A stretch of 64,000 nt of DNA from Actinomycetota bacterium (lineage in GTDB: Bacteria > Actinomycetota > Acidimicrobiia > Acidimicrobiales > Ilumatobacteraceae). The stretch is from positions 41,816-105,815 of the forward strand of contig SXZT01000038.1 of the NCBI GenBank assembly GCA_005787785.1. The letters run 5' to 3'. The position numbers and the translations under genes are program-made. The notes under the pieces were generated by a model. That model did no database searches and was not told the DNA's origin. It saw nothing but the letters and a program-made list of their open reading frames with translations. Below, piece after piece: positions 1 to 64,000 of this stretch (within the stretch, counting starts at the first letter, position 1; every line of letters begins with the position of its first letter).

Positions 1-233
1 AGTCGACGTTCCTCGCGCAGGATGCGGCGTTTCGCGAGTCGGTATTGCCTTCGGGCATACCGGTGGTCGCCGTCGAGGCCGGCAGTACGTATGGGTGGTC
101 GGTCATTGCGGATCGGGTGATCGGCATTGATGAGTTCGGTGCAAGTGCGCCGGGCGCCGTTGCCCTCGAGCATTTCGGCTTGTCGGTGTCCAACGTTGTG
201 CGGGTGGCAACCGAACTATCGTCGCTTCGATGA
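1..233 (+). CDS. tkt: transketolase, C-terminal fragment (5' end outside window)
   Basis: Frame ending in TGA 231-233 is open from nt 3. Translation ...AQDAAFRESVLPSGIPVVAVEAGSTYGW...DEFGASAPG... is the conserved transketolase C-terminal domain. Stop overlaps the tal start (ATGA 230-233). Confidence 0.85.
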   Translation, partial: STFLAQDAAFRESVLPSGIPVVAVEAGSTYGWSVIADRVIGIDEFGASAPGAVALEHFGLSVSNVVRVATELSSLR

Positions 234-1351
234 CCCAGACGAACATTCTTCGCCGTCTCCACCTCGAGCAGGGCCAGAGTCCATGGATCGACAATCTGCG
301 CCGGGATTTCCTCACGAGCGGCCAACTCCAAGGTCTCGTTGACCGAGGTGTACGCGGCCTCACGTCCAACCCGACGATTTTCCAGAAGGCAATCCAGGGT
401 TCCACCGAATACGACGCTCAATTCGAGGCCCTCGCTCGCACGGGGATGGCTGTCGAGGACATCTACTGGGAACTGGTTCTCGATGACATCGCTGGGGCAC
501 TGTCGGTCTTCAGGCCCTTGTACGATTCGACGAGGGGTTGCGACGGTTTCGTCAGTGTCGAAGTTGACCCGGGACTCGCTGCAGACGGCGGCGGGACGCT
601 TGCTGCCGCGCGCGATCTTCATCAGCGCATAGACGCACCCAACGTGATGATCAAGATCCCCGCAACACGTGAGGGACTTCCCGCGATCCGCCGGATGATC
701 GCCGAGGGCCGCAACGTGAACGTCACGCTCATTTTTTCCCTAGAGCGCTACGGCGAAGTGATCGAGGCGTACATCGCCGGTCTCGAGGATCGTGTGAAAG
801 GCGGACGTGACGACCTTTCCGGCATCAATTCGGTGGCAAGTTTTTTCATCAGTCGTGTCGACTCCGAGGTGGACGATCGTCTCGCCCGCGTCAAGGATCC
901 CAGCGCACGCGAGTTGTATGGCCGTGCCGCAATCGCACAGGGACACCTTGCATACGGACTTTTTCTCGAGCGATTCTCGGGTGCCCGTTGGCAAAGCCTG
1001 TCGGAGAAGGGTGCAAAGGTTCAGCGTCCGCTGTGGGCGAGCACCTCGACGAAGAATCCGACGTACCCCGACACGCTCTACGTCGACACACTCATCGGTC
1101 CCGACACGGTGAACACCCTGCCTGATGCGACCCTCGAGGCCTTCGACGACCATGGGACCGTTGCTCGCACCGTCGATGCGTCCCTTGCCGAGGCACGCAC
1201 GACGTGGGACCGCCTCGCGGCTGTGGGTATCGACATGGGAGAAGTTGCGACAAAGCTGGAGGCGGACGGTGTCGCTTCGTTCCAGAAGAGTTTCGTCGAT
1301 CTGCTCGCAGCCCTTCGCGTGAAGCTCGTCGGCGAATCTGCGGCAGGTTGA
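230..1351 (+). CDS. tal: transaldolase (long actinobacterial form)
   Basis: 373-aa ORF with ...LTSNPTIFQKAI... and ...NVMIKIPAT... transaldolase motifs. Overlaps and follows tkt as in pentose-phosphate operons. Confidence 0.93.
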   Translation: MTQTNILRRLHLEQGQSPWIDNLRRDFLTSGQLQGLVDRGVRGLTSNPTIFQKAIQGSTEYDAQFEALARTGMAVEDIYWELVLDDIAGALSVFRPLYDSTRGCDGFVSVEVDPGLAADGGGTLAAARDLHQRIDAPNVMIKIPATREGLPAIRRMIAEGRNVNVTLIFSLERYGEVIEAYIAGLEDRVKGGRDDLSGINSVASFFISRVDSEVDDRLARVKDPSARELYGRAAIAQGHLAYGLFLERFSGARWQSLSEKGAKVQRPLWASTSTKNPTYPDTLYVDTLIGPDTVNTLPDATLEAFDDHGTVARTVDASLAEARTTWDRLAAVGIDMGEVATKLEADGVASFQKSFVDLLAALRVKLVGESAAG

Positions 1352-1355
1352 TGGC

Positions 1356-2336
1356 ATGACCGGTGACTCCACACGAGTGCCGAGTCTTTTCGAGCGTGAT
1401 CTCCGCGAGGAAGTCGATCTGTTCCTGGTCGGGAATCCTTCGCTTCTCGACCAGAAGATCATGGCCAATACCGTGCGGGACCTTCGCAAGGCGTTCTCGT
1501 TGTTGGCGCAGGTCGAGGGCAGACCAAAAGTCACCATCTTCGGCAGTGCGCGCACGGCATCCCATGATCCGCTCTACGAGCAGACCGTGCGCGTAGCGCG
1601 CGAATTGGCCGCCAAGGGTTGGATGGTGATCACGGGCGCCGGCCCCGGGATCATGGAAGCGGGCATGGTCGGTGCCGGTCGTGACAGCAGCATTGGTGTG
1701 TCGATCCAGTTGCCCTTCGAAAACGAAGCGAACGAGATCATCGCCGGCGACGAAAAACACATCGCTCTCAAGTACTTCTTCACGAGAAAATTCGCCCTCA
1801 CGAAGGCGTCACAGGCTTTCATCTGCATGCCCGGTGGCTTCGGCACGCTCGACGAACTCTTCGAACTCTTGACGTTGACACAAACCGGCAAAGGCGCACC
1901 CGTGCCCATCGTCCTATTGGACCTTCCGGGCGACCCCTACTGGCAACAGGTCGACGACTTCGTGCGGGATCAGATGGCAAGCCGTGGGCTCATCTCCTCC
2001 GACGATCGCGCCCTGTACTTCACGACGAATGATGCCGTTGCGGCTGCCGATGAAATCACTGGCTTCTATTCGAACTTCCATTCGTTGCGCTTCGCCGGCC
2101 AGCGCCTCGTTTTGAGACTGCGCTCACTGCCCGATGCGCAGGGGCTGGCGGAGTTGAACGCGAGGTTCGCGCACCTGTGCATCGAAGGTGGAATCGAACC
2201 GACCGAGCCGCTCGCCGCAGAGACACGTGACGACGACAATCTCGAACTTCCCCGTTTGGTGATGCGGTTCGACAAGCGGTCTTTCGGTGAGTTGCGGCTG
2301 TTGATCGACGCGATCAATCGTCTCGTCGGGAGTTGA
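1356..2336 (+). CDS. LOG-family (TIGR00730-type Rossmann fold) nucleotide phosphoribohydrolase with N- and C-terminal extensions
   Basis: ITGAGPGIMEAG and PGGFGTLDELFE signature motifs of the LOG/lysine-decarboxylase-like family. 326 aa is longer than the minimal roughly 190-aa LOG core. Starts 4 nt after tal. Confidence 0.8.
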   Translation: MTGDSTRVPSLFERDLREEVDLFLVGNPSLLDQKIMANTVRDLRKAFSLLAQVEGRPKVTIFGSARTASHDPLYEQTVRVARELAAKGWMVITGAGPGIMEAGMVGAGRDSSIGVSIQLPFENEANEIIAGDEKHIALKYFFTRKFALTKASQAFICMPGGFGTLDELFELLTLTQTGKGAPVPIVLLDLPGDPYWQQVDDFVRDQMASRGLISSDDRALYFTTNDAVAAADEITGFYSNFHSLRFAGQRLVLRLRSLPDAQGLAELNARFAHLCIEGGIEPTEPLAAETRDDDNLELPRLVMRFDKRSFGELRLLIDAINRLVGS

Positions 2337-2532
2337 TCCCTCGCAGGATTGCTTCGGCCTTCACAACCGAACGCCGTGCCTTCTGTAGTTCGCGCTCGAC
2401 GTGTTCGACGTCCTTGGGAAGTTTGCCGTTGCCATCGTGAAGGGCTGTCGACAGCAGGTCGATCGATGCGTCCGCGAGGCGTTCGGCGATGATGCCCAGA
2501 GCATCGGCCTCACGTTCGAAATCGCCGGACAT
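2314..2532 (-). CDS. small hypothetical protein (72 aa, predicted helical/coiled-coil)
   Basis: Internal ATG at 2532 of ORF 2314..2658, 8 nt downstream of the glcF stop. The longer ORF would overlap glcF. Third-position GC is high in this frame. No recognisable family. Confidence 0.4.
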   Translation of the reverse strand: MSGDFEREADALGIIAERLADASIDLLSTALHDGNGKLPKDVEHVERELQKARRSVVKAEAILRGINSRRDD

Positions 2533-2540
2533 CTTCGTGT

Positions 2541-3749
2541 TCACTCGCCTCTCTGAATCTTGGTGTCGGTGATCATACGGGCGACGAGTTGTACGGGGTG
2601 CACGACTGCGATCTGTGACAGGGTCGTCGGTCTGTTCGCAACCAGGTGACCCGTGCACCCGGGATTTCCCGACGAGATGAACCTCGTGTCAGCGCCCGTG
2701 ACGGTCTTGATCGCGGAGTACTTGCGACTCACAATGTCCCGGGCGATGTCCGGGTGCTCGATCGCGTACGCCCCGCCGGCACCACAACACAGGCCCTCAT
2801 CGGGAATCGGCACGGGTCGGTGGTGGTGGGAAAGAACACGATGCGTTGCAAGGTGGGCGCCCTGGAGATTACGCAGATGACACGCATCGTGGACTACGAC
2901 GGACTCGCGAAGTGGTTCGGATAGCGGTTGGTACGGGTCCAGCAAGCGTTCGATGTTCGCATCGATGAACTCCATCACATCGACCACCTTCGTTGATCGG
3001 TCTCCATCGCCGGAAAGAGTCCCCAGAAGGTGGGCGCCGCATCCCGCAGAGTTGACGACCACGGTTGCGCCCGCGAGTTCCTTCTCGACGCGTTCTTCGA
3101 GTTTTCCCGCCCGCGATGACAGTCCGGCGTGAGCGTGCAAAGCCCCGCAACACAAGGACGGGTCGCTGAATCGTGCATCAAAGCCCATCGCGGTGAGAAC
3201 GACGTGCGTGTCACGATGGACGTCGCCATACCAAGCATCCATCACGCATCCGGAGAAGATGACGACCCGCTCGCCCCCGCCGGTGGAGGCACACGAGGCG
3301 TGTGGTCGCCTGACGGACAGACGCGGCACCCCGAGACGCCGGGGCAAGACGCGCAGGCGTTGAGCGAGAGTGGCGACGAGGGTGAGCAGACGCAGCAAGC
3401 GGGGCCTTCCCAGCGGGCTGAGGATGAGTCTGCGTCGGACGCGCGAACCGCGACGTCGAGCGGTCAATTCCTCGACAACCGGGGCGATGATCCGGTCGTA
3501 GCGCACGCCCGACGGGCATGCCGGCAGGCAGCCCATGCATTGAACGCACGAGTCCAGGGCCTCGGTGACTCCGTCATCCAGGACGAGCGAACCGTCGCGG
3601 ACACCTGCAATGAGCGCGATGCGACCACGGGGGCTGTGTGTGTCTGCACCCGATGTTCTGTAGGTGGGGCAATGTGGAAGACACAGTCCGCACGCCACGC
3701 ACGATGCGAGGTCGTCGGCGTCCACCCGGGAGAAGGCTCGGTCCGTCAC
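2541..3749 (-). CDS. glcF: glycolate oxidase iron-sulfur subunit / (Fe-S)-binding CCG-domain protein
   Basis: Two 4Fe-4S ferredoxin motifs (CVACGLCLPHCP, CVQCMGCLPACP) followed by Cys-rich CCG-type repeats. 4-nt overlap with the upstream glcE-like gene. Confidence 0.85.
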   Translation of the reverse strand: MTDRAFSRVDADDLASCVACGLCLPHCPTYRTSGADTHSPRGRIALIAGVRDGSLVLDDGVTEALDSCVQCMGCLPACPSGVRYDRIIAPVVEELTARRRGSRVRRRLILSPLGRPRLLRLLTLVATLAQRLRVLPRRLGVPRLSVRRPHASCASTGGGERVVIFSGCVMDAWYGDVHRDTHVVLTAMGFDARFSDPSLCCGALHAHAGLSSRAGKLEERVEKELAGATVVVNSAGCGAHLLGTLSGDGDRSTKVVDVMEFIDANIERLLDPYQPLSEPLRESVVVHDACHLRNLQGAHLATHRVLSHHHRPVPIPDEGLCCGAGGAYAIEHPDIARDIVSRKYSAIKTVTGADTRFISSGNPGCTGHLVANRPTTLSQIAVVHPVQLVARMITDTKIQRGE

Positions 3750-4465
3750 AACAGCCCAAGTTCAAACGAGCGCTCGGGGGCCATGACATTGTCGGGATCG
3801 AACGAAGCCTTCAGCCGACGGCAGACCGCGAGAGCAGGAGTCGCGTCGGCCACTGCATGGCTTGCCAAGTCGTATGGCTCGAAAGCGACGACCTGTTCGG
3901 CCGTCGGCGTCCGCACCTCCTCGAATCCTTCCAGCAGGAGCGATTGCTCCATCACGTCGTCCGGGTGGCCCTCGAGATTGACGATCGTGCGACCGCGGTT
4001 GACCGCTACGAGACTCGGCCGATAGAGCGCATGGACGGGTCCCGCGCCTTCGAACCAGCGGCTCGCGCGCGGGATGGGTTCGGTGCGCAGGGTCACTTCC
4101 GTGATGGTGGCGAGCGTGCCACGCGAACCGACCAGCACCTTGACGAGGTCGAAACCCGACACGTTCTTCACTGTTCCACCTCCTGCAGTGAACTTCCGCC
4201 CGGTTCCATCGATCGCACGTATGCGAAGCACGATGTTGGGCAAGGTGGAGTTGTCCGTTGGATACGGGCCGTTGCGGCGTGCGGCGATTGTGCCGCCCAC
4301 GGTACCCACCGCGGGAATGCGCAGCCGCTGTCCCTGTGCCGCGAGCGTCTCGGCGAGATCACGCATCGTCGTGCCCGCGTGTGTGTGCACCACGAGCTCG
4401 TCGGGCTCGAATCCGATGACACCGGCTTGCATCTGCGCGGACCTGCTCATTGTCTGTCTCCGCAT
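3746..4465 (-). CDS. glcE: FAD-binding oxidase subunit, GlcE-like (short form)
   Basis: ...GTVGGTIA...VKNVSGFDLVKVLVGSRGTLATITEVTL... is the PCMH-type FAD-binding core. Sandwiched with overlaps between glcD and glcF. At 239 aa it is shorter than E. coli GlcE. Confidence 0.65.
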   Translation of the reverse strand: MRRQTMSRSAQMQAGVIGFEPDELVVHTHAGTTMRDLAETLAAQGQRLRIPAVGTVGGTIAARRNGPYPTDNSTLPNIVLRIRAIDGTGRKFTAGGGTVKNVSGFDLVKVLVGSRGTLATITEVTLRTEPIPRASRWFEGAGPVHALYRPSLVAVNRGRTIVNLEGHPDDVMEQSLLLEGFEEVRTPTAEQVVAFEPYDLASHAVADATPALAVCRRLKASFDPDNVMAPERSFELGLL

Positions 4466-5832
4466 CCGGCCGCCGACGGCAAGACCTTTCCCGGGTTGGC
4501 AAGCCCATGGGGGTCGAAAGCGTGACGCAACATCGATTGCGCAGCGAGGCTGGTCTCGTCGAACATGAGGTTCATGAAGTCCCGCTTTTCCAGACCTATT
4601 CCGTGCTCGCCCGAGAGCACGCCGCCGGCTTCGACGGAGACCCGAACGATTTCGGCACCCGCGCGATGGACCCGACCCATGACGCCGGCCTCGCGACGGT
4701 CGAACAGCAAGAGAGGGTGCAAGTTGCCGTCGCCGGCATGGAAGACGTTCATCACAGCCAGGTCTTCGGCATGTGCAATCGAACCAACCGCGTCGAGAAC
4801 CTCGGCGAGCTTGCGCCGCGGCACGACAGTGTCGTGCAGGTAATAGTTCGGTTTGATTCGTGCGATGGCACCGAAAGCGGTCTTGCGACCCTTCCAGATG
4901 ACGGCCCGTTCGGCTTCGTCGGCCGCCCTGCGGATGGAAGTGGCACCGAATTCAGAACAGACCCGCAGGCACGTGGCGATGTCGGACTCGACGCCGTTCA
5001 ACAAACCCTCGACCTCGATGATGAGGAGTGCACCCGCATCGAGGGGAAACCCGGCATGTACGTAGTCCTCGACTGCGCGCGTGATCGGAGCGTCCATCAT
5101 CTCGAGCGCAGAAGGCACGGTTCCTCCTGCGATGATCGCGCTGACGGCCCGGGCACCGGCATCGATGGTCGGAAAACCAACGACAACGGTCGCGTGGTGC
5201 GGTGGATTCTGGGTAAGGCGAACCTGTATCGCGGTGGCGATACCGAACATCCCTTCGCTGCCGACAAAGGCACCGCGAAGGTCGAACGGCGCGCCCGTGG
5301 TGTCGAGCACAACGACGGACCCGTCGGTGAGCACGACCTCGACCGCCACGACGTGGGCGGAGGTAACGCCCGCCGACAGGCAATGCGGGCCGCCGGAGTT
5401 GTTGCCGACGTTGCCGCCGATGGAGCAACTCTGTTGGCTCGACGGGTCGGGCGCGAAATGAAGACCGTAACGAGCCGTCGCACGGCTGAGGTCGGCGTTC
5501 AGCACGCCGGGTTCGACCCAGGCGGTTCGCCCGATGGGATCGATCTCACGGATCCGATTCATCGACATCATCGAAACCACAACTGCGCCGTCGGGTGGAA
5601 CTGCTCCCCCCGCGAGACCGGTGCCCGCTCCGCGCGCCACGAACGGCACGTTCCTGCGCCGGCAATCCGACACGATGCTGACCACGTCGTCGAGACAACG
5701 GGGCATGAACAAAGCCCCTGCGGCGCCGGAAATGTTCGACGCATCGCGCGACACGAGATACAACTCGTGGGGCTTTGTCGTCAACTTCGGGTTATCACGC
5801 ACCGAGGCAAGATTACCGATGCAAGGTGGCAT
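4447..5832 (-). CDS. glcD: FAD-linked oxidase, glycolate oxidase subunit GlcD-like
   Basis: ...ARGAGTGLAGGA... FAD motif plus the FAD-oxidase C-terminal domain (...HGIGLEKRDFM...). Start is uncertain. ATG 5832 is chosen because ORF start 5955 would overlap the divergent gene at 5874. Alternatives are GTG 5847 and GTG 5802. Confidence 0.85.
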   Translation of the reverse strand: MPPCIGNLASVRDNPKLTTKPHELYLVSRDASNISGAAGALFMPRCLDDVVSIVSDCRRRNVPFVARGAGTGLAGGAVPPDGAVVVSMMSMNRIREIDPIGRTAWVEPGVLNADLSRATARYGLHFAPDPSSQQSCSIGGNVGNNSGGPHCLSAGVTSAHVVAVEVVLTDGSVVVLDTTGAPFDLRGAFVGSEGMFGIATAIQVRLTQNPPHHATVVVGFPTIDAGARAVSAIIAGGTVPSALEMMDAPITRAVEDYVHAGFPLDAGALLIIEVEGLLNGVESDIATCLRVCSEFGATSIRRAADEAERAVIWKGRKTAFGAIARIKPNYYLHDTVVPRRKLAEVLDAVGSIAHAEDLAVMNVFHAGDGNLHPLLLFDRREAGVMGRVHRAGAEIVRVSVEAGGVLSGEHGIGLEKRDFMNLMFDETSLAAQSMLRHAFDPHGLANPGKVLPSAAGCGDRQ

Positions 5833-5873
5833 CTTCTTTGGTTTCACCGTCGCGTTACGGGTAGCGTCGCGGC

Positions 5874-6614
5874 GTGTCCAAAACGTCTGAAGTACATGAC
5901 TGGGTAAGTTTCGAGGATCCCGACGGTGGGCGGATGTGGATTTTCGATGCGTCATACCTGCTCAGCAACTGGAAGTGCATCTACGGCGAAGGGTGCAAGG
6001 GAATCCACGAAACCGACACCACCGAATTGATGCAGGGCTGCTGCAGTTTTGGTGCACACTTTCTCGACAAGGACGACGAAAAAACTGTGGTGCGGAGTTC
6101 CCGTCGCTTGACCTCGAAGAACTGGCAAAACAAGGCTCGCGCGACGAAGTTGGGTTGGCTGACCCACGAGCGCGACGGAACTCCGAAAACCCGCGTCGTC
6201 GACGGAGCGTGCGTCTTTCTCAACACACCGGGCTTCGAGGGCGGCACCGGTTGTGCTCTGCACATCGGTGCGATGGAGGCCGGTGAGCGTCCGATGGACT
6301 GGAAGCCCGACGTGTGCTGGCAGGTCCCTGTTCGACTACAAGAGACGACCGACGAAGATGGACACATCGTCACTTTCGTGCGCGAATGGAAGCGCCGTGA
6401 TTGGGGTGACGGCGGCCACGAGTTCCATTGGTGGTGCACCAACGATAGGAGTTCGTTCGTCGGCAAAGATCCAACCTACAAATACTTGAAGGACGAGCTC
6501 ACCGAACTCGTCGGTTCGACGGTCTACGGAATGCTGGTGAAGGAACTCGAAAAGCGCGATACAACGGTCGCAGCCCATCCGGTCACGCTGACGAAAAAGG
6601 CGCGAAAGAAGTAG
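5874..6614 (+). CDS. conserved cysteine-rich hypothetical protein (possible Zn/Fe-S binding)
   Basis: 246-aa ORF with spaced Cys clusters (WKCIYGEGCKG, QGCCSFGAHF, DGACVFLN, GCALH, DVCW, HWWC). TAGCGT box 6 nt upstream of the GTG start. Family not recognised with certainty. Confidence 0.6.
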   Translation: MSKTSEVHDWVSFEDPDGGRMWIFDASYLLSNWKCIYGEGCKGIHETDTTELMQGCCSFGAHFLDKDDEKTVVRSSRRLTSKNWQNKARATKLGWLTHERDGTPKTRVVDGACVFLNTPGFEGGTGCALHIGAMEAGERPMDWKPDVCWQVPVRLQETTDEDGHIVTFVREWKRRDWGDGGHEFHWWCTNDRSSFVGKDPTYKYLKDELTELVGSTVYGMLVKELEKRDTTVAAHPVTLTKKARKK

Positions 6615-6633
6615 TCCCGCGTGGTGCGACGGC

Positions 6634-8463
6634 CTATTGCGAACGCTTGAAGGCGCGCCGGCGGTCTTCGAGGCCGAGGAGCCGCTTGCGGATGCGCAAG
6701 GCTGCCGGGGTCACCTCAACCAATTCATCGTCGGCGATCCATTCCAAGGCGCTCTCGAGCGTGTGAATGACGGGGGCGGCTAGTTTGACCCCGTCATCGT
6801 GACTGTGGGTGCGGATGTTCGTCTTTTCCTTCGCACGAACCGCATTCACGACCATCTCGTCGCTGCGTGAATTTTCACCTACGACCATGCCCTCGTACAC
6901 CTCTTCGCCCGGTGGGACGAACAGCGTCCCACGCAACTGAAGATTGTCGAGTGCGTAGGCCGTCACCTTTCCCGTGCGGTCGGAGATCATCGCCGCCCCC
7001 GTCCGGTGCGGCAGCTCACCAACCCACGGCGTCCAACCTATGAGACGCATGTGGATGAGAGCAGTTCCTCGCGTCTCGGTGATGACCTGCGAACGAAAAC
7101 CGATGAGACCACGTGAGGGGGCTTCGAAGCCGACGAGCGTGCGACCCACGTCGCCGGGCCCGATGTCTGTGACACGACCTTTTCGCGGAGCAAGGGCCTG
7201 TGTCACGGTGCCGACGTGTTCGTCGGGCACGTCGACGGTGCCCTCCTCGAGCGGTTCGTGGCGACGCCCGTCGATTTCCTTCGTCACGACTTCGGGGCGA
7301 CTCACTTGCAACTCGTAGCCCTCGCGACGCATGTTCTCGATGAGAACCGCTAGTTGCAATTCACCTCGTCCTGACACCTCGATCACCTCGGGCGAGTCGG
7401 TCGGCGCGATGCGAATCGACACGTTCCCGAGAATTTCACGGTCGAGTCGGTCACGCAGGTGGCGGCTCGTCAGGAACTTGCCGTCTCGGCCCGCCATTGG
7501 GGACGTGTTGACACCAAAACTCATGCGGATCACCGGGTCGTCCACGATGAGCCGCGGCAGCGGCGACGGAGTTTCCACACTCGTCAGAGTGTCCCCGACT
7601 TCGATCTCAGGGATGCCCGAGACGACAAACAGATCACCGGCCTCGACGCTCTCGACGTCGGACCTGCCGATTCCGCGAAAGACCTGCAGAGTGGTTATCC
7701 GCCGGCGCAACATCGGCGTCGGATTGTCGTCTGATGGTCGCTGGCACAAGGCCACCGCCTCGCCTTTGCGTAACGTGCCCGAATACACGCGCCCGATGCC
7801 GAGGCGACCCAGATAGTCCGACGCATCGAGGTTGGTCACGAGTGCACGCAACACTCCGTCGGAATCACTCTTCGGCTCGGGAAGCCCGAGCATGCAGTCG
7901 AGCAATGGCTCGAGGGTCGCATCGGGTGCGGGCATGCCGACCCCGATCATTGACCTGCCCTCACGGGCCACCGCACTGACGACGTGGAAGGAAAGTTGTT
8001 CGTCGTTGCGAGCGAGATCCAAGAACAGCTGCTCAACCTCCCCGAGGACCTCCTCTGGACGGGCGTCTTGTCTGTCGACCTTGTTCAACACGACGACGGC
8101 GGGAAGATTGGCGTCCATGGCCTTCGAAAGCACGTATCTGGTCTGTGGCAACGGCCCCTCGGCGGCGTCAACCAACAGCACGATTCCGTCGACGATGTGC
8201 AGGGCGCGTTCGACTTCCCCACCGAAGTCGGCATGACCCGGAGTGTCGACGAGGTTGATGCTGACACCCTTGTAGGTGATCTGAGCGGCCTTGGCGAGGA
8301 TCGTGATTCCTCGCTCGCGTTCCTGGTCGTTCGAGTCCATCACCCGATCGACGACTTGTTGATGAGCGGCAAAGGTTCCGGTGCTGCGCAAAAGGGAGTC
8401 GACCAACGTCGTCTTTCCGTGGTCGACGTGCGCTACGAGAGCAATGTTGCGTCGGGGGGTCAT
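6634..8463 (-). CDS. typA: translational GTPase TypA/BipA
   Basis: 609 aa. G1 AHVDHGKTT, G3 DTPGHADFGGE, G4 NKVD, then EF-G-like domains and the BipA C-terminal domain. Confidence 0.95.
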   Translation of the reverse strand: MTPRRNIALVAHVDHGKTTLVDSLLRSTGTFAAHQQVVDRVMDSNDQERERGITILAKAAQITYKGVSINLVDTPGHADFGGEVERALHIVDGIVLLVDAAEGPLPQTRYVLSKAMDANLPAVVVLNKVDRQDARPEEVLGEVEQLFLDLARNDEQLSFHVVSAVAREGRSMIGVGMPAPDATLEPLLDCMLGLPEPKSDSDGVLRALVTNLDASDYLGRLGIGRVYSGTLRKGEAVALCQRPSDDNPTPMLRRRITTLQVFRGIGRSDVESVEAGDLFVVSGIPEIEVGDTLTSVETPSPLPRLIVDDPVIRMSFGVNTSPMAGRDGKFLTSRHLRDRLDREILGNVSIRIAPTDSPEVIEVSGRGELQLAVLIENMRREGYELQVSRPEVVTKEIDGRRHEPLEEGTVDVPDEHVGTVTQALAPRKGRVTDIGPGDVGRTLVGFEAPSRGLIGFRSQVITETRGTALIHMRLIGWTPWVGELPHRTGAAMISDRTGKVTAYALDNLQLRGTLFVPPGEEVYEGMVVGENSRSDEMVVNAVRAKEKTNIRTHSHDDGVKLAAPVIHTLESALEWIADDELVEVTPAALRIRKRLLGLEDRRRAFKRSQ

Positions 8464-8496
8464 GTTGGTTGAGAGAGACGGCCGAAAGGCGAAACG

Positions 8497-8691
8497 TCAG
8501 GACTCGTCCTCGTCGTCTTCCTCTTCGTCTTCATCGAAGGTCACCCCGTACTTTTCCGCAATGGCGGCGTACTCATCCTCCTCGGAGCGCTGGCGGGCTT
8601 GCGAACCACCAAAGCCCAGATCGGCGGCACTGGGGCCGGCCTGCTTCAACTTTCGCGCTTCTTCGAAGCGACGATGACGACCCTTTTTCAC
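8497..8691 (-). CDS. small protein with basic N-terminus and poly-acidic C-terminal tail
   Basis: GTG 8691 preceded by GGAG about 8 nt upstream (ORF track start 8715 is the alternative). VKKGRHRRFEEARKLK... ends in ...FDEDEEEDDEDES. Lies immediately upstream of typA. Family uncertain. Confidence 0.45.
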   Translation of the reverse strand: MKKGRHRRFEEARKLKQAGPSAADLGFGGSQARQRSEEDEYAAIAEKYGVTFDEDEEEDDEDES

Positions 8692-8803
8692 GTGAGGGCT
8701 CCGAATTCTTCGCAATGGGACAAAACCGCAGTGGCCCCGGTCCGTAAACGGCCAGACAACGGCGAGGGCAATCTTATCTGGGCACGAGGCGAAAAAGGGG
8801 GTT

Positions 8804-9952
8804 TCACCCGCGTAGAAGCCGCAGGCCGCCTGCTCCGTCGAAGGCGATTCCGGCGGAGCCTGCCACCAAGTCAGTCAGGTCACGACCCACAAGGTCGGAC
8901 CGCCAGCCTGTGCGGAGACGGGCCCCGGGGGTTCCACGGAGGAAGTCGATGATGTCGGCACGCGTGCCCAGGATTGCCGTCTCGATCCGCTCACGAGCGG
9001 CAACCTCACTGATCCACGCCGAGATCAAGGTGGCTGCAGGTCGTAGATCCCGATCGAACTCTTCGGCATCGTTTTTCGGGTGCGCAACGTCGAGGTCACG
9101 ACCCCGTTCAACCGCGTCGAGTATTTCCCGCGCGATGGAACCCTTGGTGTAACGCCCGTCAACCCCCCGGCATTGAGCCAACTCCTCGAGCGTGTGGGGT
9201 GCGCGTTGCGCTACACCGAGTAGAGCGAGGTCCGAAAGAACGTGGCGAACGGGGATGTTCTGGCGTTGGGCTCGCTCTTCACGCCATTGCGCAACGGACT
9301 GGGCCACTCCCCTTGCTCGCGACTTCAGCGTCTTTACGTCTTTCACCCTCAACCACGCCTGCGATGGGTCGACTAGCGAAGAAGGTCGCTCGAGCAACTC
9401 GCGAAACGCATCCTCGGCCCACGACACTCGGCCGCAGTCTTCCAACTGCCGGGTGATCGACTGATGCAGGAAAGGTAGATGACGCACATCCGCCGCCGCG
9501 TATGACTTTTGGTCATCGGTCAACGGGCGGCGCAGCCAGTCAGTGAGGCGGTCACCTTTGGGAAGGGCGAAACCCATCTCATTTTGAACCAGCGCAGACA
9601 ACGAGGGTGTGCTGTAACCGATGAACCCGGCTGCGATCTGTGTATCGAAAATCGCATTGAGTCGCGAACCACACGTGAGCTGAAGCACGTCGAGATCTTG
9701 TTGAGCGGCATGGAGGACCACGAGCGCATCATTTTCGAACAGTGCTGCAATGACGTCGAGGTCGACCGCCGTAGGGTCAACAATGAATATCTGGTCGGCG
9801 AGGTTGATCTGGATCAACGCAAGTTGCGGAAAGTAGGTACGTTCACGGTGAAACTCGGTGTCGAGGCTGTATGTCTCGACGGATCGAAGACGTGAAGCAA
9901 GTTCTTCGACACCGCTGCGGGTTTCGATCCATGTTCCCGCATCGGAGCTCAA
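8804..9952 (-). CDS. rnd: ribonuclease D (3'-5' exonuclease + HRDC domain)
   Basis: ...SLDTEFHRERTYFPQLALIQI... DEDD exonuclease motif I, ...AAADVRHL..., and a C-terminal HRDC-like region. 382 aa. Confidence 0.85.
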   Translation of the reverse strand: MSSDAGTWIETRSGVEELASRLRSVETYSLDTEFHRERTYFPQLALIQINLADQIFIVDPTAVDLDVIAALFENDALVVLHAAQQDLDVLQLTCGSRLNAIFDTQIAAGFIGYSTPSLSALVQNEMGFALPKGDRLTDWLRRPLTDDQKSYAAADVRHLPFLHQSITRQLEDCGRVSWAEDAFRELLERPSSLVDPSQAWLRVKDVKTLKSRARGVAQSVAQWREERAQRQNIPVRHVLSDLALLGVAQRAPHTLEELAQCRGVDGRYTKGSIAREILDAVERGRDLDVAHPKNDAEEFDRDLRPAATLISAWISEVAARERIETAILGTRADIIDFLRGTPGARLRTGWRSDLVGRDLTDLVAGSAGIAFDGAGGLRLLRG

Positions 9953-10293
9953 TGCGGCGACTCGCCCAAGACGACTCCGTTACCCGTGGCTGTCCAAGCC
10001 CCGGTTCCTCCGGCCACGTTCACCACAAGCTTGCCGAGACCCTCGAGGTATTCGCAGGCACGCAAACTCCGTCCACCTACCTGGCAAATGACGTAGGTAA
10101 CCACACCATCGGGAAAAGCATCGACGTTCTCGGTCAACACTGAGAGTGGAACCGAGAGGGCACCGGGGACGTGGCCCGCGACGTATTCGTCAGTTTCACG
10201 AACATCGATGACCGTGCAGCCCCGGTCGATCTGGCCCTTCAACTCTGTGATGGAAATTTCTGAAATCGACATCGTTTTCGAGACTATCGGCAC
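9949..10293 (-). CDS. rhodanese-like sulfurtransferase domain protein
   Basis: 114 aa with active-site loop CQVGGRS. 4-nt overlap with the rnd start. Confidence 0.8.
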   Translation of the reverse strand: MPIVSKTMSISEISITELKGQIDRGCTVIDVRETDEYVAGHVPGALSVPLSVLTENVDAFPDGVVTYVICQVGGRSLRACEYLEGLGKLVVNVAGGTGAWTATGNGVVLGESPH

Positions 10294-10296
10294 GGC

Positions 10297-10869
10297 TCAA
10301 TCGGGTCGCAGTTCGGGGGTGTTTACATCAAGCAACTCGTCGGGCTGCACATCCACCGCATCAACCGGACACAAGCGCAGTAGCACCTGAACGGCTGACA
10401 CCGAGTCGCCGTTGGAAACGATCGACGCGGCAAGGGGCGCAGGAACGGCACCCAGAACCCAATGCAATCCGGCACCACCTCTGGCAACGGCGACCGCGGG
10501 CCTGCCGGCTCTTACCGAAGCCGCCGCTCGATCCCTCAACAATCGAAGTGTTGGGGGGGTGACGCCGAGCATGTCGACGGCCATGAAGACCAGGTTTTCG
10601 TTCCTGTCCAACGCGCACTGAGCAAGACGCGCAATTGAATGGGCGGGACCGGGGGCATCGAGTGTGTCAGCGACCATCGTGCAATGTGCGGGAATGTCGG
10701 GCTGCCAATCGAAGGCCACCGAGACCGCAATCGTGTCCCCCGGCTCACTTGCTTCCTCGATAACCGAAAGACAGTGGCCGAGGAAGGTGGTGTCGCCATG
10801 GGACGCCGCCGCCTTCGGCCCCCCGTAGCGGCTCCCCTTGCCACCGGCGAGTACCGCCCACACCGTCAC
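10297..10869 (-). CDS. MobA-like NTP-transferase (molybdenum cofactor nucleotidylyltransferase-like)
   Basis: N-terminal LAGGKGSRYGGPK nucleotide-binding motif and C-terminal ...VNTPE... typical of the MobA/MocA family. Confidence 0.6.
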   Translation of the reverse strand: MTVWAVLAGGKGSRYGGPKAAASHGDTTFLGHCLSVIEEASEPGDTIAVSVAFDWQPDIPAHCTMVADTLDAPGPAHSIARLAQCALDRNENLVFMAVDMLGVTPPTLRLLRDRAAASVRAGRPAVAVARGGAGLHWVLGAVPAPLAASIVSNGDSVSAVQVLLRLCPVDAVDVQPDELLDVNTPELRPD

Positions 10870-11318
10870 CCGAATATCTCGCCGAATCGTTCAGCCTCGT
10901 TCGAGGGCACCCCTGAAGGGTCGAGTTGAAGCAGGAACAAACGACAACGCTCTTCTTCGTCGGCTTCACCCACCCTTCCCGCGGCTAGTTGAAGACCGAA
11001 GACGCACCGCAAGAAACCGAGATTCCCCGGATGAGCCCAGCGAACATATCCCGAACCTCGCCACCCTTTCGCTCTCAGTGAATCGAGACCGCGGTGGTAG
11101 CCGACGCGAAAAGCCGCGTAACGATCGACTGCATCCTTTGCGGCCCAGCCGCACGCCCACCAGACGAGCGAGCTCCGCGGTGCCAACCGAACTGCGTGTT
11201 CACGCGCGTCACGGTTGCCGGACACCACCTGTGAAGTCAAGTGAATAACTTCGGGCGACTCCACCGGCAACCTCGTTTCTGGCGGGCCTGAACTCGAGAG
11301 TGAAATGTTGGACGACAC
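10866..11318 (-). CDS. DUF3151 family protein
   Basis: ...YAAFRVGYHRGLDSLRAKGWRGSGYVRWAHPGNLGFLRCV...EEERCRLFLLQLDP matches the actinobacterial DUF3151 pattern as I recall it. GTG start has a TAGTCT box 6 nt upstream. Confidence 0.7.
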   Translation of the reverse strand: MSSNISLSSSGPPETRLPVESPEVIHLTSQVVSGNRDAREHAVRLAPRSSLVWWACGWAAKDAVDRYAAFRVGYHRGLDSLRAKGWRGSGYVRWAHPGNLGFLRCVFGLQLAAGRVGEADEEERCRLFLLQLDPSGVPSNEAERFGEIFG

Positions 11319-11396
11319 GCCGAAAGACTAGTTGTCGAGTGATCGACGCGTGTCGGCATCCACGAGACTGTGGGCGTCGGTGAATAACGTGGGCAC

Positions 11397-11720
11397 GTGC
11401 CGAATCAAACCCTCATCCAGGCGCTCGATCTGAATCAAGCAAAAAACGGGTCGATCGTGGCGATCGTCGTCTGTGTCGCGTTGATTCTCTTGGTTTTGAA
11501 GTTCATTTCGTCGCTGGTCGTGCGGTTGGTGTTGTCGATCGTGTTCGCCGTGCTCGGTGTGGTTGTCTACTCGCAACGAGCCTCTCTCGTCGACTGTGCC
11601 GAGAAGATCAGGTCCTCCGTATCGGAAGGCTCTGCCGGCACCGACGGGTCCGGTGTGTCGTGCACCTTCTTCGGCCGTGACGTGTCGATCACCCTCAACG
11701 GTTCCGTACGGGGCGGGTGA
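11397..11720 (+). CDS. small membrane protein (two predicted TM helices), hypothetical
   Basis: Strong third-position GC bias in this frame. Hydrophobic stretches IVAIVVCVALILLVL and VVRLVLSIVFAVLGVVVY. TAACGT box exactly 6 nt upstream of GTG 11397. The overlapping 359-aa antisense ORF is judged spurious. Confidence 0.5.
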   Translation: MPNQTLIQALDLNQAKNGSIVAIVVCVALILLVLKFISSLVVRLVLSIVFAVLGVVVYSQRASLVDCAEKIRSSVSEGSAGTDGSGVSCTFFGRDVSITLNGSVRGG

Positions 11721-11771
11721 CCCCGCCCGGTTGAGGCGGCAAGCGGAGGGTTCGCTTAGAGTTCGTTTGTA

Positions 11772-12398
11772 ATGGAACTTCTCATCATTCGTCACGCCCT
11801 GCCCGTCCGCCGCGAACTCGATGCAGGAGTCGCCGATCCCCAGTTGTCGGATGACGGCCTCGCTCAGGCCGACCGCTTGGCCGAGTATCTCGCAAGCGAG
11901 AAGATCCACGCGGTGTACGCGAGCCCATTGCGTCGGGCGCAGCAGACCGCCGCACCCCTTGCCCGCACGCAGAGCGTCGAGATAGTGACGGTCGACGACA
12001 TCGCCGAATGGGACCGCAATTCGAACGAGTACGTCCCCGTCGAAGAGCTGAAGGCGGCCAATGATCCCCGTTGGCAAGCAATGTTGCGTGGCGAATGGAA
12101 CGTCCACGAGGAGAGCCCCGAGGAGTTCAACAGGCGCTGCGTTCTGGCCATCGAGAAAATGATCGCGGATCACTCGGGACAGACGATTGCCGTCGTGTGC
12201 CACGGAGGCGTCATCAACGCGTATCTCGTCCACGTTCTCGGCCTGACGGTCAACGTTCAGGGTTTCTTCTACCCCAACTACACCTCGATTCATCGGGTCG
12301 CCGCGGCGCGCAGTGGCGAGCGGTCGATCGTGACGATCAATGAGACGTCGCACCTTCGCAACTCGGGTCTGCCGATGGGAATCTTCCAGAAGTCGTGA
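11772..12398 (+). CDS. histidine phosphatase family protein (phosphoglycerate-mutase-like)
   Basis: N-terminal LIIRHALP (RHG-type catalytic His motif) and ...VVCHGGVI... second His motif. Confidence 0.8.
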   Translation: MELLIIRHALPVRRELDAGVADPQLSDDGLAQADRLAEYLASEKIHAVYASPLRRAQQTAAPLARTQSVEIVTVDDIAEWDRNSNEYVPVEELKAANDPRWQAMLRGEWNVHEESPEEFNRRCVLAIEKMIADHSGQTIAVVCHGGVINAYLVHVLGLTVNVQGFFYPNYTSIHRVAAARSGERSIVTINETSHLRNSGLPMGIFQKS

Positions 12399-13639
12399 TG
12401 ACGGCAATCGACGATTTCCTGTCGTATCTCGACGAGTCGCCCTCTCCCTTTCACGCCGTCTCGTCCAGCGTCGCGCGGCTCGGCGCGGCGGGCTTTCATG
12501 TCACGTCGCACGCGGAAGTCGATGACGCAGTCTTCGCCGAATCAAAGGGCGTTCTCAAACACGGGGGCGCCGTCATCGCGTGGTCGTGGCCCCGGGATTC
12601 CGGTTCCGGGCAAGGTGTCCTGGTGGTGGGGGCACACACCGATTCGCCATGCCTACGTTTGAAGCCGCGGCCGAATTCACGGGCCGCGGGTTTGTCGGTG
12701 CTCGAAGTCGAAATCTACGGAGGGGTGCTTCTCAACTCCTGGCTCGATAGGGATCTCGGCCTTGCAGGAGTCGTGCATTCCGTCGACGGGACGACGAGAC
12801 TTTGCGAGACACGCCGTCCGATCGCCCGCGTGCCGCAATTGGCGATACATCTCGACCGTGAAGTCAACGACAAGGGACTCATTCTCAATCGACAGAGCCA
12901 CATGCGTCCCATCTGGGGCTCGGAGGGCGGCGATGTCTTGGATCTGCTCGGTATCGGCCCCAACGAGGCCTTCGATATTGCCCTGTTCGACGTCACGCCG
13001 GCAGCCCTCGTTGGAGCGAGGGGGGAATTCATAGCGTCGGGCCGTATCGACAACCTTGTCTCTTGTTGGGCCGCGGTCGATGCGATCCGCCACGCTGACG
13101 CAGACCGACCGATGATCGTCTGTCTCTTCGACCACGAGGAAGTGGGCTCCGAGAGCACGACTGGCGCGGCGGGTCCCCTGCTCGAGCACGTCATCGATGA
13201 GTTGCTGAGGGTGCGCGGTCTCGGCAATTCCCGATTCGATTTTTTGCGAAAGTCATTGTGTCTCTCGGCCGACAACGCCCACGGATTGCACCCGAACTAC
13301 CCCGAACGACACGACGCGAACCATGCTCCCCTCGTCAACCGCGGTCCGGCACTGAAACACAACTCCAACCAGCGCTACGCCACTGCGGCCAGAGGGGCCG
13401 CAACCGTGCGTCGTATCGCGGAAGAGGCGGGTGTCCCGTTGCAGGATTTTGTTTCGAACAACGCAATGCCGTGTGGAAGCACCATCGGTCCGATCACTGC
13501 GACGAGACTGGGGATAGAGACCGTCGACATCGGAGTGCCCCAACTCGCGATGCACTCGGCAAGAGAGACCTGTGGTTCCTCCGATCCGCTTGCGCTGCGT
13601 GACCTCATCTTTGCGGCTGCGAAGGCATCGAGTTACTGA
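12395..13639 (+). CDS. M18 family aminopeptidase (aspartyl aminopeptidase-like)
   Basis: SPSPFHAV, GAHTDSP, FDHEEVGS, ADNAHGLHPN and QLAMHSARE motifs of peptidase family M18. Start overlaps the preceding stop. Confidence 0.85.
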   Translation: MMTAIDDFLSYLDESPSPFHAVSSSVARLGAAGFHVTSHAEVDDAVFAESKGVLKHGGAVIAWSWPRDSGSGQGVLVVGAHTDSPCLRLKPRPNSRAAGLSVLEVEIYGGVLLNSWLDRDLGLAGVVHSVDGTTRLCETRRPIARVPQLAIHLDREVNDKGLILNRQSHMRPIWGSEGGDVLDLLGIGPNEAFDIALFDVTPAALVGARGEFIASGRIDNLVSCWAAVDAIRHADADRPMIVCLFDHEEVGSESTTGAAGPLLEHVIDELLRVRGLGNSRFDFLRKSLCLSADNAHGLHPNYPERHDANHAPLVNRGPALKHNSNQRYATAARGAATVRRIAEEAGVPLQDFVSNNAMPCGSTIGPITATRLGIETVDIGVPQLAMHSARETCGSSDPLALRDLIFAAAKASSY

Positions 13640-14316
13640 GAAGGCGTTCCTGCTCGCTCTTGCGCTTCGTCGAAAAGGCGTTGCAGTTCTTTGTGTAGGT
13701 GCGCCGAAAAATCCTTCACGGCGCTGCGTGAAGCGCGGCCCTCTTTTGAGGGTGGTGCGATCGGCGGACCCACGAGGACGACACACTTGCTGGGCCGGAG
13801 GTACTTCTTGTTCTTCGGCATCGCGCGCTCCGATCCGCCGATCCCAACTGGCACGACCGGCACGCCAGCTTTCAACGCGATGTAGGTGACTCCGTCGAAG
13901 AGCGGGTGGACGATTTTTCCCGACTTCCGCTCGCCTTCGGGGAAGAGAACGAGTGGTTCGCCAGCTTCGAGGACCTCGATACAGCGCCGCAGCGCCTCGC
14001 GGTCAGCGGTTCCACGCGAGACCGGGAACCCGCCGAGCGCCGAGAGGATCCAGCCGACGGACTTGTTCTTCCACAAGGAGTCCTTACCCATGTAACGCAT
14101 ACGACGTCTGGTCACGGTGCACACGAGTGGTGTGTCGATGTAGGAACGGTGTACCGGCGCAAGAATGAACGGACCGGTTCGGGGAATGTGTTGGCGCCCG
14201 ATAACGGAAGTACGCCAGAAGGTGCGACAGAAGAAGTTGAGGACGTTGCGAACCATCCGATAGAACGCTCGCGAACCAAGATCGTTTCCTGCCAGAAAAC
14301 TGTCGACGTCAGCCAC
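13633..14316 (-). CDS. plsC: 1-acyl-sn-glycerol-3-phosphate acyltransferase (PlsC family)
   Basis: HXXXXD acyltransferase motif (APVHRSYIDTP) and ...FPEGERK... motif. GTG 14316 gives an 8-nt GTGGCTGA overlap with the cmk stop. The longer ORF start 14445 would run 137 nt into cmk. Confidence 0.8.
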   Translation of the reverse strand: MADVDSFLAGNDLGSRAFYRMVRNVLNFFCRTFWRTSVIGRQHIPRTGPFILAPVHRSYIDTPLVCTVTRRRMRYMGKDSLWKNKSVGWILSALGGFPVSRGTADREALRRCIEVLEAGEPLVLFPEGERKSGKIVHPLFDGVTYIALKAGVPVVPVGIGGSERAMPKNKKYLRPSKCVVLVGPPIAPPSKEGRASRSAVKDFSAHLHKELQRLFDEAQERAGTPSQ

Positions 14317-14959
14317 GAGATGCCTCGCGATCCACCACGAGACCGTACAGTTTCTCCACGACCCGATCGACGGACAACACCGAGGTGTCGATGGTGACCG
14401 AACCCTCGGCCGTCTGCAGCGGACTGTCGACTCTGGTCGAATCAAGTCGATCGCGTTCAGCTATGGAGCGAGCGATGGCCTCGATGTCCCCGCCGGATTC
14501 CGCGACACGACGTCGTGCGCGTACCTCGGGCGATGCGGTGAGGAAAACCTTGAGCGTCGCGTCGGGAAAGACGACGGTACCGATGTCGCGGCCTTCGACG
14601 ACCCCTCCACCGTTTTTCATCACCCACGCCCGTTGCTGTGCCCGCAGAACCGCGCGGACACCACTGATGGCGGCGACGTGGCTCACGGCTTGGTTGATTC
14701 TGTTTGATCGGAGCTCAAGGGTGACATCGACTCCGTCGACAATCACGCGGTCGTCACCGACGTCGATACGCGACACCACGGCCAGGTGTGTGACCGCGTC
14801 GGCCTCGGTTGGCTCGATGCCGTCGCGCAACGCAGCGTGGGTCACCGCGCGATACATGGCACCTGTATCGAGATAAGGGACCTCCAGCCGACGCGCCAAG
14901 GCGCGGGCGATAGTGGACTTGCCCGCCCCTGCGGGTCCGTCGATGGCGACGACGCGCAT
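14309..14959 (-). CDS. cmk: cytidylate kinase
   Basis: P-loop IDGPAGAGKST, ...YLDTGAMYR..., ...EGRDIGTVVFPDA... Confidence 0.95.
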   Translation of the reverse strand: MRVVAIDGPAGAGKSTIARALARRLEVPYLDTGAMYRAVTHAALRDGIEPTEADAVTHLAVVSRIDVGDDRVIVDGVDVTLELRSNRINQAVSHVAAISGVRAVLRAQQRAWVMKNGGGVVEGRDIGTVVFPDATLKVFLTASPEVRARRRVAESGGDIEAIARSIAERDRLDSTRVDSPLQTAEGSVTIDTSVLSVDRVVEKLYGLVVDREASRG

Positions 14960-14967
14960 CGTCGTGG

Positions 14968-16419
<1,452 letters not shown>

Positions 16420-16426
16420 GGCGACC

Positions 16427-17125
16427 ATGGTCGCGAATTCTCTCGTTCTGGTTCACGGTTGGGGCGGCTCGTACCGCGACACCTGGCAGGGACCCGGGAT
16501 CGACCAGATTTTTGCCGACACGGGTTTCTCCGTCTCGGGTATCGATCTTCTCGGACATGGCGGGGCGGAAAAGCCCCATGAACCTGCCGCGTACGCCGAC
16601 CTTTCCTCGTACCTTCTCGAGCGTCTACCTGAGGAGCCGTGCATCGTCGTCGGCTTTTCACTCGGCGCACTCACCACGCTGCGAGCCGCGATCGACGCCC
16701 CGAGTCGGTTTCGCGGCATGGTCCTCGCGGGCATTGGAAACGGAGTATTCGAACCGCACAAGCCCGAAGAGACTGCTCGCATCCTCTCGGGCATCGATGG
16801 CACTGCACCGCCCGACGACAACATTGCCCGACTCTTCGGCCAGTACGCACGGCAGGGTGACAACGACGTCGAGGCCTTGACTGCTGTTCTGAAGAGACCG
16901 CCCTCCGCCCCGTTGTCTCCGGCGCAGTTGTCGCAGATCGTCTGCCCCGTGCTCGTGTGCATCGGCGAACGCGATTTCGCCGCGCCGTCGGATCGTCTGG
17001 CTGAGTCTTTCCCCGATGGTTCACTCTCCGTGCTTCCGCGAACCGACCACTTCGCGACTCCGGGCTCGTTTCCCTTCATCGATGCGGTCGTCGGCTTCCT
17101 CGAGTCAAGATTTTCCGACAAGTGA
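16427..17125 (+). CDS. alpha/beta-fold hydrolase
   Basis: HG oxyanion motif (LVLVHGWGGS) and nucleophile elbow GFSLGA. 232 aa. Confidence 0.75.
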   Translation: MVANSLVLVHGWGGSYRDTWQGPGIDQIFADTGFSVSGIDLLGHGGAEKPHEPAAYADLSSYLLERLPEEPCIVVGFSLGALTTLRAAIDAPSRFRGMVLAGIGNGVFEPHKPEETARILSGIDGTAPPDDNIARLFGQYARQGDNDVEALTAVLKRPPSAPLSPAQLSQIVCPVLVCIGERDFAAPSDRLAESFPDGSLSVLPRTDHFATPGSFPFIDAVVGFLESRFSDK

Positions 17126-18114
17126 TCGGCATGGACACGATCCTGCTCGAAGCCGACGTCGACGTCGACCTCGCCCACGCAATCGACTTTCTGCTGGGGG
17201 GTCGTCTCGTCGCCGTTCCGACCGAGACGGTTTACGGACTTGCCGCAGATGCGTCGAATGACGAAGCAGTGCTTCGCATTTTTGAGGCAAAGGGGCGCCC
17301 GAGAACTCACCCGTTGATCGTGCACGTCGCGGACATCTCCCACGCGCAGTCCCTCTCGCGCAACTGGACGCCGGCCGCCGAGGTACTCGCTCGCGCCTAC
17401 TGGCCGGGACCCCTGTCGATTTTGACCGAGCGATCGGATTTGGTGTTGCCGGTTGTCACGGGAGGTCGCAACACGGTCGTCCTGCGCGTACCCGATCATC
17501 CGGCTACTCTGCGCCTTCTGGCGGCACTGCACCTGAAGGGCAGTGCTGGTATCGCGGCGCCCTCCGCGAACCGGTTCGGGTCGATCAGCCCGACAACTGC
17601 CGCGCACGTCCTCTCCGACCTCGACGGTCGTATCGATGCCATCCTCGATGGCGGGGGATGCCGGGTCGGCGTCGAGTCAACGATCGTCAACTGTACGAAG
17701 GAGCCAGCTGCCATCCTGCGCCCCGGTGGAGTGACGGTCGAGGACATCTCGGCGTGCCTCGCCGAACACGGCCTCGCTGTCGTGGTCTCGGAGGACATCT
17801 CGGGGACGGTGGACACAGAGAAGGCCGTCGCACCGGGGATGCTTCACTCCCACTATGCACCGCAGACCAGACTCCTCGTCTTTTCCACGCAAGCCGAGGT
17901 TGATGACGCGCAACGCGAAGCGGAGGCGCGCGGCAAGCGAGTCGCCGTGCTACCCCACGACAACGACTCGTACGAATACTCCCGAAACCTCTACTCGTCG
18001 CTGCGCAGATGCGACGACCAAGGGGTTGACCTCATCATCGGCTTGCTCCCCCAGCCGACGGGTCTCGGTGCCGCCGTGCGCGACCGCCTTCTCAAGGCAG
18101 CTGCAGAGCGTTGA
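17122..18114 (+). CDS. tsaC: L-threonylcarbamoyladenylate synthase (YrdC domain + Sua5 C-terminal domain)
   Basis: ...VAVPTETVYGLAADA..., ...KGRP..HPLIVH..., ...SANRFG.ISPTTA... YrdC motifs plus a roughly 120-aa Sua5-type C-terminal domain. Confidence 0.9.
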   Translation: MIGMDTILLEADVDVDLAHAIDFLLGGRLVAVPTETVYGLAADASNDEAVLRIFEAKGRPRTHPLIVHVADISHAQSLSRNWTPAAEVLARAYWPGPLSILTERSDLVLPVVTGGRNTVVLRVPDHPATLRLLAALHLKGSAGIAAPSANRFGSISPTTAAHVLSDLDGRIDAILDGGGCRVGVESTIVNCTKEPAAILRPGGVTVEDISACLAEHGLAVVVSEDISGTVDTEKAVAPGMLHSHYAPQTRLLVFSTQAEVDDAQREAEARGKRVAVLPHDNDSYEYSRNLYSSLRRCDDQGVDLIIGLLPQPTGLGAAVRDRLLKAAAER

Positions 18115-18571
18115 TCGCAGCGACCCAGGTGTCGCGAACAGCTTCGACGTCGTGTGCCATGGGAGCCTCGAGGGTCAACGAGACGGTCGACGACCCCGCA
18201 TCGGGTACCAGCTCGAAGCAGACCCACGTGTCGGGCGGCTCGTGCATGCGCACCTCCAGACGGTAGGGCGGGTCGTCATCGGACACGTCGCCCAAATCGG
18301 CTGCAGCCAAGAGCAAAAGTTCGAACGCCTCGACGGGCAATGCGCTCACCGTGAAGGACGGACTGTCCGAACCCCGTCGCACACGAAGTGATCCGACGTC
18401 GCGAGCAACGAGAAGCAACTCGACCGCACGCTCGACGTCGTCGACGGCCTCGCGAGTACCGCCGTGGTCGGGATGGCGCCGGAGCAAAGCCTGACGACGA
18501 GCCCTCTGCAGATCCCGCACATCGAAGCCTTCGGTGAGGCCGAGCAATGCGAGGGCCTCGGCACGATTCAC
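18092..18571 (-). CDS. J-domain protein with uncharacterised C-terminal domain
   Basis: GTG 18571 lies 10 nt after the upstream stop. ...ALALLGL...DLQRARRQALLRRHPDHGG... contains the HPD J-domain signature. No Zn-finger or G/F region. The C-terminal roughly 100 aa are unassigned. Confidence 0.6.
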   Translation of the reverse strand: MNRAEALALLGLTEGFDVRDLQRARRQALLRRHPDHGGTREAVDDVERAVELLLVARDVGSLRVRRGSDSPSFTVSALPVEAFELLLLAAADLGDVSDDDPPYRLEVRMHEPPDTWVCFELVPDAGSSTVSLTLEAPMAHDVEAVRDTWVAAINALQLP

Positions 18572-18581
18572 GACGGTGTCT

Positions 18582-19388
18582 TCAGCGGCCCTTGAATTCG
18601 GGAGTCCGCTTTTCCATGAAGGCGGAGACCCCTTCACGGAAGTCAGCGGTCTTGAAGAGCGGCAGCAACTGCAGAAAGACGTGGTGAATGTTCTGCTCGA
18701 ACGTCTCCGTTTCTGCGGCACGCATCATCCGCTTGATTGCGCGGACCGCAAGTGGAGCGTTCGCGGTGATCTCGGTCGCCAACATGCGGGCTGCAGACTG
18801 CAATTCGGCCGCCGGATGCACGTAGTTGACGAGTCCGAGGTCGAGTGCTTCGACGGCCGTCAACGTTCGACCCGTGAAGGAGATCTCGGCGGCCTTCGCA
18901 TAGCCCACCATGCGCGGCAGAAGCCATGTGCCGCCCGACTCGGGAAGGATGCCGCGCTTGGCGAAACCCGGGTTCAGTTTTGCGGTGTCAGCTGCCAACC
19001 GGATGTCGCAACCGAATGCGAGGTCGAGGCCGTAGCCGGCGGCACCACCATTGAGCGCACACACCACAGGTGTGTCGAGATTGTGAAGCACGACCGGTGG
19101 AGCCGTGCGGAGATCGAACTCGCCGGTCGATGCACCGAGGTCGCCCATGTTGCCGAGGGAGTCCTTCGAACCCGACATCTGCGCCGCGAGATCGAGGCCC
19201 GCACAGAAAGCACGCCCCGCACCGGTGAGGATCACGCAGCGAACGTTGCGATCGCGGTCCGCACGAAGAAGCGCGTCGGACAACTCATCGAGCATCGCGC
19301 TCGAAATTGTGTTCATGCGCTCGGGGGCGTTCAGGGTGATCGTCGCGATGTGGTCGTCGACTTCGTAAAGAACCTCTGCTGAAGACAT
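18582..19388 (-). CDS. enoyl-CoA hydratase/isomerase (crotonase) family protein
   Basis: ...ILTGAGRAFCAGLDL... oxyanion-hole motif. 268 aa. TAGTTT box 6 nt upstream of the ATG. Confidence 0.85.
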   Translation of the reverse strand: MSSAEVLYEVDDHIATITLNAPERMNTISSAMLDELSDALLRADRDRNVRCVILTGAGRAFCAGLDLAAQMSGSKDSLGNMGDLGASTGEFDLRTAPPVVLHNLDTPVVCALNGGAAGYGLDLAFGCDIRLAADTAKLNPGFAKRGILPESGGTWLLPRMVGYAKAAEISFTGRTLTAVEALDLGLVNYVHPAAELQSAARMLATEITANAPLAVRAIKRMMRAAETETFEQNIHHVFLQLLPLFKTADFREGVSAFMEKRTPEFKGR

Positions 19389-19440
19389 GGACAGAAACTA
19401 GCCGTTCGTTGGAACCGGTTCCGTGTGCGAACATTGCAAC

Positions 19441-20385
19441 ATGACCGAGAAGCCGCGTCCAATCTCCAACCGTGTCAGCCGCCTGCTCGGCGTCGACTAC
19501 CCCGTAGTTCAAGCGCCCATGGGCTGGATAGCCAGGTCGCAACTGGCCTCGGCGGTCTCCAACGCGGGAGCCCTCGGCATCATCGAGACATCGTCCGGAG
19601 ACCTCGATGCGATCAAGAACGAAATTCTCGCTATGCGCCAACTCACCACGAAACCCTTCGGTGTGAACATCGCACAGTTGTTCGTGCGGGATGAAGGCAT
19701 CGCGGACTTCGTGGTTGAACAAGGAATTCGATTCGTCACAACGTCTGCGGGTGACCCGACGAAATACACGGCGCGCCTGAAAGCAGCGGGGCTGACCGTC
19801 TTTCACGTCGTCCCGACGCTCGCCGCGGCCCTGAAGGCGGTCGACGCAGGAGTCGACGGCCTCGTCGTCGAGGGCGGCGAAGGTGGAGGATTCAAGAACC
19901 CGAAGGACGTGTCAACGATGGTCTTGCTTCCGCTCGTGGCGGAAAACGTCGACGTGCCGATCATCGCCGCGGGCGGGATCACCGATGGCGCCAGCATGGC
20001 GGCCGCCTTCGCTCTCGGTGCCGAAGGCGTGCAAATGGGCACGCGTATGGTCTCGGCTCTCGAGTCCCCCGTGCACGAGAACTGGAAGAAGTCGATCGTC
20101 GGGGCGAAGGAAACCGACACCGTCTTCCTCAACAGGTTCTCGCGGCCGGGGTTGCGGGCCCTGCGCACGGAGCGAACGACCGAGCTCGAGCGCGCGGACC
20201 ACGTCGGGATGGAACAGTTCGCCAACACAACCGCGCTCTATTTCGGCGGTGACATGGAGGCTTCGATCGCTCTCACGGGTCAGGTGGCGGGTCGAATCAA
20301 CTCCGTCGAGCCCGTCGGCGAGATCATCGAAGGGACCGTGCGGGGCTTTTATCGGTGCTTGGAGTCCCTGCGCGGCTACGCATAG
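19441..20385 (+). CDS. nitronate monooxygenase / NAD(P)H-dependent flavin oxidoreductase (NMO family)
   Basis: ...LLGVDYPVVQAPMGWI...NAGALGIIE... and ...AAGGITDG... motifs. ATG 19441 preferred over GTG 19423 (ORF-track start) by N-terminal alignment logic. Start uncertain. Confidence 0.8.
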   Translation: MTEKPRPISNRVSRLLGVDYPVVQAPMGWIARSQLASAVSNAGALGIIETSSGDLDAIKNEILAMRQLTTKPFGVNIAQLFVRDEGIADFVVEQGIRFVTTSAGDPTKYTARLKAAGLTVFHVVPTLAAALKAVDAGVDGLVVEGGEGGGFKNPKDVSTMVLLPLVAENVDVPIIAAGGITDGASMAAAFALGAEGVQMGTRMVSALESPVHENWKKSIVGAKETDTVFLNRFSRPGLRALRTERTTELERADHVGMEQFANTTALYFGGDMEASIALTGQVAGRINSVEPVGEIIEGTVRGFYRCLESLRGYA

Positions 20386-21241
20386 TCCAAGCGCAATAGA
20401 GGACATCGACGAGCGACAACCACACACCCGAAGCCAAAGCGATGTGGACCGCGACGAGCAGGGCCGGCACATCAGCGAGATACTGCACGTAGCCGACGAC
20501 TGCCTGCAGCAGCGCAATACCCATCAGACGCGAAACCCGCGACTCGAAGAGTCGCTCGCGACCCTTCGTGCGCCACAAAAGCAGTGCGATCGCGGCCAGG
20601 GTTGCAATGACGGCAGTGCCGTGGATGCGCGCCACTTGATGTATGGAGAAGCCGAACCGGACGGCGTCTTCGTCGCCGGCATGCGGACCGGTTGCGGTCA
20701 CGACGGTGCCCGTCACCACCGCCGCCAAACCGAGAGAGGCGGTCGCGAGGATGAGTCGCACAGGCAGTGCAACGCCACCCGCGGAAGGTCGGTCGTGTGC
20801 GTCGGCCAGCCTGTGCAGAACAAGCGCATTTGCAAGCAAGACCATCGAGACGAGGAAGTGAGCCATGTTCGCCCACGGATTCAGCCCCGTCAGAACGACT
20901 ATGCCTCCGATCACGACCTGTGCAAGGACCCCGATGACGAGACCGATTGCGAGATTCGTGAGGGCGCGACGGCGCTCAGCCAGACGCACGCTGGCGAGCA
21001 CGGCGAGGATCACACTTGCTGCCACCACTCCGGTGAAGAGACGGTTCACCTGTTCGATGGCCCCGTGGCCCGTGGACACGTCGATGAAGCGCTCTTCGGA
21101 ACAACGCGGCCAGTCGGCACACCCGAGTCCTGATCCGGTCAATCTCACGAGAGCACCGGTGATGACGATTGTGTAGAGAGCGACGAGCGCTCCGAGTGTG
21201 ATCCGCCTGTACCCGGCGACGCTGACGGTCCACTTGCGCAT
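20324..21241 (-). CDS. ctaA: heme A synthase (COX15/CtaA family)
   Basis: Multi-TM protein with ...LTGSGLGCADWPRC... and conserved His-containing helices. ATG 21241 overlaps the upstream stop (TGATG). The upstream part of ORF 20324..21451 is Arg-rich junk. Confidence 0.85.
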   Translation of the reverse strand: MRKWTVSVAGYRRITLGALVALYTIVITGALVRLTGSGLGCADWPRCSEERFIDVSTGHGAIEQVNRLFTGVVAASVILAVLASVRLAERRRALTNLAIGLVIGVLAQVVIGGIVVLTGLNPWANMAHFLVSMVLLANALVLHRLADAHDRPSAGGVALPVRLILATASLGLAAVVTGTVVTATGPHAGDEDAVRFGFSIHQVARIHGTAVIATLAAIALLLWRTKGRERLFESRVSRLMGIALLQAVVGYVQYLADVPALLVAVHIALASGVWLSLVDVLYCAWTMRSRAGTPSTDKSPARSLR

Positions 21242-21675
21242 CAGAGGCGCCAGGAGTCCTTGCCCTTCAAGCCGTAATTGCGCAGAATCACCGCGCGCGT
21301 CGGCTCGACGACGAGAAAGACGTGGGAGTCTGCTGCAGGACCGCCCGGTTCGAAGACATTGCAGTCGTAGCCCATCTTGTCCCACAACGACTCGCGTCCC
21401 GCCGTGTCGTCGACGATTCGTCCGCGACCCCAGACCACACAGCTGTCCCAATCCGTGTCAGCGGAGACCGCGAAATGAACGCTGACGCGAGGGTTCGAGC
21501 GGACGTTCGAAACCTTCGCCTCGGGGGTGGCCAGGAAGGCGAGGATGTTGTCACCGTGCCAGGCAACGGCGACCGGCGATGCGTAGGGGGTTCCCGAAGG
21601 CGACACGGTCGCGACCCACGCGAGGGGCCCGTGCCTCTTCGAATCACTGCGAACGTCATCGAGAGTGAGTGCCAT
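21241..21675 (-). CDS. pyridoxamine 5'-phosphate oxidase (PPOX) / split-barrel flavin-F420 binding family protein
   Basis: ...GTPYASPVAVAWHGDNILAFLATPEAKVSNVRSNPRVSVHF... is typical of the PPOX-like split beta-barrel. ATG 21675 has a TAGTCT box 8 nt upstream. Confidence 0.65.
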   Translation of the reverse strand: MALTLDDVRSDSKRHGPLAWVATVSPSGTPYASPVAVAWHGDNILAFLATPEAKVSNVRSNPRVSVHFAVSADTDWDSCVVWGRGRIVDDTAGRESLWDKMGYDCNVFEPGGPAADSHVFLVVEPTRAVILRNYGLKGKDSWRL

Positions 21676-21683
21676 GACGGCCG

Positions 21684-21693
21684 AGACTATGTT
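21684..21693. promoter_or_regulatory. back-to-back -10 boxes sharing a central TA (AGACTATGTT)
   Basis: Bottom strand TAGTCT (21689-21684) lies 8 nt before ATG 21675 (PPOX-ctaA). Top strand TATGTT (21688-21693) lies 7 nt before GTG 21701 (TetR). Confidence 0.45.
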
Positions 21694-21700
21694 CTGCTGT

Positions 21701-22309
21701 GTGAAGCGACAAACCGTCGAAGAGCGACGGCAGGAAATTCTCGAGACCACGTGCAAAGTGGTGATCGAGCGGGGTTTCGCAGGTACGCGCGTGTCCGATG
21801 TCGCACAACGTTTGGGTATTTCGACCAGCCTCGTCCACTACCACTTCGACTCAAAGGAAACCCTTCTTGCGGAGGCGTTCGCACACTACGCCCGAACTGC
21901 GCTGCAGGAACTCGAGGAGTACGTGTACGAAGTTTCGGGGCCGAACGAACAACTTGCGCGCGCCCTCGAAGATTTCGTGCCGGAGGGAAGCGACGACCTC
22001 GAGTGGATGCTATGGATCGACGCATGGGGCGAGGCTCTGCGGAATCCGTCGATGCGTCGCATCAGCCAAGAGCTCGATGCGCGAGGTGTCTCTTTGATCG
22101 AGTCGATCGTCGAGCGGGGCAACGCCACCGGTGAGTTCGCTTGTGCCGAGCCCCGCCGCACCGCCATGCGCTTGATGGGTCTCATCGATGGCCTCGCGGT
22201 TCAATTCGCCGCGCACACGGGCGTTCTGACACGCGCGGACCTGCTCGAGGCTGTCACCGGTCTGGCCACTTTGGAGGTCCGACCCGTAAAACCGCTCGTC
22301 ACATCCTGA
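21701..22309 (+). CDS. TetR/AcrR family transcriptional regulator
   Basis: N-terminal HTH ...RRQEILETTCKVVIERGFAGTRVSDVAQRLGISTSLVHYHFDSKE... GTG 21701 has a TATGTT box 7 nt upstream. ORF-track start 21665 would overlap the divergent gene. Confidence 0.85.
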   Translation: MKRQTVEERRQEILETTCKVVIERGFAGTRVSDVAQRLGISTSLVHYHFDSKETLLAEAFAHYARTALQELEEYVYEVSGPNEQLARALEDFVPEGSDDLEWMLWIDAWGEALRNPSMRRISQELDARGVSLIESIVERGNATGEFACAEPRRTAMRLMGLIDGLAVQFAAHTGVLTRADLLEAVTGLATLEVRPVKPLVTS

Positions 22310-22469
22310 GCCGATTCCGAGCCTGAATTGACCGCAAAAGCCCGACAGAGGGTGAATTTTGGCCTTCAATGACCACTCTTGGTGGTTAGAGCCACATTTT
22401 CCGTGAGTTTTTTCTCAAGTCCCCGCCTGAGCAGCCGATGCCCCTTGTGCAACTCGCAAGGAGCACCAC
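22310..22469 (+). promoter_or_regulatory. 160-nt non-coding leader/intergenic region upstream of the M23 peptidase gene
   Basis: Longest non-coding stretch in the window. No TANNNT box anywhere in it. TTGACC at 22328-22333. Locally AT-rich with short alternative pairings (ACCAC 22372-76 / GTGGT 22382-86 / CCAC 22392-95). A CTTGTGC..CGCAAG hairpin (22444-22460) abuts the AAGGAG RBS. Confidence 0.3.
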
Positions 22470-23621
22470 ATGCAGGCAGCACTCGGAAAAACCCTGAAGA
22501 AGATCACGACCGCTTCGGCAGGCGCCGTCGTGGCTGGTCTCTTCGCCTTCGGTACGCCCTCTGCTTCGGCAGCCACGGCAGCGGCCGCCCCCGCAGCCGC
22601 CCCCGCCCGCGCGGGTCTTCCGCGCTTCGGACAGTCCGGCGATGCCGTGAAGGCCCTTCAACAGGCCCTCGTTGCCAAGGGATTCACACTCGTTGGGGGC
22701 GTCGATGGCGAGTTCAGTCCGCGCACCCGGGCAACTCTTCGTAACTTCCAGTCAGTCGTCGGATTCCGTGCGACGGGCCGCCTCGACTTGCGCACCGCCC
22801 GACTTCTCGGACTGATTCCCGCCAACGTCGCGGCGACGAGCGCAACCGTTCCGGCGACCACCACTACCGCCCCCGCACCCACCACCACAGCGCCTGCACC
22901 CACGACGACTGCACCTGCGACGACCGTCGCACCGACGACTGTCCCGGCACCGACCACTGCGCCCATTGCATGGAGCGTCGAGATGCTCCCGGTGTTCGGC
23001 GCTCGTGGTGAAGTCGTGTCGGCACTGCAGAACGCACTCATCGGCGCGGGCCTCGAGGTTTTCGGTGGCGCCGACGGCATCTTCGGCAACGCGACGAAGA
23101 CCGCCATCTCGAAGTTTCAGACCGCCCGCAACCTCGCCGCAAACGGAGCGCTCGATGCTGCGACGGCAATCGAACTCGGACTTCTCCCCCGTCCGGTTCT
23201 CGCCGTGACGATTCCGGTGTTCCCGGTGCGTCCCGCGTGCTACTTCATCGACACCTGGATGGAGCCCCGCGGGGCCGACCGCAAGCACGAGGGCGTCGAC
23301 ATCATCGCCAACCGCGGACAGGAAGTGCTCGCAGTTGCCGACGGCACGATCACCAAGATCTACACGGCGGACACCGCAAAGCTGTCCGGCAACGCAGTTC
23401 GCCTGACAATGGGTGATGGCACGTACTTTTTCTACGCCCACCTCGACACGTTCGCTCCCGGCATTGCTGTGGGCTCGAAGGTTGCCGCCGGCCAGGTCAT
23501 CGGAACCGTTGGCTCGACGGGTGCGACAACGGCACACCTTCATTTCGAGGTTCACCCGCAGGGCGGCGCTGCCGTGAATCCCTATCCGATCGTCAAGGCC
23601 GTCGACGCTTGCAAGAAGTGA
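22470..23621 (+). CDS. secreted M23 family metallopeptidase with two peptidoglycan-binding (PG_binding_1) domains
   Basis: Signal peptide (...AFGTPSASAA). Two ...G..G.AV..LQ.AL...G......DG.FG..T..A...FQ... repeats. Thr/Ala/Pro linker. M23 motifs HEGVDI and HLHFEVH. AAGGAG RBS at 22458-22463. Confidence 0.9.
   Translation: MQAALGKTLKKITTASAGAVVAGLFAFGTPSASAATAAAAPAAAPARAGLPRFGQSGDAVKALQQALVAKGFTLVGGVDGEFSPRTRATLRNFQSVVGFRATGRLDLRTARLLGLIPANVAATSATVPATTTTAPAPTTTAPAPTTTAPATTVAPTTVPAPTTAPIAWSVEMLPVFGARGEVVSALQNALIGAGLEVFGGADGIFGNATKTAISKFQTARNLAANGALDAATAIELGLLPRPVLAVTIPVFPVRPACYFIDTWMEPRGADRKHEGVDIIANRGQEVLAVADGTITKIYTADTAKLSGNAVRLTMGDGTYFFYAHLDTFAPGIAVGSKVAAGQVIGTVGSTGATTAHLHFEVHPQGGAAVNPYPIVKAVDACKK
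22845..22964 (+). repeat. imperfect 21-nt tandem repeats encoding a Thr/Ala/Pro linker inside the M23 peptidase gene
   Basis: Translation is TVPATTTTAPAPTTTAPAPTTTAPATTVAPTTVPAPTTAP. The TTTAPAP unit is repeated with synonymous codon drift. Confidence 0.8.
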
Positions 23622-23627
23622 GCAACG

Positions 23628-24719
23628 TCAGGGACGGATCTCGTAGAAGGCATTGACCGAGTGCTCGATGTCGAGTTGACGGAACGACGTGAAACCCGCC
23701 TCGCGCGCGAAGGCCTCGGCAGTCGACGCCGGAAAGCCGAGGGTTCCGAGCCCTTCGCCGCCCTCTTCCGACAGCGCCGACGCCATGCACGACATCACGC
23801 TGATCCCGTACATGAGGGCAGCCATCGGGTTCTTCGCCACGTTTTGTTCGAGGGTCTCGAGTGCCTTGATGTCGACCAAGAGCCAGACCCCGTCCTTTGC
23901 CAGCGAACGCCTGATGATCGACACCATCTCGCGTGGGCGCGTCATGTCATGGATGCAGTCGAAGGTCGTCACAAAGCCGAACCTTCCGTCCTCTGCCACC
24001 GACTCTTCGCGGGCGTCGACGAACCTCACATTCGTGAGGCCCCGAGAGCCCGCCTTTTCCCGTGCGATTGCAAGCGCGTGGCGAGAAATGTCGTAGCCGG
24101 TGAACCTGCTCTCGGGGTACGCCTCGGCCATCGTGCACACTGCCGACCCGGCGCCGCATCCGATGTCGGCAACCTCGATACCGCGCCGTAGTGCGTCGAC
24201 GACGCCTTCGACCGCAGGCAAGACGACCGGCACGAGGTTCGCGTTGCTCCACGGTTCGAACGATCGCTCGATGCCAACCGCACCGTCGTGCCCGTGCGCG
24301 TCGTAATCGAACCCGCGTCCGGTCGCGAAGCACGTCGGCAAGACGCTGAGCCGTTCCATCGTTGCGGGCAAGCGATGGAACATGCCCATGCCGAATGCCG
24401 GGTGTGTGTCATCGGCCAGAACTGCCCGAGCCTCGGCGGACAAAACGAACCGTGGCCGGTGCGGGTCGGCATGATCAGCATCGATCAAGCGTGCTGCCAC
24501 TTGGTTGCTGGCCCACTCACGCACCCATCGTTCCTGCAGGCCACAGGCAGTCGCAAGATTCTCTGCGTCCATCGACCCGGGCGCCGCGGCGAGAATTCGG
24601 TACAGCCCGAGCTTGTCGCCGAGATGCACCATCCCGGACGTAACCGCTCCCGCCAATTGGCTGTACAACACAAACGAGAACATCTTCAATTTGTCGGGGT
24701 TGATGACCCTGTCGTCCAT
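23628..24719 (-). CDS. class I SAM-dependent methyltransferase with N-terminal winged-helix-like domain
   Basis: Motif I VADIGCGAGSA. ATG 24719 has a TACCCT box 6 nt upstream. ORF-track start 24746 is the alternative. Confidence 0.8.
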   Translation of the reverse strand: MDDRVINPDKLKMFSFVLYSQLAGAVTSGMVHLGDKLGLYRILAAAPGSMDAENLATACGLQERWVREWASNQVAARLIDADHADPHRPRFVLSAEARAVLADDTHPAFGMGMFHRLPATMERLSVLPTCFATGRGFDYDAHGHDGAVGIERSFEPWSNANLVPVVLPAVEGVVDALRRGIEVADIGCGAGSAVCTMAEAYPESRFTGYDISRHALAIAREKAGSRGLTNVRFVDAREESVAEDGRFGFVTTFDCIHDMTRPREMVSIIRRSLAKDGVWLLVDIKALETLEQNVAKNPMAALMYGISVMSCMASALSEEGGEGLGTLGFPASTAEAFAREAGFTSFRQLDIEHSVNAFYEIRP

Positions 24720-24790
24720 CCGCTCAGGGTAGACGACCCCCTGCATCTACAATTTCGCAACATTCCATTCTGCGAGAAGGAGCCGTATCC

Positions 24791-26458
24791 GTGTCGTCAA
24801 CTCCGTACGTGTCAGAAAGTTGGGCGACTCTCTGGGAAGCGCTTGCCGATGCGCAACCGGATCAGATTGCGGTTGTCCTCGGCGACCAAGAGATTCGTTG
24901 GAGGGATCTCGATGATCGGGCGGCACGCCTCGCGACCGTCTTCTCCGCGAGTGGAGTCAAGGAAGGGTCCCGGGTCGCACAACTCCTCTACAACGATGCG
25001 GCGTACCTCGAAAGCGTCTATGCCCTCTTCAAATTGCGCGCAACTCCGGTCAACGTCAACTACCGCTACCTCGTCAACGAGGTTGCCTACATCCTGAACA
25101 ACTCGGAGGCGGAGGTTCTCGTCTACCACGCCTCGCTAGCCGACAGAGTTGATGGCCTGCAGGCGTTGGTTCCCAGCCTGCGTACCCTGATCTGCGTCAA
25201 CGACGTCGGGTCAGGCCACGTTCTTCCAAAAGGTCACCTCGACTACGCAACCGTCGTGTCGAGCGCCGAGCGGGCCGAGCGCATCCGTCGCTCGGGTGAG
25301 GATCTGCTGTTTTTGTACACCGGCGGCACGACGGGCATGCCGAAGGGTGTCATGTGGCGTCACGTCGACTTGTTTGGGGCCCTCGCTTCATCCGGTTATC
25401 AGGCGCTCGGCCTGCCCCTGCCCGCCACGACCGAAGACGTCGGCGCGCGCGCCCGACAGCTCAACTCCGAGGGAAAGAGTCCGACGAATCTGTGTGCGCC
25501 GCCGCTCATGCACGGCGTCGCGTTGTTTCTCGCGATGTCGAGCTTCGTTCTCGGCGGCAAGGTGGTGCTGCTGAAGTCGCGGCGATTCGACCCCGCTGAG
25601 CTCGTCGAGCTCGCCGCCAAGTACCGCGTCAATCAGATCTCCCTCGTTGGAGACGCATTCGCCAAGCCCGTCAACAGGTACCTCGAAAGTCTCGAAGCCA
25701 CGGGCGCAGCGATCCCCGACCTCACGAGCGTCGTGCGCATCACTTCTTCCGGCGCGACCCTCTCGGGTGACCAGAAATTGGTGCTGCGTCGTTTCATGCC
25801 CAACGCGACGATGATCGACATGCTCGGAGCCAGCGAGGGCGGTCCGTTCGGGATCGACATGACGACACCCGACAAGGCGCCCCTCGACACGGCGGTCTTC
25901 ATTGCGCCACCGAATGTCGTCACGTTCGATGATCAGTCATGGGAGATCATTCCTCGTGGCAGCGGACGCGTCGGCGTACTCGGAGCGTCGGGGCCGATTC
26001 CGCAGGGATACTTCCGCGATCCCGAGAAGTCCGCCAGCACCTTCCGCTCGGTCGACGGTGTCCGCTACACCGTTCCGGGCGACTACGCGATCATCGATGC
26101 AGACGGAACGATGCATCTGCTCGGTCGTGGCTCGGTGTGCATCAACACCGGAGGCGAAAAGGTCTACCCGGAAGAAGTGGAGGTCGTCGCTCGAGCGGTG
26201 ACCGGAATCGCGGATTGCACCGTGGTCGGAGTGCCCGACGACAGGTTCGGGAACGCCGTCGTCGCCGTCGTCTCTCGCACGCCGGGATGCACCGTCACCG
26301 CCGAGGAATTGTCGTCCGAGATGCGCAAGAGTCTCGCTGCCTACAAGTGCCCGAAGCACGTCGTGTTCGTCGATGTGGTGTATCGCAGCCCGAGCGGCAA
26401 AGCCGACTACAAAATCACTCGGGAAACCGCATTGACCGCCCTGGGCATCACCCAGTAG
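24791..26458 (+). CDS. acyl-CoA synthetase / AMP-dependent ligase (FadD-like)
   Basis: AMP-binding motif FLYTGGTTGMPKGVMW, ...YTVPGDYA..., C-terminal ...SPSGKADY... GAAGGAG RBS 8 nt upstream of GTG 24791. Confidence 0.88.
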   Translation: MSSTPYVSESWATLWEALADAQPDQIAVVLGDQEIRWRDLDDRAARLATVFSASGVKEGSRVAQLLYNDAAYLESVYALFKLRATPVNVNYRYLVNEVAYILNNSEAEVLVYHASLADRVDGLQALVPSLRTLICVNDVGSGHVLPKGHLDYATVVSSAERAERIRRSGEDLLFLYTGGTTGMPKGVMWRHVDLFGALASSGYQALGLPLPATTEDVGARARQLNSEGKSPTNLCAPPLMHGVALFLAMSSFVLGGKVVLLKSRRFDPAELVELAAKYRVNQISLVGDAFAKPVNRYLESLEATGAAIPDLTSVVRITSSGATLSGDQKLVLRRFMPNATMIDMLGASEGGPFGIDMTTPDKAPLDTAVFIAPPNVVTFDDQSWEIIPRGSGRVGVLGASGPIPQGYFRDPEKSASTFRSVDGVRYTVPGDYAIIDADGTMHLLGRGSVCINTGGEKVYPEEVEVVARAVTGIADCTVVGVPDDRFGNAVVAVVSRTPGCTVTAEELSSEMRKSLAAYKCPKHVVFVDVVYRSPSGKADYKITRETALTALGITQ

Positions 26459-26465
26459 GCGACGA

Positions 26466-26990
26466 TCAGAGACTCTTCAGGACACCGGCCTCGCGAGAGC
26501 GCGTCGTGGCGGCCGCCATCTTTGCGCCGTCGTAGCCGACACGCAGACCCGGCGTGACTTCGATGATGATGCGGTCGGGTGAATCGAGCATTTTGGCGAA
26601 CTCCGCTGCCCGCTCCGGGTTGCTGCCGTACAGACGGTCGGCGAGCGCCGGATAGAACCATTCCTTCGTGGTTCGATCGTCGAGCACCCGTGCAGTCCCC
26701 TTGTAGGTGACTGTGCGGCCGCCACCCATCGGTTGGCCGGTGGACGTGACAACGACGGCGACACGTGGGTCACGCCTGATGGCGGGCACACGCTTGCGAT
26801 GGGCGGCGGAGGTCATCCAGAAAATGCCGTCTTTGCGGAAGTAGCTGAGAATCGACGCCATGGGCGAACCGTCCTTCGTCGTCCAACAGAACGTCAGTTC
26901 CTTCTGCTGTTCGTGCATGAGGTCTTCGGTCTCGGTGTCGAGCCCGTAGACGGTGACGTCTTCGTAGTTGGTGATGAGCTTGTCGGCCAT
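26466..26990 (-). CDS. PPOX-class (probably F420/FMN-dependent) split-barrel oxidoreductase
   Basis: ...KRVPAIRRDPRVAVVV... and overall PPOX-family layout. ATG 26990 has a TAGCGT box 7 nt upstream. GTG 26999 is the alternative. Confidence 0.6.
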   Translation of the reverse strand: MADKLITNYEDVTVYGLDTETEDLMHEQQKELTFCWTTKDGSPMASILSYFRKDGIFWMTSAAHRKRVPAIRRDPRVAVVVTSTGQPMGGGRTVTYKGTARVLDDRTTKEWFYPALADRLYGSNPERAAEFAKMLDSPDRIIIEVTPGLRVGYDGAKMAAATTRSREAGVLKSL

Positions 26991-27026
26991 GCGCGACACG
27001 CTAGCAATCAGCGTGGGGCCGAATCC

Positions 27027-27803
27027 TCAACGGGAACGCTCGGGCAATGCGAAGTGACCTGCGTTTGCAGAAATCCCTCCGTCGCAGAAAACCGTGTCGC
27101 CCGTGATGAACGACGCGGCCGGCGATGCGAGAAACCAGAAAACCTCTGCCAAGTCCTCCGGCCTTCCCCATCGACCAAGTGGTATGCGATTCACCATTGC
27201 TTGCTTCAATTCTGGCAACTCGTTCAGCCGCACCGTCAAACCGGTCTCCGTCGGGCCGGGGGCGACCCCGTTGACACGGATACCGAACGGCCCGAGGTCG
27301 AGTGCAGCCGCGCGCACGAGGTTGATCACCGCCGCTTTCGAGGCGTTGTATGCCCAGTTACCGGGATCTCCACGCAGGCCGGATGTCGAACAGGTGGGAA
27401 GGATCACGCCGTGGCCCTGCGCCTTCATCACGGCAGCCGCTTCGTTGATGCCCATGGCGACACCGACGACGTTCACGTCGAGGATGTGGCGAAGCGCGTC
27501 GATGGCACCCGTTTCGTTCCACGGCTTCGAGCCAGTGATGCCAGCGTTGAGAATCGACACGTCGAGACGGCCGAACGTGTCGACCGCGGCGGCAACAGCC
27601 TCACGATTCAACGCCTCGTCGGTGACGCTTCCTGCGACGGCGACGTAGAGCCCCGGATCGGCTTCCGTGGCCGTCCACGCAAGGCTCTCCGGCGTGAGGT
27701 CGACGACGACGACCCCGTACCCCCGGTCGGCGAACATCTTTGCGGTGGCTTTTCCGATGCCGGACCCGGCCCCGGTCACGAGTGCGACTTCACTTGGCTT
27801 CAT
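27027..27803 (-). CDS. SDR family oxidoreductase (classical)
   Basis: TGAGSGIGKA cofactor motif, NAG, and catalytic YNASKAA. TAGGGT box 6 nt upstream of the ATG. Confidence 0.9.
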   Translation of the reverse strand: MKPSEVALVTGAGSGIGKATAKMFADRGYGVVVVDLTPESLAWTATEADPGLYVAVAGSVTDEALNREAVAAAVDTFGRLDVSILNAGITGSKPWNETGAIDALRHILDVNVVGVAMGINEAAAVMKAQGHGVILPTCSTSGLRGDPGNWAYNASKAAVINLVRAAALDLGPFGIRVNGVAPGPTETGLTVRLNELPELKQAMVNRIPLGRWGRPEDLAEVFWFLASPAASFITGDTVFCDGGISANAGHFALPERSR

Positions 27804-27809
27804 GCCGCC

Positions 27810-27819
27810 ACCCTATGCT
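27810..27819. promoter_or_regulatory. back-to-back -10 boxes sharing a central TA (ACCCTATGCT)
   Basis: Bottom strand TAGGGT (27815-27810) lies 6 nt before ATG 27803. Top strand TATGCT (27814-27819) lies about 41 nt before ATG 27861, which has its own AGGGGG RBS. Confidence 0.4.
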
Positions 27820-27860
27820 CTCAGGCGCGGCGACGGTGCCGCACGACCACAGGGGGCATC

Positions 27861-28613
27861 ATGGATCTCGGGCTGAAGGGCAAGAAGGCGATCGTCACGG
27901 GCGGCAAGCGCGGTCTCGGACTCGCCACCGCACAATTGTTGGCGCGCGAGGGTTGCGACGTCGCGATCTGTGCGCGCGGAGACGTGGCTGACGCTGTCTC
28001 GAGCATCGGTGCTCTCGGTGTGAAGGCATACGGCGAAGGCATCGATGCAGGGGACGGTGCTGCGTACAAGGCGTGGTTGACGAAAGCCGCCGAACAACTT
28101 GGTGGTTGCGACATCTTCATCCACAACATGTCGGGTGCTTCGGGTCGCGGCGAAGAGCAGTGGGTCAAGAACCTCAACCTCGACGTGCTCGGCCTCGTCC
28201 GCGCCGCCGAAGTGCTCGGACCCGTCATGGAGGCGGGCGGCGGAGGTTCGATCGTGTGTCTCAGCAGCATTGCCGCGCAAGAAGAGTTCGCCGGACCCGG
28301 GAGCTTCGGTCCGATGAAGGCAGCGATGGTGGCATACGCCGCGAACCTTTCGCAGTCGCTCGCCGCAAAGGGGATTCGCGTCAACATGGTTTCGCCCGGT
28401 CCGGTCTTCTTCGAGGGCGGCAACTGGGACGTCATCAAGCAGAACATGGCCGACTTCTACAACACGATCGTGAACAAGATGCCCGTCAAGCGTCTCGGCG
28501 ACCCCGTCGAGATCGCCAATGCGATCGCTTTCCTCGCCTCGCCGGCCGCCAGTCTCATCACGGGCGCGAACCTCGTGATCGACGGCGGCTACACGAAGCG
28601 CATCAATTTCTGA
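27861..28613 (+). CDS. SDR family protein with atypical active site (Phe in place of catalytic Tyr)
   Basis: ATG 27861 with AGGGGG RBS. TGGKRGLG cofactor motif and ...SS... Where YxxxK is expected the sequence reads FGPMK (TTC 28305-28307, AAG 28317-28319). The upstream part of ORF 26733..28613 is antisense to two real genes. Confidence 0.85.
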   Translation: MDLGLKGKKAIVTGGKRGLGLATAQLLAREGCDVAICARGDVADAVSSIGALGVKAYGEGIDAGDGAAYKAWLTKAAEQLGGCDIFIHNMSGASGRGEEQWVKNLNLDVLGLVRAAEVLGPVMEAGGGGSIVCLSSIAAQEEFAGPGSFGPMKAAMVAYAANLSQSLAAKGIRVNMVSPGPVFFEGGNWDVIKQNMADFYNTIVNKMPVKRLGDPVEIANAIAFLASPAASLITGANLVIDGGYTKRINF

Positions 28614-28626
28614 GCGCACCTTCGCG

Positions 28627-29433
28627 GTGACCGGTCGCATCAACGTCGTCCTCGTCGTCGGTGGGAAGTGGCACGACTTCGACTTCGCTCGACTCGAGTT
28701 GCTGAAGCTCCTCGCGGTCGACGATTGCATCAGAACGCAGGTCTCGTCCGACTACGAGAACGTCGGTCTTCTTTCGGATGCCGACGTTCTGATCACATAC
28801 ACCTGCGACGTGCGGCCTTCGGTAGACGCCCAAACGGCCATCAAGGATTGGGTGTCGCGCGGAGGTCGGCTCTTTGCCCTGCACGCCACGAATTCGGCGA
28901 TCGACGGTCCCGACTCTTTCGGGCCCGACTTCGAGACACCCGATGCGATGCCCGTCTTCAGCGAGGTTCTGGGGAGTCGATTCCTCTCGCACCCAGCGAT
29001 CGAGCCCTATCCCGTCCGCGTGTCACCCGGTGCCGAAAGCGACCCGCTGGTCGTCGGGCTCGGCACGTTCCACGCAAACGACGAGTTGTACCTCTGTGAG
29101 ATGACGGCCGGCGTGGAGCCGCTGCTCGAGACGCGCTGGACCGGCACCACGCAGGGCTTTGCAACGGCCGATTGGCCCACCGACGAACCTCGCTACGTCA
29201 TGTACCGACGTCCGCTTGGGTCGGGATGTGTTCTCTACTTCACCCTCGGACACTGTCGGAGTCACTGGGACATGAAACACGCGCCGTTCGACGGCATGAG
29301 GTGGCCGACCATCGATCGCGGCTCTTGGGAGCTCGATGAGTTTCATGAAATTCTTCGCCGCGGGCTGGCATGGGCGACTATTCCTGCCGTCGAGAGATTC
29401 ACCATTGATTCGAGAACGGAGAACACATCATGA
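28627..29433 (+). CDS. ThuA domain-containing protein
   Basis: ...INVVLVVGGKWHDFDF...LHATN...DELY... pattern of the ThuA (trehalose-utilisation-like, class-I glutamine-amidotransferase-like fold) family. Stop overlaps the next start (ATGA). Confidence 0.65.
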   Translation: MTGRINVVLVVGGKWHDFDFARLELLKLLAVDDCIRTQVSSDYENVGLLSDADVLITYTCDVRPSVDAQTAIKDWVSRGGRLFALHATNSAIDGPDSFGPDFETPDAMPVFSEVLGSRFLSHPAIEPYPVRVSPGAESDPLVVGLGTFHANDELYLCEMTAGVEPLLETRWTGTTQGFATADWPTDEPRYVMYRRPLGSGCVLYFTLGHCRSHWDMKHAPFDGMRWPTIDRGSWELDEFHEILRRGLAWATIPAVERFTIDSRTENTS

Positions 29434-30449
29434 AAGCAGCACTGATCACCGGATTTCGCACGATGGAATTCGTCGAGTTTCCCGATCCGACGGCAACAGC
29501 AGGCAAGGCCGTTGTTCACGTCGACTCGTGCGGTATCTGCGGTACCGACCTGCACGGGTTCCTGTCGAAGGATCCCTACAACCCGGCGATCTGCGGCCAC
29601 GAGTTTTCCGGGACGGTTTCCGCAGTCGCACCTGACGTTCGCAATGTGCGAGAGGGTGACCGCGTTGTCTGTGGCGTGTCGGCGGCTTGCGGACGGTGCC
29701 CCGATTGCGTTGCGGGTCGCACGAATTACTGCACCTACGCGTTCTTGAATGCGCTGGGTCGCGATCCCCTCGCGCCTCCACACGGTGCGTTCGCCCCAGC
29801 GATTGCCGTCGACGCGTTGCGGCTCATCAGAACCCAGGCGTCGTTGACGAGCGACCAGGCGTCGATCGTCGAGCCGGCAACGGTTGCGTACCACGCAGTG
29901 ATGCGTACGCTTCCGATGCCCGGTGACGTCGTGGTCATACAGGGTTGTGGACCCATCGGTCTCCTCACATTGCAGGTCGCTCGCGCCGCAGGTGCGGGGC
30001 GCGTGATCGCCGTTGAACCGAACGAACTCCGTCGCGACAAGGCGATCGCCGTCGGAGCCGACGAGGCAATCTCCCCCGAAGAGGCCCGCGAGCGGTTCGG
30101 TGCCAAAGGTGCCGATCTGGTCTTCGAGTGTGCTGGCGTTCCACCGACCATCCAGAGCGCCGTTGAATTCGTTCGCCGCGGCGGACGTGTCAATCTCGTC
30201 GGCCTTGCGTCGGGCGCGGCGACCATTTCGCCCCAGTCGTGGTTGATCAAGGAAGTCTCCTTCGTTGCGTCGCTGGCTTACAACCATCACGACTTCGTGG
30301 AGACGATGAATCTCATGGCCGACGGGAGAATCAAGGTCGACCCGTTGCACGACAAAACGGTTGGATTGAGTCAGTTGCCGGAAACCATTGCCGAACTTGC
30401 CGACGATCCGTCGAGCGCCGTCAAGGTTCTCGTGGATCCGGCACGCTGA
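29430..30449 (+). CDS. zinc-dependent alcohol dehydrogenase (MDR family)
   Basis: CGICGTDLHG, GHEFSG, structural-zinc Cys cluster CGRCPDCVAGRTNYC, and Rossmann motif GCGPIGL. Confidence 0.9.
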   Translation: MKAALITGFRTMEFVEFPDPTATAGKAVVHVDSCGICGTDLHGFLSKDPYNPAICGHEFSGTVSAVAPDVRNVREGDRVVCGVSAACGRCPDCVAGRTNYCTYAFLNALGRDPLAPPHGAFAPAIAVDALRLIRTQASLTSDQASIVEPATVAYHAVMRTLPMPGDVVVIQGCGPIGLLTLQVARAAGAGRVIAVEPNELRRDKAIAVGADEAISPEEARERFGAKGADLVFECAGVPPTIQSAVEFVRRGGRVNLVGLASGAATISPQSWLIKEVSFVASLAYNHHDFVETMNLMADGRIKVDPLHDKTVGLSQLPETIAELADDPSSAVKVLVDPAR

Positions 30450-31173
30450 GCCCGCACTTCGGGAAGATCCGAGCAAACGAGGCATTCCACGTCTCTTTCC
30501 ATTCCGGCGTATCGATGTCATCGGGGATTGCGACGAGGTCCGCCTCGCGGCCGAGGCATTCGGCCTCTTCGACGGTCACGGCGACACCCGCCGCCTCGGC
30601 TATCGCGGTGCCCATTGCGACGTGTGCGGTCAGCAGATTCTCATCCGAGGGAATGGGGTCGTCCGTCGAAGGTAGTGACGTCGACGTGGGAGGCGTATCT
30701 ACAACGGTGTCCGGCGGGATACTTCCGTTGATCAAGGTTTCTTCGCAGGCTTCGATGACATAACCACTCAAACGAGCCAGATGCCTGCGCGTGTTGACCG
30801 AACCGATGGCGGAAAGCGCCCCGTCGAGCCGTTCGTCGCCCACGAACCTGGCGGTGTCCCAGTCGAGGACCTCCAAGGCGCCGTAAAGACTGCGAAGGCG
30901 CGCCAACAACGTCGAGAGATCACTGACGATGCTCCCGGGTGCAACGTCGAGGGCCGCAGTCAGGTTGGCCAGATCCTCGTCTATCTGGCTCCGCAACACT
31001 GCGGCATTCATTGCCTTCGTATCTTCGGCCAGTTCCCCCACGCGAAGGACAGCTGTCTCGATCGCAACACTGCGATCACAGATTGCATCCCGCTGGGTGT
31101 CTCCTGCGCTGCAACCGGCAACAGCTGATACGAGAACTATCGCAACGGTTGTCCGGAACACTCGACACGACAC
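30421..31173 (-). CDS. hypothetical lipoprotein
   Basis: Signal peptide with lipobox ...LVSAVAGC. TAGTTT box 7 nt upstream of GTG 31173. No family recognised. Confidence 0.6.
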   Translation of the reverse strand: MSCRVFRTTVAIVLVSAVAGCSAGDTQRDAICDRSVAIETAVLRVGELAEDTKAMNAAVLRSQIDEDLANLTAALDVAPGSIVSDLSTLLARLRSLYGALEVLDWDTARFVGDERLDGALSAIGSVNTRRHLARLSGYVIEACEETLINGSIPPDTVVDTPPTSTSLPSTDDPIPSDENLLTAHVAMGTAIAEAAGVAVTVEEAECLGREADLVAIPDDIDTPEWKETWNASFARIFPKCGLSVPDPREP

Positions 31174-31206
31174 GCTGCCGAAACTACCTGCTCGAACCCT
31201 CGAACT

Positions 31207-33012
31207 TCAGCCGCTCGTCGTGGCGACCCATGTTTCATACAGCGAGGCGTAACGCCCCCCCATAGCGAGCAGTTGGTTATGGCTGCCGTCCTCAACGACC
31301 AGACCATCCTCCATGACAAGGATGCGGTCGGCGCGCATGGCGGTGCTCAATCTGTGCGCAATTGCAATTGTCGTACGACCTTCGGACAACGCGTCGAATG
31401 CACGGGAGATACGAATCTCGATGAGCGGGTCGACGGCCGATGTGGCTTCGTCGAGGACGAGCAAGCGCGGCTCGGCAATCGCCGACCGCCAGAGAGCCAC
31501 GAGTTGACGCTCCCCGGCGGACAGATCGTTTCCTCGTTCGCCCACGGGCGTCGACAACCCGTTCGGCAGGGACGACAGCCATTCATCGAGTCCGAGTCTC
31601 CGTGCGATCCCCCAGCATCTCTCTTCGTTCAAATTCGAATCGACGAAGCGCAGATTCGACAGCACCGTTCCGTCGAACAAAAAAGGTTCCTGGGGAACGA
31701 AGGTCAGGACTGAACGTAGATCGTCGCGAGAGACGTCGGTCAGCGACACGCCACCGATAGAGACCGTGCCCGACGAGGGGTCGACCAGTCGCGACACCAG
31801 TCGACCCAGGGTCGTCTTGCCCGAGCCGGTCGAGCCGATGACAGCGACATGCTGGCCGAAGGGAATGTCGATCGTTACGTCCCGCAGGGCAAAAGGATCC
31901 TCTGCTCCGTCGTCTCGGTCTGTCGTCGACCTCGATTGGTAGGCGAACCAAACGCGCGTGAAACGTATGTCGAGACGCGTGGGCGGCAGCGGGCGTGGGG
32001 CAAGTGGTTCGGGTGGTCCTATCGGAGTGTCCAGGACCTCAAGAATCCTCGACAAACCTGCGACGGCTGCCTGAGTGTTGTCGATGATTTCCGTGAATTC
32101 GGCGATCGGCTCGAGGAATCGGTAGGTGAGGAAAATGAATCCGACGACTGCGCCGAGACTGAGACCCGCCTCGGGTCCGCGGAGGATCGCAGTCACGGAG
32201 ATCGCGACGATCGTGAGAACCGAGAACAGTTCACCGATCGGGAAGAGAATCGCGCCGAGCACACCGGCTCGAATCTGCGCCCTGTAACGGGCCTTCATCG
32301 TCGCGATGAGTCGTGATGCGTACGCGTCACGCTGGCCGTAGGCCACCAGCACGTCGGCGCCGTTGACAAATTCGGCGGCTTCGGCGAAATAGGCCCCGTT
32401 CATTCTTCGCGCCTCTTCGTACGACTTGACGAGCCGCAGTTGAACTCGCCGGAAACCGTACATCAACGGCGCTGCAACCATGAAGGCCACGATGGCGAGA
32501 AGCCAGTCGTACGACAGCATGATCATGGCGATGACGAACATCAACGTGCCGTCGAGCAGCCATGCGAGGGCACCCCAAGAAAAGAACTGCCCCAGAGTCT
32601 CGATGTCGCTCGTCACTCGCGCGACGAGAGCACCCTTTTTTTCCTCGTTGTGGTAGGCGATGCTCAGGCCATGGATGTGTTCGAACAACTTCACACGCAG
32701 GCCGTAGAGAGCTTCTTCGCTGCGCATTCCGAGGCGTCGTATCGCGGTACGAAGGCACCAAGCCGACAAAGCGACGACGAGGGCGCACGTGCCGCAGAGG
32801 GTCACCACGAGCGTGTAGTCGACACCGCTCGCGGGTCCATCGCTGAAACCTCGGTCGATCACCTGTTGCACGAGGACTGGCACCGCGACACGTGTGCCCG
32901 TTCCGAGCAGCGCGAGAACAACGGTTGCGCCAAGGCCCCTGCGCAAGGCCGGACTGAGGGCGAGCCCCCGCGTGATGATGTTGACGGCACCGGACGAACG
33001 ATCACTGCTCAC
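31207..33012 (-). CDS. ABC transporter ATP-binding/permease protein (type-I exporter half-transporter)
   Basis: Six-TM exporter domain. Walker A GSTGSGKTT, signature LSAGERQ, Walker B LLVLDEATS. Start uncertain: GTG 33012 (11-nt overlap with the upstream gene) is preferred over ATG 33048 and ORF start 33189. Confidence 0.88.
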   Translation of the reverse strand: MSSDRSSGAVNIITRGLALSPALRRGLGATVVLALLGTGTRVAVPVLVQQVIDRGFSDGPASGVDYTLVVTLCGTCALVVALSAWCLRTAIRRLGMRSEEALYGLRVKLFEHIHGLSIAYHNEEKKGALVARVTSDIETLGQFFSWGALAWLLDGTLMFVIAMIMLSYDWLLAIVAFMVAAPLMYGFRRVQLRLVKSYEEARRMNGAYFAEAAEFVNGADVLVAYGQRDAYASRLIATMKARYRAQIRAGVLGAILFPIGELFSVLTIVAISVTAILRGPEAGLSLGAVVGFIFLTYRFLEPIAEFTEIIDNTQAAVAGLSRILEVLDTPIGPPEPLAPRPLPPTRLDIRFTRVWFAYQSRSTTDRDDGAEDPFALRDVTIDIPFGQHVAVIGSTGSGKTTLGRLVSRLVDPSSGTVSIGGVSLTDVSRDDLRSVLTFVPQEPFLFDGTVLSNLRFVDSNLNEERCWGIARRLGLDEWLSSLPNGLSTPVGERGNDLSAGERQLVALWRSAIAEPRLLVLDEATSAVDPLIEIRISRAFDALSEGRTTIAIAHRLSTAMRADRILVMEDGLVVEDGSHNQLLAMGGRYASLYETWVATTSG

Positions 33013-34702
33013 GGCGATCGCTTTCGTACGACTCCATGAGCTCCGCATAACGGGGACAACGCGCCAGCAATTCTTCGTGTGCGCCGCGGTCGAAAACGCG
33101 ACCGTCGACCAGAAAGACGACACTATCGAGGAGAGACACTGTCGATGGTCGGGAAGCGACGACGACGAGCGTTTTGTCGCCGATGCCACCGATGAGGTTG
33201 CGCATCACTGTGGCCTCGGTTTCGGGGTCGAGAGCCGACGTCGTGTCGTCGAGCACAACGACGTCCCGGTCCGCCAACAACGCCCTGGCCAGCGCAAGCC
33301 GCTGACGCTGGCCACCACTCAGCCCGACTCCGCGCTCGCCGACGGTCGTGGAGAGCCCCTCGACGAGCTCGGCTACGAATCCATCGGCATCGGCGACACG
33401 CAGGGCCTCGAAGATCTCGTCGTCGTCACGTTTCTGTCCGAAAAGCAGATTCTCCCGCAGGGTCGCGGCGAAAAGGAAAGTCTCCTGAAAGACGGGCGCC
33501 ACTCCCCGAGGACCCACGCGCACCGACCCTCGAAACGCGAGGGTTCCCGCCAGCACCCCGACAAGGGTGGATTTGCCTGAACCGGTTTCGCCCACGATCG
33601 CGATCGATTCCCCGGGGGCGATACGGAGATCGTCGACGATGAGCGTCGGCTCCGATTGTCCGAGGTGTGTGACCTCGAGATCCCGAATGTCCACCCCCTC
33701 CCCTTCGACCTTCTCGGGTGCGGCCATCGGGAGCACCGGATCAGCGAGTACACCGTCCACATGCGACAGTCCGGCACGTGAGTGGGGCAGTTCGCTCAGC
33801 GCGTAGCCGATAATCCGTAAGGGAAACGAAAGAAGAGTGAACAGGTAGACGAAACCACCGAGTTCACCGACGGTCATCCGACCCTCACCGACCCGCCACG
33901 AGCCAACGAGAAGCAGAACAACGATTGCCGTCGATGGGATGAGGTCGAGCAGCGACTCGAACAGCGAGCGATAGCGAACCGTCTTGATTCGAGCGTCGCG
34001 GAGTCTCTCAGCGACCCTCGACAAGCGACGGGCCTCTCTTTCTTCGGCGCCGAAGGCTTTGACCACCGTGACCGCCTCGAAACTCTCATGAACCGCCGAC
34101 GAGAGGTCCCCGAGATGATCCTGCGCTTCCGCAAAGAGCGCATCAACCCTGCGTTGATACCGAAGATTCACCCAGGCGAGCAGCGGAATCACGACCAATC
34201 CGATCGCACCAAGAATCGGATCGGACAAGACCATGGCAACCGCGGCGAAGCCGAGCAGCACGACCACCGACGACGCGAAAGGCAAGGGAGCCAGCATCGC
34301 TACGGCCGCCTCCGCGTCGACCGTCATGCGCGAGATCACATCCCCTGTCGTGCGGGTTCGCAACCACCACACCGGCTGCCTGCAGATTCGATCGACCACG
34401 GACGACGCGATCGTGCCCGCGGCTCTCCATTCGGTGATGCCCGCAAAACTGCGGCGCATCACGACGCCCCCGGCCCTCACCACTCCGATTGCGGTGATCA
34501 GGACCATCGCCGTCACGACTGCCCCGGTGCCGACCTTTCCGTTGTCGAATCGAGGCGCTATCGCTTGGTCGATGACCCGCCGCACCGCGTATGCCGACAA
34601 CACGGTGCAGATCGCGTAGGTGGAGGCACCAGCGACCGCGATGGCGAAGCTGCGCCGGTGGCCCCTCGTGATACGCGACACGAGCGACAGGAATTCCGAC
34701 AC
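33002..34702 (-). CDS. ABC transporter ATP-binding/permease protein (partner half-transporter)
   Basis: TM domain plus Walker A GETGSGKST, signature LSGGQRQ, Walker B VVVLDDTTS. Forms a heterodimer-type gene pair with 31207..33012. Confidence 0.9.
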   Translation of the reverse strand: MSEFLSLVSRITRGHRRSFAIAVAGASTYAICTVLSAYAVRRVIDQAIAPRFDNGKVGTGAVVTAMVLITAIGVVRAGGVVMRRSFAGITEWRAAGTIASSVVDRICRQPVWWLRTRTTGDVISRMTVDAEAAVAMLAPLPFASSVVVLLGFAAVAMVLSDPILGAIGLVVIPLLAWVNLRYQRRVDALFAEAQDHLGDLSSAVHESFEAVTVVKAFGAEEREARRLSRVAERLRDARIKTVRYRSLFESLLDLIPSTAIVVLLLVGSWRVGEGRMTVGELGGFVYLFTLLSFPLRIIGYALSELPHSRAGLSHVDGVLADPVLPMAAPEKVEGEGVDIRDLEVTHLGQSEPTLIVDDLRIAPGESIAIVGETGSGKSTLVGVLAGTLAFRGSVRVGPRGVAPVFQETFLFAATLRENLLFGQKRDDDEIFEALRVADADGFVAELVEGLSTTVGERGVGLSGGQRQRLALARALLADRDVVVLDDTTSALDPETEATVMRNLIGGIGDKTLVVVASRPSTVSLLDSVVFLVDGRVFDRGAHEELLARCPRYAELMESYESDRREQ

Positions 34703-34743
34703 ACGATTGTTCTAGCAGTTGCGCTGCGTCTAGCGTCTCGACA

Positions 34744-35253
34744 ATGAATCGTCTCGACGTTGCCAGCCTCTTGTTGCGTTTGGCACTCGGTCTGTGCATT
34801 TTTCTGCATGGCGCGAACAAGTGGCGATCGCCTGAATCCCGCAGGGGTACGGCCGGTTGGTTCTCTTCCATCGGTATGCGCCACGCAAAGGTCCAAGCCG
34901 CGATGGCCGCTTTCACCGAGATGGGCGCCGGCATCCTCCTCGTTGCGGGACTGTTCGTTCCCACAGCGTCGGCCGCGGTGCTGGCCACGATGGTGGTCGC
35001 GATAGTCGTCGCCCATCGACGTAGCGGCTTTTTCATTTTCAACGAGGGACAAGGTTGGGAGTACTGCGCGATGCTCGCCGTTGTCGCGATCGCGGTGTCG
35101 GGACTCGGCGGTGGACGTGTGAGTCTGGACAACGCCTTGGGGATCGACTACGGCGGTACCTGGGGCTTCGCGACGGGTCTTGTGCTGGGCATCGGGGGTG
35201 CCACGTTGCACCTTGCCGCGTCGTACCGACCGGGCGGATCGGCTGCGAAATGA
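34744..35253 (+). CDS. DoxX family membrane protein
   Basis: ...LLLRLALGLCIFLHGANKW... and four hydrophobic helices typical of DoxX. TAGCGT box 7 nt upstream of the ATG. Confidence 0.8.
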   Translation: MNRLDVASLLLRLALGLCIFLHGANKWRSPESRRGTAGWFSSIGMRHAKVQAAMAAFTEMGAGILLVAGLFVPTASAAVLATMVVAIVVAHRRSGFFIFNEGQGWEYCAMLAVVAIAVSGLGGGRVSLDNALGIDYGGTWGFATGLVLGIGGATLHLAASYRPGGSAAK

Positions 35254-35771
35254 ACTCCATCCAGCGTCTCGTCAAGCCAGCTCTGTTCATCGTCTGCTTG
35301 GGAATGGCGGCGATGTGGGTCTATGCCTTCGGTTTCGCCAGCAAAGAGTCGGTCAATCGCATCGGGGATACCGCCTGGCAGCAGTATGCGGAATCACGCT
35401 GCGCGGTCGCCAAGAAAGAGCGCATCGCGCTCGCCGACATGCGAAAAGTCAATGAAGTGGGTCCCGAAGCACTTCGTGAGCGAGCCACCATCGTCGACAA
35501 GGCGACCGACACCCTCGAGCGCGCAATTGACGACATCTCCGCGCAGCCGATCGCCGACGAGAAAGGCCGGGCAATCGTCCCGTTGTGGTTGGCCGACTAC
35601 AGCACGTACATCGCCGATCGACGCTCGTACGCCGACGATCTCCGGGCCGGGATCAACGAACCCTTTGCTGAGACCAAGGTCGAGGGAATCCCGATTTCCG
35701 AGAAGATCTCGACATTTGCCGCGGACAACTTGATGAAATCCTGCGGCGCGCCGATCGATCTCTCAGTCTGA
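35250..35771 (+). CDS. membrane-anchored hypothetical protein
   Basis: ATG 35250 overlaps the DoxX stop (ATGA). N-terminal TM helix ALFIVCLGMAAMWVYAFGF followed by a soluble domain. No family recognised. Confidence 0.55.
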   Translation: MNSIQRLVKPALFIVCLGMAAMWVYAFGFASKESVNRIGDTAWQQYAESRCAVAKKERIALADMRKVNEVGPEALRERATIVDKATDTLERAIDDISAQPIADEKGRAIVPLWLADYSTYIADRRSYADDLRAGINEPFAETKVEGIPISEKISTFAADNLMKSCGAPIDLSV

Positions 35772-36428
35772 GACTCGCTGCCAACCGCCTTCGGGTGACC
35801 ACTTCTTGATCACCCTCGCGGGCGCACCGACAGCCACGCAGCGATCGGGAATCACACCCGAGACGACCGAGTTCGCCCCCACGGCGACGTGTCGTCCGAT
35901 GCGTGCACCCGGCAAAACCACTGTCCCGTGACCGAGCCAACTCCCGTCCCCGATGGTCACCGGTGACTCTGGTTGCGACTGCTGCGAGATCGGCACATCC
36001 GGATCTTCGTAGCCGTGGTTCTGGTCCGTGATGTACACATGATGACCCGTCCACACGTCGTTGCCGATTTCGATCGCAAGATGACCGACGATTCCACTGC
36101 CTCGACCGATCAGACACCGGTCGCCGATCTTCACAACTGGCGAGGTCACACACTCCTGACCGGGAACCATTCCTGCGGACAATGCCACGTTGGGTCCGAT
36201 CATCGTGTCGCGTCCGATCTCGATGTACTGCTCGTTGAAGATCGTCGTGAATGGATGGCAGATGATGCTGCCCTCGCCGAAAGACGCAAACCCACGACCA
36301 CGACTCGTATCCGGGCCGATCGCTCCGTGCAGATGGATCCAACGACTTCCCGCGTCGATGGCCCGAAACGCTTGGGCGTTGAAATACCGACGGGCGTGAC
36401 GAGCTGCAGATCCCGACCACACGCCCAT
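35763..36428 (-). CDS. hexapeptide-repeat acyl/acetyltransferase (left-handed beta-helix)
   Basis: Repeated [LIV]-G-x4 hexapeptides (...IGDGSWLGHGTVVLPGARIGRHVAVGANSVV...). TAGATT box 6 nt upstream of the ATG. Confidence 0.8.
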   Translation of the reverse strand: MGVWSGSAARHARRYFNAQAFRAIDAGSRWIHLHGAIGPDTSRGRGFASFGEGSIICHPFTTIFNEQYIEIGRDTMIGPNVALSAGMVPGQECVTSPVVKIGDRCLIGRGSGIVGHLAIEIGNDVWTGHHVYITDQNHGYEDPDVPISQQSQPESPVTIGDGSWLGHGTVVLPGARIGRHVAVGANSVVSGVIPDRCVAVGAPARVIKKWSPEGGWQRVSD

Positions 36429-36480
36429 GTGTCGAATCTAACGCTCGCGGCGCGCATCCCCGCTTGGCTACCCTGCGCGT

Positions 36481-37290
36481 GTGGCGAAAGTCGGAAGTCG
36501 ACCTCGGGTCGCGTGGCTGGTCGGAGGGCATCCCTTCGATGCTCCTTCGCTGTCACGCCTGCTCGGCTCGCTCGATGCCGATGTGGACCTGGTCGAATGG
36601 CCAACGGCCGGTGAACTGTTCACCACGTCAGGCGTTCGGCGACTCCTCGACGATTTCGATGTACTCGCCCTCTACGACATGCCGGGGATCAAGTTCAAGA
36701 GAGGCGAGAGCCCGGAATTCATTGCGCCAACCATTGACGTCATTGCGGCGTGGGGCGCCCTGAACGACGCAGGAATGCCAATCCTGGCACTCCATCATTC
36801 GATCGCCTCGTGGCCCACATGGGCGGGTTTTGCGGAGATCCTCAAAGGCCGCTTTCATTACGCGCCTGCAACTCTTCGCGGTGTCGACTATCCGGATTCC
36901 GGGTACGCGATGAACGTGACACAGCGATTCAGCGTGGCCGCACCGGCTCATCCCGTTTGCACCGGTCTGCCATCGTCATTCGAGCTCACCGACGAGACCT
37001 ACCAATGTCCGATTTTCGACGACGAAGTCGAGGTACTCATTCGCACCGATGCCCCACGCGAGGACTCGCACCACTCGTCGGCGTTTGCAGCGGTGCGACG
37101 CGAGACGAACACGACTTGGCGGCACACACCTGCCTCGACCGCGGTTGCGTGGACACATCTTTGCGGGGCTTCACACGTGGTCTACCTGCAACCCGGGGAA
37201 GGCCCCGAGTCGTTCGACAATCAGTGGTACCGCGTCATCATCAACAACGCCGTGCATTGGCTCTCGCAGCAAAAGCCGGGTCTCCGTTGA
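36481..37290 (+). CDS. ThuA-like domain protein
   Basis: ...VAWLVGGHPFD...LALHHSIASWPTW... resembles the ThuA-family layout. GTG start has a TACCCT box 6 nt upstream. Confidence 0.55.
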   Translation: MAKVGSRPRVAWLVGGHPFDAPSLSRLLGSLDADVDLVEWPTAGELFTTSGVRRLLDDFDVLALYDMPGIKFKRGESPEFIAPTIDVIAAWGALNDAGMPILALHHSIASWPTWAGFAEILKGRFHYAPATLRGVDYPDSGYAMNVTQRFSVAAPAHPVCTGLPSSFELTDETYQCPIFDDEVEVLIRTDAPREDSHHSSAFAAVRRETNTTWRHTPASTAVAWTHLCGASHVVYLQPGEGPESFDNQWYRVIINNAVHWLSQQKPGLR

Positions 37291-37793
37291 GTAGCAGTGA
37301 TGCCGCAACCCGGGCCGTGATGGATGTGAGTCACCGTTACGCGGCGGGCATTGACCGCCGGGACTGGGACCTGTACCGCGAGTGTTTCACCGACCCGTGT
37401 GAATTCGACTTCTCGAGTTTCAGAGGAAGACCCGCGTCTCGGATGCCTCGTGATGCATGGGTCGACAACGTCAGGCGAACGAACGGTTCGTTCGATGCGA
37501 CGCAGCACCAAATGACGAACCAGATGGTGGCGTTCCGCGATGAAGACGTCGCAACGTGCATCACCGAACTGCGTGCCCAACACTGGTTTGCGCCGGCCAC
37601 GATGGACCGACTCGGTCACGCCGGAGAGGTCAATTTCTGCGAACTCGGCGGGCACTACACGAACGAGATCGTTCGTCAGGATGGCGTCTGGCGTATCGCG
37701 CGCTGCGAACTCACCGTTCGCTGGCAAACGGGAAGCATGGCTATCTTTGATCTCGCGCGCGCAATCGGCGCGGGAACCCTCTCGAAAGACTGA
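37287..37793 (+). CDS. SnoaL-like / NTF2-fold protein
   Basis: ...AVMDVSHRYAAGIDRRDWDLYRECFTDPCEFDFS... is the characteristic SnoaL_4-type N-terminus. TTG 37287 overlaps the upstream stop (TTGA). GTG 37317 and ATG 37320 are alternatives. Confidence 0.6.
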   Translation: MSSSDAATRAVMDVSHRYAAGIDRRDWDLYRECFTDPCEFDFSSFRGRPASRMPRDAWVDNVRRTNGSFDATQHQMTNQMVAFRDEDVATCITELRAQHWFAPATMDRLGHAGEVNFCELGGHYTNEIVRQDGVWRIARCELTVRWQTGSMAIFDLARAIGAGTLSKD

Positions 37794-37809
37794 ACGGAAC
37801 GCGACGACG

Positions 37810-38466
37810 ATGGACCTGTACAACGCTCTCTACACGACTCGCGCGATGCGTCGGGTGAAGCCCGACCCGATCCCGGACGATGTGGTCAAGAAGTTGCTCG
37901 ATGCGGCGATTCGCGCCCCGTCGGGTGGCAACCAGCAAAAGTGGCGCTTTTTGCTTCTCACCGACCCTTCGAAGAAGGCGCAATTGCAAAAGCTCTACCG
38001 CGAGGGCCTCACCGAGTTGAATGCCACCCAATACAAGGCCGTGATGGATCTGATCCAGAACGGAGACCCCAACGATCCCGAGGTCATTCAGGCCAAGAAG
38101 ACCAATGCGAGCGCCGAATGGCTTGCCGACAATCTCGACCAGGTTCCGCTCATCGTCTTCGCGTGGGGCAAGCCGAACGGGGAGAGTTCCATATACCCCG
38201 CTCTCTGGAGCCTCCAGCTGGCCGCGACAGCCGAGGGAATCGGTTCGGCCCTGACGACGCTCTTGTTCAAGAAGCACACCAAGCAGGTCCTTGACATTCT
38301 CGGGGCACCCGAACCGACGGAGTGGGTTCCGATGGCGATGGTGACATTGGGCTATCCGACCGGTCGTTGGGCTGTAGCGAAGCGCCAACCCGCGCACGAG
38401 GTCACGTTCCAGGATTCTTGGGGGAAGCCCGTTTCGTGGAGGGTCGACACGCCCCTCTGGCAGTAG
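37810..38466 (+). CDS. nitroreductase family protein
   Basis: ...LYTTRAMRRVKPDPIPDDVVKKLLDAAIRAPSGGNQQKWRFLLL... is the canonical nitroreductase N-terminal motif. Confidence 0.85.
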   Translation: MDLYNALYTTRAMRRVKPDPIPDDVVKKLLDAAIRAPSGGNQQKWRFLLLTDPSKKAQLQKLYREGLTELNATQYKAVMDLIQNGDPNDPEVIQAKKTNASAEWLADNLDQVPLIVFAWGKPNGESSIYPALWSLQLAATAEGIGSALTTLLFKKHTKQVLDILGAPEPTEWVPMAMVTLGYPTGRWAVAKRQPAHEVTFQDSWGKPVSWRVDTPLWQ

Positions 38467-38507
38467 CGTTCGATTACAGAAGCGCCTCACCACAGGACAC
38501 CGCACCG

Positions 38508-39329
38508 ATGACCACTACCCCTCGCAAGGCCGTCACCGTTCCTCTCTTCGCGGAGATGAAAACACGTGGCGAAAAAATCGCAATGATCACCGCCTACGAC
38601 GCGACCTTTGCTGCGATCGTCGATGCCGCAGGTGTCGATGTGATCCTCGTTGGAGACTCCGTTGCGACAACGGTGCAGGGCGAGGCCAACACCATTCCCG
38701 TCACGATGGAGGAGATGGAGTACCACGTCCGTTTGGTGCGACGTGCTGCACCAAAGGCCCTTGTCGTCGGCGATCTGCCGTTCGGGAGTTACCAAGTCGG
38801 ATCCGGACAGGCCGTCGCGAACTCCGTTCGGCTCATCAAGGCCGGCGCCCAAGCGGTCAAGCTCGAGGGTGGTCTCACGGTCGCCGACTCGGTGCGTGCG
38901 ATTGCAGATGCAGACATTCCAATCATGGGCCACATTGGCCTCACCCCCCAGAGCGTGCACCGCATGGGAGGCCACAAAGTGCAGGGTCGGCGCGAAGGTT
39001 TCGAAGCCGGTGGACGGCAACGACTCCTCGAAGACGCTCATGCGGTGGAGCAAGCGGGCGCATTCGCCGTCGTACTCGAGGGCATTCCGGCGCAACTCGG
39101 CGCGGAGATCACCTCGAAGTTGTCGATTCCGACCATTGGCATCGGCGCCGGAGCACAGTGCGACGGGCAGGTTCTGGTCTTGCACGACGTCCTCGGACTT
39201 TCCACGCGTGAACTCACGTTCACCAAGAAGTTCATCGATCTTCGCGGTGCGAGCACGGATGCCTGCCGACGGTACGTCGACGAAGTGCGCGCCGGAGCTT
39301 GGCCCGACGAAGCCCACTCGTTCGAGTAG
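38508..39329 (+). CDS. panB: 3-methyl-2-oxobutanoate hydroxymethyltransferase
   Basis: ...KIAMITAYDATFAAIVDAAGVDVILVGDS...MGHIGLTPQS...KLEGG... Strongly PanB. Confidence 0.95.
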   Translation: MTTTPRKAVTVPLFAEMKTRGEKIAMITAYDATFAAIVDAAGVDVILVGDSVATTVQGEANTIPVTMEEMEYHVRLVRRAAPKALVVGDLPFGSYQVGSGQAVANSVRLIKAGAQAVKLEGGLTVADSVRAIADADIPIMGHIGLTPQSVHRMGGHKVQGRREGFEAGGRQRLLEDAHAVEQAGAFAVVLEGIPAQLGAEITSKLSIPTIGIGAGAQCDGQVLVLHDVLGLSTRELTFTKKFIDLRGASTDACRRYVDEVRAGAWPDEAHSFE

Positions 39330-39343
39330 GCGCAGGACGCGTC

Positions 39344-40207
39344 TTGCGCATTGTCACGACGATCGCAGACGTTCGCACAGCCGTACGTGACGCGAAGTCG
39401 GCCGGTAGAGCCGTCTCATTCGTTCCCACGATGGGGGCGCTGCACGGTGGGCACGCATCTCTTCTCCATCGTGCTCGCAAAGAGGGATCGTTCGTCGTTG
39501 CATCGATCTTCGTCAACCCTCTCCAATTCAACGACCCCAACGACCTTGCCGCCTATCCGCGTACCGCTGAGGCCGATGAAGCGTTGTGCAAGAGCGCGGG
39601 AGTCGACCTGGTCTGGCGTCCCACAGCAGAGACGATCTATCCGGCGGATTTCGACACCCGCGTCGAGCCGGGCAAGTTGGCCGCGGGGCTTGAAGGTCTC
39701 CATCGTCCGGGTCATTTCGGTGGCATGGCAACTGTTGTCCTCAAATTGCTCAATGTCGTCACCCCGGACGTGGCGTTCTTCGGACTCAAGGACTTCCAAC
39801 AATTCGCGATCGTGCGACGCATGGTGCGGGACCTCGATGTGCCCGTGAAGATTGTCGGCTGCCCGACGGTACGCGAGGAAGATGGTCTCGCGATGTCCAG
39901 CCGCAACGCGAAACTTTCTCCCGAATCACGCATGCTTGCGGCACATCTGTCACGGGTCATTCATGCTGCAGCGCGGGCGATGCGATCGGGTGAGCGGGCC
40001 GATCGGGCGCGAGACCTCGCCTTCTCCGATCTTTCGTCACAGTCCGCGATAGAGATCGAGTACCTCGAGGTCGTTGACCGTGATTCTTTGCTACCCGTTG
40101 TCGACGAACCCACCGCAAATGCCGTCGTGTTGGTCGCGGCCGTCGTCGGTGGCATCCGTTTGATCGACAACGTCGAGGTTGTCCCACGAGACAAGGATTC
40201 ATCATGA
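39344..40207 (+). CDS. panC: pantoate--beta-alanine ligase
   Basis: ...VSFVPTMGALHGGH..., ...SIFVNPLQF..., ...FGLKDFQQ... TTG 39344 gives an N-terminus colinear with E. coli PanC. ORF-track TTG 39299 would overlap panB by 31 nt. Confidence 0.9.
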   Translation: MRIVTTIADVRTAVRDAKSAGRAVSFVPTMGALHGGHASLLHRARKEGSFVVASIFVNPLQFNDPNDLAAYPRTAEADEALCKSAGVDLVWRPTAETIYPADFDTRVEPGKLAAGLEGLHRPGHFGGMATVVLKLLNVVTPDVAFFGLKDFQQFAIVRRMVRDLDVPVKIVGCPTVREEDGLAMSSRNAKLSPESRMLAAHLSRVIHAAARAMRSGERADRARDLAFSDLSSQSAIEIEYLEVVDRDSLLPVVDEPTANAVVLVAAVVGGIRLIDNVEVVPRDKDSS

Positions 40208-40917
40208 ACCATTTCGATGCCGCGTACCTTGCTCACGAATACTTTCTGGCGCGACAGCGCATCACCCGACTGTTGGAGGGAAGAACACGAGAACTCGCAG
40301 GCCTGCCCGTGCAGACGTGCCCCGCATGGAACGTGCATGATCTCGTCGCGCACGTTGCAGGTATCGCAGCCGAGATCGTGAAGGGAAACGCCCCGGGCGC
40401 CGACTCGCAGTCTTGGGTGGATGCGATGATCGAGGCCCGTCGCGGCGTCGACCTCGACGGGCTACTCGAAGAATGGGCGACCGTCGGTCCGGTCTTCGAG
40501 GAGATGGCGGCCGAAACACGCCGGCTTTCGGTGCCGCTGTCCTACGACACGGTCGTTCACGAACACGACCTGCGCCACGCCATCGGCGCGCCGGGGGCGC
40601 GCGACTCGAGTGGGGTGATGGCGTCCATGGAGGTCGGCGTCTGGCTGATGTCGAACGATCTCGATCGTCGTCGGTTCGGGCGGGTCATTTTCCGCGCGGG
40701 TGGCCGTGAATGGTCGTGCGGATCGGGCGAGGTTCGCCTCCGACTCGATCTCGATACCGCGAGCCTGTCCGCCACTCCGGTGTGGGAATTGCTCCGCATC
40801 ACGGGAAGCAGGCGTAGTTTCGCCCAGGCGTCGGCCCTTCCCTGGATCGGGGACTTCGAGGACGGCCTGCCCGCACTGCTGCACATGGACCTCCCCGTCC
40901 AAGATGTGAACGAGTGA
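40204..40917 (+). CDS. DinB-like / mycothiol-dependent maleylpyruvate isomerase N-terminal domain family protein
   Basis: ...PVQTCPAWNVHDLVAHVAG... is the motif of the actinobacterial MDMPI_N/DinB-like family. Start overlaps the panC stop (ATGA). Confidence 0.65.
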   Translation: MNHFDAAYLAHEYFLARQRITRLLEGRTRELAGLPVQTCPAWNVHDLVAHVAGIAAEIVKGNAPGADSQSWVDAMIEARRGVDLDGLLEEWATVGPVFEEMAAETRRLSVPLSYDTVVHEHDLRHAIGAPGARDSSGVMASMEVGVWLMSNDLDRRRFGRVIFRAGGREWSCGSGEVRLRLDLDTASLSATPVWELLRITGSRRSFAQASALPWIGDFEDGLPALLHMDLPVQDVNE

Positions 40918-40919
40918 GC

Positions 40920-42371
40920 TCAGCGGTGAAGGTCCGGGTCCGTCTGGCGAACCCGCAGCCTGATCGAGTGAACCGCATCCCCCGACAGCACCCCACCTCT
41001 TCCGAGTAGGCGTCCATTCTGCCAATTGGCGAGACCCAGTTCAGGTCGCTCGAGCGCGAATTGTCCGTCGACCCATCTGGTGAATCCATCGCCGAAGAAC
41101 GGCGACTCACTGTTCTCCCAGGCCCACACAACTTCGTCGTCATCCTCGGACACGACGGACAGAACGAAGCGAGGGCTGTGGGTGTTGAACTTCGACACTG
41201 CATCTTTCACGGATGCCGCAACGATGACGGTCACTTCGGGAACCACGTCCCACTCCCACTCTTCGCCGGGATCGACCGCTTCCGCGCGAACATCGAGCCC
41301 GACGCGTCCATTCAAGGCTGCAACCGTCGACGGGGCCGCGTGCACGACAACCGTTCCACTCCGCCGGGTGGCTACCTCAGAAAGCGCATCACCGACCAGT
41401 GAAAGGGCCGTCGATGCGTTGGGCTCGAGAACGACGACGGTGTTGAGTGTGTTGCAGACCTTTCGATCGAGTGAATGCACGATCGCGGACCGCAGGCGAG
41501 AGGGCGGAATTTGCGACCCTGCCACCAGCCATGCACCACCGGTGCCGTGCAGTGACACCGGCGTACCGCATTGCCGGGCGATCTCCCCCAGTTGATCGAC
41601 GGCTTGGCCGGAACCACGGGCAACGGCGAGCGCCAACCGCGAGTCGTGAAAGAGAGCCCAGCCCGCGGCGTGCTCGGACGAGTCGACCAGGTTGACCGCA
41701 CCGCGGGGCAAGCCAGCCGAGTCGAGTGAGGGAATCAACAGATGGTCGCGAATCGCGCGCGCCGTGCCCAAGGCATCGCTTCCGATGCGAAACACAACCG
41801 AGTTGCCGCTCTTCAGGACACCGGTTGCATCGGCGAACACGTTGGGACGACCCTCGAACACGAACGCCACGACGCCGAGCGGCGCGCGCCAGGACTCGAC
41901 GGACCAACCTTCGTGATTGATCGTGGACATGATCCCCAAACGTTCGAACGCGAGACTCGCCCACATGCGCAGACCCGCTGCCATGTCGGTGCGCATCTTC
42001 GTGGTTATCTCCAGTCGGCCGCTCGGTCGGCCCCGCCGCCGAGCCGATTCGACATCGACTGCATTCGCGGCGAGCACGTGCGCGAACGCATGGTCGTCCT
42101 CGATGAGTTCCGCGAAACGCATGAAAAAGTCGTCGACGCGACTACTTGCCGTTCCCTGCAGCGCTGCAAAGCCTTCGACGGCGTCCGCGACCGCGGCATC
42201 AACCACGCGGCGAATCTCCGCCGGCACGACGAGGACGGTTCCCGTTGAACGAAGGGGGATCAGCCGTCCGCCCACTTGAAGCGTGCGGAGCATCTCGCCC
42301 GATAGTTCAACGAGGCGATCGCCCACCAGTATTCGATCACCCGAGCCCGGGCCCGCCGTGTCACCGTTCAT
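40920..42371 (-). CDS. divergent glutamate-5-semialdehyde dehydrogenase (ProA)-like aldehyde dehydrogenase
   Basis: Colinear with ProA (...APLGVVAFVFEGRPNVFADATGVLKSGNSVVFR..., ...RKVCNTLNTVVV...), but several canonical ProA motifs are altered and there is a roughly 45-aa N-terminal extension. ATG 42371 is chosen because the rest of ORF 40920..43286 is antisense to the MBL gene. Confidence 0.7.
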   Translation of the reverse strand: MNGDTAGPGSGDRILVGDRLVELSGEMLRTLQVGGRLIPLRSTGTVLVVPAEIRRVVDAAVADAVEGFAALQGTASSRVDDFFMRFAELIEDDHAFAHVLAANAVDVESARRRGRPSGRLEITTKMRTDMAAGLRMWASLAFERLGIMSTINHEGWSVESWRAPLGVVAFVFEGRPNVFADATGVLKSGNSVVFRIGSDALGTARAIRDHLLIPSLDSAGLPRGAVNLVDSSEHAAGWALFHDSRLALAVARGSGQAVDQLGEIARQCGTPVSLHGTGGAWLVAGSQIPPSRLRSAIVHSLDRKVCNTLNTVVVLEPNASTALSLVGDALSEVATRRSGTVVVHAAPSTVAALNGRVGLDVRAEAVDPGEEWEWDVVPEVTVIVAASVKDAVSKFNTHSPRFVLSVVSEDDDEVVWAWENSESPFFGDGFTRWVDGQFALERPELGLANWQNGRLLGRGGVLSGDAVHSIRLRVRQTDPDLHR

Positions 42372-42404
42372 CAGGTACGTCAGGGTACGCCATAACCTGT
42401 CCTC

Positions 42405-43127
42405 ATGATCGTCGATGACAGGTTCTATTTCCGTCAGCTGCTGTCGGGCAGGGACTTCGCGGTACGCAACGGTCTCGCGGCGCAGATGGTGAATTACGTG
42501 TACCTGCTGGGCGACCGTGCGACCCGTGAATGCGTCATCGTCGATCCCGCGTATGCCGTCGACGAGCTGCTTGCTGTGATCGAAGCCGACGGAATGACGC
42601 TCACGGGTGTCCTCGCCACGCACTACCACCCCGACCACATCGGCGGCTCGATGATGGGTCACCGGATCGACGGGATAGCTCATCTGCTCGAGACACACAA
42701 CGTGCCGATCCATGTCAACGAGGCCGAAGTCCCATGGGTCATTCGAACGACCGAGGTGGACAAGTCCCATCTCGTCGCCCATTCTGCCGGTGACACTCTC
42801 ACGATCGGCGAGGTCGACATCACATTCGTTCACACCCCGGGTCACACCCCCGGCAGTCAGTGTTTCCTCGCCTGTGGCTGTCTCATCTCCGGGGACACAC
42901 TGTTTCTCGACGGATGTGGACGCACGGACCTGCCGGGTTCCGACGCCGAGCAGATGTACGAGAGTCTCCAGACGTTGGCGCGGCTCCCCGACCAGACGAC
43001 GGTTTTTCCCGGACACCAATATTCCGCACCGCCCAGCGCGCCGATGTCGATGGTCCGCACGTCGAATTACGTGTTCAGAACACGCGACAAGGAGGCCTGG
43101 ATGGAGTGGTTCGGTCCCGGACGCTGA
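42405..43127 (+). CDS. MBL-fold metallo-hydrolase (glyoxalase II-like)
   Basis: THYHPDHIGG metal-binding motif, ...HTPGHTPGS..., ...GDTLF..GCGR.D... TAACCT box 6 nt upstream of the ATG. Confidence 0.85.
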   Translation: MIVDDRFYFRQLLSGRDFAVRNGLAAQMVNYVYLLGDRATRECVIVDPAYAVDELLAVIEADGMTLTGVLATHYHPDHIGGSMMGHRIDGIAHLLETHNVPIHVNEAEVPWVIRTTEVDKSHLVAHSAGDTLTIGEVDITFVHTPGHTPGSQCFLACGCLISGDTLFLDGCGRTDLPGSDAEQMYESLQTLARLPDQTTVFPGHQYSAPPSAPMSMVRTSNYVFRTRDKEAWMEWFGPGR

Positions 43128-43131
43128 ACTT

Positions 43132-43875
43132 CTACAACAGTCCTGACACGATCGAACTAATCGCGGTTGCCGCCAAGAGCGCAGCCACGATTCTCCAGAA
43201 CACGTCGGGCGACACCAAACCCCGCAGTCGGGCGCCCATGTACATGCCCATTCCGAGCCCGGGTACGGCCACGAGCATGCTGACAAGCGCTTCCCCGGTC
43301 AGTTTCCCCCCGATCGCATACATCGCGATGCTGACGAACGAAACGATACTGAAGACCGTGTTGATGGTCGCTCGAAAAACCTCGGGCGACAATCCCCGTG
43401 ATCGCAGCAGCAGCACGAGAGGCGGACCGTTGGTGGACGTCGATGTTGCGAGCACCCCTGACACGAATCCGGCCAGTCCTTCGAGTGTCTTTCCACCGAC
43501 TGGCGTGGCGACGTCCGATCTGACGACCGCCACCAACGCCACGAGAACGAAACCCCCGATGCCGACCCGCAACACGTCGGTGTCGACACGGTCCAAGATC
43601 ACCAGACCCAATGGCATGCCGAGAAACGAGGCGACCGTCAGGAGCCTCACGAGCCTCGCGTCGCGGTGGTGTCCGTCATTGATTGCTTGGTAAGTGTTCG
43701 AGGCAGTCCCGCAGATCGTGGACACCACGACGGCGGTTTTCAAATCGATGGCGAGACCCATCAACGGAACCGCCATCAGGGCAAAGCCAAAACCCGACAC
43801 CATCTGGGCACAGGCGGCGGCTGTCACGATCAGAGCTAGCAGCACAAGGTCGCCCGCACCCAGGAAACCGATCAT
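43132..43875 (-). CDS. sulfite exporter TauE/SafE family membrane protein
   Basis: 247 aa with about 8 hydrophobic helices and the internally duplicated TauE-type layout. Lies 24 nt downstream of the aminotransferase gene. Confidence 0.75.
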   Translation of the reverse strand: MIGFLGAGDLVLLALIVTAAACAQMVSGFGFALMAVPLMGLAIDLKTAVVVSTICGTASNTYQAINDGHHRDARLVRLLTVASFLGMPLGLVILDRVDTDVLRVGIGGFVLVALVAVVRSDVATPVGGKTLEGLAGFVSGVLATSTSTNGPPLVLLLRSRGLSPEVFRATINTVFSIVSFVSIAMYAIGGKLTGEALVSMLVAVPGLGMGMYMGARLRGLVSPDVFWRIVAALLAATAISSIVSGLL

Positions 43876-43899
43876 CGGACACTCAAAACCATCGACGCG

Positions 43900-45252
43900 T
43901 CAGGAGACCGTCAGCGCGTGGACGGCCTCTGCGAAGACCGCGGTGTGCCGCTCGACCTGATCCTTGGTGTGCGCAGGCGAAAAGAGCGCCATGTTGTGAA
44001 AGGGAGTCATGAGAATTCCCCTGTTGATTGCAAAGAGGTGCATGAATGCATCCAGTTCGTGGTCGACTGCCGCGGCCGCCTGCGCGCCGGTCCTCGGCGG
44101 TGGGCAGAACCAGTACTCAGCCCGGCAGCCGAGACGCTGTACGTGCCACGCCAAACCTACCGATTCGTAGCCACTGCGAACACCGTCGGTCCACATCTCT
44201 GCAAGGGGAATCATTCGCTCGAAGTCCTGCGCCCTGAGGGTCGATGACAGCGTCGCGCGAATCGCGGACAGCGAAAGCGCGTTGCCAGTGAGAGTGCCAC
44301 CGATCCCCGATACGTCGACGTCGTCCCCGCCGAGTGCATTCTCCAGCCGCAACGCAACATCAGACGACATACCGTACGCACCCGCGGGCATGCCGCCCCC
44401 GATGGGTTTGCCGATAACGAAGAAATCCGGCTCGAGGCCCCATTCGACAGTGCACCCACCCGGGCCCGCGCAGATCGTATGGGTCTCGTCGATGACGAGC
44501 AGTGTGCCCGCCTCGCGTGTCACCCGACGAACGTCGTCGAGATAGCCGGGTTCGGGCAGCACGATTCCAATGTTCGTGAGGGCGGGCTCCATCAAGACGC
44601 ACGCGACGTCACCATGCGCCAGGGCGCGCTCGAGAGCACGAATGTCGTTGAACGGAACCACCCGTGTCGTGAGATTTGGGTCGACTTGCGGACCGATTGC
44701 GCCCGGTCGACTGACGACACCACCAAGGCTCGAGAGAATCGCGAGCGTTTCGTCGACAGTTCCGTGATAGCACCAATCCATCACGCAGATTTTCGGTCTC
44801 TTTGTGAGCATCCGCGAAAGACGCAGAACGAAGCGATTGGCATCGGTGGCTGAAAGCGCCATTTGCCACTTCGGCAGACCGAATCGTCGGGCGAGTTCGT
44901 CGGCAACCCATGTTGCATCGAGCGACGGGAGCATCGTCGTGATGCCGCGCTTGGCTTGGGCGTGGAGAGCGTCCGCGACGGCGGACAGACCGTGACCCGT
45001 CATGGCGCCGGTGTCGCCGAGACAGAAATCGTCGTACTCGATGCCGTCCACGTCGACGAAGCGGCTTCCCTCGGCAGCCGCCACCGTCAGAGGAAACGAC
45101 CCCGGCCAGCGCGTCATCCACGGCATGGGCACACCCGACAGCAGACTGCGCGACGCTTCCCGCGCCAATTCGCGGGACCTGGGGTGCGATTCGTCGTATC
45201 GCGCCAGTTCCGCGACATGGAGCACCGCGAGACGACTGCGGTCTATTTGCAT
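43900..45252 (-). CDS. class-III (GSA-aminomutase-like) pyridoxal-phosphate aminotransferase
   Basis: ...LMEPALTNIG...LLVIDETHT...FVIGKPIGGG (PLP-Lys region). 450 aa. TAGTTT box 6 nt upstream of the ATG. Confidence 0.85.
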   Translation of the reverse strand: MQIDRSRLAVLHVAELARYDESHPRSRELAREASRSLLSGVPMPWMTRWPGSFPLTVAAAEGSRFVDVDGIEYDDFCLGDTGAMTGHGLSAVADALHAQAKRGITTMLPSLDATWVADELARRFGLPKWQMALSATDANRFVLRLSRMLTKRPKICVMDWCYHGTVDETLAILSSLGGVVSRPGAIGPQVDPNLTTRVVPFNDIRALERALAHGDVACVLMEPALTNIGIVLPEPGYLDDVRRVTREAGTLLVIDETHTICAGPGGCTVEWGLEPDFFVIGKPIGGGMPAGAYGMSSDVALRLENALGGDDVDVSGIGGTLTGNALSLSAIRATLSSTLRAQDFERMIPLAEMWTDGVRSGYESVGLAWHVQRLGCRAEYWFCPPPRTGAQAAAAVDHELDAFMHLFAINRGILMTPFHNMALFSPAHTKDQVERHTAVFAEAVHALTVS

Positions 45253-45331
45253 GGAGCCAAACTAGTCACCGTCAGATTGGGGTCACCATTACCCGGGTCG
45301 TCCAGTCCGTAATCTTGGTCAGAGACTCTCC

Positions 45332-46588
45332 ATGACTTCAATCAACTCGCCTTCGCTTGGTTCGACGCACATCAACGGCAACCGCTTGCTCCAGCGCCTC
45401 GACGCACTCGCCGAGATCGGCTCGACGGGAGACGGGGGTTGCTGCCGCGTCGCCCTCACCGATGAAGACAAAGCCGGCCGTGATCTCGTCGTGTCGTGGA
45501 TGCACGAACTTGACCTCGACGTGGTGGTCGACGCGATCGGCAATGTGTTCGGCACGTGGAACGTCGGCGTCGGCGCCCCGGTTATGACCGGTTCGCACAT
45601 CGACACGGTGCGCACCGGAGGAAAGTTTGACGGTAATTACGGTGTTCTTGCAGGACTCGAGGTCATCGAGACGTGCAAGGAACTTTCCATCACCCCCGAT
45701 CGTCCGTTGTGCGTCGCGATTTTCACCGACGAAGAAGGAGCACGTTTTGCTCCCGACATGCTCGGCAGTCTCGTGTACGTCGGCGGCCTCGCGCTCGAAG
45801 AGGCGCTCGACATCGAGTCGATCGACGGAAAACGTCTCGGCGACGAACTCGTCCGAATCGGATACGCCGGCGCCGCCCCGTGCCCCGGACCTGCACCCCA
45901 TGCGTTCGTCGAATTGCACATCGAGCAGGGTCCTGTACTTGAGGCGGAGGACCGAGCGTTCGGAGCCGTCACCGGCGTGCAGGGTATTTCATGGCAGGAA
46001 CTGACCATCGTCGGCCAGAGCAACCATGCGGGAACCACACCCATGAATCTCCGTCGAGATCCCGCATTCGTTGCGGCGATGATGACGGTTTATCTGCGGG
46101 ACATAGCCGAGCGTTTCGGTGGCGACCAGGTGTGCACAGTCGGCAAGGTCGACCTGCACCCGAATCTGATCAACGTTATTCCTGCCCGCGCGACGATCAC
46201 CCTCGACGTTCGCAACACCGACGAGGACACGCTGCGCGATGCCGAGCATCTCATCGACACTTTCTGTTTCCAGATCGAGCAGGACGAAGGTGTCTCCATC
46301 ACGAAGCGCCAGTTGGCGCGATTCGAACCCGTCACGTTCGACGAGCGTGTGATCGCACTGGTCGAGCGCCGTGCGCGGGAGGTCGATACCCGAGTAAAGC
46401 GCCTGCCGTCAGGCGCGGGCCACGATGCGCAAATGCTTGCCCGCTTTTGTCCCAGCGCAATGATCTTCGTCCCCAGCAAGGACGGCATCAGCCACAATGC
46501 CCGCGAACACACCGAACCCGACCAACTCGTCGATGGGGCAAACGTCCTGCTTCGCGTCATGCTCGATCTCACGGAAATGGAATTCTGA
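45332..46588 (+). CDS. M20-family amidohydrolase (allantoate amidohydrolase / N-carbamoyl-L-amino-acid hydrolase / beta-ureidopropionase group)
   Basis: ...LAEIGSTGDGGCCRVALTDEDKAGRDLVVSWM..., ...GSHIDTVRTGGKFDG..., ...FTDEEG..., ...SGAGHDA... are typical of the AmaB/AllC family. Confidence 0.85.
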   Translation: MTSINSPSLGSTHINGNRLLQRLDALAEIGSTGDGGCCRVALTDEDKAGRDLVVSWMHELDLDVVVDAIGNVFGTWNVGVGAPVMTGSHIDTVRTGGKFDGNYGVLAGLEVIETCKELSITPDRPLCVAIFTDEEGARFAPDMLGSLVYVGGLALEEALDIESIDGKRLGDELVRIGYAGAAPCPGPAPHAFVELHIEQGPVLEAEDRAFGAVTGVQGISWQELTIVGQSNHAGTTPMNLRRDPAFVAAMMTVYLRDIAERFGGDQVCTVGKVDLHPNLINVIPARATITLDVRNTDEDTLRDAEHLIDTFCFQIEQDEGVSITKRQLARFEPVTFDERVIALVERRAREVDTRVKRLPSGAGHDAQMLARFCPSAMIFVPSKDGISHNAREHTEPDQLVDGANVLLRVMLDLTEMEF

Positions 46589-46589
46589 A

Positions 46590-47516
46590 ATGTCCCGAAT
46601 CGTCACAGTCGGCGCCGCCCAAATGGGACCGATCCAAAAGGAGCACGCTCGCGCGGAGGCAGTCGCTCGACTTGTCGCCCTGCTCGAACAGGGTTCGCGC
46701 AACGACTGTGACCTCGTGGTGTTTCCCGAACTTGCGCTCACCACATTTTTTCCGCGTTGGTTCGTCGACGACATCTCACAAGCCGACCGCTGGTACGAGC
46801 GTGAGATGCCTTCGCGGGAGACGCAACCGCTGTTTGACGCAGCCAAGAAAATGAAGATCGGCTTCTCCCTCGGTTACGCAGAATTGACCGACGACGGCCA
46901 CCGCTTCAACACGCAGATTCTCGTCGAGCGCGACGGTTCCATCGTCGGGCGCTATCACAAGGTCCACATCCCGGGCCATGAGCACCATGAACCCGACCGC
47001 CCCTTTCAGCATGCGGAGAGGTATTACTTCGAGCCCGGCCCCGAGGGCTTCGGCGTCTGGAAGGCGTTCGGAGGCCGCGTGGGAATGATGATCTGCAACG
47101 ACCGGCGGTGGCCCGAGTCATACCGCGTCATGGGCCTGAAGGGTGTCGAGATCATTCTCTGTGGGTACAACACGCCGATCCATTACGTTCCCGACCCAAG
47201 CCAGGACATCCTGCAGGGCTTCCACAATTCCCTCGTGATGCAGGCCGGGGCGTACCAAAACGGATCTTGGGTCGTGGGCGTGGCCAAGGGTGGCATCGAA
47301 GAGGGCGTCGACTCCCTCGGCCAGTCGGCCATCATCGCGCCATCGGGGCAGATCGTCGCCCAGGCGTACACCACCGGCGACGAGTTGATCGTGGCACGCT
47401 GCGACCTCGATTGGTGCGCCAAGTACAAGGGCACCCTCTTCGACTTCGACCGCTACCGGCGTCCCGAGGTCTACGGTCCCATCACCGCCCAGCGGGGAGT
47501 CGTCCTCGAGGACTGA
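46590..47516 (+). CDS. N-carbamoyl-D-amino-acid hydrolase-type carbon-nitrogen hydrolase (nitrilase superfamily)
   Basis: Near-colinear with the Agrobacterium D-carbamoylase as I recall it: VVFPELALTTFFPRW (Glu), YHKVHIPG (Lys), MMICNDRRWPE (Cys). ATG lies 1 nt after the upstream stop. Confidence 0.88.
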   Translation: MSRIVTVGAAQMGPIQKEHARAEAVARLVALLEQGSRNDCDLVVFPELALTTFFPRWFVDDISQADRWYEREMPSRETQPLFDAAKKMKIGFSLGYAELTDDGHRFNTQILVERDGSIVGRYHKVHIPGHEHHEPDRPFQHAERYYFEPGPEGFGVWKAFGGRVGMMICNDRRWPESYRVMGLKGVEIILCGYNTPIHYVPDPSQDILQGFHNSLVMQAGAYQNGSWVVGVAKGGIEEGVDSLGQSAIIAPSGQIVAQAYTTGDELIVARCDLDWCAKYKGTLFDFDRYRRPEVYGPITAQRGVVLED

Positions 47517-47537
47517 CGCCGTCTTGCTTTGACAAAA

Positions 47538-47545
47538 TGTAAAAT
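47538..47545 (+). promoter_or_regulatory. candidate internal -10 element (TGTAAAAT) in an AT-rich island
   Basis: TAAAAT (47540-47545) fits TANNNT and sits in the locally AT-rich string CTTTGACAAAATGTAAAATG. A start about 7 nt downstream would fall inside the 5' arm of the hairpin. Confidence 0.3.
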
Positions 47546-47546
47546 G

Positions 47547-47584
47547 CCTCCAGGGTGGCCCTTTCGCGGGGCCTCCCCTGGAGG
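47547..47584 (+). promoter_or_regulatory. stem-loop pairing an anti-SD (CCTCC) with the Shine-Dalgarno (GGAGG) of the Mo-hydroxylase operon
   Basis: CCTCCAGGG-T-GGCCC (47547-47561) pairs with GGGCC-TC-CCCTGGAGG (47569-47584). That is 14 Watson-Crick pairs (12 G-C) and a 7-nt loop. GGAGG 47580-47584 lies 12 nt before ATG 47597. There is no U-tract after it, so it is not a classical terminator. Confidence 0.5.
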
Positions 47585-47596
47585 TGGGCACAAAAG

Positions 47597-50203
47597 ATGG
47601 CGAACAACTTGACGAGCGACACGGTCGCCTTCTCGGTCAACGGCACGCCCGTCATGGTCAGCGCCCGTCATCCCCATTTGCTCAGCGCGCTGCGTGACGA
47701 ACTCGACATCACGTCCCCGAAGGACGGCTGCTCACCCTCGGGCCAATGCGGTTGCTGCACGGTCCTCGTCGATGGCAAGGCCGTCGTCAGTTGCCAACAA
47801 CCATTGACGAAAATCTCCGGAGCAGAGATCACGACGCTCGAGGGCTTTGCAGTCGACGAACGCAAGAGGTTCGCCTCGGCTTTTGCGGCGTGCGGCGGTC
47901 TTCAATGCGGTTTTTGCATTCCCGGAATCGTGGTACGCGCAAAAGCCCAAATCGACAAAAAGGGTGCGGCGCTGAAATCCACTGACATGGCGCGTCATCT
48001 CGGAGCACATCTGTGTCGATGCACCGGATACGTAAAAATTCTCGAAGCCATCGACGCGGTCGCCAAAAACAACATTCCCGTTCGGCAGCAGTGCGGAGGA
48101 ATCGGCAGTCGGGGAACCAAGTACGAAGCAGACGAGCTTGCTCTCGGGGATCGTGGCTACGTCGACGACATTCGGTTACCCGGCATGCTGCATGCGGCGT
48201 TGCATCTGACCAATCATGCGCGGGCTGACATCGTCACGATCGACACCTCTGCGGCCGCAGCCCACCCCGGGGTCGTCGCCGTCCACACCGCGGACGACAT
48301 CCCCGGTGAACTTCGAGTAGGGATCATTCACAAGGACTGGCCGGTCATGATCCCCGTGGGTGGACGCACGTCGTATGCGGGCGACGTGCTCGCGATCGTC
48401 GTGGCGAACGACCGCATCGCTGCCCGTGAGGCCGCAGAATTGGTGCAGGTCACCTACAAACCCCTCCGACCGATCACGGACGCCGCCGCGGCGATCAACG
48501 ACAGCGAAGTCGCGGTGTGGGGCACCGACGACAACGTTTTGTCCACGAGCTCCTACTCACGCGGAGATGTGGATGCCGCAATTGCCAATTCGACCCACGT
48601 CGTCACCGAAACCTTCAAGACGCAACGGATCGAGCATGCGTTCCTCGAACCCGAGTCCACGCTCGCAGTGCCCTCGGTGCGCAATGGTCGCCGACACCTT
48701 CACGTGTACTCGGGTGGCCAAGGTATTTGGGACGATCGCAACGACATCGCTCGCGTTCTCGGCGTCGACAACGAGTCAATTACCGTCGAACTGGTGACGA
48801 ACGGAGGTGCGTTCGGGGGCAAGGAAGACATGAGCAACCAGGCTCATGCGGCCCTTGCAGCATGGCTCCTCGACAAACCGGTCAAATGCACGCTGTCGCG
48901 CGAAGAGAGTCTGCGAATCCACGCCAAGCGACACCCCATCACCATGACCTACGAGGCAGCCTGCGATACCGAAGGCCGGCTCTCGGCGTTGCGCGTGCGC
49001 GCAATCGGAGACAGCGGCGCTTACGCAAGCGTCGGGATGAAGGTCCTCGAGCGCATGGCCGGCCATGCAAGCGGGCCCTACGAGGTTCCGAACATCGACG
49101 TGCAAGCGGTTGCCGCCCGCACCAACAACCCCGTGTGCGGTGCTTTCCGCGGCTTCGGTGCGAACCAGGCACAGTTCGCCATGGAAGGGGTCCTCGATCG
49201 TCTCGCCGAACGAGTCGGCATCACCGGGTGGGAAATTCGCAAGCGCAACGTGATCAAACCAGGCCGCGTATGGGGCCCCGGTCAGATCATGGACGACGGT
49301 TGCCTCGGTGCCGAGATCTGTCTGGATGCGGTGAAGGACGCCTACGACGCCGCTCACGCCGCCGGCAAGGCGGTCGGTGTCGGACTCGGACTGAAGAACT
49401 CCGGCCTTGGCAACGGTTTCAAGGAAGTAACCCGTGCCGTGGTGCGCTTCAACAGCAGCGGCGACATTGAAGTTCGTCATGGATGGACAGAGATGGGTCA
49501 GGGCATCAATACCGTCGCCCTCCAGGTGGCGGTCGAGGAACTCGGGGTCGACCCAGGACGTGTTCGTGTCATTGTCGACACGACGCGCGAGCTCGGACTC
49601 GGCCAGACGACCGGCTCGCGCGGAACCTTGATGGGGGCCGGCGCCGTTCGCGCGGCATGCCTCACCGCCCGCGCGGAGGACTGTGCCCCCGACGTCGACC
49701 ACATGGGCGAATATCGCGTGGACTGGACGACCAAGCTCGGCGAGCCGGGCGTGGAGAACCCGACCATTCACTCGACGTTCGGATACGCAGCGCAACTTGT
49801 GATCGCTGACCGCGAGACGGGAAAGATCGAACGTGTTCTTGCTGCTCACGACGTTGGGCGTGCGGTCAATCCGACGCTGTGCGAGGGTCAAATCGAAGGC
49901 AGCGTCCACATGGGGCTCGGCTACGCGCTGACCGAAGACTTCCCTTCCGACCCGCAGACCGGGTTTCCCACCAACATGACTCTGCGCTCTCTCGGAATCC
50001 TGCGCGCGAAGGACGTGCCCGTCATCGACGTGATCCTCGTCGAGTCCCCGCAACCGAATTCGCCGTACGGCATCAAGGGTGTCGGCGAAATCGGACTCGT
50101 TCCCACCGCCGGTGCCGTCGCAGCCGCACTCCACGAAGTCGACGGCCAGTGGCGCAACCAACTCCCGATGCGTGCCGCCTCCGACGCGGGAGACGCCGAC
50201 TGA
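47597..50203 (+). CDS. fused [2Fe-2S]x2 + molybdopterin hydroxylase, no FAD domain (MOP/XdhD-like xanthine dehydrogenase family)
   Basis: The N-terminus carries both 2Fe-2S motifs (CSPSGQCGCCTV; CGFCIPG...CRCTGY). Mo-binding domains follow (GGAFGGKED, TNNPVCGAFRGFG, IKGVGEIG catalytic Glu). ATG 47597 is preceded by GGAGGTGGG. Confidence 0.88.
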   Translation: MANNLTSDTVAFSVNGTPVMVSARHPHLLSALRDELDITSPKDGCSPSGQCGCCTVLVDGKAVVSCQQPLTKISGAEITTLEGFAVDERKRFASAFAACGGLQCGFCIPGIVVRAKAQIDKKGAALKSTDMARHLGAHLCRCTGYVKILEAIDAVAKNNIPVRQQCGGIGSRGTKYEADELALGDRGYVDDIRLPGMLHAALHLTNHARADIVTIDTSAAAAHPGVVAVHTADDIPGELRVGIIHKDWPVMIPVGGRTSYAGDVLAIVVANDRIAAREAAELVQVTYKPLRPITDAAAAINDSEVAVWGTDDNVLSTSSYSRGDVDAAIANSTHVVTETFKTQRIEHAFLEPESTLAVPSVRNGRRHLHVYSGGQGIWDDRNDIARVLGVDNESITVELVTNGGAFGGKEDMSNQAHAALAAWLLDKPVKCTLSREESLRIHAKRHPITMTYEAACDTEGRLSALRVRAIGDSGAYASVGMKVLERMAGHASGPYEVPNIDVQAVAARTNNPVCGAFRGFGANQAQFAMEGVLDRLAERVGITGWEIRKRNVIKPGRVWGPGQIMDDGCLGAEICLDAVKDAYDAAHAAGKAVGVGLGLKNSGLGNGFKEVTRAVVRFNSSGDIEVRHGWTEMGQGINTVALQVAVEELGVDPGRVRVIVDTTRELGLGQTTGSRGTLMGAGAVRAACLTARAEDCAPDVDHMGEYRVDWTTKLGEPGVENPTIHSTFGYAAQLVIADRETGKIERVLAAHDVGRAVNPTLCEGQIEGSVHMGLGYALTEDFPSDPQTGFPTNMTLRSLGILRAKDVPVIDVILVESPQPNSPYGIKGVGEIGLVPTAGAVAAALHEVDGQWRNQLPMRAASDAGDAD

Positions 50204-51270
50204 TGGGCAACACCACGGGTGGGCTCGTCTGTGCACACCATCACCTCTACAGCGCGCTTGCGCGTGGCATGCCGGCCCCTCCCGAGGCGCCTTGCGACTT
50301 TCTGTCCGTGCTACGGCAGGTGTGGTGGCGACTCGATGCTGCGCTCGACCTCGACATCATCTACTGGTCCGCGGCATTGGGCGCCGCTGAAGCAGTGCTC
50401 GCAGGAACGACGACAATCATCGACCACCACGAGTCCCCCTCGTGCATCGAAGGTTCGCTCGACGCCATCGCGGCAGGATGCGCACTTGTTGGGGTTCGCG
50501 TCATTCCAAGTTACGGCGTGACGGATCGATGGTCGAACGACGGTCGCCTCGTCGACGTCTCACCACGGGACGCAATGTCCGAAGGAGCCCGTCGTGGTCT
50601 CGACGAGTGCGAGCGCTACATCAACTCGGGGCGGCCCGCGATGGTCGGCATTCATGCTTCATTCACGTGCTCCGATGAGACCATCGCCGCAGCGGCTGAC
50701 CTCGCGGAGCGAACGGGCGTGGGCGTCCACGTGCATGTTGCCGAGGGACCCGACGACAACAGTGCTCCCGGCCGTCTCGGCCGACTTGCGCGCGACAACT
50801 GGCTTCTCGTGCACTGTGTCGGTCTACGAGACCGGCTCCCCGGGACGATCGTTCACAATCCCCGCTCCAACATGAACAACTCCGTTGGCTACGCGCGGCC
50901 CGCCCGGTTCCCCAACAATGTCGTCCTCGGCACCGACGGGATCGGGGCCGACATGGCCGAAGAGTTCCGCCTGGCTTACGTTGCCGGTCGCAGCGACGAC
51001 ATCGGCTTCTCACCCGAGACCGCCTGGGCTTGGCTCACCAACGGCTGGGTGTTGGCACCACAATCGCGCGACGACTTAGTCGTATGGAACTACGACCACA
51101 TGGACAGTCCGTGGCACCTGGCTTTCAGCACGGGCACGCGGCCCCTCGAAGTCTCCATCGACGGCAAGCCAGTCGTGAAAGAAGCGCGACCGGTTTCGTT
51201 CGATCTCGAAGAGATTCGATGCAAGGCCGCCGAACAGGCAGACCGTCTCCACGAAAGGCTTGCCGCATGA
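50203..51270 (+). CDS. ssnA: SsnA-type amidohydrolase (metal-dependent hydrolase superfamily), N-terminally short
   Basis: ...[15 protein letters not shown]...[13 protein letters not shown]...IIDHHESP...[13 protein letters not shown]...[13 protein letters not shown]... is colinear with E. coli SsnA from about its residue 60 onward. ATG overlaps the upstream TGA (TGATG). Confidence 0.8.
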
Positions 51271-52283
51271 CCGAGAAGAAAATTGCGCAAGTCGCTCTCT
51301 ATCTTCAGGATGCGCACCGCATCCGCGAGGGAATGGAGTTCGTCAAGTACGCCGAGCAGAAAGGCTTCGATGCGGTGTGGCAAGCCGAAAGTCGTCTCGT
51401 CCGCGAAGCGACGGTTCCGATGGCGGCTTTCGCGTCCGTGACCGACCGCATCAAGGTCGGCAGCGGTGTCGTTGACTGTTGGAGCCGCAATCCGGCGCGC
51501 CTGGCTGCCACGTTTTCGACCCTCGACGACCTTGCACCGGGGCGCGTCATCCTGGGTATCGGTGCATGGTGGGATCCGCTTGCCCAGAAAGTCGGAATCA
51601 CGAGAGCCAAGCCGTTGCGCGCGATGCGCGAGATCGTCACTGCTGTGCGCGGCTTGCTCGCCAACGAGACGGTCACTTTTCACGGGGAATTCGTTCATCT
51701 CGATGGGGTCGAACTCGATTACGTCTACCAGGAGCGACGACCGAAGGAGGTGCCCATCTACATCGGGGCGACGGGCCTCCAGATGATGGAACTTACCGGC
51801 GAAATCGCCGACGGTGCGGTCCTCAACTACCTGGTGTCCCCCGACTACAACCAGCAGGCGATCGAGGCACTCGAACGTGGTGCGGCGAAGGCCGGACGGT
51901 CTATCGATGACATCGACCGACCGCAGCTCGTCGTGTGCAGCGTGCACGAGGACCGCAAGACCGCCCTCGACATGGCGCGGCTCATGGTCACCCAATACCT
52001 CGGGCAGCAACCGCACATCATGAAAGCATCAGGCGTTCCGCAGAGTCTTCTCGACAGGGTCGGCGAAGTTCTTACATGGCCGGCCACGCACGAACAGGTG
52101 GTCGCAGCGTCGAAACTGGTTCCGGACGAGATCGTGCAGATGTTGACGGCCAGTGGAACGCCCGAGGATGCCAGACGACAGGTTGCTCATTACATGCGCA
52201 ACGGCTGCACGTGCCCCATTCTGTATCCGCTCGGCGACGTCAAGGCGATGATCGATGCCTTCAGCGGTTGGAGTCCCGAATGA
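51267..52283 (+). CDS. luciferase-like monooxygenase (LLM) family oxidoreductase, probably F420-dependent
   Basis: ...[16 protein letters not shown]...KVGSGVV...RNPA..A....[18 protein letters not shown]... is typical of LLM-class F420-dependent enzymes. ATGA overlaps on both sides. Confidence 0.8.
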
Positions 52284-53122
52284 GCGTGCACATGCCGACC
52301 ACCGTCGACGAGGCCGTCGCCCTCCTTGCCGACAATCCCGGAGCACGCCTGCTGTCGGGTGGGACCGACACGATGGTCGAAGTCAACTTCAACCATCTCA
52401 AGCCCGAAACCGTCATCGGACTCCGCCGTGTCGAATCCCTCCGGGATTACCGGGTCTCTTCCGAGCGCATCGAGATAGGGGCCGGCGTCCCCTATTCCCG
52501 TATGGAGACCGGGCCGCTCGCAGATGCCCTGCCGGCGCTCGCGGCTGCCGCCCGAACGGTTGGTTCACCGCAGATCCGGGCTGCGGGCACACTCGGCGGC
52601 AACCTCGGCACCTGTTCACCGGCAGGGGATGGCCTTCCCGTACTTGCCGCCCTCGACGCCGACGTGAATCTCAGGTCGCCGCGCGGACTTCGCTCCGTTC
52701 CCTTCGCAGAGTTCATGGTCGGCGTGAAGAGAAACTCACGTCTCGCCGACGAGATCATCGAATCGGTGTCGATAGTACCGACCCGGGGATATCAGGATTA
52801 CGCAAAAGTGGGCGTACGCAACGCGATGGTCATTTCCGTCGCGAGCGTCTGTTTCGTGCATGACCGCAACACGGCGTCGGTTCGCATCGCTCTTGGTGCC
52901 GTGGGCCCCACCATCATTCGCGCGCGCGAAGCCGAATCGTGGCTCACCGGACAGGTCGATGCCGCGGCGACACTACCGAACGACGAAAACATCGCGTCTG
53001 AGTTCGCACGCCGAGTGGCAGCCGAAGCACGCCCGATCGACGATCATCGATCCACCTCGGCGTACCGCCGCCATGCAATCCAGACCCTTGCGCGCCGCCT
53101 CTACATCCGGAGCACGAAATGA
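52280..53122 (+). CDS. FAD-binding subunit of a molybdenum hydroxylase (CoxM/XdhB/YgfM type)
   Basis: ...[11 protein letters not shown]... and ...[16 protein letters not shown]... FAD_binding_5 motifs. C-terminal CO-dehydrogenase flavoprotein domain (...RSTSAYRRH...). Confidence 0.85.
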
Positions 53123-53610
53123 ACGACACGACAGGCTTCTACGAACTCGTGGTCAACGGCAAGAAACGTGAGGTTCGCGACTCATGGGTCGGCGAGAGTC
53201 TTCTGTACGTCCTGCGCGAACGTCTCGGGCTGATGGGCAGCAAAGGGGCCTGCGAGCAAGGTGAGTGCGGGAGTTGCACGGTTCTCCTCGACGGCGATGC
53301 CGTCTGCTCGTGCCTCGTTCTCGCCGCAACGGCCACCGACAGCGAAGTCGTCACCGTCGAGGGTCTCGCTGCCGACGGAGCACCAACCGATGTGCAGAAG
53401 GCATTCGTCGAGCATGGTGCGGTGCAGTGCGGTTTTTGCACGCCGGGCCTGATCGTCGCAGTGCACCACCTCCTCGACCGCAACCCCGACCCGTCCGCAA
53501 TCGAAGTGAAGGAAGCACTCTCGGGCAACATCTGTCGTTGCACCGGATACGGCCGCATCTTTGCGGCCGTCGAAACAGTCGTCGCAATTCGCAAGGGAGC
53601 CGGCAAGTGA
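53119..53610 (+). CDS. (2Fe-2S)-binding small subunit of molybdenum hydroxylase
   Basis: CEQGECGSCTV, CGFCTPG and CRCTGY cluster motifs. 163 aa. Confidence 0.92.
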   Translation: MNDTTGFYELVVNGKKREVRDSWVGESLLYVLRERLGLMGSKGACEQGECGSCTVLLDGDAVCSCLVLAATATDSEVVTVEGLAADGAPTDVQKAFVEHGAVQCGFCTPGLIVAVHHLLDRNPDPSAIEVKEALSGNICRCTGYGRIFAAVETVVAIRKGAGK

Positions 53611-55889
53611 AGAACACCCCCTCCTCGACACGCACGAGGAATCGTGGCGTTCTCGGTACGTCGGCCCTGCGTCCTGACGGGGTGGCGAAGACGCAGGGAA
53701 ATTTCGCGTTCTCGTCTGACTTCCAGGCCGAAAACATGCTCTGGGGAGCAACGTTGCGTTCGCCCCATCCCCATGCACGGATCGTGTCGATCGATCCGTC
53801 CGAAGCATGGAAGATCTCCGGAGTCGAGGCGATCATCTTTGCCGACGACGTGCCGGGAAAAGCGACCTACGGACTCATTGCTTCCGACCAACCCGTCTTT
53901 GCGCGCGACGTGGTGCGCTACATGGGTGAGCCGATCGCGGCCGTGGCGGCCGACCATCCCGAGACCTGCCGCCGCGCCATCGCTGCGATCAAGGTCGTGT
54001 ACGAGGGGCTTCCGGTGCTCTCCGATATGGACGCCGCCATCGATCCGGCGACCCCGGCGATTCATCCCGACGGCAACGTCTTTCGTCACCAACGAATCGT
54101 CTCGGGCAACCCGGATGTCATGGGCGACGTCGTCGTCGAGGGAACCTACGACATCGGCATGCAGGACCAGGCGTTTCTCGGTCTCGAAGCCGCACTCGCC
54201 TATCCCGATCCGGGCGGAGCGGGAGTCGAGCTGGTCGTGGCAACACAGTGGCTTCACGAGGACCGCAAACAGATCGCCGACTGTCTCGACCTTGCACCCG
54301 AGAAGGTTCGACTTGTTCTCGGCGGCGTCGGCGGAGCCTTCGGCGCACGCGAGGACATCTCCCTGCAGGTCCACACTTGTCTCCTCGCATTGCGCACCGG
54401 ACGCCCGGTGAAGGTCCAGTACGGCCGCGAGGAAAGTTTCTTTGGGCACGTCCACAGACACCCCGGACGCATCCATCTCCGCCACCATGCGGACCGCGCC
54501 GGAAAGTTGGTCAAGGTCGAGGGTTGGATGAAACTCGATGGTGGCGCCTACGCCTCGACCTCGTCAGCGGTGCTCATCAACGGAATCACCCACCTTCAGG
54601 GACCGTACGCCTGCGACAACTCGCGCCTCGATGCATGGGCGACACGCACGAACAATCCACCGTGCGGAGCAATGCGGGGCTTCGGCGTGGTGCAGGCCTG
54701 CTTCGCACACGAAGGACAGATGGACAAACTCGCTGCGGCTCTGGGCCTGTCACCCGTCGAAATACGACTTCGCAACGCGATGAAAACGGGTGACAAGCTC
54801 TTCACCGGGCAGGTCGTCGACAGCGTCGCCCCCGTTGCACGCTGCATTCGTGAAACCGATGCAATTCCCCTGCCAGCCGACGCGCAGTACGGCACGGGTT
54901 CGCTCGAATTACCCGGTGGTTCGGGTCGCACCTCCGACCCCTCCCACATCCGTCGAGGGATCGGCTGGGGTGTCTCGATCAAGAACCTGATGTACTCCGA
55001 AGGTTTCGACGATTCGGCCGAAGCCCGCTGCACGCTCGTCGATGGGGTCGCGACGCTCAAATTTGCCACGGCAGAGGTGGGGCAGGGTTTCGTTGTCCTT
55101 GCACAACAAATCGCCCGCACGGTCCTCGGTGTCGACACCGTCGTTCTCGACACGATCGACACTCAAATCGGATCCGCGGGATCGACCTCGGCCTCCCGAC
55201 AAACGTGGATGAGCGGCGGCGCAGTGGACGGCGCATGCCGCCTGGTGCGAGAGAGGCTGTTTGAACACGTGGCCCACCTCCACAACCTCGATCCACTTCA
55301 GCTCGTCATCGAGGGAACAGAAATCGTCGACACGCTCGGTCCGCTGCGCATGCCGGTCGCAGAAGCAAGCAAAGGGCTCCGCATCGAGCAGACCTTTCTG
55401 CACCGTCATCGGCCAACCGAGGAACTCGACGAAAACGGCCAGGGGAACTGCCACGTCGCGTTCGCATTCGTCGCGCACCGTGCCGTGGTCGATGTCGACA
55501 CCGAACTGGGACTGGTCAAGGTCGTGCAAATTGCAACGGCACAAGACGTCGGTCAGGTGTTGAACCCGCTCGCGCTGCTGGGTCAAATCGAAGGCGGTAT
55601 TGCGCAGGGTCTCGGGCTCGCGGTGATGGAGGAAATAGTTGTCGATCGCGGAGTCGTCAGAAATCCGAGTTTCACCGACTATCTCCTGCCGACGACCCTC
55701 GACGCGCCGGACGTCGTTGCGATTCCCATCGAAGAGTACGAACCCCTCGCTCCTCTCGGTGCAAAAGGCGTGGGTGAGCCACCGTGTATTTCGGTCACGC
55801 CTGCGATCGTTGCGGCAATCCGCAACGCGACCGGACGCGACATCGTGCGTACACCGGTGCGACCCCAGGACATCTGTCTCCCGTCCTGA
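53607..55889 (+). CDS. molybdopterin-binding large subunit, xanthine dehydrogenase/aldehyde oxidase type
   Basis: GTG 53607 overlaps the upstream stop (GTGA). GGAFGARED, TNNPPCGAMRGFG and GAKGVGEPP (catalytic Glu) motifs. Lacks the CO-dehydrogenase AYRCSFR-type active-site loop. Confidence 0.9.
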   Translation: MKNTPSSTRTRNRGVLGTSALRPDGVAKTQGNFAFSSDFQAENMLWGATLRSPHPHARIVSIDPSEAWKISGVEAIIFADDVPGKATYGLIASDQPVFARDVVRYMGEPIAAVAADHPETCRRAIAAIKVVYEGLPVLSDMDAAIDPATPAIHPDGNVFRHQRIVSGNPDVMGDVVVEGTYDIGMQDQAFLGLEAALAYPDPGGAGVELVVATQWLHEDRKQIADCLDLAPEKVRLVLGGVGGAFGAREDISLQVHTCLLALRTGRPVKVQYGREESFFGHVHRHPGRIHLRHHADRAGKLVKVEGWMKLDGGAYASTSSAVLINGITHLQGPYACDNSRLDAWATRTNNPPCGAMRGFGVVQACFAHEGQMDKLAAALGLSPVEIRLRNAMKTGDKLFTGQVVDSVAPVARCIRETDAIPLPADAQYGTGSLELPGGSGRTSDPSHIRRGIGWGVSIKNLMYSEGFDDSAEARCTLVDGVATLKFATAEVGQGFVVLAQQIARTVLGVDTVVLDTIDTQIGSAGSTSASRQTWMSGGAVDGACRLVRERLFEHVAHLHNLDPLQLVIEGTEIVDTLGPLRMPVAEASKGLRIEQTFLHRHRPTEELDENGQGNCHVAFAFVAHRAVVDVDTELGLVKVVQIATAQDVGQVLNPLALLGQIEGGIAQGLGLAVMEEIVVDRGVVRNPSFTDYLLPTTLDAPDVVAIPIEEYEPLAPLGAKGVGEPPCISVTPAIVAAIRNATGRDIVRTPVRPQDICLPS

Positions 55890-55919
55890 CCGGTCGAGCC
55901 GATCAGCCGAACGCACCAA

Positions 55920-56999
55920 TCAATCGAACAGTTCGCGACCCATTGAGTCGACGGCTGCCGCAAAGTGACGCTCCGCCATCGATGCAATGAGTTGCTTTCC
56001 GCGTTCGTTGCCGAGGTCGAAGGTCGCACCGGTGAGCACGGCAGTCGAGGTTCCACCGATCACATTGGCCAACCGGTAGTCGCGCATGAAGGATTCGGCG
56101 GCGTAGACGACTCCACCCTTGCGCAGCGCTTCGAGGTAGTACTTGATCCACCGATCCTCGTTCTTGCGGCGAACCTCAACCGACACGCTACCCCCGAGCA
56201 GATACGCAAGGTCGTACGCAGCAGGACCGCGGCCAAGGCTTTGCCAATCGATGACGGCCACGCGATCTTCGTCGAACATCAGGTTGTCGACCCGGTAGTC
56301 GAGGTGCAGCATCGTCCACGGCGCCGTGGAAAATTCCTCGCAGGCACGCCAATAGTTCGTCGAGATCCACTCGCCGAGAGCCAAACCCTCTTCCGACAGC
56401 ATGTTGCCGAAGTTGGGCTGGAACATCTGCCAGAGAGCGGGCCACATCTGAGCGAAAGTCTGGATGCGCTCGTGGACGGTGCTCGGTGCCCATGCAATGG
56501 CCGGGTCGTCGGCCTTGCCCCACCAGCTCGCGTGAATGGCTGCAAGAGAGTCGATCGCTGCAATGGTTTGCGCGTCGGACATGCCCTCGATCTGAGACAC
56601 CATGGACAAGTCACCCATGTCCTCCATCACGATGACGAAGTTCGCGGTGCCCGACTGAATGTCGGCAAAGTAGGCCTTCGGTACGAATGCGACCGTGCGG
56701 TCTGCACACTTCGCGTAGAAGTTGACCTCAGCCTCGTACATCCCGAGCGAGATGCCCTGCTCGCGGTTGGCGTCAGCGCGTGACGGCAACTTCACCACGA
56801 CCGAAGCCGGACCGGTACCGCTCGCGTAATCGATCTCTGCGCGGTAGATCTCGCCCATGACGCCGATCCCCTCGCCGATCTGCACGAGTTTGATCGATCC
56901 AATCGCCCCAATCTCGGCCTTGCCACCGGCCTTGATGGCTGCCTCCAGCCAGGTCGAGGTCACTTCTGTCACGTCGGAGGGAATCGCCACGCTTGCCAT
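55920..56999 (-). CDS. phosphotransferase (APH / ecdysteroid-kinase-like) family protein
   Basis: Catalytic loop ...MLHLDYRVDNLMF... and ...VAVIDWQS... of the aminoglycoside-phosphotransferase-like kinase fold. TAGTGT box 6 nt upstream of the ATG. Confidence 0.75.
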   Translation of the reverse strand: MASVAIPSDVTEVTSTWLEAAIKAGGKAEIGAIGSIKLVQIGEGIGVMGEIYRAEIDYASGTGPASVVVKLPSRADANREQGISLGMYEAEVNFYAKCADRTVAFVPKAYFADIQSGTANFVIVMEDMGDLSMVSQIEGMSDAQTIAAIDSLAAIHASWWGKADDPAIAWAPSTVHERIQTFAQMWPALWQMFQPNFGNMLSEEGLALGEWISTNYWRACEEFSTAPWTMLHLDYRVDNLMFDEDRVAVIDWQSLGRGPAAYDLAYLLGGSVSVEVRRKNEDRWIKYYLEALRKGGVVYAAESFMRDYRLANVIGGTSTAVLTGATFDLGNERGKQLIASMAERHFAAAVDSMGRELFD

Positions 57000-57008
57000 G
57001 CGGCGACA

Positions 57009-58325
57009 CTAGTCGGAGAGGCCGAAAATACGACTCACGTAGTCGTTCACGAAGACCCCGTGCGGGTCGAAACAGCGGCGAACGTCGAGGAACTTGCCCC
57101 ACTCGGGATACAGCGGCGCCAGATCCTTCGCCCCGAGAAAGTGCATCTTTCCCCAGTGGGGACGCCCGCCGTAGTCACGCATGATCGCTTCGACTTCTCG
57201 GAAGTACTCCTCGAAGGGTGTTCCCTTGAACATGTGCACCGCGATGTACGCGGTCTCGCGGCCGTGGGCAGTCGACAGCAAGATGTCGTCTGGGGCGGTG
57301 AAGCGAACTTCGACGGGGAAGCTGATGCGAAACCCCTTTTTGTCGATCATCGCGCGCACGCGCGACAGTGCCTCGGCGCACGCGGCACGGGGAATCGCAT
57401 ACTCCATCTCGATGAAACGCACTCGCCGTGCGCTGGCAAACACCTTGTGACTGGCGTTCGAATACGACACCTGCCCCGAACTCGGGAGGGCGGTCGCGAG
57501 CCGAGGGACCAGCGAGGGAACGGCACGCCCGACCCGACACACCATGCCGAAAGCGGTGTTTTCAAGGAAAGACTTCTGCCACCATTCACGCATCCGAGGC
57601 ATCGGCACTGCGGGATCGTCGGTTCGGTTGTTCCGCTTCGTGATCGCCCAGCCCGTATGCGGGATCCAGAAAAACTCGAAGTGATCGTTCGTCGACACGT
57701 GTTCATCGAGAGATGACAACAATGTGTCGAGGCGCATCGGCGTTTCCACTGCAGTCAGCACGAATGCGGGCACCACACGCAACCGCACCGAGGTGATGAT
57801 GCCGAGCGATCCAACTCCAACGACGGCGGCACGGAACGCACTGCCGTCGGCCGCGGTCAAGCGCCTCTCCGCACCCGTGCCGTCGATCAGGCTGATCCCA
57901 ACAACTTGGCCGGCGATTCCCGTCAATCCTGCGCCCGTCCCGTGGGTCGAAGTCGAGATGGCCCCGGAAATCGACTGATACGCAATGTCGCCGAGGTTCG
58001 CAAGTGCCCAACCCTGCCGCGCAAGCCCGTCGTTCAGGTCGGCGATCGTCACACCACCTTCGACCTCGACCTCGCCCACTGAATCATCGATACGTTCGAC
58101 GCGTCCGACACCCTTCATCTCACGCAGGTCCACGAGGACGTCGTTGGCAACTGCGGTTGCCGTGAAACTGTGGCCGGAACCAATGACCTTTACGCGCCTG
58201 TCGTCGCCAAGAGCTCGTACGACGGTTTCGCGAACCTCTGAGGCGGAACGGACGACCCGCCACGACGTCGGGCGCGCATGCTGGTTGCCGGCCCAATTCC
58301 GCCAGGTGTCAACTCTTTGTCCCAC
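57009..58325 (-). CDS. FAD-dependent D-arabinono-/L-gulono-1,4-lactone oxidase family protein
   Basis: ...WRNWAGNQ...VKVIGSGHSFT... FAD-binding domain and ...FIEMEYAIP...GRPHWGK... ALO C-terminal domain. Colinear with mycobacterial gulonolactone dehydrogenase as recalled. GTG 58325 (TTG 58334 is the alternative). The rest of ORF 57009..59078 is antisense to real genes. Confidence 0.85.
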   Translation of the reverse strand: MGQRVDTWRNWAGNQHARPTSWRVVRSASEVRETVVRALGDDRRVKVIGSGHSFTATAVANDVLVDLREMKGVGRVERIDDSVGEVEVEGGVTIADLNDGLARQGWALANLGDIAYQSISGAISTSTHGTGAGLTGIAGQVVGISLIDGTGAERRLTAADGSAFRAAVVGVGSLGIITSVRLRVVPAFVLTAVETPMRLDTLLSSLDEHVSTNDHFEFFWIPHTGWAITKRNNRTDDPAVPMPRMREWWQKSFLENTAFGMVCRVGRAVPSLVPRLATALPSSGQVSYSNASHKVFASARRVRFIEMEYAIPRAACAEALSRVRAMIDKKGFRISFPVEVRFTAPDDILLSTAHGRETAYIAVHMFKGTPFEEYFREVEAIMRDYGGRPHWGKMHFLGAKDLAPLYPEWGKFLDVRRCFDPHGVFVNDYVSRIFGLSD

Positions 58326-58332
58326 GATTGAC

Positions 58333-58342
58333 AAAGTACTCT
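58333..58342. promoter_or_regulatory. back-to-back -10 boxes sharing a central TA (AAAGTACTCT) in a 24-nt divergent gap
   Basis: Bottom strand TACTTT (58338-58333) lies 7 nt before GTG 58325. Top strand TACTCT (58337-58342) lies 7 nt before ATG 58350. Confidence 0.45.
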
Positions 58343-58349
58343 TTCGTGG

Positions 58350-58904
58350 ATGTCGACACTCTCGGTCCGCAAGTGGTTCTCGTCGCGCGAGGAGACGGTC
58401 TCGCTCTTCGGGCGCCCCCTCCCAACGGCGTCGGTTCGAGCTGTCGCGGCGGCGGTGGTGATGAACCCGTTCGCAGGTCGCCACGTCGAGGACCTCTCGC
58501 CCCTCATCTCCGCCGCTCCTGAACTCTCGGCCGAGCTCGCGCGACGTTGTCTCGCTGTGCTCGCGGCGGATCCGGAAACGATCACCGCGTACGGAAAGGG
58601 TGCGATCGTCGGACTGGACGGTGAGGCCGAACATGCTGCGGCCCTCATCCATCCGACGTTTGGCGCACCGGTTCGCGCGGCCATTGGTGGCGGTGCCGCC
58701 ATCATCCCGTCGACAAAGGTCGTCGCGGCCGCAGGATTCAGACTCACCATGCCCGTGACGAACCGCCACGACATCTGGGTGTTCGACGACATGGACGCGG
58801 CGTCCTTCGCCATCGACGACGCGCCCCACCCTGACGAGATCGTCGTCGCCCTCGTGTACGCAATCGGAGGACGACCCGGCCATCGCATCACCAAGCCAAG
58901 CTGA
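58350..58904 (+). CDS. amino-acid-synthesis (AA_synth) family protein, function unknown
   Basis: ...VRKWFSSREET......AAAVVMNPFAGRHVEDLSPLI...AYGKGAIVGLDGEAEHAAALIHP... matches the AA_synth/DUF1185 pattern as I recall it. Confidence 0.65.
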   Translation: MSTLSVRKWFSSREETVSLFGRPLPTASVRAVAAAVVMNPFAGRHVEDLSPLISAAPELSAELARRCLAVLAADPETITAYGKGAIVGLDGEAEHAAALIHPTFGAPVRAAIGGGAAIIPSTKVVAAAGFRLTMPVTNRHDIWVFDDMDAASFAIDDAPHPDEIVVALVYAIGGRPGHRITKPS

Positions 58905-58929
58905 CACCGAGAATCCGGACCACCAGACC

Positions 58930-59259
58930 ATGTTCAAGGCAATCATTCTTCTCACCCGCGGCACGGAGCAGTCCCCCGAGGACTTTCGTCGCTGGTGGCT
59001 CGAGGAACACGCACTGCTCGCCCGCCAACTCCCCGGACTTCGCGGCCTGGTCTTCAATCTCGTTTCACCAGGCCTCAACGGGGACGCAGAACTCCCTTAC
59101 GACGGGGTTTCCGAGCTGTGGTTCGACAGCCGCCAGGCCTTCGACGCCGCCTATTCCACCGATTTGGGCAAGAGGGTGGCATCCGACTCGCTGCAGCACG
59201 TGAGCGGTCGTTTACGTTTGTTTGTGGAAGAGCACGTCCAAGAAAGGCTTCAGTCATGA
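58930..59259 (+). CDS. EthD domain protein
   Basis: 109 aa. MFKAIILLTR...PEDFRRWWLEEHALLARQLPGLRGLV.N is typical of EthD / dimeric alpha-beta barrel proteins. Stop overlaps the Rieske gene start (ATGA). Confidence 0.7.
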   Translation: MFKAIILLTRGTEQSPEDFRRWWLEEHALLARQLPGLRGLVFNLVSPGLNGDAELPYDGVSELWFDSRQAFDAAYSTDLGKRVASDSLQHVSGRLRLFVEEHVQERLQS

Positions 59260-60713
59260 CTGCAATTGAGAACAATCCGGGAATTTCTCAGTCCCGCGGC
59301 GCCAAGGTCCAGGACATCTTGAAGACCGACACACGCCCCGTGCCGAAAGCGTTCCTCGATTTTGCCAGCCCGTATGTGGGCTCGGAGGAGGTTCCGAAGT
59401 CGCGTTTCACGTCGCCTGAATTCGCTGCACTCGAGAAGCAGTACGTCTGGATGAAAACCTGGCAGTTCGCCTGCCTCGAGGACGAGCTCAAAGAGCCGGG
59501 GTCGCACGTGGTCTACGACGTTGCCGACGAATCGCTCATCATCATCCGCGGCAAGGACGGCGAAATTCGCGCCCTGCACAATGCGTGCATGCACCGCGGC
59601 ACTCGCCTCACAGATGATGCAGGTCGTGTCGACTCCTTCGTGTGTCCGTTCCACGGATGGGAGTGGGACAACAAGGGCGACCTCGTCAACGTGCCCGGGT
59701 CGTGGGACTTCCCGCAGTTCATCCACGGTTCTAAACCGACGTGTTTGCCCCAGGCGAAGGTCGCCACTTGGGACGGTCTCGTCTTCATCAACTTCGACCA
59801 GAACGCCAGGCCCTTCGACGAGTACGCAGCGAAGATGATCGAACACTTCAAGGAATTCCCTCTTTCGAAGCGTTACAAGGCGTTCCACGCAGTCAAGGAA
59901 GTCGAATGCAACTGGAAGGTTCTGATGGAGGCCTTCAGTGAGGGCTACCACGTCCTTGTTACCCATCCGCAGATCGTGCCGTTCTGTGGCGACGAGAACA
60001 GCGAGTACTCGATCTATCCCGACAACCCCGAGGTGTCGCGCTTCTTCAACCCCTTTGGTGTGCAGTCTCCACACATTCTCGAGACGCTCTCCGAAGAGAC
60101 GATCGCCGAAGAGTTCGTCGCGTTCTCCAGTCGCAGCCGCGGATACTCCGACCAGACCCGCCCCGAGGTGCCCGCGGGCGTCGAAGCACGTGCCTACGTT
60201 GCCGAAACGTTCCGCGAGCGCATGTCGGCAATGTTCCGCGCGAACCTCGACAACTACTCGGACTCCGAGATTCTCGACGCTGTTCTCTACCACCTGTTCC
60301 CCGCCTTCGCCCCCTGGGCCGGCATCGGCCAGCCACTCATGTATCGCTGGCGCCCGGGCCGCACACCCGACACTGCCTTCATGGACGTCATCCGCATGGT
60401 GGTCGTGCCCGACAACGAGCCGAAACCCGATCCGGCACCGACCACGAAACTGCGCCGTGATCAGCGTTGGGTCGAAGCACCCGGTATGGCCGGTCTCGCC
60501 GACGTATTCGAACAGGACATGTCGAACGTGCCCTTCGTGCAACAGGGACTCAAGTCGTCGGGCAAGAAGACGGTGACCTACGCGAACTACATGGAAGGCA
60601 AGCTGCGTCACTTCCACAAGATGCTCGACATGTACATCGAAGAGGGCCTGCGCGCCGACGGCAAAAGCCTCGACGTTCTCGACCCCCATCGCGTGGGCGC
60701 ACAACTCGACTGA
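59256..60713 (+). CDS. Rieske (2Fe-2S) aromatic-ring-hydroxylating oxygenase, alpha subunit (homo-oligomeric, KshA/phthalate-type)
   Basis: Rieske motif CMHRG...CPFHGW. Mononuclear-iron motif NWKVLMEAFSEGYHVLVTHP. No beta-subunit gene adjacent. Confidence 0.9.
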   Translation: MTAIENNPGISQSRGAKVQDILKTDTRPVPKAFLDFASPYVGSEEVPKSRFTSPEFAALEKQYVWMKTWQFACLEDELKEPGSHVVYDVADESLIIIRGKDGEIRALHNACMHRGTRLTDDAGRVDSFVCPFHGWEWDNKGDLVNVPGSWDFPQFIHGSKPTCLPQAKVATWDGLVFINFDQNARPFDEYAAKMIEHFKEFPLSKRYKAFHAVKEVECNWKVLMEAFSEGYHVLVTHPQIVPFCGDENSEYSIYPDNPEVSRFFNPFGVQSPHILETLSEETIAEEFVAFSSRSRGYSDQTRPEVPAGVEARAYVAETFRERMSAMFRANLDNYSDSEILDAVLYHLFPAFAPWAGIGQPLMYRWRPGRTPDTAFMDVIRMVVVPDNEPKPDPAPTTKLRRDQRWVEAPGMAGLADVFEQDMSNVPFVQQGLKSSGKKTVTYANYMEGKLRHFHKMLDMYIEEGLRADGKSLDVLDPHRVGAQLD

Positions 60714-60757
60714 CCGCTCACACCCCGCCGACTAATGTCGTGCAGGGGGGTAGCAAC

Positions 60758-62002
60758 GTGTTGTCAGTCAAGGAAGCCGGTCAGGTGTTTGTCACACCGG
60801 CTGCGTACGCCGACGAGAATCTCTTTTACCAAGCGTGTGCCGTTTTGCGCCGGGAAGACCCTGTCCATCTCGTCCGCCACGACAACTTCAACCCATTCCA
60901 CGCAGTCACGCGCCATGCAGACGTCCTGTCGGTCGAACTGCGCAACAACATCTTTCGCAACGAGCCGCGGTCGGTGCTCGGAACGAAGGCCGACGACGAG
61001 CGCGCGGCCAAGAACGGCAACCTGCTCCGCACCCTGATCCACGTCGACGGGTCCGAACATCGCGCGCTGCGAGGCATCACCTCCGACTGGTTCCTCCCCA
61101 AGAGCCTCGCCCGACTCGATGATCGTCTGTCCGGCCTCGCCCGCGCTTCTGTCGACCGCATGGTGGAGATGGGTGGTGAATGCGACTTTGCCCGCGACAT
61201 CGCGATGCCACTGCCCCTCAACGTCATTCTTGCGATTCTCGGTCTTCCCGAAACCGACTACCCACGCATGTTGAAGCTGACCCAAGAGCTGTTCGGCAAC
61301 GCCGACGAAGAACTGCGTCGGGGGTCCACACCCGAGGCGCTGATTGCAGTCGTGCAGGACTTCTTCGCCTACTTCACTGAACTCACGCACCAGCGTCGCG
61401 AGGAACCCCGTGACGACCTCACATCGGTCATCGCAAACGCTCTGATCGAGGGCCAACCACTCACGGACATCCAGACGATCTCGTACTACGTGATTGCCGC
61501 CACGGCGGGACACGACACGACATCGGCCTCGATGGCTGGTGGCCTGCACGCGCTCATCGAGAATCCCGGTCAACTCGAACTTCTGAAGGCCCGTCCCGAA
61601 CACATCGCGACCGCAATCGACGAAATCATCCGCTGGGTCACCCCCGTCAAACACTTCATGCGCAACGCTAGTGAGGACGCCGAGGTGGGTGGAAGGGTGA
61701 TTCGCAAGGGTGAGAGCGTCCTCCTGTCGTACCCCTCCGCCAACCGCGACGAAACTGTGTTCACGAATCCCGATCGTTTCGACGTCACGCGCAGCCCGAA
61801 CAAGCACCTCGCATTCGGTTTCGGCGTCCACTATTGCCTGGGCGCCCTGCTTGCACGGATGGAGCTGCGAGCGCTGTTGACCGAACTCATCCCCCGCCTC
61901 GATCATGTCGAACTTGCCGGCGAGCCCGCGCTCATGAAGACGCTGTTCGTTGGCGGGCTGAAGCGACTGCCAATCAAATACTCGGTACGAGAAGCAGCGT
62001 GA
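60758..62002 (+). CDS. cytochrome P450
   Basis: Heme-thiolate loop FGFGVHYCLGALLAR, I-helix AGHDTT, and ExxR (EIIR). GTG 60758 is preceded by a GGGGGG RBS. Confidence 0.92.
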   Translation: MLSVKEAGQVFVTPAAYADENLFYQACAVLRREDPVHLVRHDNFNPFHAVTRHADVLSVELRNNIFRNEPRSVLGTKADDERAAKNGNLLRTLIHVDGSEHRALRGITSDWFLPKSLARLDDRLSGLARASVDRMVEMGGECDFARDIAMPLPLNVILAILGLPETDYPRMLKLTQELFGNADEELRRGSTPEALIAVVQDFFAYFTELTHQRREEPRDDLTSVIANALIEGQPLTDIQTISYYVIAATAGHDTTSASMAGGLHALIENPGQLELLKARPEHIATAIDEIIRWVTPVKHFMRNASEDAEVGGRVIRKGESVLLSYPSANRDETVFTNPDRFDVTRSPNKHLAFGFGVHYCLGALLARMELRALLTELIPRLDHVELAGEPALMKTLFVGGLKRLPIKYSVREAA

Positions 62003-63243
62003 CGCAAGCCGATCACGCGGCGGGACCGCAGAGTGCTTTCGGCGTGCTGCGCCTCAGGTCGTTCCGACTGCTGTGGTACAACACCCTCGGTTTCATGCTC
62101 GTTCAGTCGACACAGCGATTCGCCTTCGTCTGGCTGATCCTCGAGCTCGGCTCGAAATCCGACGTCAGTGGACGGTTGCTCTTCGTGATGGGTTTGCCGG
62201 CCCTGTTCATCTCGCTACCTGTTGGCGTCATGTCCGATCGCGTCAACCGTCGACTCCTATTGTTTCTCAGCCAAACGGGCGCCTTTGTCGTTACTCTCGT
62301 GACCTCCGTCCTCGTGTCGACCGACCGCATCACAACGGGTTCGGCAACCCTGTGTGCTGCGATTCTCGGTTTGTTCATTGCCATCGGTCAGCCGGTCCGC
62401 ACGGCGATCGTCCCTACGCTCGTTCCGCAAGAGCACCTTATGAACGCGATCATCGTCTCGGTGGTCGCCTCGAACCTGGCGCTCATTCTCGGCCCGGCCA
62501 TCGCGGGCCCGGCGATCGGTAGATGGGGTATCGAAGGCGCATTCTGGGTCCAGACGGCCCTATACGGTGCCGGCTTTCTGGCGCTCGTACCACTCAAGTT
62601 GCCTGCTGTGGTTGCGCGCACGGATCGACCGCGGCTGCGCAGCGAGTTGGCCGCGGGCATTGGCTTCATCGCACGACACCCCGACATCCGAACCCTCTTC
62701 ATTCTGCTGATGGGAAGCGTCATCTTCATGATGTCGCCATGGATGGTTCTCGGTCCGCAATTCGCGCGGGAAGAGGTTGGCGCAACCGGCGCATCCGCCA
62801 CTTTCCTCTACACAGTGCTCGGCCTCGGCCAGTTCGTCACTTCGATGTGGCTGCTGCGCAATTCGCATCGCGTGAAGCAAAAGGGTCTGTGGTTCATGCT
62901 GGGCCTCACGACCGGTGCGACTGTTCAGATCCTCATCGGCCCCGCTCCGACGTTCGTCACGCTTGCTCTCATTCTCTTTGCCTGGGGCCTCACTGGCGGC
63001 TTCTACCTGAACCTCAACCAGACGCTCCTGCAGGGCAACACGCCGCCCGAGGTGATGGGCCGCGTCATGTCGGTGCACAGTCTCTTGATGGTCGGGATCG
63101 CCCCGATGGGCGCTCTTCTCATTGGCTACGCAGCACGACACCTGCATTCCCTGCCCGAAACGATCTCTGGTGCTGGGGCTGCGATGCTCGTTCTCGTCCT
63201 CGTCGTGCTCGCCACCCAGCGTCGGTTCCGCACTCTCTCCTGA
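61999..63243 (+). CDS. MFS transporter
   Basis: GTG 61999 overlaps the P450 stop (GTGA). About 12 hydrophobic helices. The N-terminus ...FRLLWYNTLGFMLVQSTQRFAFVWL... resembles the MFS_3/EntS-like group. Confidence 0.85.
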   Translation: MTQADHAAGPQSAFGVLRLRSFRLLWYNTLGFMLVQSTQRFAFVWLILELGSKSDVSGRLLFVMGLPALFISLPVGVMSDRVNRRLLLFLSQTGAFVVTLVTSVLVSTDRITTGSATLCAAILGLFIAIGQPVRTAIVPTLVPQEHLMNAIIVSVVASNLALILGPAIAGPAIGRWGIEGAFWVQTALYGAGFLALVPLKLPAVVARTDRPRLRSELAAGIGFIARHPDIRTLFILLMGSVIFMMSPWMVLGPQFAREEVGATGASATFLYTVLGLGQFVTSMWLLRNSHRVKQKGLWFMLGLTTGATVQILIGPAPTFVTLALILFAWGLTGGFYLNLNQTLLQGNTPPEVMGRVMSVHSLLMVGIAPMGALLIGYAARHLHSLPETISGAGAAMLVLVLVVLATQRRFRTLS

Positions 63244-63280
63244 CTTCGTTTGCTCGCACTGCAAGCCGTAGCGTCTTTGC

Positions 63281-63631
63281 ATGTCCAACGAAACTGTCTG
63301 GCGAACGAACCCAAACGACATCGAGCCGATGATCGCCACCAACCCCAACATCAAGGGCGAGGTACACGTCCGCATCCTCAGCCGTACGCCGACGGTCCTC
63401 GAGAACACCTTTCCACCCAACACGTGGCTCGGACGGCACGTTCATGCCTCCGACACGCTTTACATCATCAAGGAGGGCGAGTTCCACATCGAAAACGAAG
63501 GGGTCTTTCGCCCGGGTGACGTGCGATTCGTCGCAAAAGGACATGCCTACGGACCCGAGTGGGCTGGGCCCGATGGTGCGAAGCTACTGATCGTCGCCGT
63601 CAACGGAAGTTTCGGCACCGACTGGGTCTGA
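63281..63631 (+). CDS. cupin domain protein
   Basis: 116 aa. ...GRHVHASDTLYIIKEGEF......GDVRFVAKGHAYGPE... is a cupin-like two-motif pattern. TAGCGT box 6 nt upstream of the ATG. Confidence 0.6.
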   Translation: MSNETVWRTNPNDIEPMIATNPNIKGEVHVRILSRTPTVLENTFPPNTWLGRHVHASDTLYIIKEGEFHIENEGVFRPGDVRFVAKGHAYGPEWAGPDGAKLLIVAVNGSFGTDWV

Positions 63632-63645
63632 CGCCGAACGCCGTC

Positions 63646-64000
63646 TCAGGGTTCGGAGTGCAGCCACAACGTGTCGGCGTCGGAACGCGGACTCGTTCTC
63701 GAGGCACACACCACGACACGCTCGCCCGCTGATACGTAACCGACAGCGCGCACGGCATCCAGAGCAAGCGGAATGGCGTCCTCGATGCGTCCCGGTCGGT
63801 CGACCACGGTGGGCAAGACACCCCTCAGCGCGACCAGAATTCGCGCAGTCGCGGGATCGGGGGTGACGGCGAGAATAGGGGCACTGGGCCGACAGGCGGC
63901 CAATAAACGGGCGCTGTAGCCCGTGTAGGTGAGCGCCAGAATCGCATGAGCGTTGATGCGCTTGGCGAGGGCGCTTGCCGCCGCCGTCACCGCTGCCGTC
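63646..64000 (-). CDS. pyk: pyruvate kinase, C-terminal alpha/beta domain (5' part outside window)
   Basis: ...AILALTYTGYSARLLAACRPSAPILAVTPDPATARILVALRGV... is typical of the pyruvate kinase C-terminal domain. The ORF runs off the window edge. Confidence 0.8.
   Translation of the reverse strand, partial: TAAVTAAASALAKRINAHAILALTYTGYSARLLAACRPSAPILAVTPDPATARILVALRGVLPTVVDRPGRIEDAIPLALDAVRAVGYVSAGERVVVCASRTSPRSDADTLWLHSEP

Follow-up and report, generated by a model that had tools for sequence, protein, structure and literature searches.

The window analysed here, a stretch of 64,000 nucleotides, carries molybdenum enzymes, carbamoylases and an aminotransferase side by side, which raises the question whether these genes form one catabolic pathway and, if so, for which N-heterocycle. 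The host is a freshwater Ilumatobacteraceae-type actinobacterium.

Gene content and transcription units

The ORF list and Pfam searches returned ten genes, with the domains and overlapping start and stop codons described in the original prediction; all its ORF and domain calls were confirmed. The features are:

43132..43875, minus strand, TauE/TSUP-family permease (Pfam TauE, E 2e-27)
43900..45252, minus strand, class-III (GSA-aminomutase-like) aminotransferase (Pfam Aminotran_3)
45332..46588, plus strand, M20 amidase of the hydantoinase/carbamoylase type (Pfam Peptidase_M20; TIGR01879)
46590..47516, plus strand, N-carbamoyl-D-amino-acid hydrolase, or D-carbamoylase (Pfam CN_hydrolase; PDB matches)
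47529..47543, no strand, palindromic operator TTGACAAAATGTAAA, i.e. TTKACA-N3-TGTAAA
47546..47585, plus strand, G+C-rich spacer hairpin (fold computation)
47597..50203, plus strand, FAD-less fused 2x[2Fe-2S]+molybdopterin enzyme, XdhAC type (Pfam Fer2_2, Ald_Xan_dh_C, MoCoBD_1/2)
50203..51270, plus strand, SsnA-type amidohydrolase (Pfam Amidohydro_1; NCBIfam SsnA models best)
51267..52283, plus strand, luciferase-like (LLM) oxidoreductase (Pfam Bac_luciferase)
52280..53122, plus strand, XDH FAD subunit (Pfam FAD_binding_5 + CO_deh_flav_C)
53119..53610, plus strand, XDH [2Fe-2S] subunit (Pfam Fer2 + Fer2_2)
53607..55889, plus strand, XDH molybdopterin subunit, PucD type (Pfam Ald_Xan_dh_C + MoCoBD_1/2; TIGR03196)

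The junctions read exactly as predicted: a 1-nt gap between the M20 and D-carbamoylase genes (TGAAATG), TGATG between the fused enzyme and the SsnA-like gene, ATGA at the SsnA-like/LLM, LLM/FAD-subunit and FAD/[2Fe-2S]-subunit junctions, and GTGA between the [2Fe-2S] and Mo subunits. Gene calling on the source contig with an independent program gave matching product lengths for the last six genes (868, 355, 338, 280, 163 and 760 aa). The 80-nt spacer, predicted to be structured, folded into a strong hairpin (-40.6 kcal/mol, z = -4.1 for 47517-47600) with no T-run on the plus strand; it had no Rfam family match, and its sequence was not conserved in relatives. The aminotransferase gene diverges from the M20 gene and is followed after 24 nt by the TauE gene. 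Of its predicted leaderless character, the sequence shows only that an obvious Shine-Dalgarno sequence is missing. In Ilumatobacteraceae loci TauE was always paired with an MBL-fold gene (42405-43127); this pair is lineage-specific, TauE is absent from more distant clusters, and its membership in the pathway is uncertain. The flanks carry P450, Rieske oxygenase and ALO-type oxidase genes, which fit an aerobic lifestyle. The genes panB and panC are located 3-5 kb upstream, an adjacency limited to one lineage and devoid of the operator.

Co-conservation and a cluster-specific operator

The neighbourhood was compared in 82 non-redundant Acidimicrobiia loci. The full gene order was kept in at least 13 species-level loci, and many species retained the gene order with proteins 55-80 % identical. 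The operator lies 54 nt upstream of the start codon of the fused Mo enzyme, as the single site in the 64-kb window against a chance expectation of 0.03. Related loci comprising 1.16 Mb contained about 38 distinct exact sites. With one exception, each preceded a called cluster gene by 2-96 nt; in the exceptional locus, L024, the site preceded a fragmented FeS/Mo ORF by 17 nt. Throughout the 82 loci the operator (TTGACA-N3-TGTAAA) was found only upstream of cluster transcription units, relocated ones included. The cluster holds no regulator gene, as had been predicted, and the conserved operator points to regulation in trans: a regulator encoded elsewhere and binding TTKACA-N3-TGTAAA would control the transcription units.

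An ordinary xanthine dehydrogenase operon placed by accident beside unrelated carbamoyl-amino-acid and aminotransferase genes is disfavoured and very improbable. It would accommodate the opposite strand of the aminotransferase and TauE genes and the M20/D-carbamoylase pair of the window, which has no operator copy of its own. However, start-to-stop overlaps join the six downstream genes, and in other lineages the same operator stands ahead of M20 and D-carbamoylase genes as well as of downstream-type genes (fused enzyme, SsnA-like, LLM, FAD subunit). The gene order recurring in species-level genomes and the operator confined to the cluster thus show that the cluster is not fortuitous. The neighbourhood analysis proposed with the original prediction therefore favoured a co-conserved catabolic cluster, and its likeness to the ygfK-ssnA-ygfM-xdhD region of E. 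coli was rightly recognized.

Candidate enzymes of a proposed purine pathway

We consider it likely that the cluster is a regulon for purine catabolism in an aerobic, Ilumatobacteraceae-like member of the Acidimicrobiia and encodes a variant of the reductive uric-acid or 2,8-dioxopurine pathway. This pathway was biochemically solved in gut anaerobes in two preprints of 2025: urate, supplied by XDH in C. sporogenes, is converted by XdhD/XdhAC to 2,8-dioxopurine, which is then reduced by YgfK/UacX; ring cleavage by SsnA follows, HyuA and then YgeW/UacY (2-ureido) and YgeY (3-ureido) lead to diaminopropionate, and YgeX converts this to pyruvate (10.1101/2025.05.19.654654; 10.1101/2025.04.24.650524). 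The order of steps proposed originally (Mo enzymes, ring reduction, SsnA-type opening, decarbamoylation, transamination) agrees with it; the link drawn between the E. coli-type locus and urate was correct but understated, given this solution.

Judged from their sequences, the FAD, [2Fe-2S] and Mo subunits are a conventional PucD-type xanthine dehydrogenase, which would convert hypoxanthine and xanthine to urate. The Mo subunit passed TIGR03196 pucD (809 bits, cut-off 783.65) and displays the E/R/E purine motifs in its translation, the [2Fe-2S] subunit was 46 % identical to E. coli XdhC, and the FAD subunit had XdhB as best NCBIfam match (31 % identity to the E. coli protein) and a weak, partial match to YgfM. 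Purine-type active-site residues were retained in both Mo enzymes, in the fused one as equivalents of Glu232 and Arg310 together with the catalytic Glu. The fused enzyme exceeded the TIGR03311 cut-off by only 3 bits (833 versus 830.45), shares only 24 % identity with XdhD, its characterised E. coli counterpart, and has no FAD domain in Pfam. In domain layout it resembles the Clostridium 2,8-dioxopurine dehydrogenase, likewise an FeS+Mo fusion: its Mo domain starts at about residue 310, and the Mo domains of the C. sporogenes enzyme span residues 307-839. We infer a 2,8-dioxopurine dehydrogenase (urate <-> 2,8-dioxopurine). One of the two predicted "hydroxylases" probably runs as a dehydroxylase, stripping the 6-oxo group of urate to give 2,8-dioxopurine (isoxanthine). 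Counting against a reductive urate pathway, no electron donor for this FAD-less enzyme is evident. In 41 of the 82 loci its gene directly preceded the SsnA-like gene, and all five YgfK-type loci contained it.

The LLM oxidoreductase scored below every NCBIfam cut-off; its top matches were F420-dependent LLM classes (best Mer, 179 bits), its PDB matches were all F420 enzymes, and it was 84-100 % conserved in the lineage. From these matches it is probably F420-dependent, and with F420H2 it may dearomatise 2,8-dioxopurine, substituting for YgfK, an Fe-S flavoprotein, or for UacX. The original prediction rightly noted an F420-type LLM where YgfK would be. The two were mutually exclusive, with LLM in 57 loci, YgfK in 5 and both together in none. 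A reductase gene directly followed the SsnA-like gene in 50 of the 82 loci, LLM in 47 and YgfK in three (L056, L067, L077); YgfK was located within about 1.2 kb downstream in L076 and L084.

The core might alternatively consist of XDH, the SsnA-like protein and the two carbamoylases with no reductive step, the amidohydrolase acting directly on the XDH product by a xanthinase-like logic and the fused Mo enzyme and LLM forming an accessory module that broadens the substrate range. Precisely such a minimal operon (M20, D-carbamoylase, SsnA-like, XDH) is carried by one monophyletic group comprising at least 10 species. It is preceded at the M20 gene by its own operator variant TTTACATTTCGTACA, and fused enzyme, LLM and YgfK were all absent within 10 kb. 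The two accessory genes also usually co-occur (both in 43 loci, fused enzyme only in 8, LLM only in 14). Yet cluster genes are often scattered: L057 and L065 have a solitary SsnA-like gene, and LLM is several kb distant in L017, L036, L049 and L052, so local absence is not genome absence. Moreover, E. coli SsnA was inactive on 2,8-dioxopurine without the reductase in published work, and the reductase gene is immediately 3' of the SsnA-like gene in the majority of loci. We regard this reading as unlikely.

In the reductive pathway, the SsnA-like amidohydrolase would hydrolytically open the reduced 2,8-dioxopurine to ureidomethyl-hydantoin or 5-ureido-dihydrouracil. Its top NCBIfam matches were SsnA models (221 and 214 bits), well below their cut-offs of 444 and 455, and the next-best family reached 92 bits. 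The protein is shorter than canonical SsnA by about 56 residues at the N-terminus and is 33 % identical to residues 57-440 of the E. coli enzyme, with which it shares the motifs HxHxYSxLxRG, WWRLDxALD, IDHHxSP, VHNxRSNMNNxVGY and LGTDGIGxDM. The truncated form of 353-355 aa is kept in thousands of metagenome proteins; its AF2 model (pLDDT 89) had cog0402 deaminases as fold neighbours. The second ring would be opened by a further enzyme. A hydantoinase or dihydropyrimidinase was absent from the 64-kb window and present in one of the 82 loci (HyuA-like, L080), which leaves one ring-opening step without a candidate.

Two non-homologous decarbamoylases and a transaminase had been correctly predicted. 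The D-carbamoylase matched N-carbamoyl-D-amino-acid hydrolase over its full length (PDB 8i99/6lcg, E 7e-117) and was present in 54 of the 82 loci, including every M20-bearing locus. The M20 protein passed TIGR01879 (387 bits, cut-off 204), is of the AmaB/beta-ureidopropionase/L-carbamoylase type, had N-carbamoyl-beta-alanine amidohydrolase, L-carbamoylase and beta-alanine synthase as PDB relatives, and gave no BLAST match to E. coli YgeY. The former may remove the 2-ureido and the latter the 3-ureido group, yielding 2,3-diaminopropionate. This product would be disposed of by the class-III aminotransferase instead of the YgeX lyase, a role for which we know of no citable precedent. The aminotransferase passed NCBIfam NF005453 "transaminase" (636 bits, cut-off 425), with 5ykr as nearest solved structure and GSA aminomutases next. 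It occurred in 16 loci and a YgeX homologue in three, never together.

The same chemical logic could serve another N-heterocycle: a pterin, a methylated or otherwise substituted purine, or a pyrimidine, degraded either oxidatively via barbiturate or reductively to beta-alanine by a Pyd-like route. The sub-cut-off scores of the SsnA-like protein, the affinity of the M20 protein to beta-ureidopropionases and of the CN-hydrolase to D-carbamoylases of hydantoin/pyrimidine-type routes, the beta-alanine consumers PanB and PanC encoded upstream, and the beta-amino-acid transaminases within the class-III family are consistent with this. We nevertheless hold it to be improbable: the Glu/Arg/Glu set that is typical for purine hydroxylases is present in both Mo enzymes, one of which passes the PucD model, the panBC adjacency is restricted as stated above, and sister loci combine the SsnA-like family with signature genes of the 2,8-dioxopurine pathway, namely YgfK, YgeX, an OTCase-type carbamoyltransferase with carbamate kinase (both in L067) and a PnrA-type purine ABC transporter (L084). 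Among the substrates suggested originally, purines (xanthine or urate via 2,8-dioxopurine) are thus favoured over pyrimidines and hydantoins in general.

Comparison with known pathways

The proposed SsnA/FAD/Mo/M20 core shared with E. coli is only partly orthologous: the SsnA motifs are common to both, but XdhB, not YgfM, is the nearer relative of the FAD subunit, the M20 protein is not a recognizable YgeY and the fused enzyme is distant from XdhD. For Chloroflexota clusters, an F420-dependent luciferase-family isoxanthine reductase has been predicted in the YgfK position beside SsnA (Li et al., 10.1101/2025.05.19.654654), so the term "undescribed" applies only to the actinobacterial version. 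Compared to the published pathway, the latter would present four analogous replacements: YgfK would give way to LLM, YgeW/UacY to D-carbamoylase, YgeY to an AmaB-type M20 enzyme and YgeX to a class-III aminotransferase.

Gene layout and enzyme assignments

The open reading frames of the cluster lie where the original prediction had placed them, an independent gene caller returned the same product lengths from the source contig, and every domain call was borne out by Pfam:

43132-43875, minus strand, TauE permease (Pfam TauE)
43900-45252, minus strand, class-III aminotransferase
45332-46588, plus strand, M20 enzyme
46590-47516, plus strand, CN-hydrolase
47597-50203, plus strand, fusion of FeS and Mo domains, FAD domain absent
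50203-51270, plus strand, Amidohydro_1 protein (SsnA-like)
51267-52283, plus strand, Bac_luciferase protein (LLM)
52280-53122, plus strand, FAD subunit
53119-53610, plus strand, 2x[2Fe-2S] subunit
53607-55889, plus strand, Mo subunit

At the claimed junctions the sequence reads TGAAATG, TGATG, ATGA, ATGA, ATGA and GTGA, and the predicted structured spacer of 80 nt folded into a strong hairpin (z = -4.1). The hairpin matched no Rfam family at gathering thresholds, gave only noise at E ≤ 10 and was not conserved among relatives, so that a riboswitch or known RNA was discarded; lacking a T-run, it is not a classical terminator either. The G+C content of the window is uniform at about 62 %, thus there was no sign of recent insertion. 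Housekeeping genes, a P450, a Rieske oxygenase and an ALO-type FAD oxidase occupy the flanks, a gene content compatible with an aerobe.

The reductive urate pathway has been solved for Escherichia coli and Clostridium (Li et al. 2025, 10.1101/2025.05.19.654654; Liu et al. 2025, 10.1101/2025.04.24.650524). The E. coli cluster is arranged as ygeW-ygeX-ygeY-hyuA-yqeA ... ygfK-ssnA-ygfM-xdhD. Urate is made by xanthine dehydrogenase (XDH), converted into 2,8-dioxopurine by XdhD with the FAD subunit YgfM in E. coli or by the fused XdhAC in C. sporogenes, and 2,8-dioxopurine is dearomatised by YgfK or UacX (Li et al. 2025; Liu et al. 2025). Ring opening by SsnA yields ureidomethyl-hydantoin and 5-ureido-dihydrouracil, then HyuA cleaves the second ring, YgeW or UacY removes the 2-ureido and YgeY the 3-ureido group, and YgeX turns 2,3-diaminopropionate into pyruvate (Li et al. 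2025; Liu et al. 2025). In 2025 the pathway was presented as a hallmark of anaerobes, mostly gut-associated ones, and as dependent on selenium and on oxygen-sensitive Fe-S flavoproteins.

The best NCBIfam models for the SsnA-like protein were those of SsnA, with 221 and 214 bits against cut-offs of 444 and 455. It aligned to residues 57-440 of E. coli SsnA with 33 % identity; residues 1-56 are missing, metal-site and SsnA-typical motifs are intact. Thousands of metagenomic relatives share the short length of this 355-aa protein (353-355 aa), and in sister loci the family adjoins YgfK. The confident AF2 model (pLDDT 89) had cog0402 deaminases as nearest folds, which would fit a cyclic amidine hydrolysis; the fold search placed the protein in the cog0402 group, no finer. 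Guanine deaminase was rejected for want of a BLAST match to GuaD, 8-oxoguanine deaminase by a model score of 92 bits versus 221 for SsnA. An extra Amidohydro_1 protein of about 380 aa, some 25 % identical to GuaD, adjoins the module in several distant loci: after the LLM gene in L063 (12151-13278), L066, L079 and L025, and before the SsnA-like gene in L073 (8750-9904). Without counterpart in the window, this protein may deaminate guanine or be a candidate for the second ring opening.

A core of SsnA, FAD subunit, Mo enzyme and M20 enzyme shared with E. coli had been proposed. The SsnA-like protein is closest to the SsnA models, though below their cut-offs; BLAST against the E. coli K-12 proteins ruled out orthology of the FAD subunit with YgfM and of the M20 enzyme, which had no match, with YgeY.

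All top NCBIfam matches of the LLM protein were F420 classes below their cut-offs, the best being Mer (179 bits versus 276), and every PDB match was an F420 enzyme. The LLM of the window is therefore, judged by sequence relationship, probably F420-dependent. It occupies the position of YgfK, of which the window holds no homologue. F420 biosynthesis genes were absent from the window, and a review on F420 yielded nothing when Acidimicrobiia were looked up in it. The sole other hint of F420 in the window is a PPOX-class (PNPOx/PPOX) protein (21241-21675, minus strand) with weak similarity to F420-dependent PPOX families, encoded divergently from a TetR regulator (21674-22309, plus strand). Among the matches listed in a homologue search, LLM proteins were at least 87 % identical throughout. 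In related loci the LLM was 84-95 % identical where the adjoining SsnA-like protein was just 57-80 % identical, which suggests that the reductase is under far tighter constraint than the proteins encoded around it.

The fused Mo enzyme matched TIGR03311, the model of selenium-dependent molybdenum hydroxylases, marginally (833 bits, cut-off 830.45), and scored only 155 bits with TIGR03313, presumably the family of E. coli XdhD; its identity to E. coli XdhD was 24 % (BLAST). YqeB and YqeC are markers of the selenium cofactor; neither these nor SelD, accessory genes in the context of TIGR03311 enzymes, were found in the window, and two marine loci, L063 and L066, were the sole ones among the 82 non-redundant related loci to have YqeB/YqeC. 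An electron donor for the FAD-less fused enzyme was not evident. The FAD, FeS and Mo subunits form a xanthine dehydrogenase of the PucCDE/XdhABC type: the Mo subunit exceeded the cut-off of the PucD equivalog model TIGR03196 (809 bits versus 783.65), the FAD and FeS subunits had XdhB and XdhC as best matches under the equivalog cut-offs, and the genes overlap start to stop. Both Mo enzymes have kept the Glu/Arg/Glu of purine hydroxylases.

Over residues 1-304 the CN-hydrolase aligned to D-carbamoylases with E values of 7e-117 (8i99/6lcg) and 3e-99 (1fo6) and is, by sequence, closely related to the N-carbamoyl-D-amino-acid hydrolases of known structure. The M20 enzyme grouped with AmaB, beta-ureidopropionase and L-carbamoylase enzymes. 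The predicted lack of YgfK, YgeW, YgeX and a hydantoinase held in BLAST and tblastn searches with the E. coli proteins, and YqeA, UacY and YgeY homologues were likewise missing from the window; the analogous enzymes present are the D-carbamoylase, the AmaB-type M20 enzyme and the class-III aminotransferase. Pfam annotation of the other called genes of the window gave no hydantoinase, and tblastn with E. coli HyuA detected a homologue in one of the 82 loci (L080) and none in the window.

Conserved neighbourhood and a shared operator

A scan of species-representative genomes revealed at least 590 places encoding a relative of the SsnA-like protein, the closest 80 % identical. Nearly all of the best 80 of these bore an Acidimicrobiia or Actinomycetota label and were for the most part metagenome-assembled genomes of Ilumatobacteraceae from freshwater or the sea; a few carried evidently wrong or other labels, e.g., Bifidobacterium or Chloroflexi. 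The window proteins and the E. coli K-12 proteins were mapped onto the 82 loci. The gene set is co-conserved: at least 13 species-level loci with 55-80 % identity of the SsnA-like protein had the full order of MBL-fold hydrolase, TauE (minus strand), aminotransferase (minus strand), M20, D-carbamoylase, fused Mo enzyme, SsnA-like, LLM, FAD, FeS and Mo genes.

Directly 3' of the SsnA-like gene lay the LLM gene in 47 of the 82 loci, the FAD subunit gene in 11 and ygfK in three. The LLM was present in 57 loci, a YgfK homologue in five, and no locus had both; all five YgfK loci contained the fused Mo enzyme. Likewise, the aminotransferase (16 loci) never coincided with a YgeX homologue (three loci: L058, L073, L084). 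These mutually exclusive alternatives at the same position are the strongest evidence for placing the SsnA-like family in the 2,8-dioxopurine pathway, with the LLM standing for YgfK and the aminotransferase for YgeX. Insertions in variant loci were considered as the source of a hydantoinase or regulator, but their translations and BLAST against E. coli proteins made most of them look unrelated. Exceptions were YgeX, YgfK, an OTCase-type carbamoyltransferase and a carbamate kinase (both in L067), the HyuA-like hydantoinase of L080 and one AraC-like ORF (L059).

Several neighbours deserve mention in their own right. In L063 and L066, a second set on the minus strand at about 14-21 kb (YqeC, YqeB, a more divergent SsnA homologue with 27-28 % identity to E. 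coli SsnA, and an XdhD-like enzyme with 38 % identity to E. coli XdhD) lies beside the LLM-type cluster, hence two versions of the module stand side by side. Directly downstream of the ygfK-like gene of L084 (7555-12318), a PnrA/Bmp-type ABC transporter of two permeases, binding protein and ATPase is likely to serve purine or nucleoside uptake. The window cluster has no dedicated transporter except TauE, and TauE was rejected as the pathway transporter; a TauE-like gene within the cluster of L081 is not homologous to it. The tauE gene (43132-43875, minus strand) converges at a distance of 4 nt with a gene for an MBL-fold hydrolase resembling glyoxalase II or persulfide dioxygenase (42405-43127, plus strand). 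This pair was kept in all Ilumatobacteraceae-type loci, aminotransferase present or not, and may be an independent sulfite-related unit outside the purine route. A ProA-like aldehyde dehydrogenase gene (40920-42833, minus strand) also precedes the cluster in relatives. Its ORF is much extended at the N-terminus, where it overlaps the MBL gene on the opposite strand; translation probably begins near 42370, as in L004 (483 aa). The genes panB and panC (38508-40207, plus strand) precede the carbamoylase genes by a few kb, as they do in L001 and L003, and have no operator site. They serve pantothenate synthesis, which consumes beta-alanine; their proximity is probably lineage synteny.

The spacer before the fused Mo enzyme contains the palindromic site TTGACAAAATGTAAA (47529-47543), the sole one in the window at a chance expectation of 0.03. 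In 1.16 Mb of related loci, TT[TGA]ACA-N3-TGTAAA occurred at about 38 distinct places, for which we estimated a chance expectation of about 0.05. A called cluster gene began 2-96 nt downstream of every site but one; in L024, the remaining site is followed after 17 nt by a fragmented FeS/Mo ORF. Which gene follows varies with the local start of the unit (fused enzyme, M20, D-carbamoylase, FAD subunit, LLM or SsnA-like), and the operator precedes the units even where insertions have split them. Dozens of Acidimicrobiia species carry it (loci L003-L081). This placement unites in one regulon XDH and the module made up of the fused enzyme, the SsnA-like protein and the LLM, joined in other lineages by the carbamoylases. 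The intergenic region of the window from which the M20/D-carbamoylase pair and the aminotransferase diverge is a different one and has no operator. The cluster was predicted to contain no regulator gene; none is encoded nearby, and the shared operator points to a regulator encoded elsewhere. The operator thus offers a handle on this regulator and on the missing steps.

Proposed route and the minimal operon

From these gene-level facts we infer every substrate of the following route. XDH would oxidise xanthine and hypoxanthine to urate, which the fused enzyme would turn into 2,8-dioxopurine; the LLM would reduce 2,8-dioxopurine with F420H2, and the SsnA-like enzyme would open the ring hydrolytically. 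The second ring would be opened by an enzyme outside those assigned here. The D-carbamoylase would then cleave the 2-ureido and the M20 enzyme the 3-ureido group, and the aminotransferase would act on 2,3-diaminopropionate. By analogy, the role of the D-carbamoylase would be consistent with HyuA and UacY, the D-specific enzymes of the published route. A C8 hydroxylation and a subsequent C6 dehydroxylation involve no net redox change, thus the two Mo enzymes could exchange electrons via a shared carrier.

Some observations do not fit this route, the marginal TIGR03311 score of the fused enzyme among them. One is the lack of a hydantoinase in the window and in 81 of the 82 loci. Another is a monophyletic clade of at least ten species (L001/L002, L007, L009, L012, L014, L018-L020, L032, L054) whose minimal operon comprises only M20, D-carbamoylase, SsnA-like, FAD, FeS and Mo genes, with the operator variant TTTACATTTCGTACA directly 5' of the M20 gene. 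Within 10 kb of this operon neither fused Mo enzyme nor LLM nor YgfK was found, which means no reductase close by to supply the SsnA-like enzyme with a reduced substrate. Cluster genes are often dispersed: L057 and L065 have the SsnA-like gene in isolation, and in L017, L036, L049 and L052 the LLM gene is displaced, so the genes missing from the minimal clade may sit elsewhere.

As a single joint reading, which we consider unlikely to hold as a whole, XDH and the FAD-less fused Mo enzyme would jointly convert xanthine into 2,8-dioxopurine with no net redox change, a new Mer-like LLM would be the ring reductase, a truncated SsnA would account for the ring opening with the hydantoinase absent, and a GSA-aminomutase-like transaminase would remove diaminopropionate, all under a new TTKACA-N3-TGTAAA regulon. 

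If the cluster works along the route set out above, reductive urate chemistry would be widespread in aerobic planktonic Actinobacteria (acIV/Ilumatobacteraceae group) and built from different, probably oxygen-tolerant parts, namely an F420-type reductase, hydrolytic carbamoylases and a transaminase. Lakes and oceans would gain a further route for recycling purine nitrogen. The finding would also attribute a physiological function to another F420-dependent LLM family, open four candidate non-orthologous replacements to biochemical testing and provide simpler enzymes for engineered urate-degrading strains.

Comparison with known systems

The window trio is the same kind of enzyme as PucABCDE of Bacillus subtilis and XdhABC of E. 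coli, but maturation genes of the PucA/XdhC type, uricase and allantoin genes are not nearby. The CN-hydrolase is closely related to the solved D-carbamoylases of the D-hydantoinase/D-carbamoylase pairs of the hydantoinase process, yet it has no hydantoinase partner and sits inside a purine cluster. Clostridium XdhAC shares its fused FeS and Mo domain architecture with the 868-aa protein of the window; the Mo domains of the C. sporogenes enzyme span residues 307-839.

As in the E. coli and Clostridium clusters, an amidohydrolase closest to SsnA adjoins a Mo enzyme and a putative reductase, an XDH that would feed urate accompanies them, and two predicted ureido-cleaving enzymes and a candidate for the C3 diamine end product are present. 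The parts differ: the putative reductase is a probably F420-dependent LLM instead of YgfK or UacX, 2-ureido cleavage would fall to a nitrilase-superfamily D-carbamoylase instead of YgeW with YqeA or UacY, the M20 enzyme is of the AmaB instead of the YgeY type, and a class-III aminotransferase would replace the lyase YgeX. HyuA, YqeB/YqeC and the sigma-54 regulator are absent from the window, its SsnA-like protein lacks the first 56 or so residues, and its host is an apparently aerobic planktonic actinobacterium, whereas the known systems belong to gut anaerobes.

For SsnA clusters of Chloroflexota, replacement of YgfK by a luciferase-family putative F420-dependent isoxanthine reductase has been predicted, as a prediction only (10.1101/2025.05.19.654654, Fig. 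3c, Discussion). The window shares with them a PF00296 LLM beside an SsnA-type protein in place of YgfK/UacX but differs in phylum, and that prediction covers IPR017700 (the TIGR03314 SsnA family), outside which the window protein would fall with 214 bits against the cut-off of 455. The operon had been called undescribed; this applies to the actinobacterial version, not to the base pathway, which is known, nor to the exchange of YgfK for an F420-type LLM, predicted for another phylum, so that it is not a new kind of system. New are the actinobacterial lineage in an apparently aerobic setting, a truncated SsnA family outside that of the published survey, the missing hydantoinase, the operator, and the substitutions by D-carbamoylase, AmaB-type M20 enzyme and aminotransferase.
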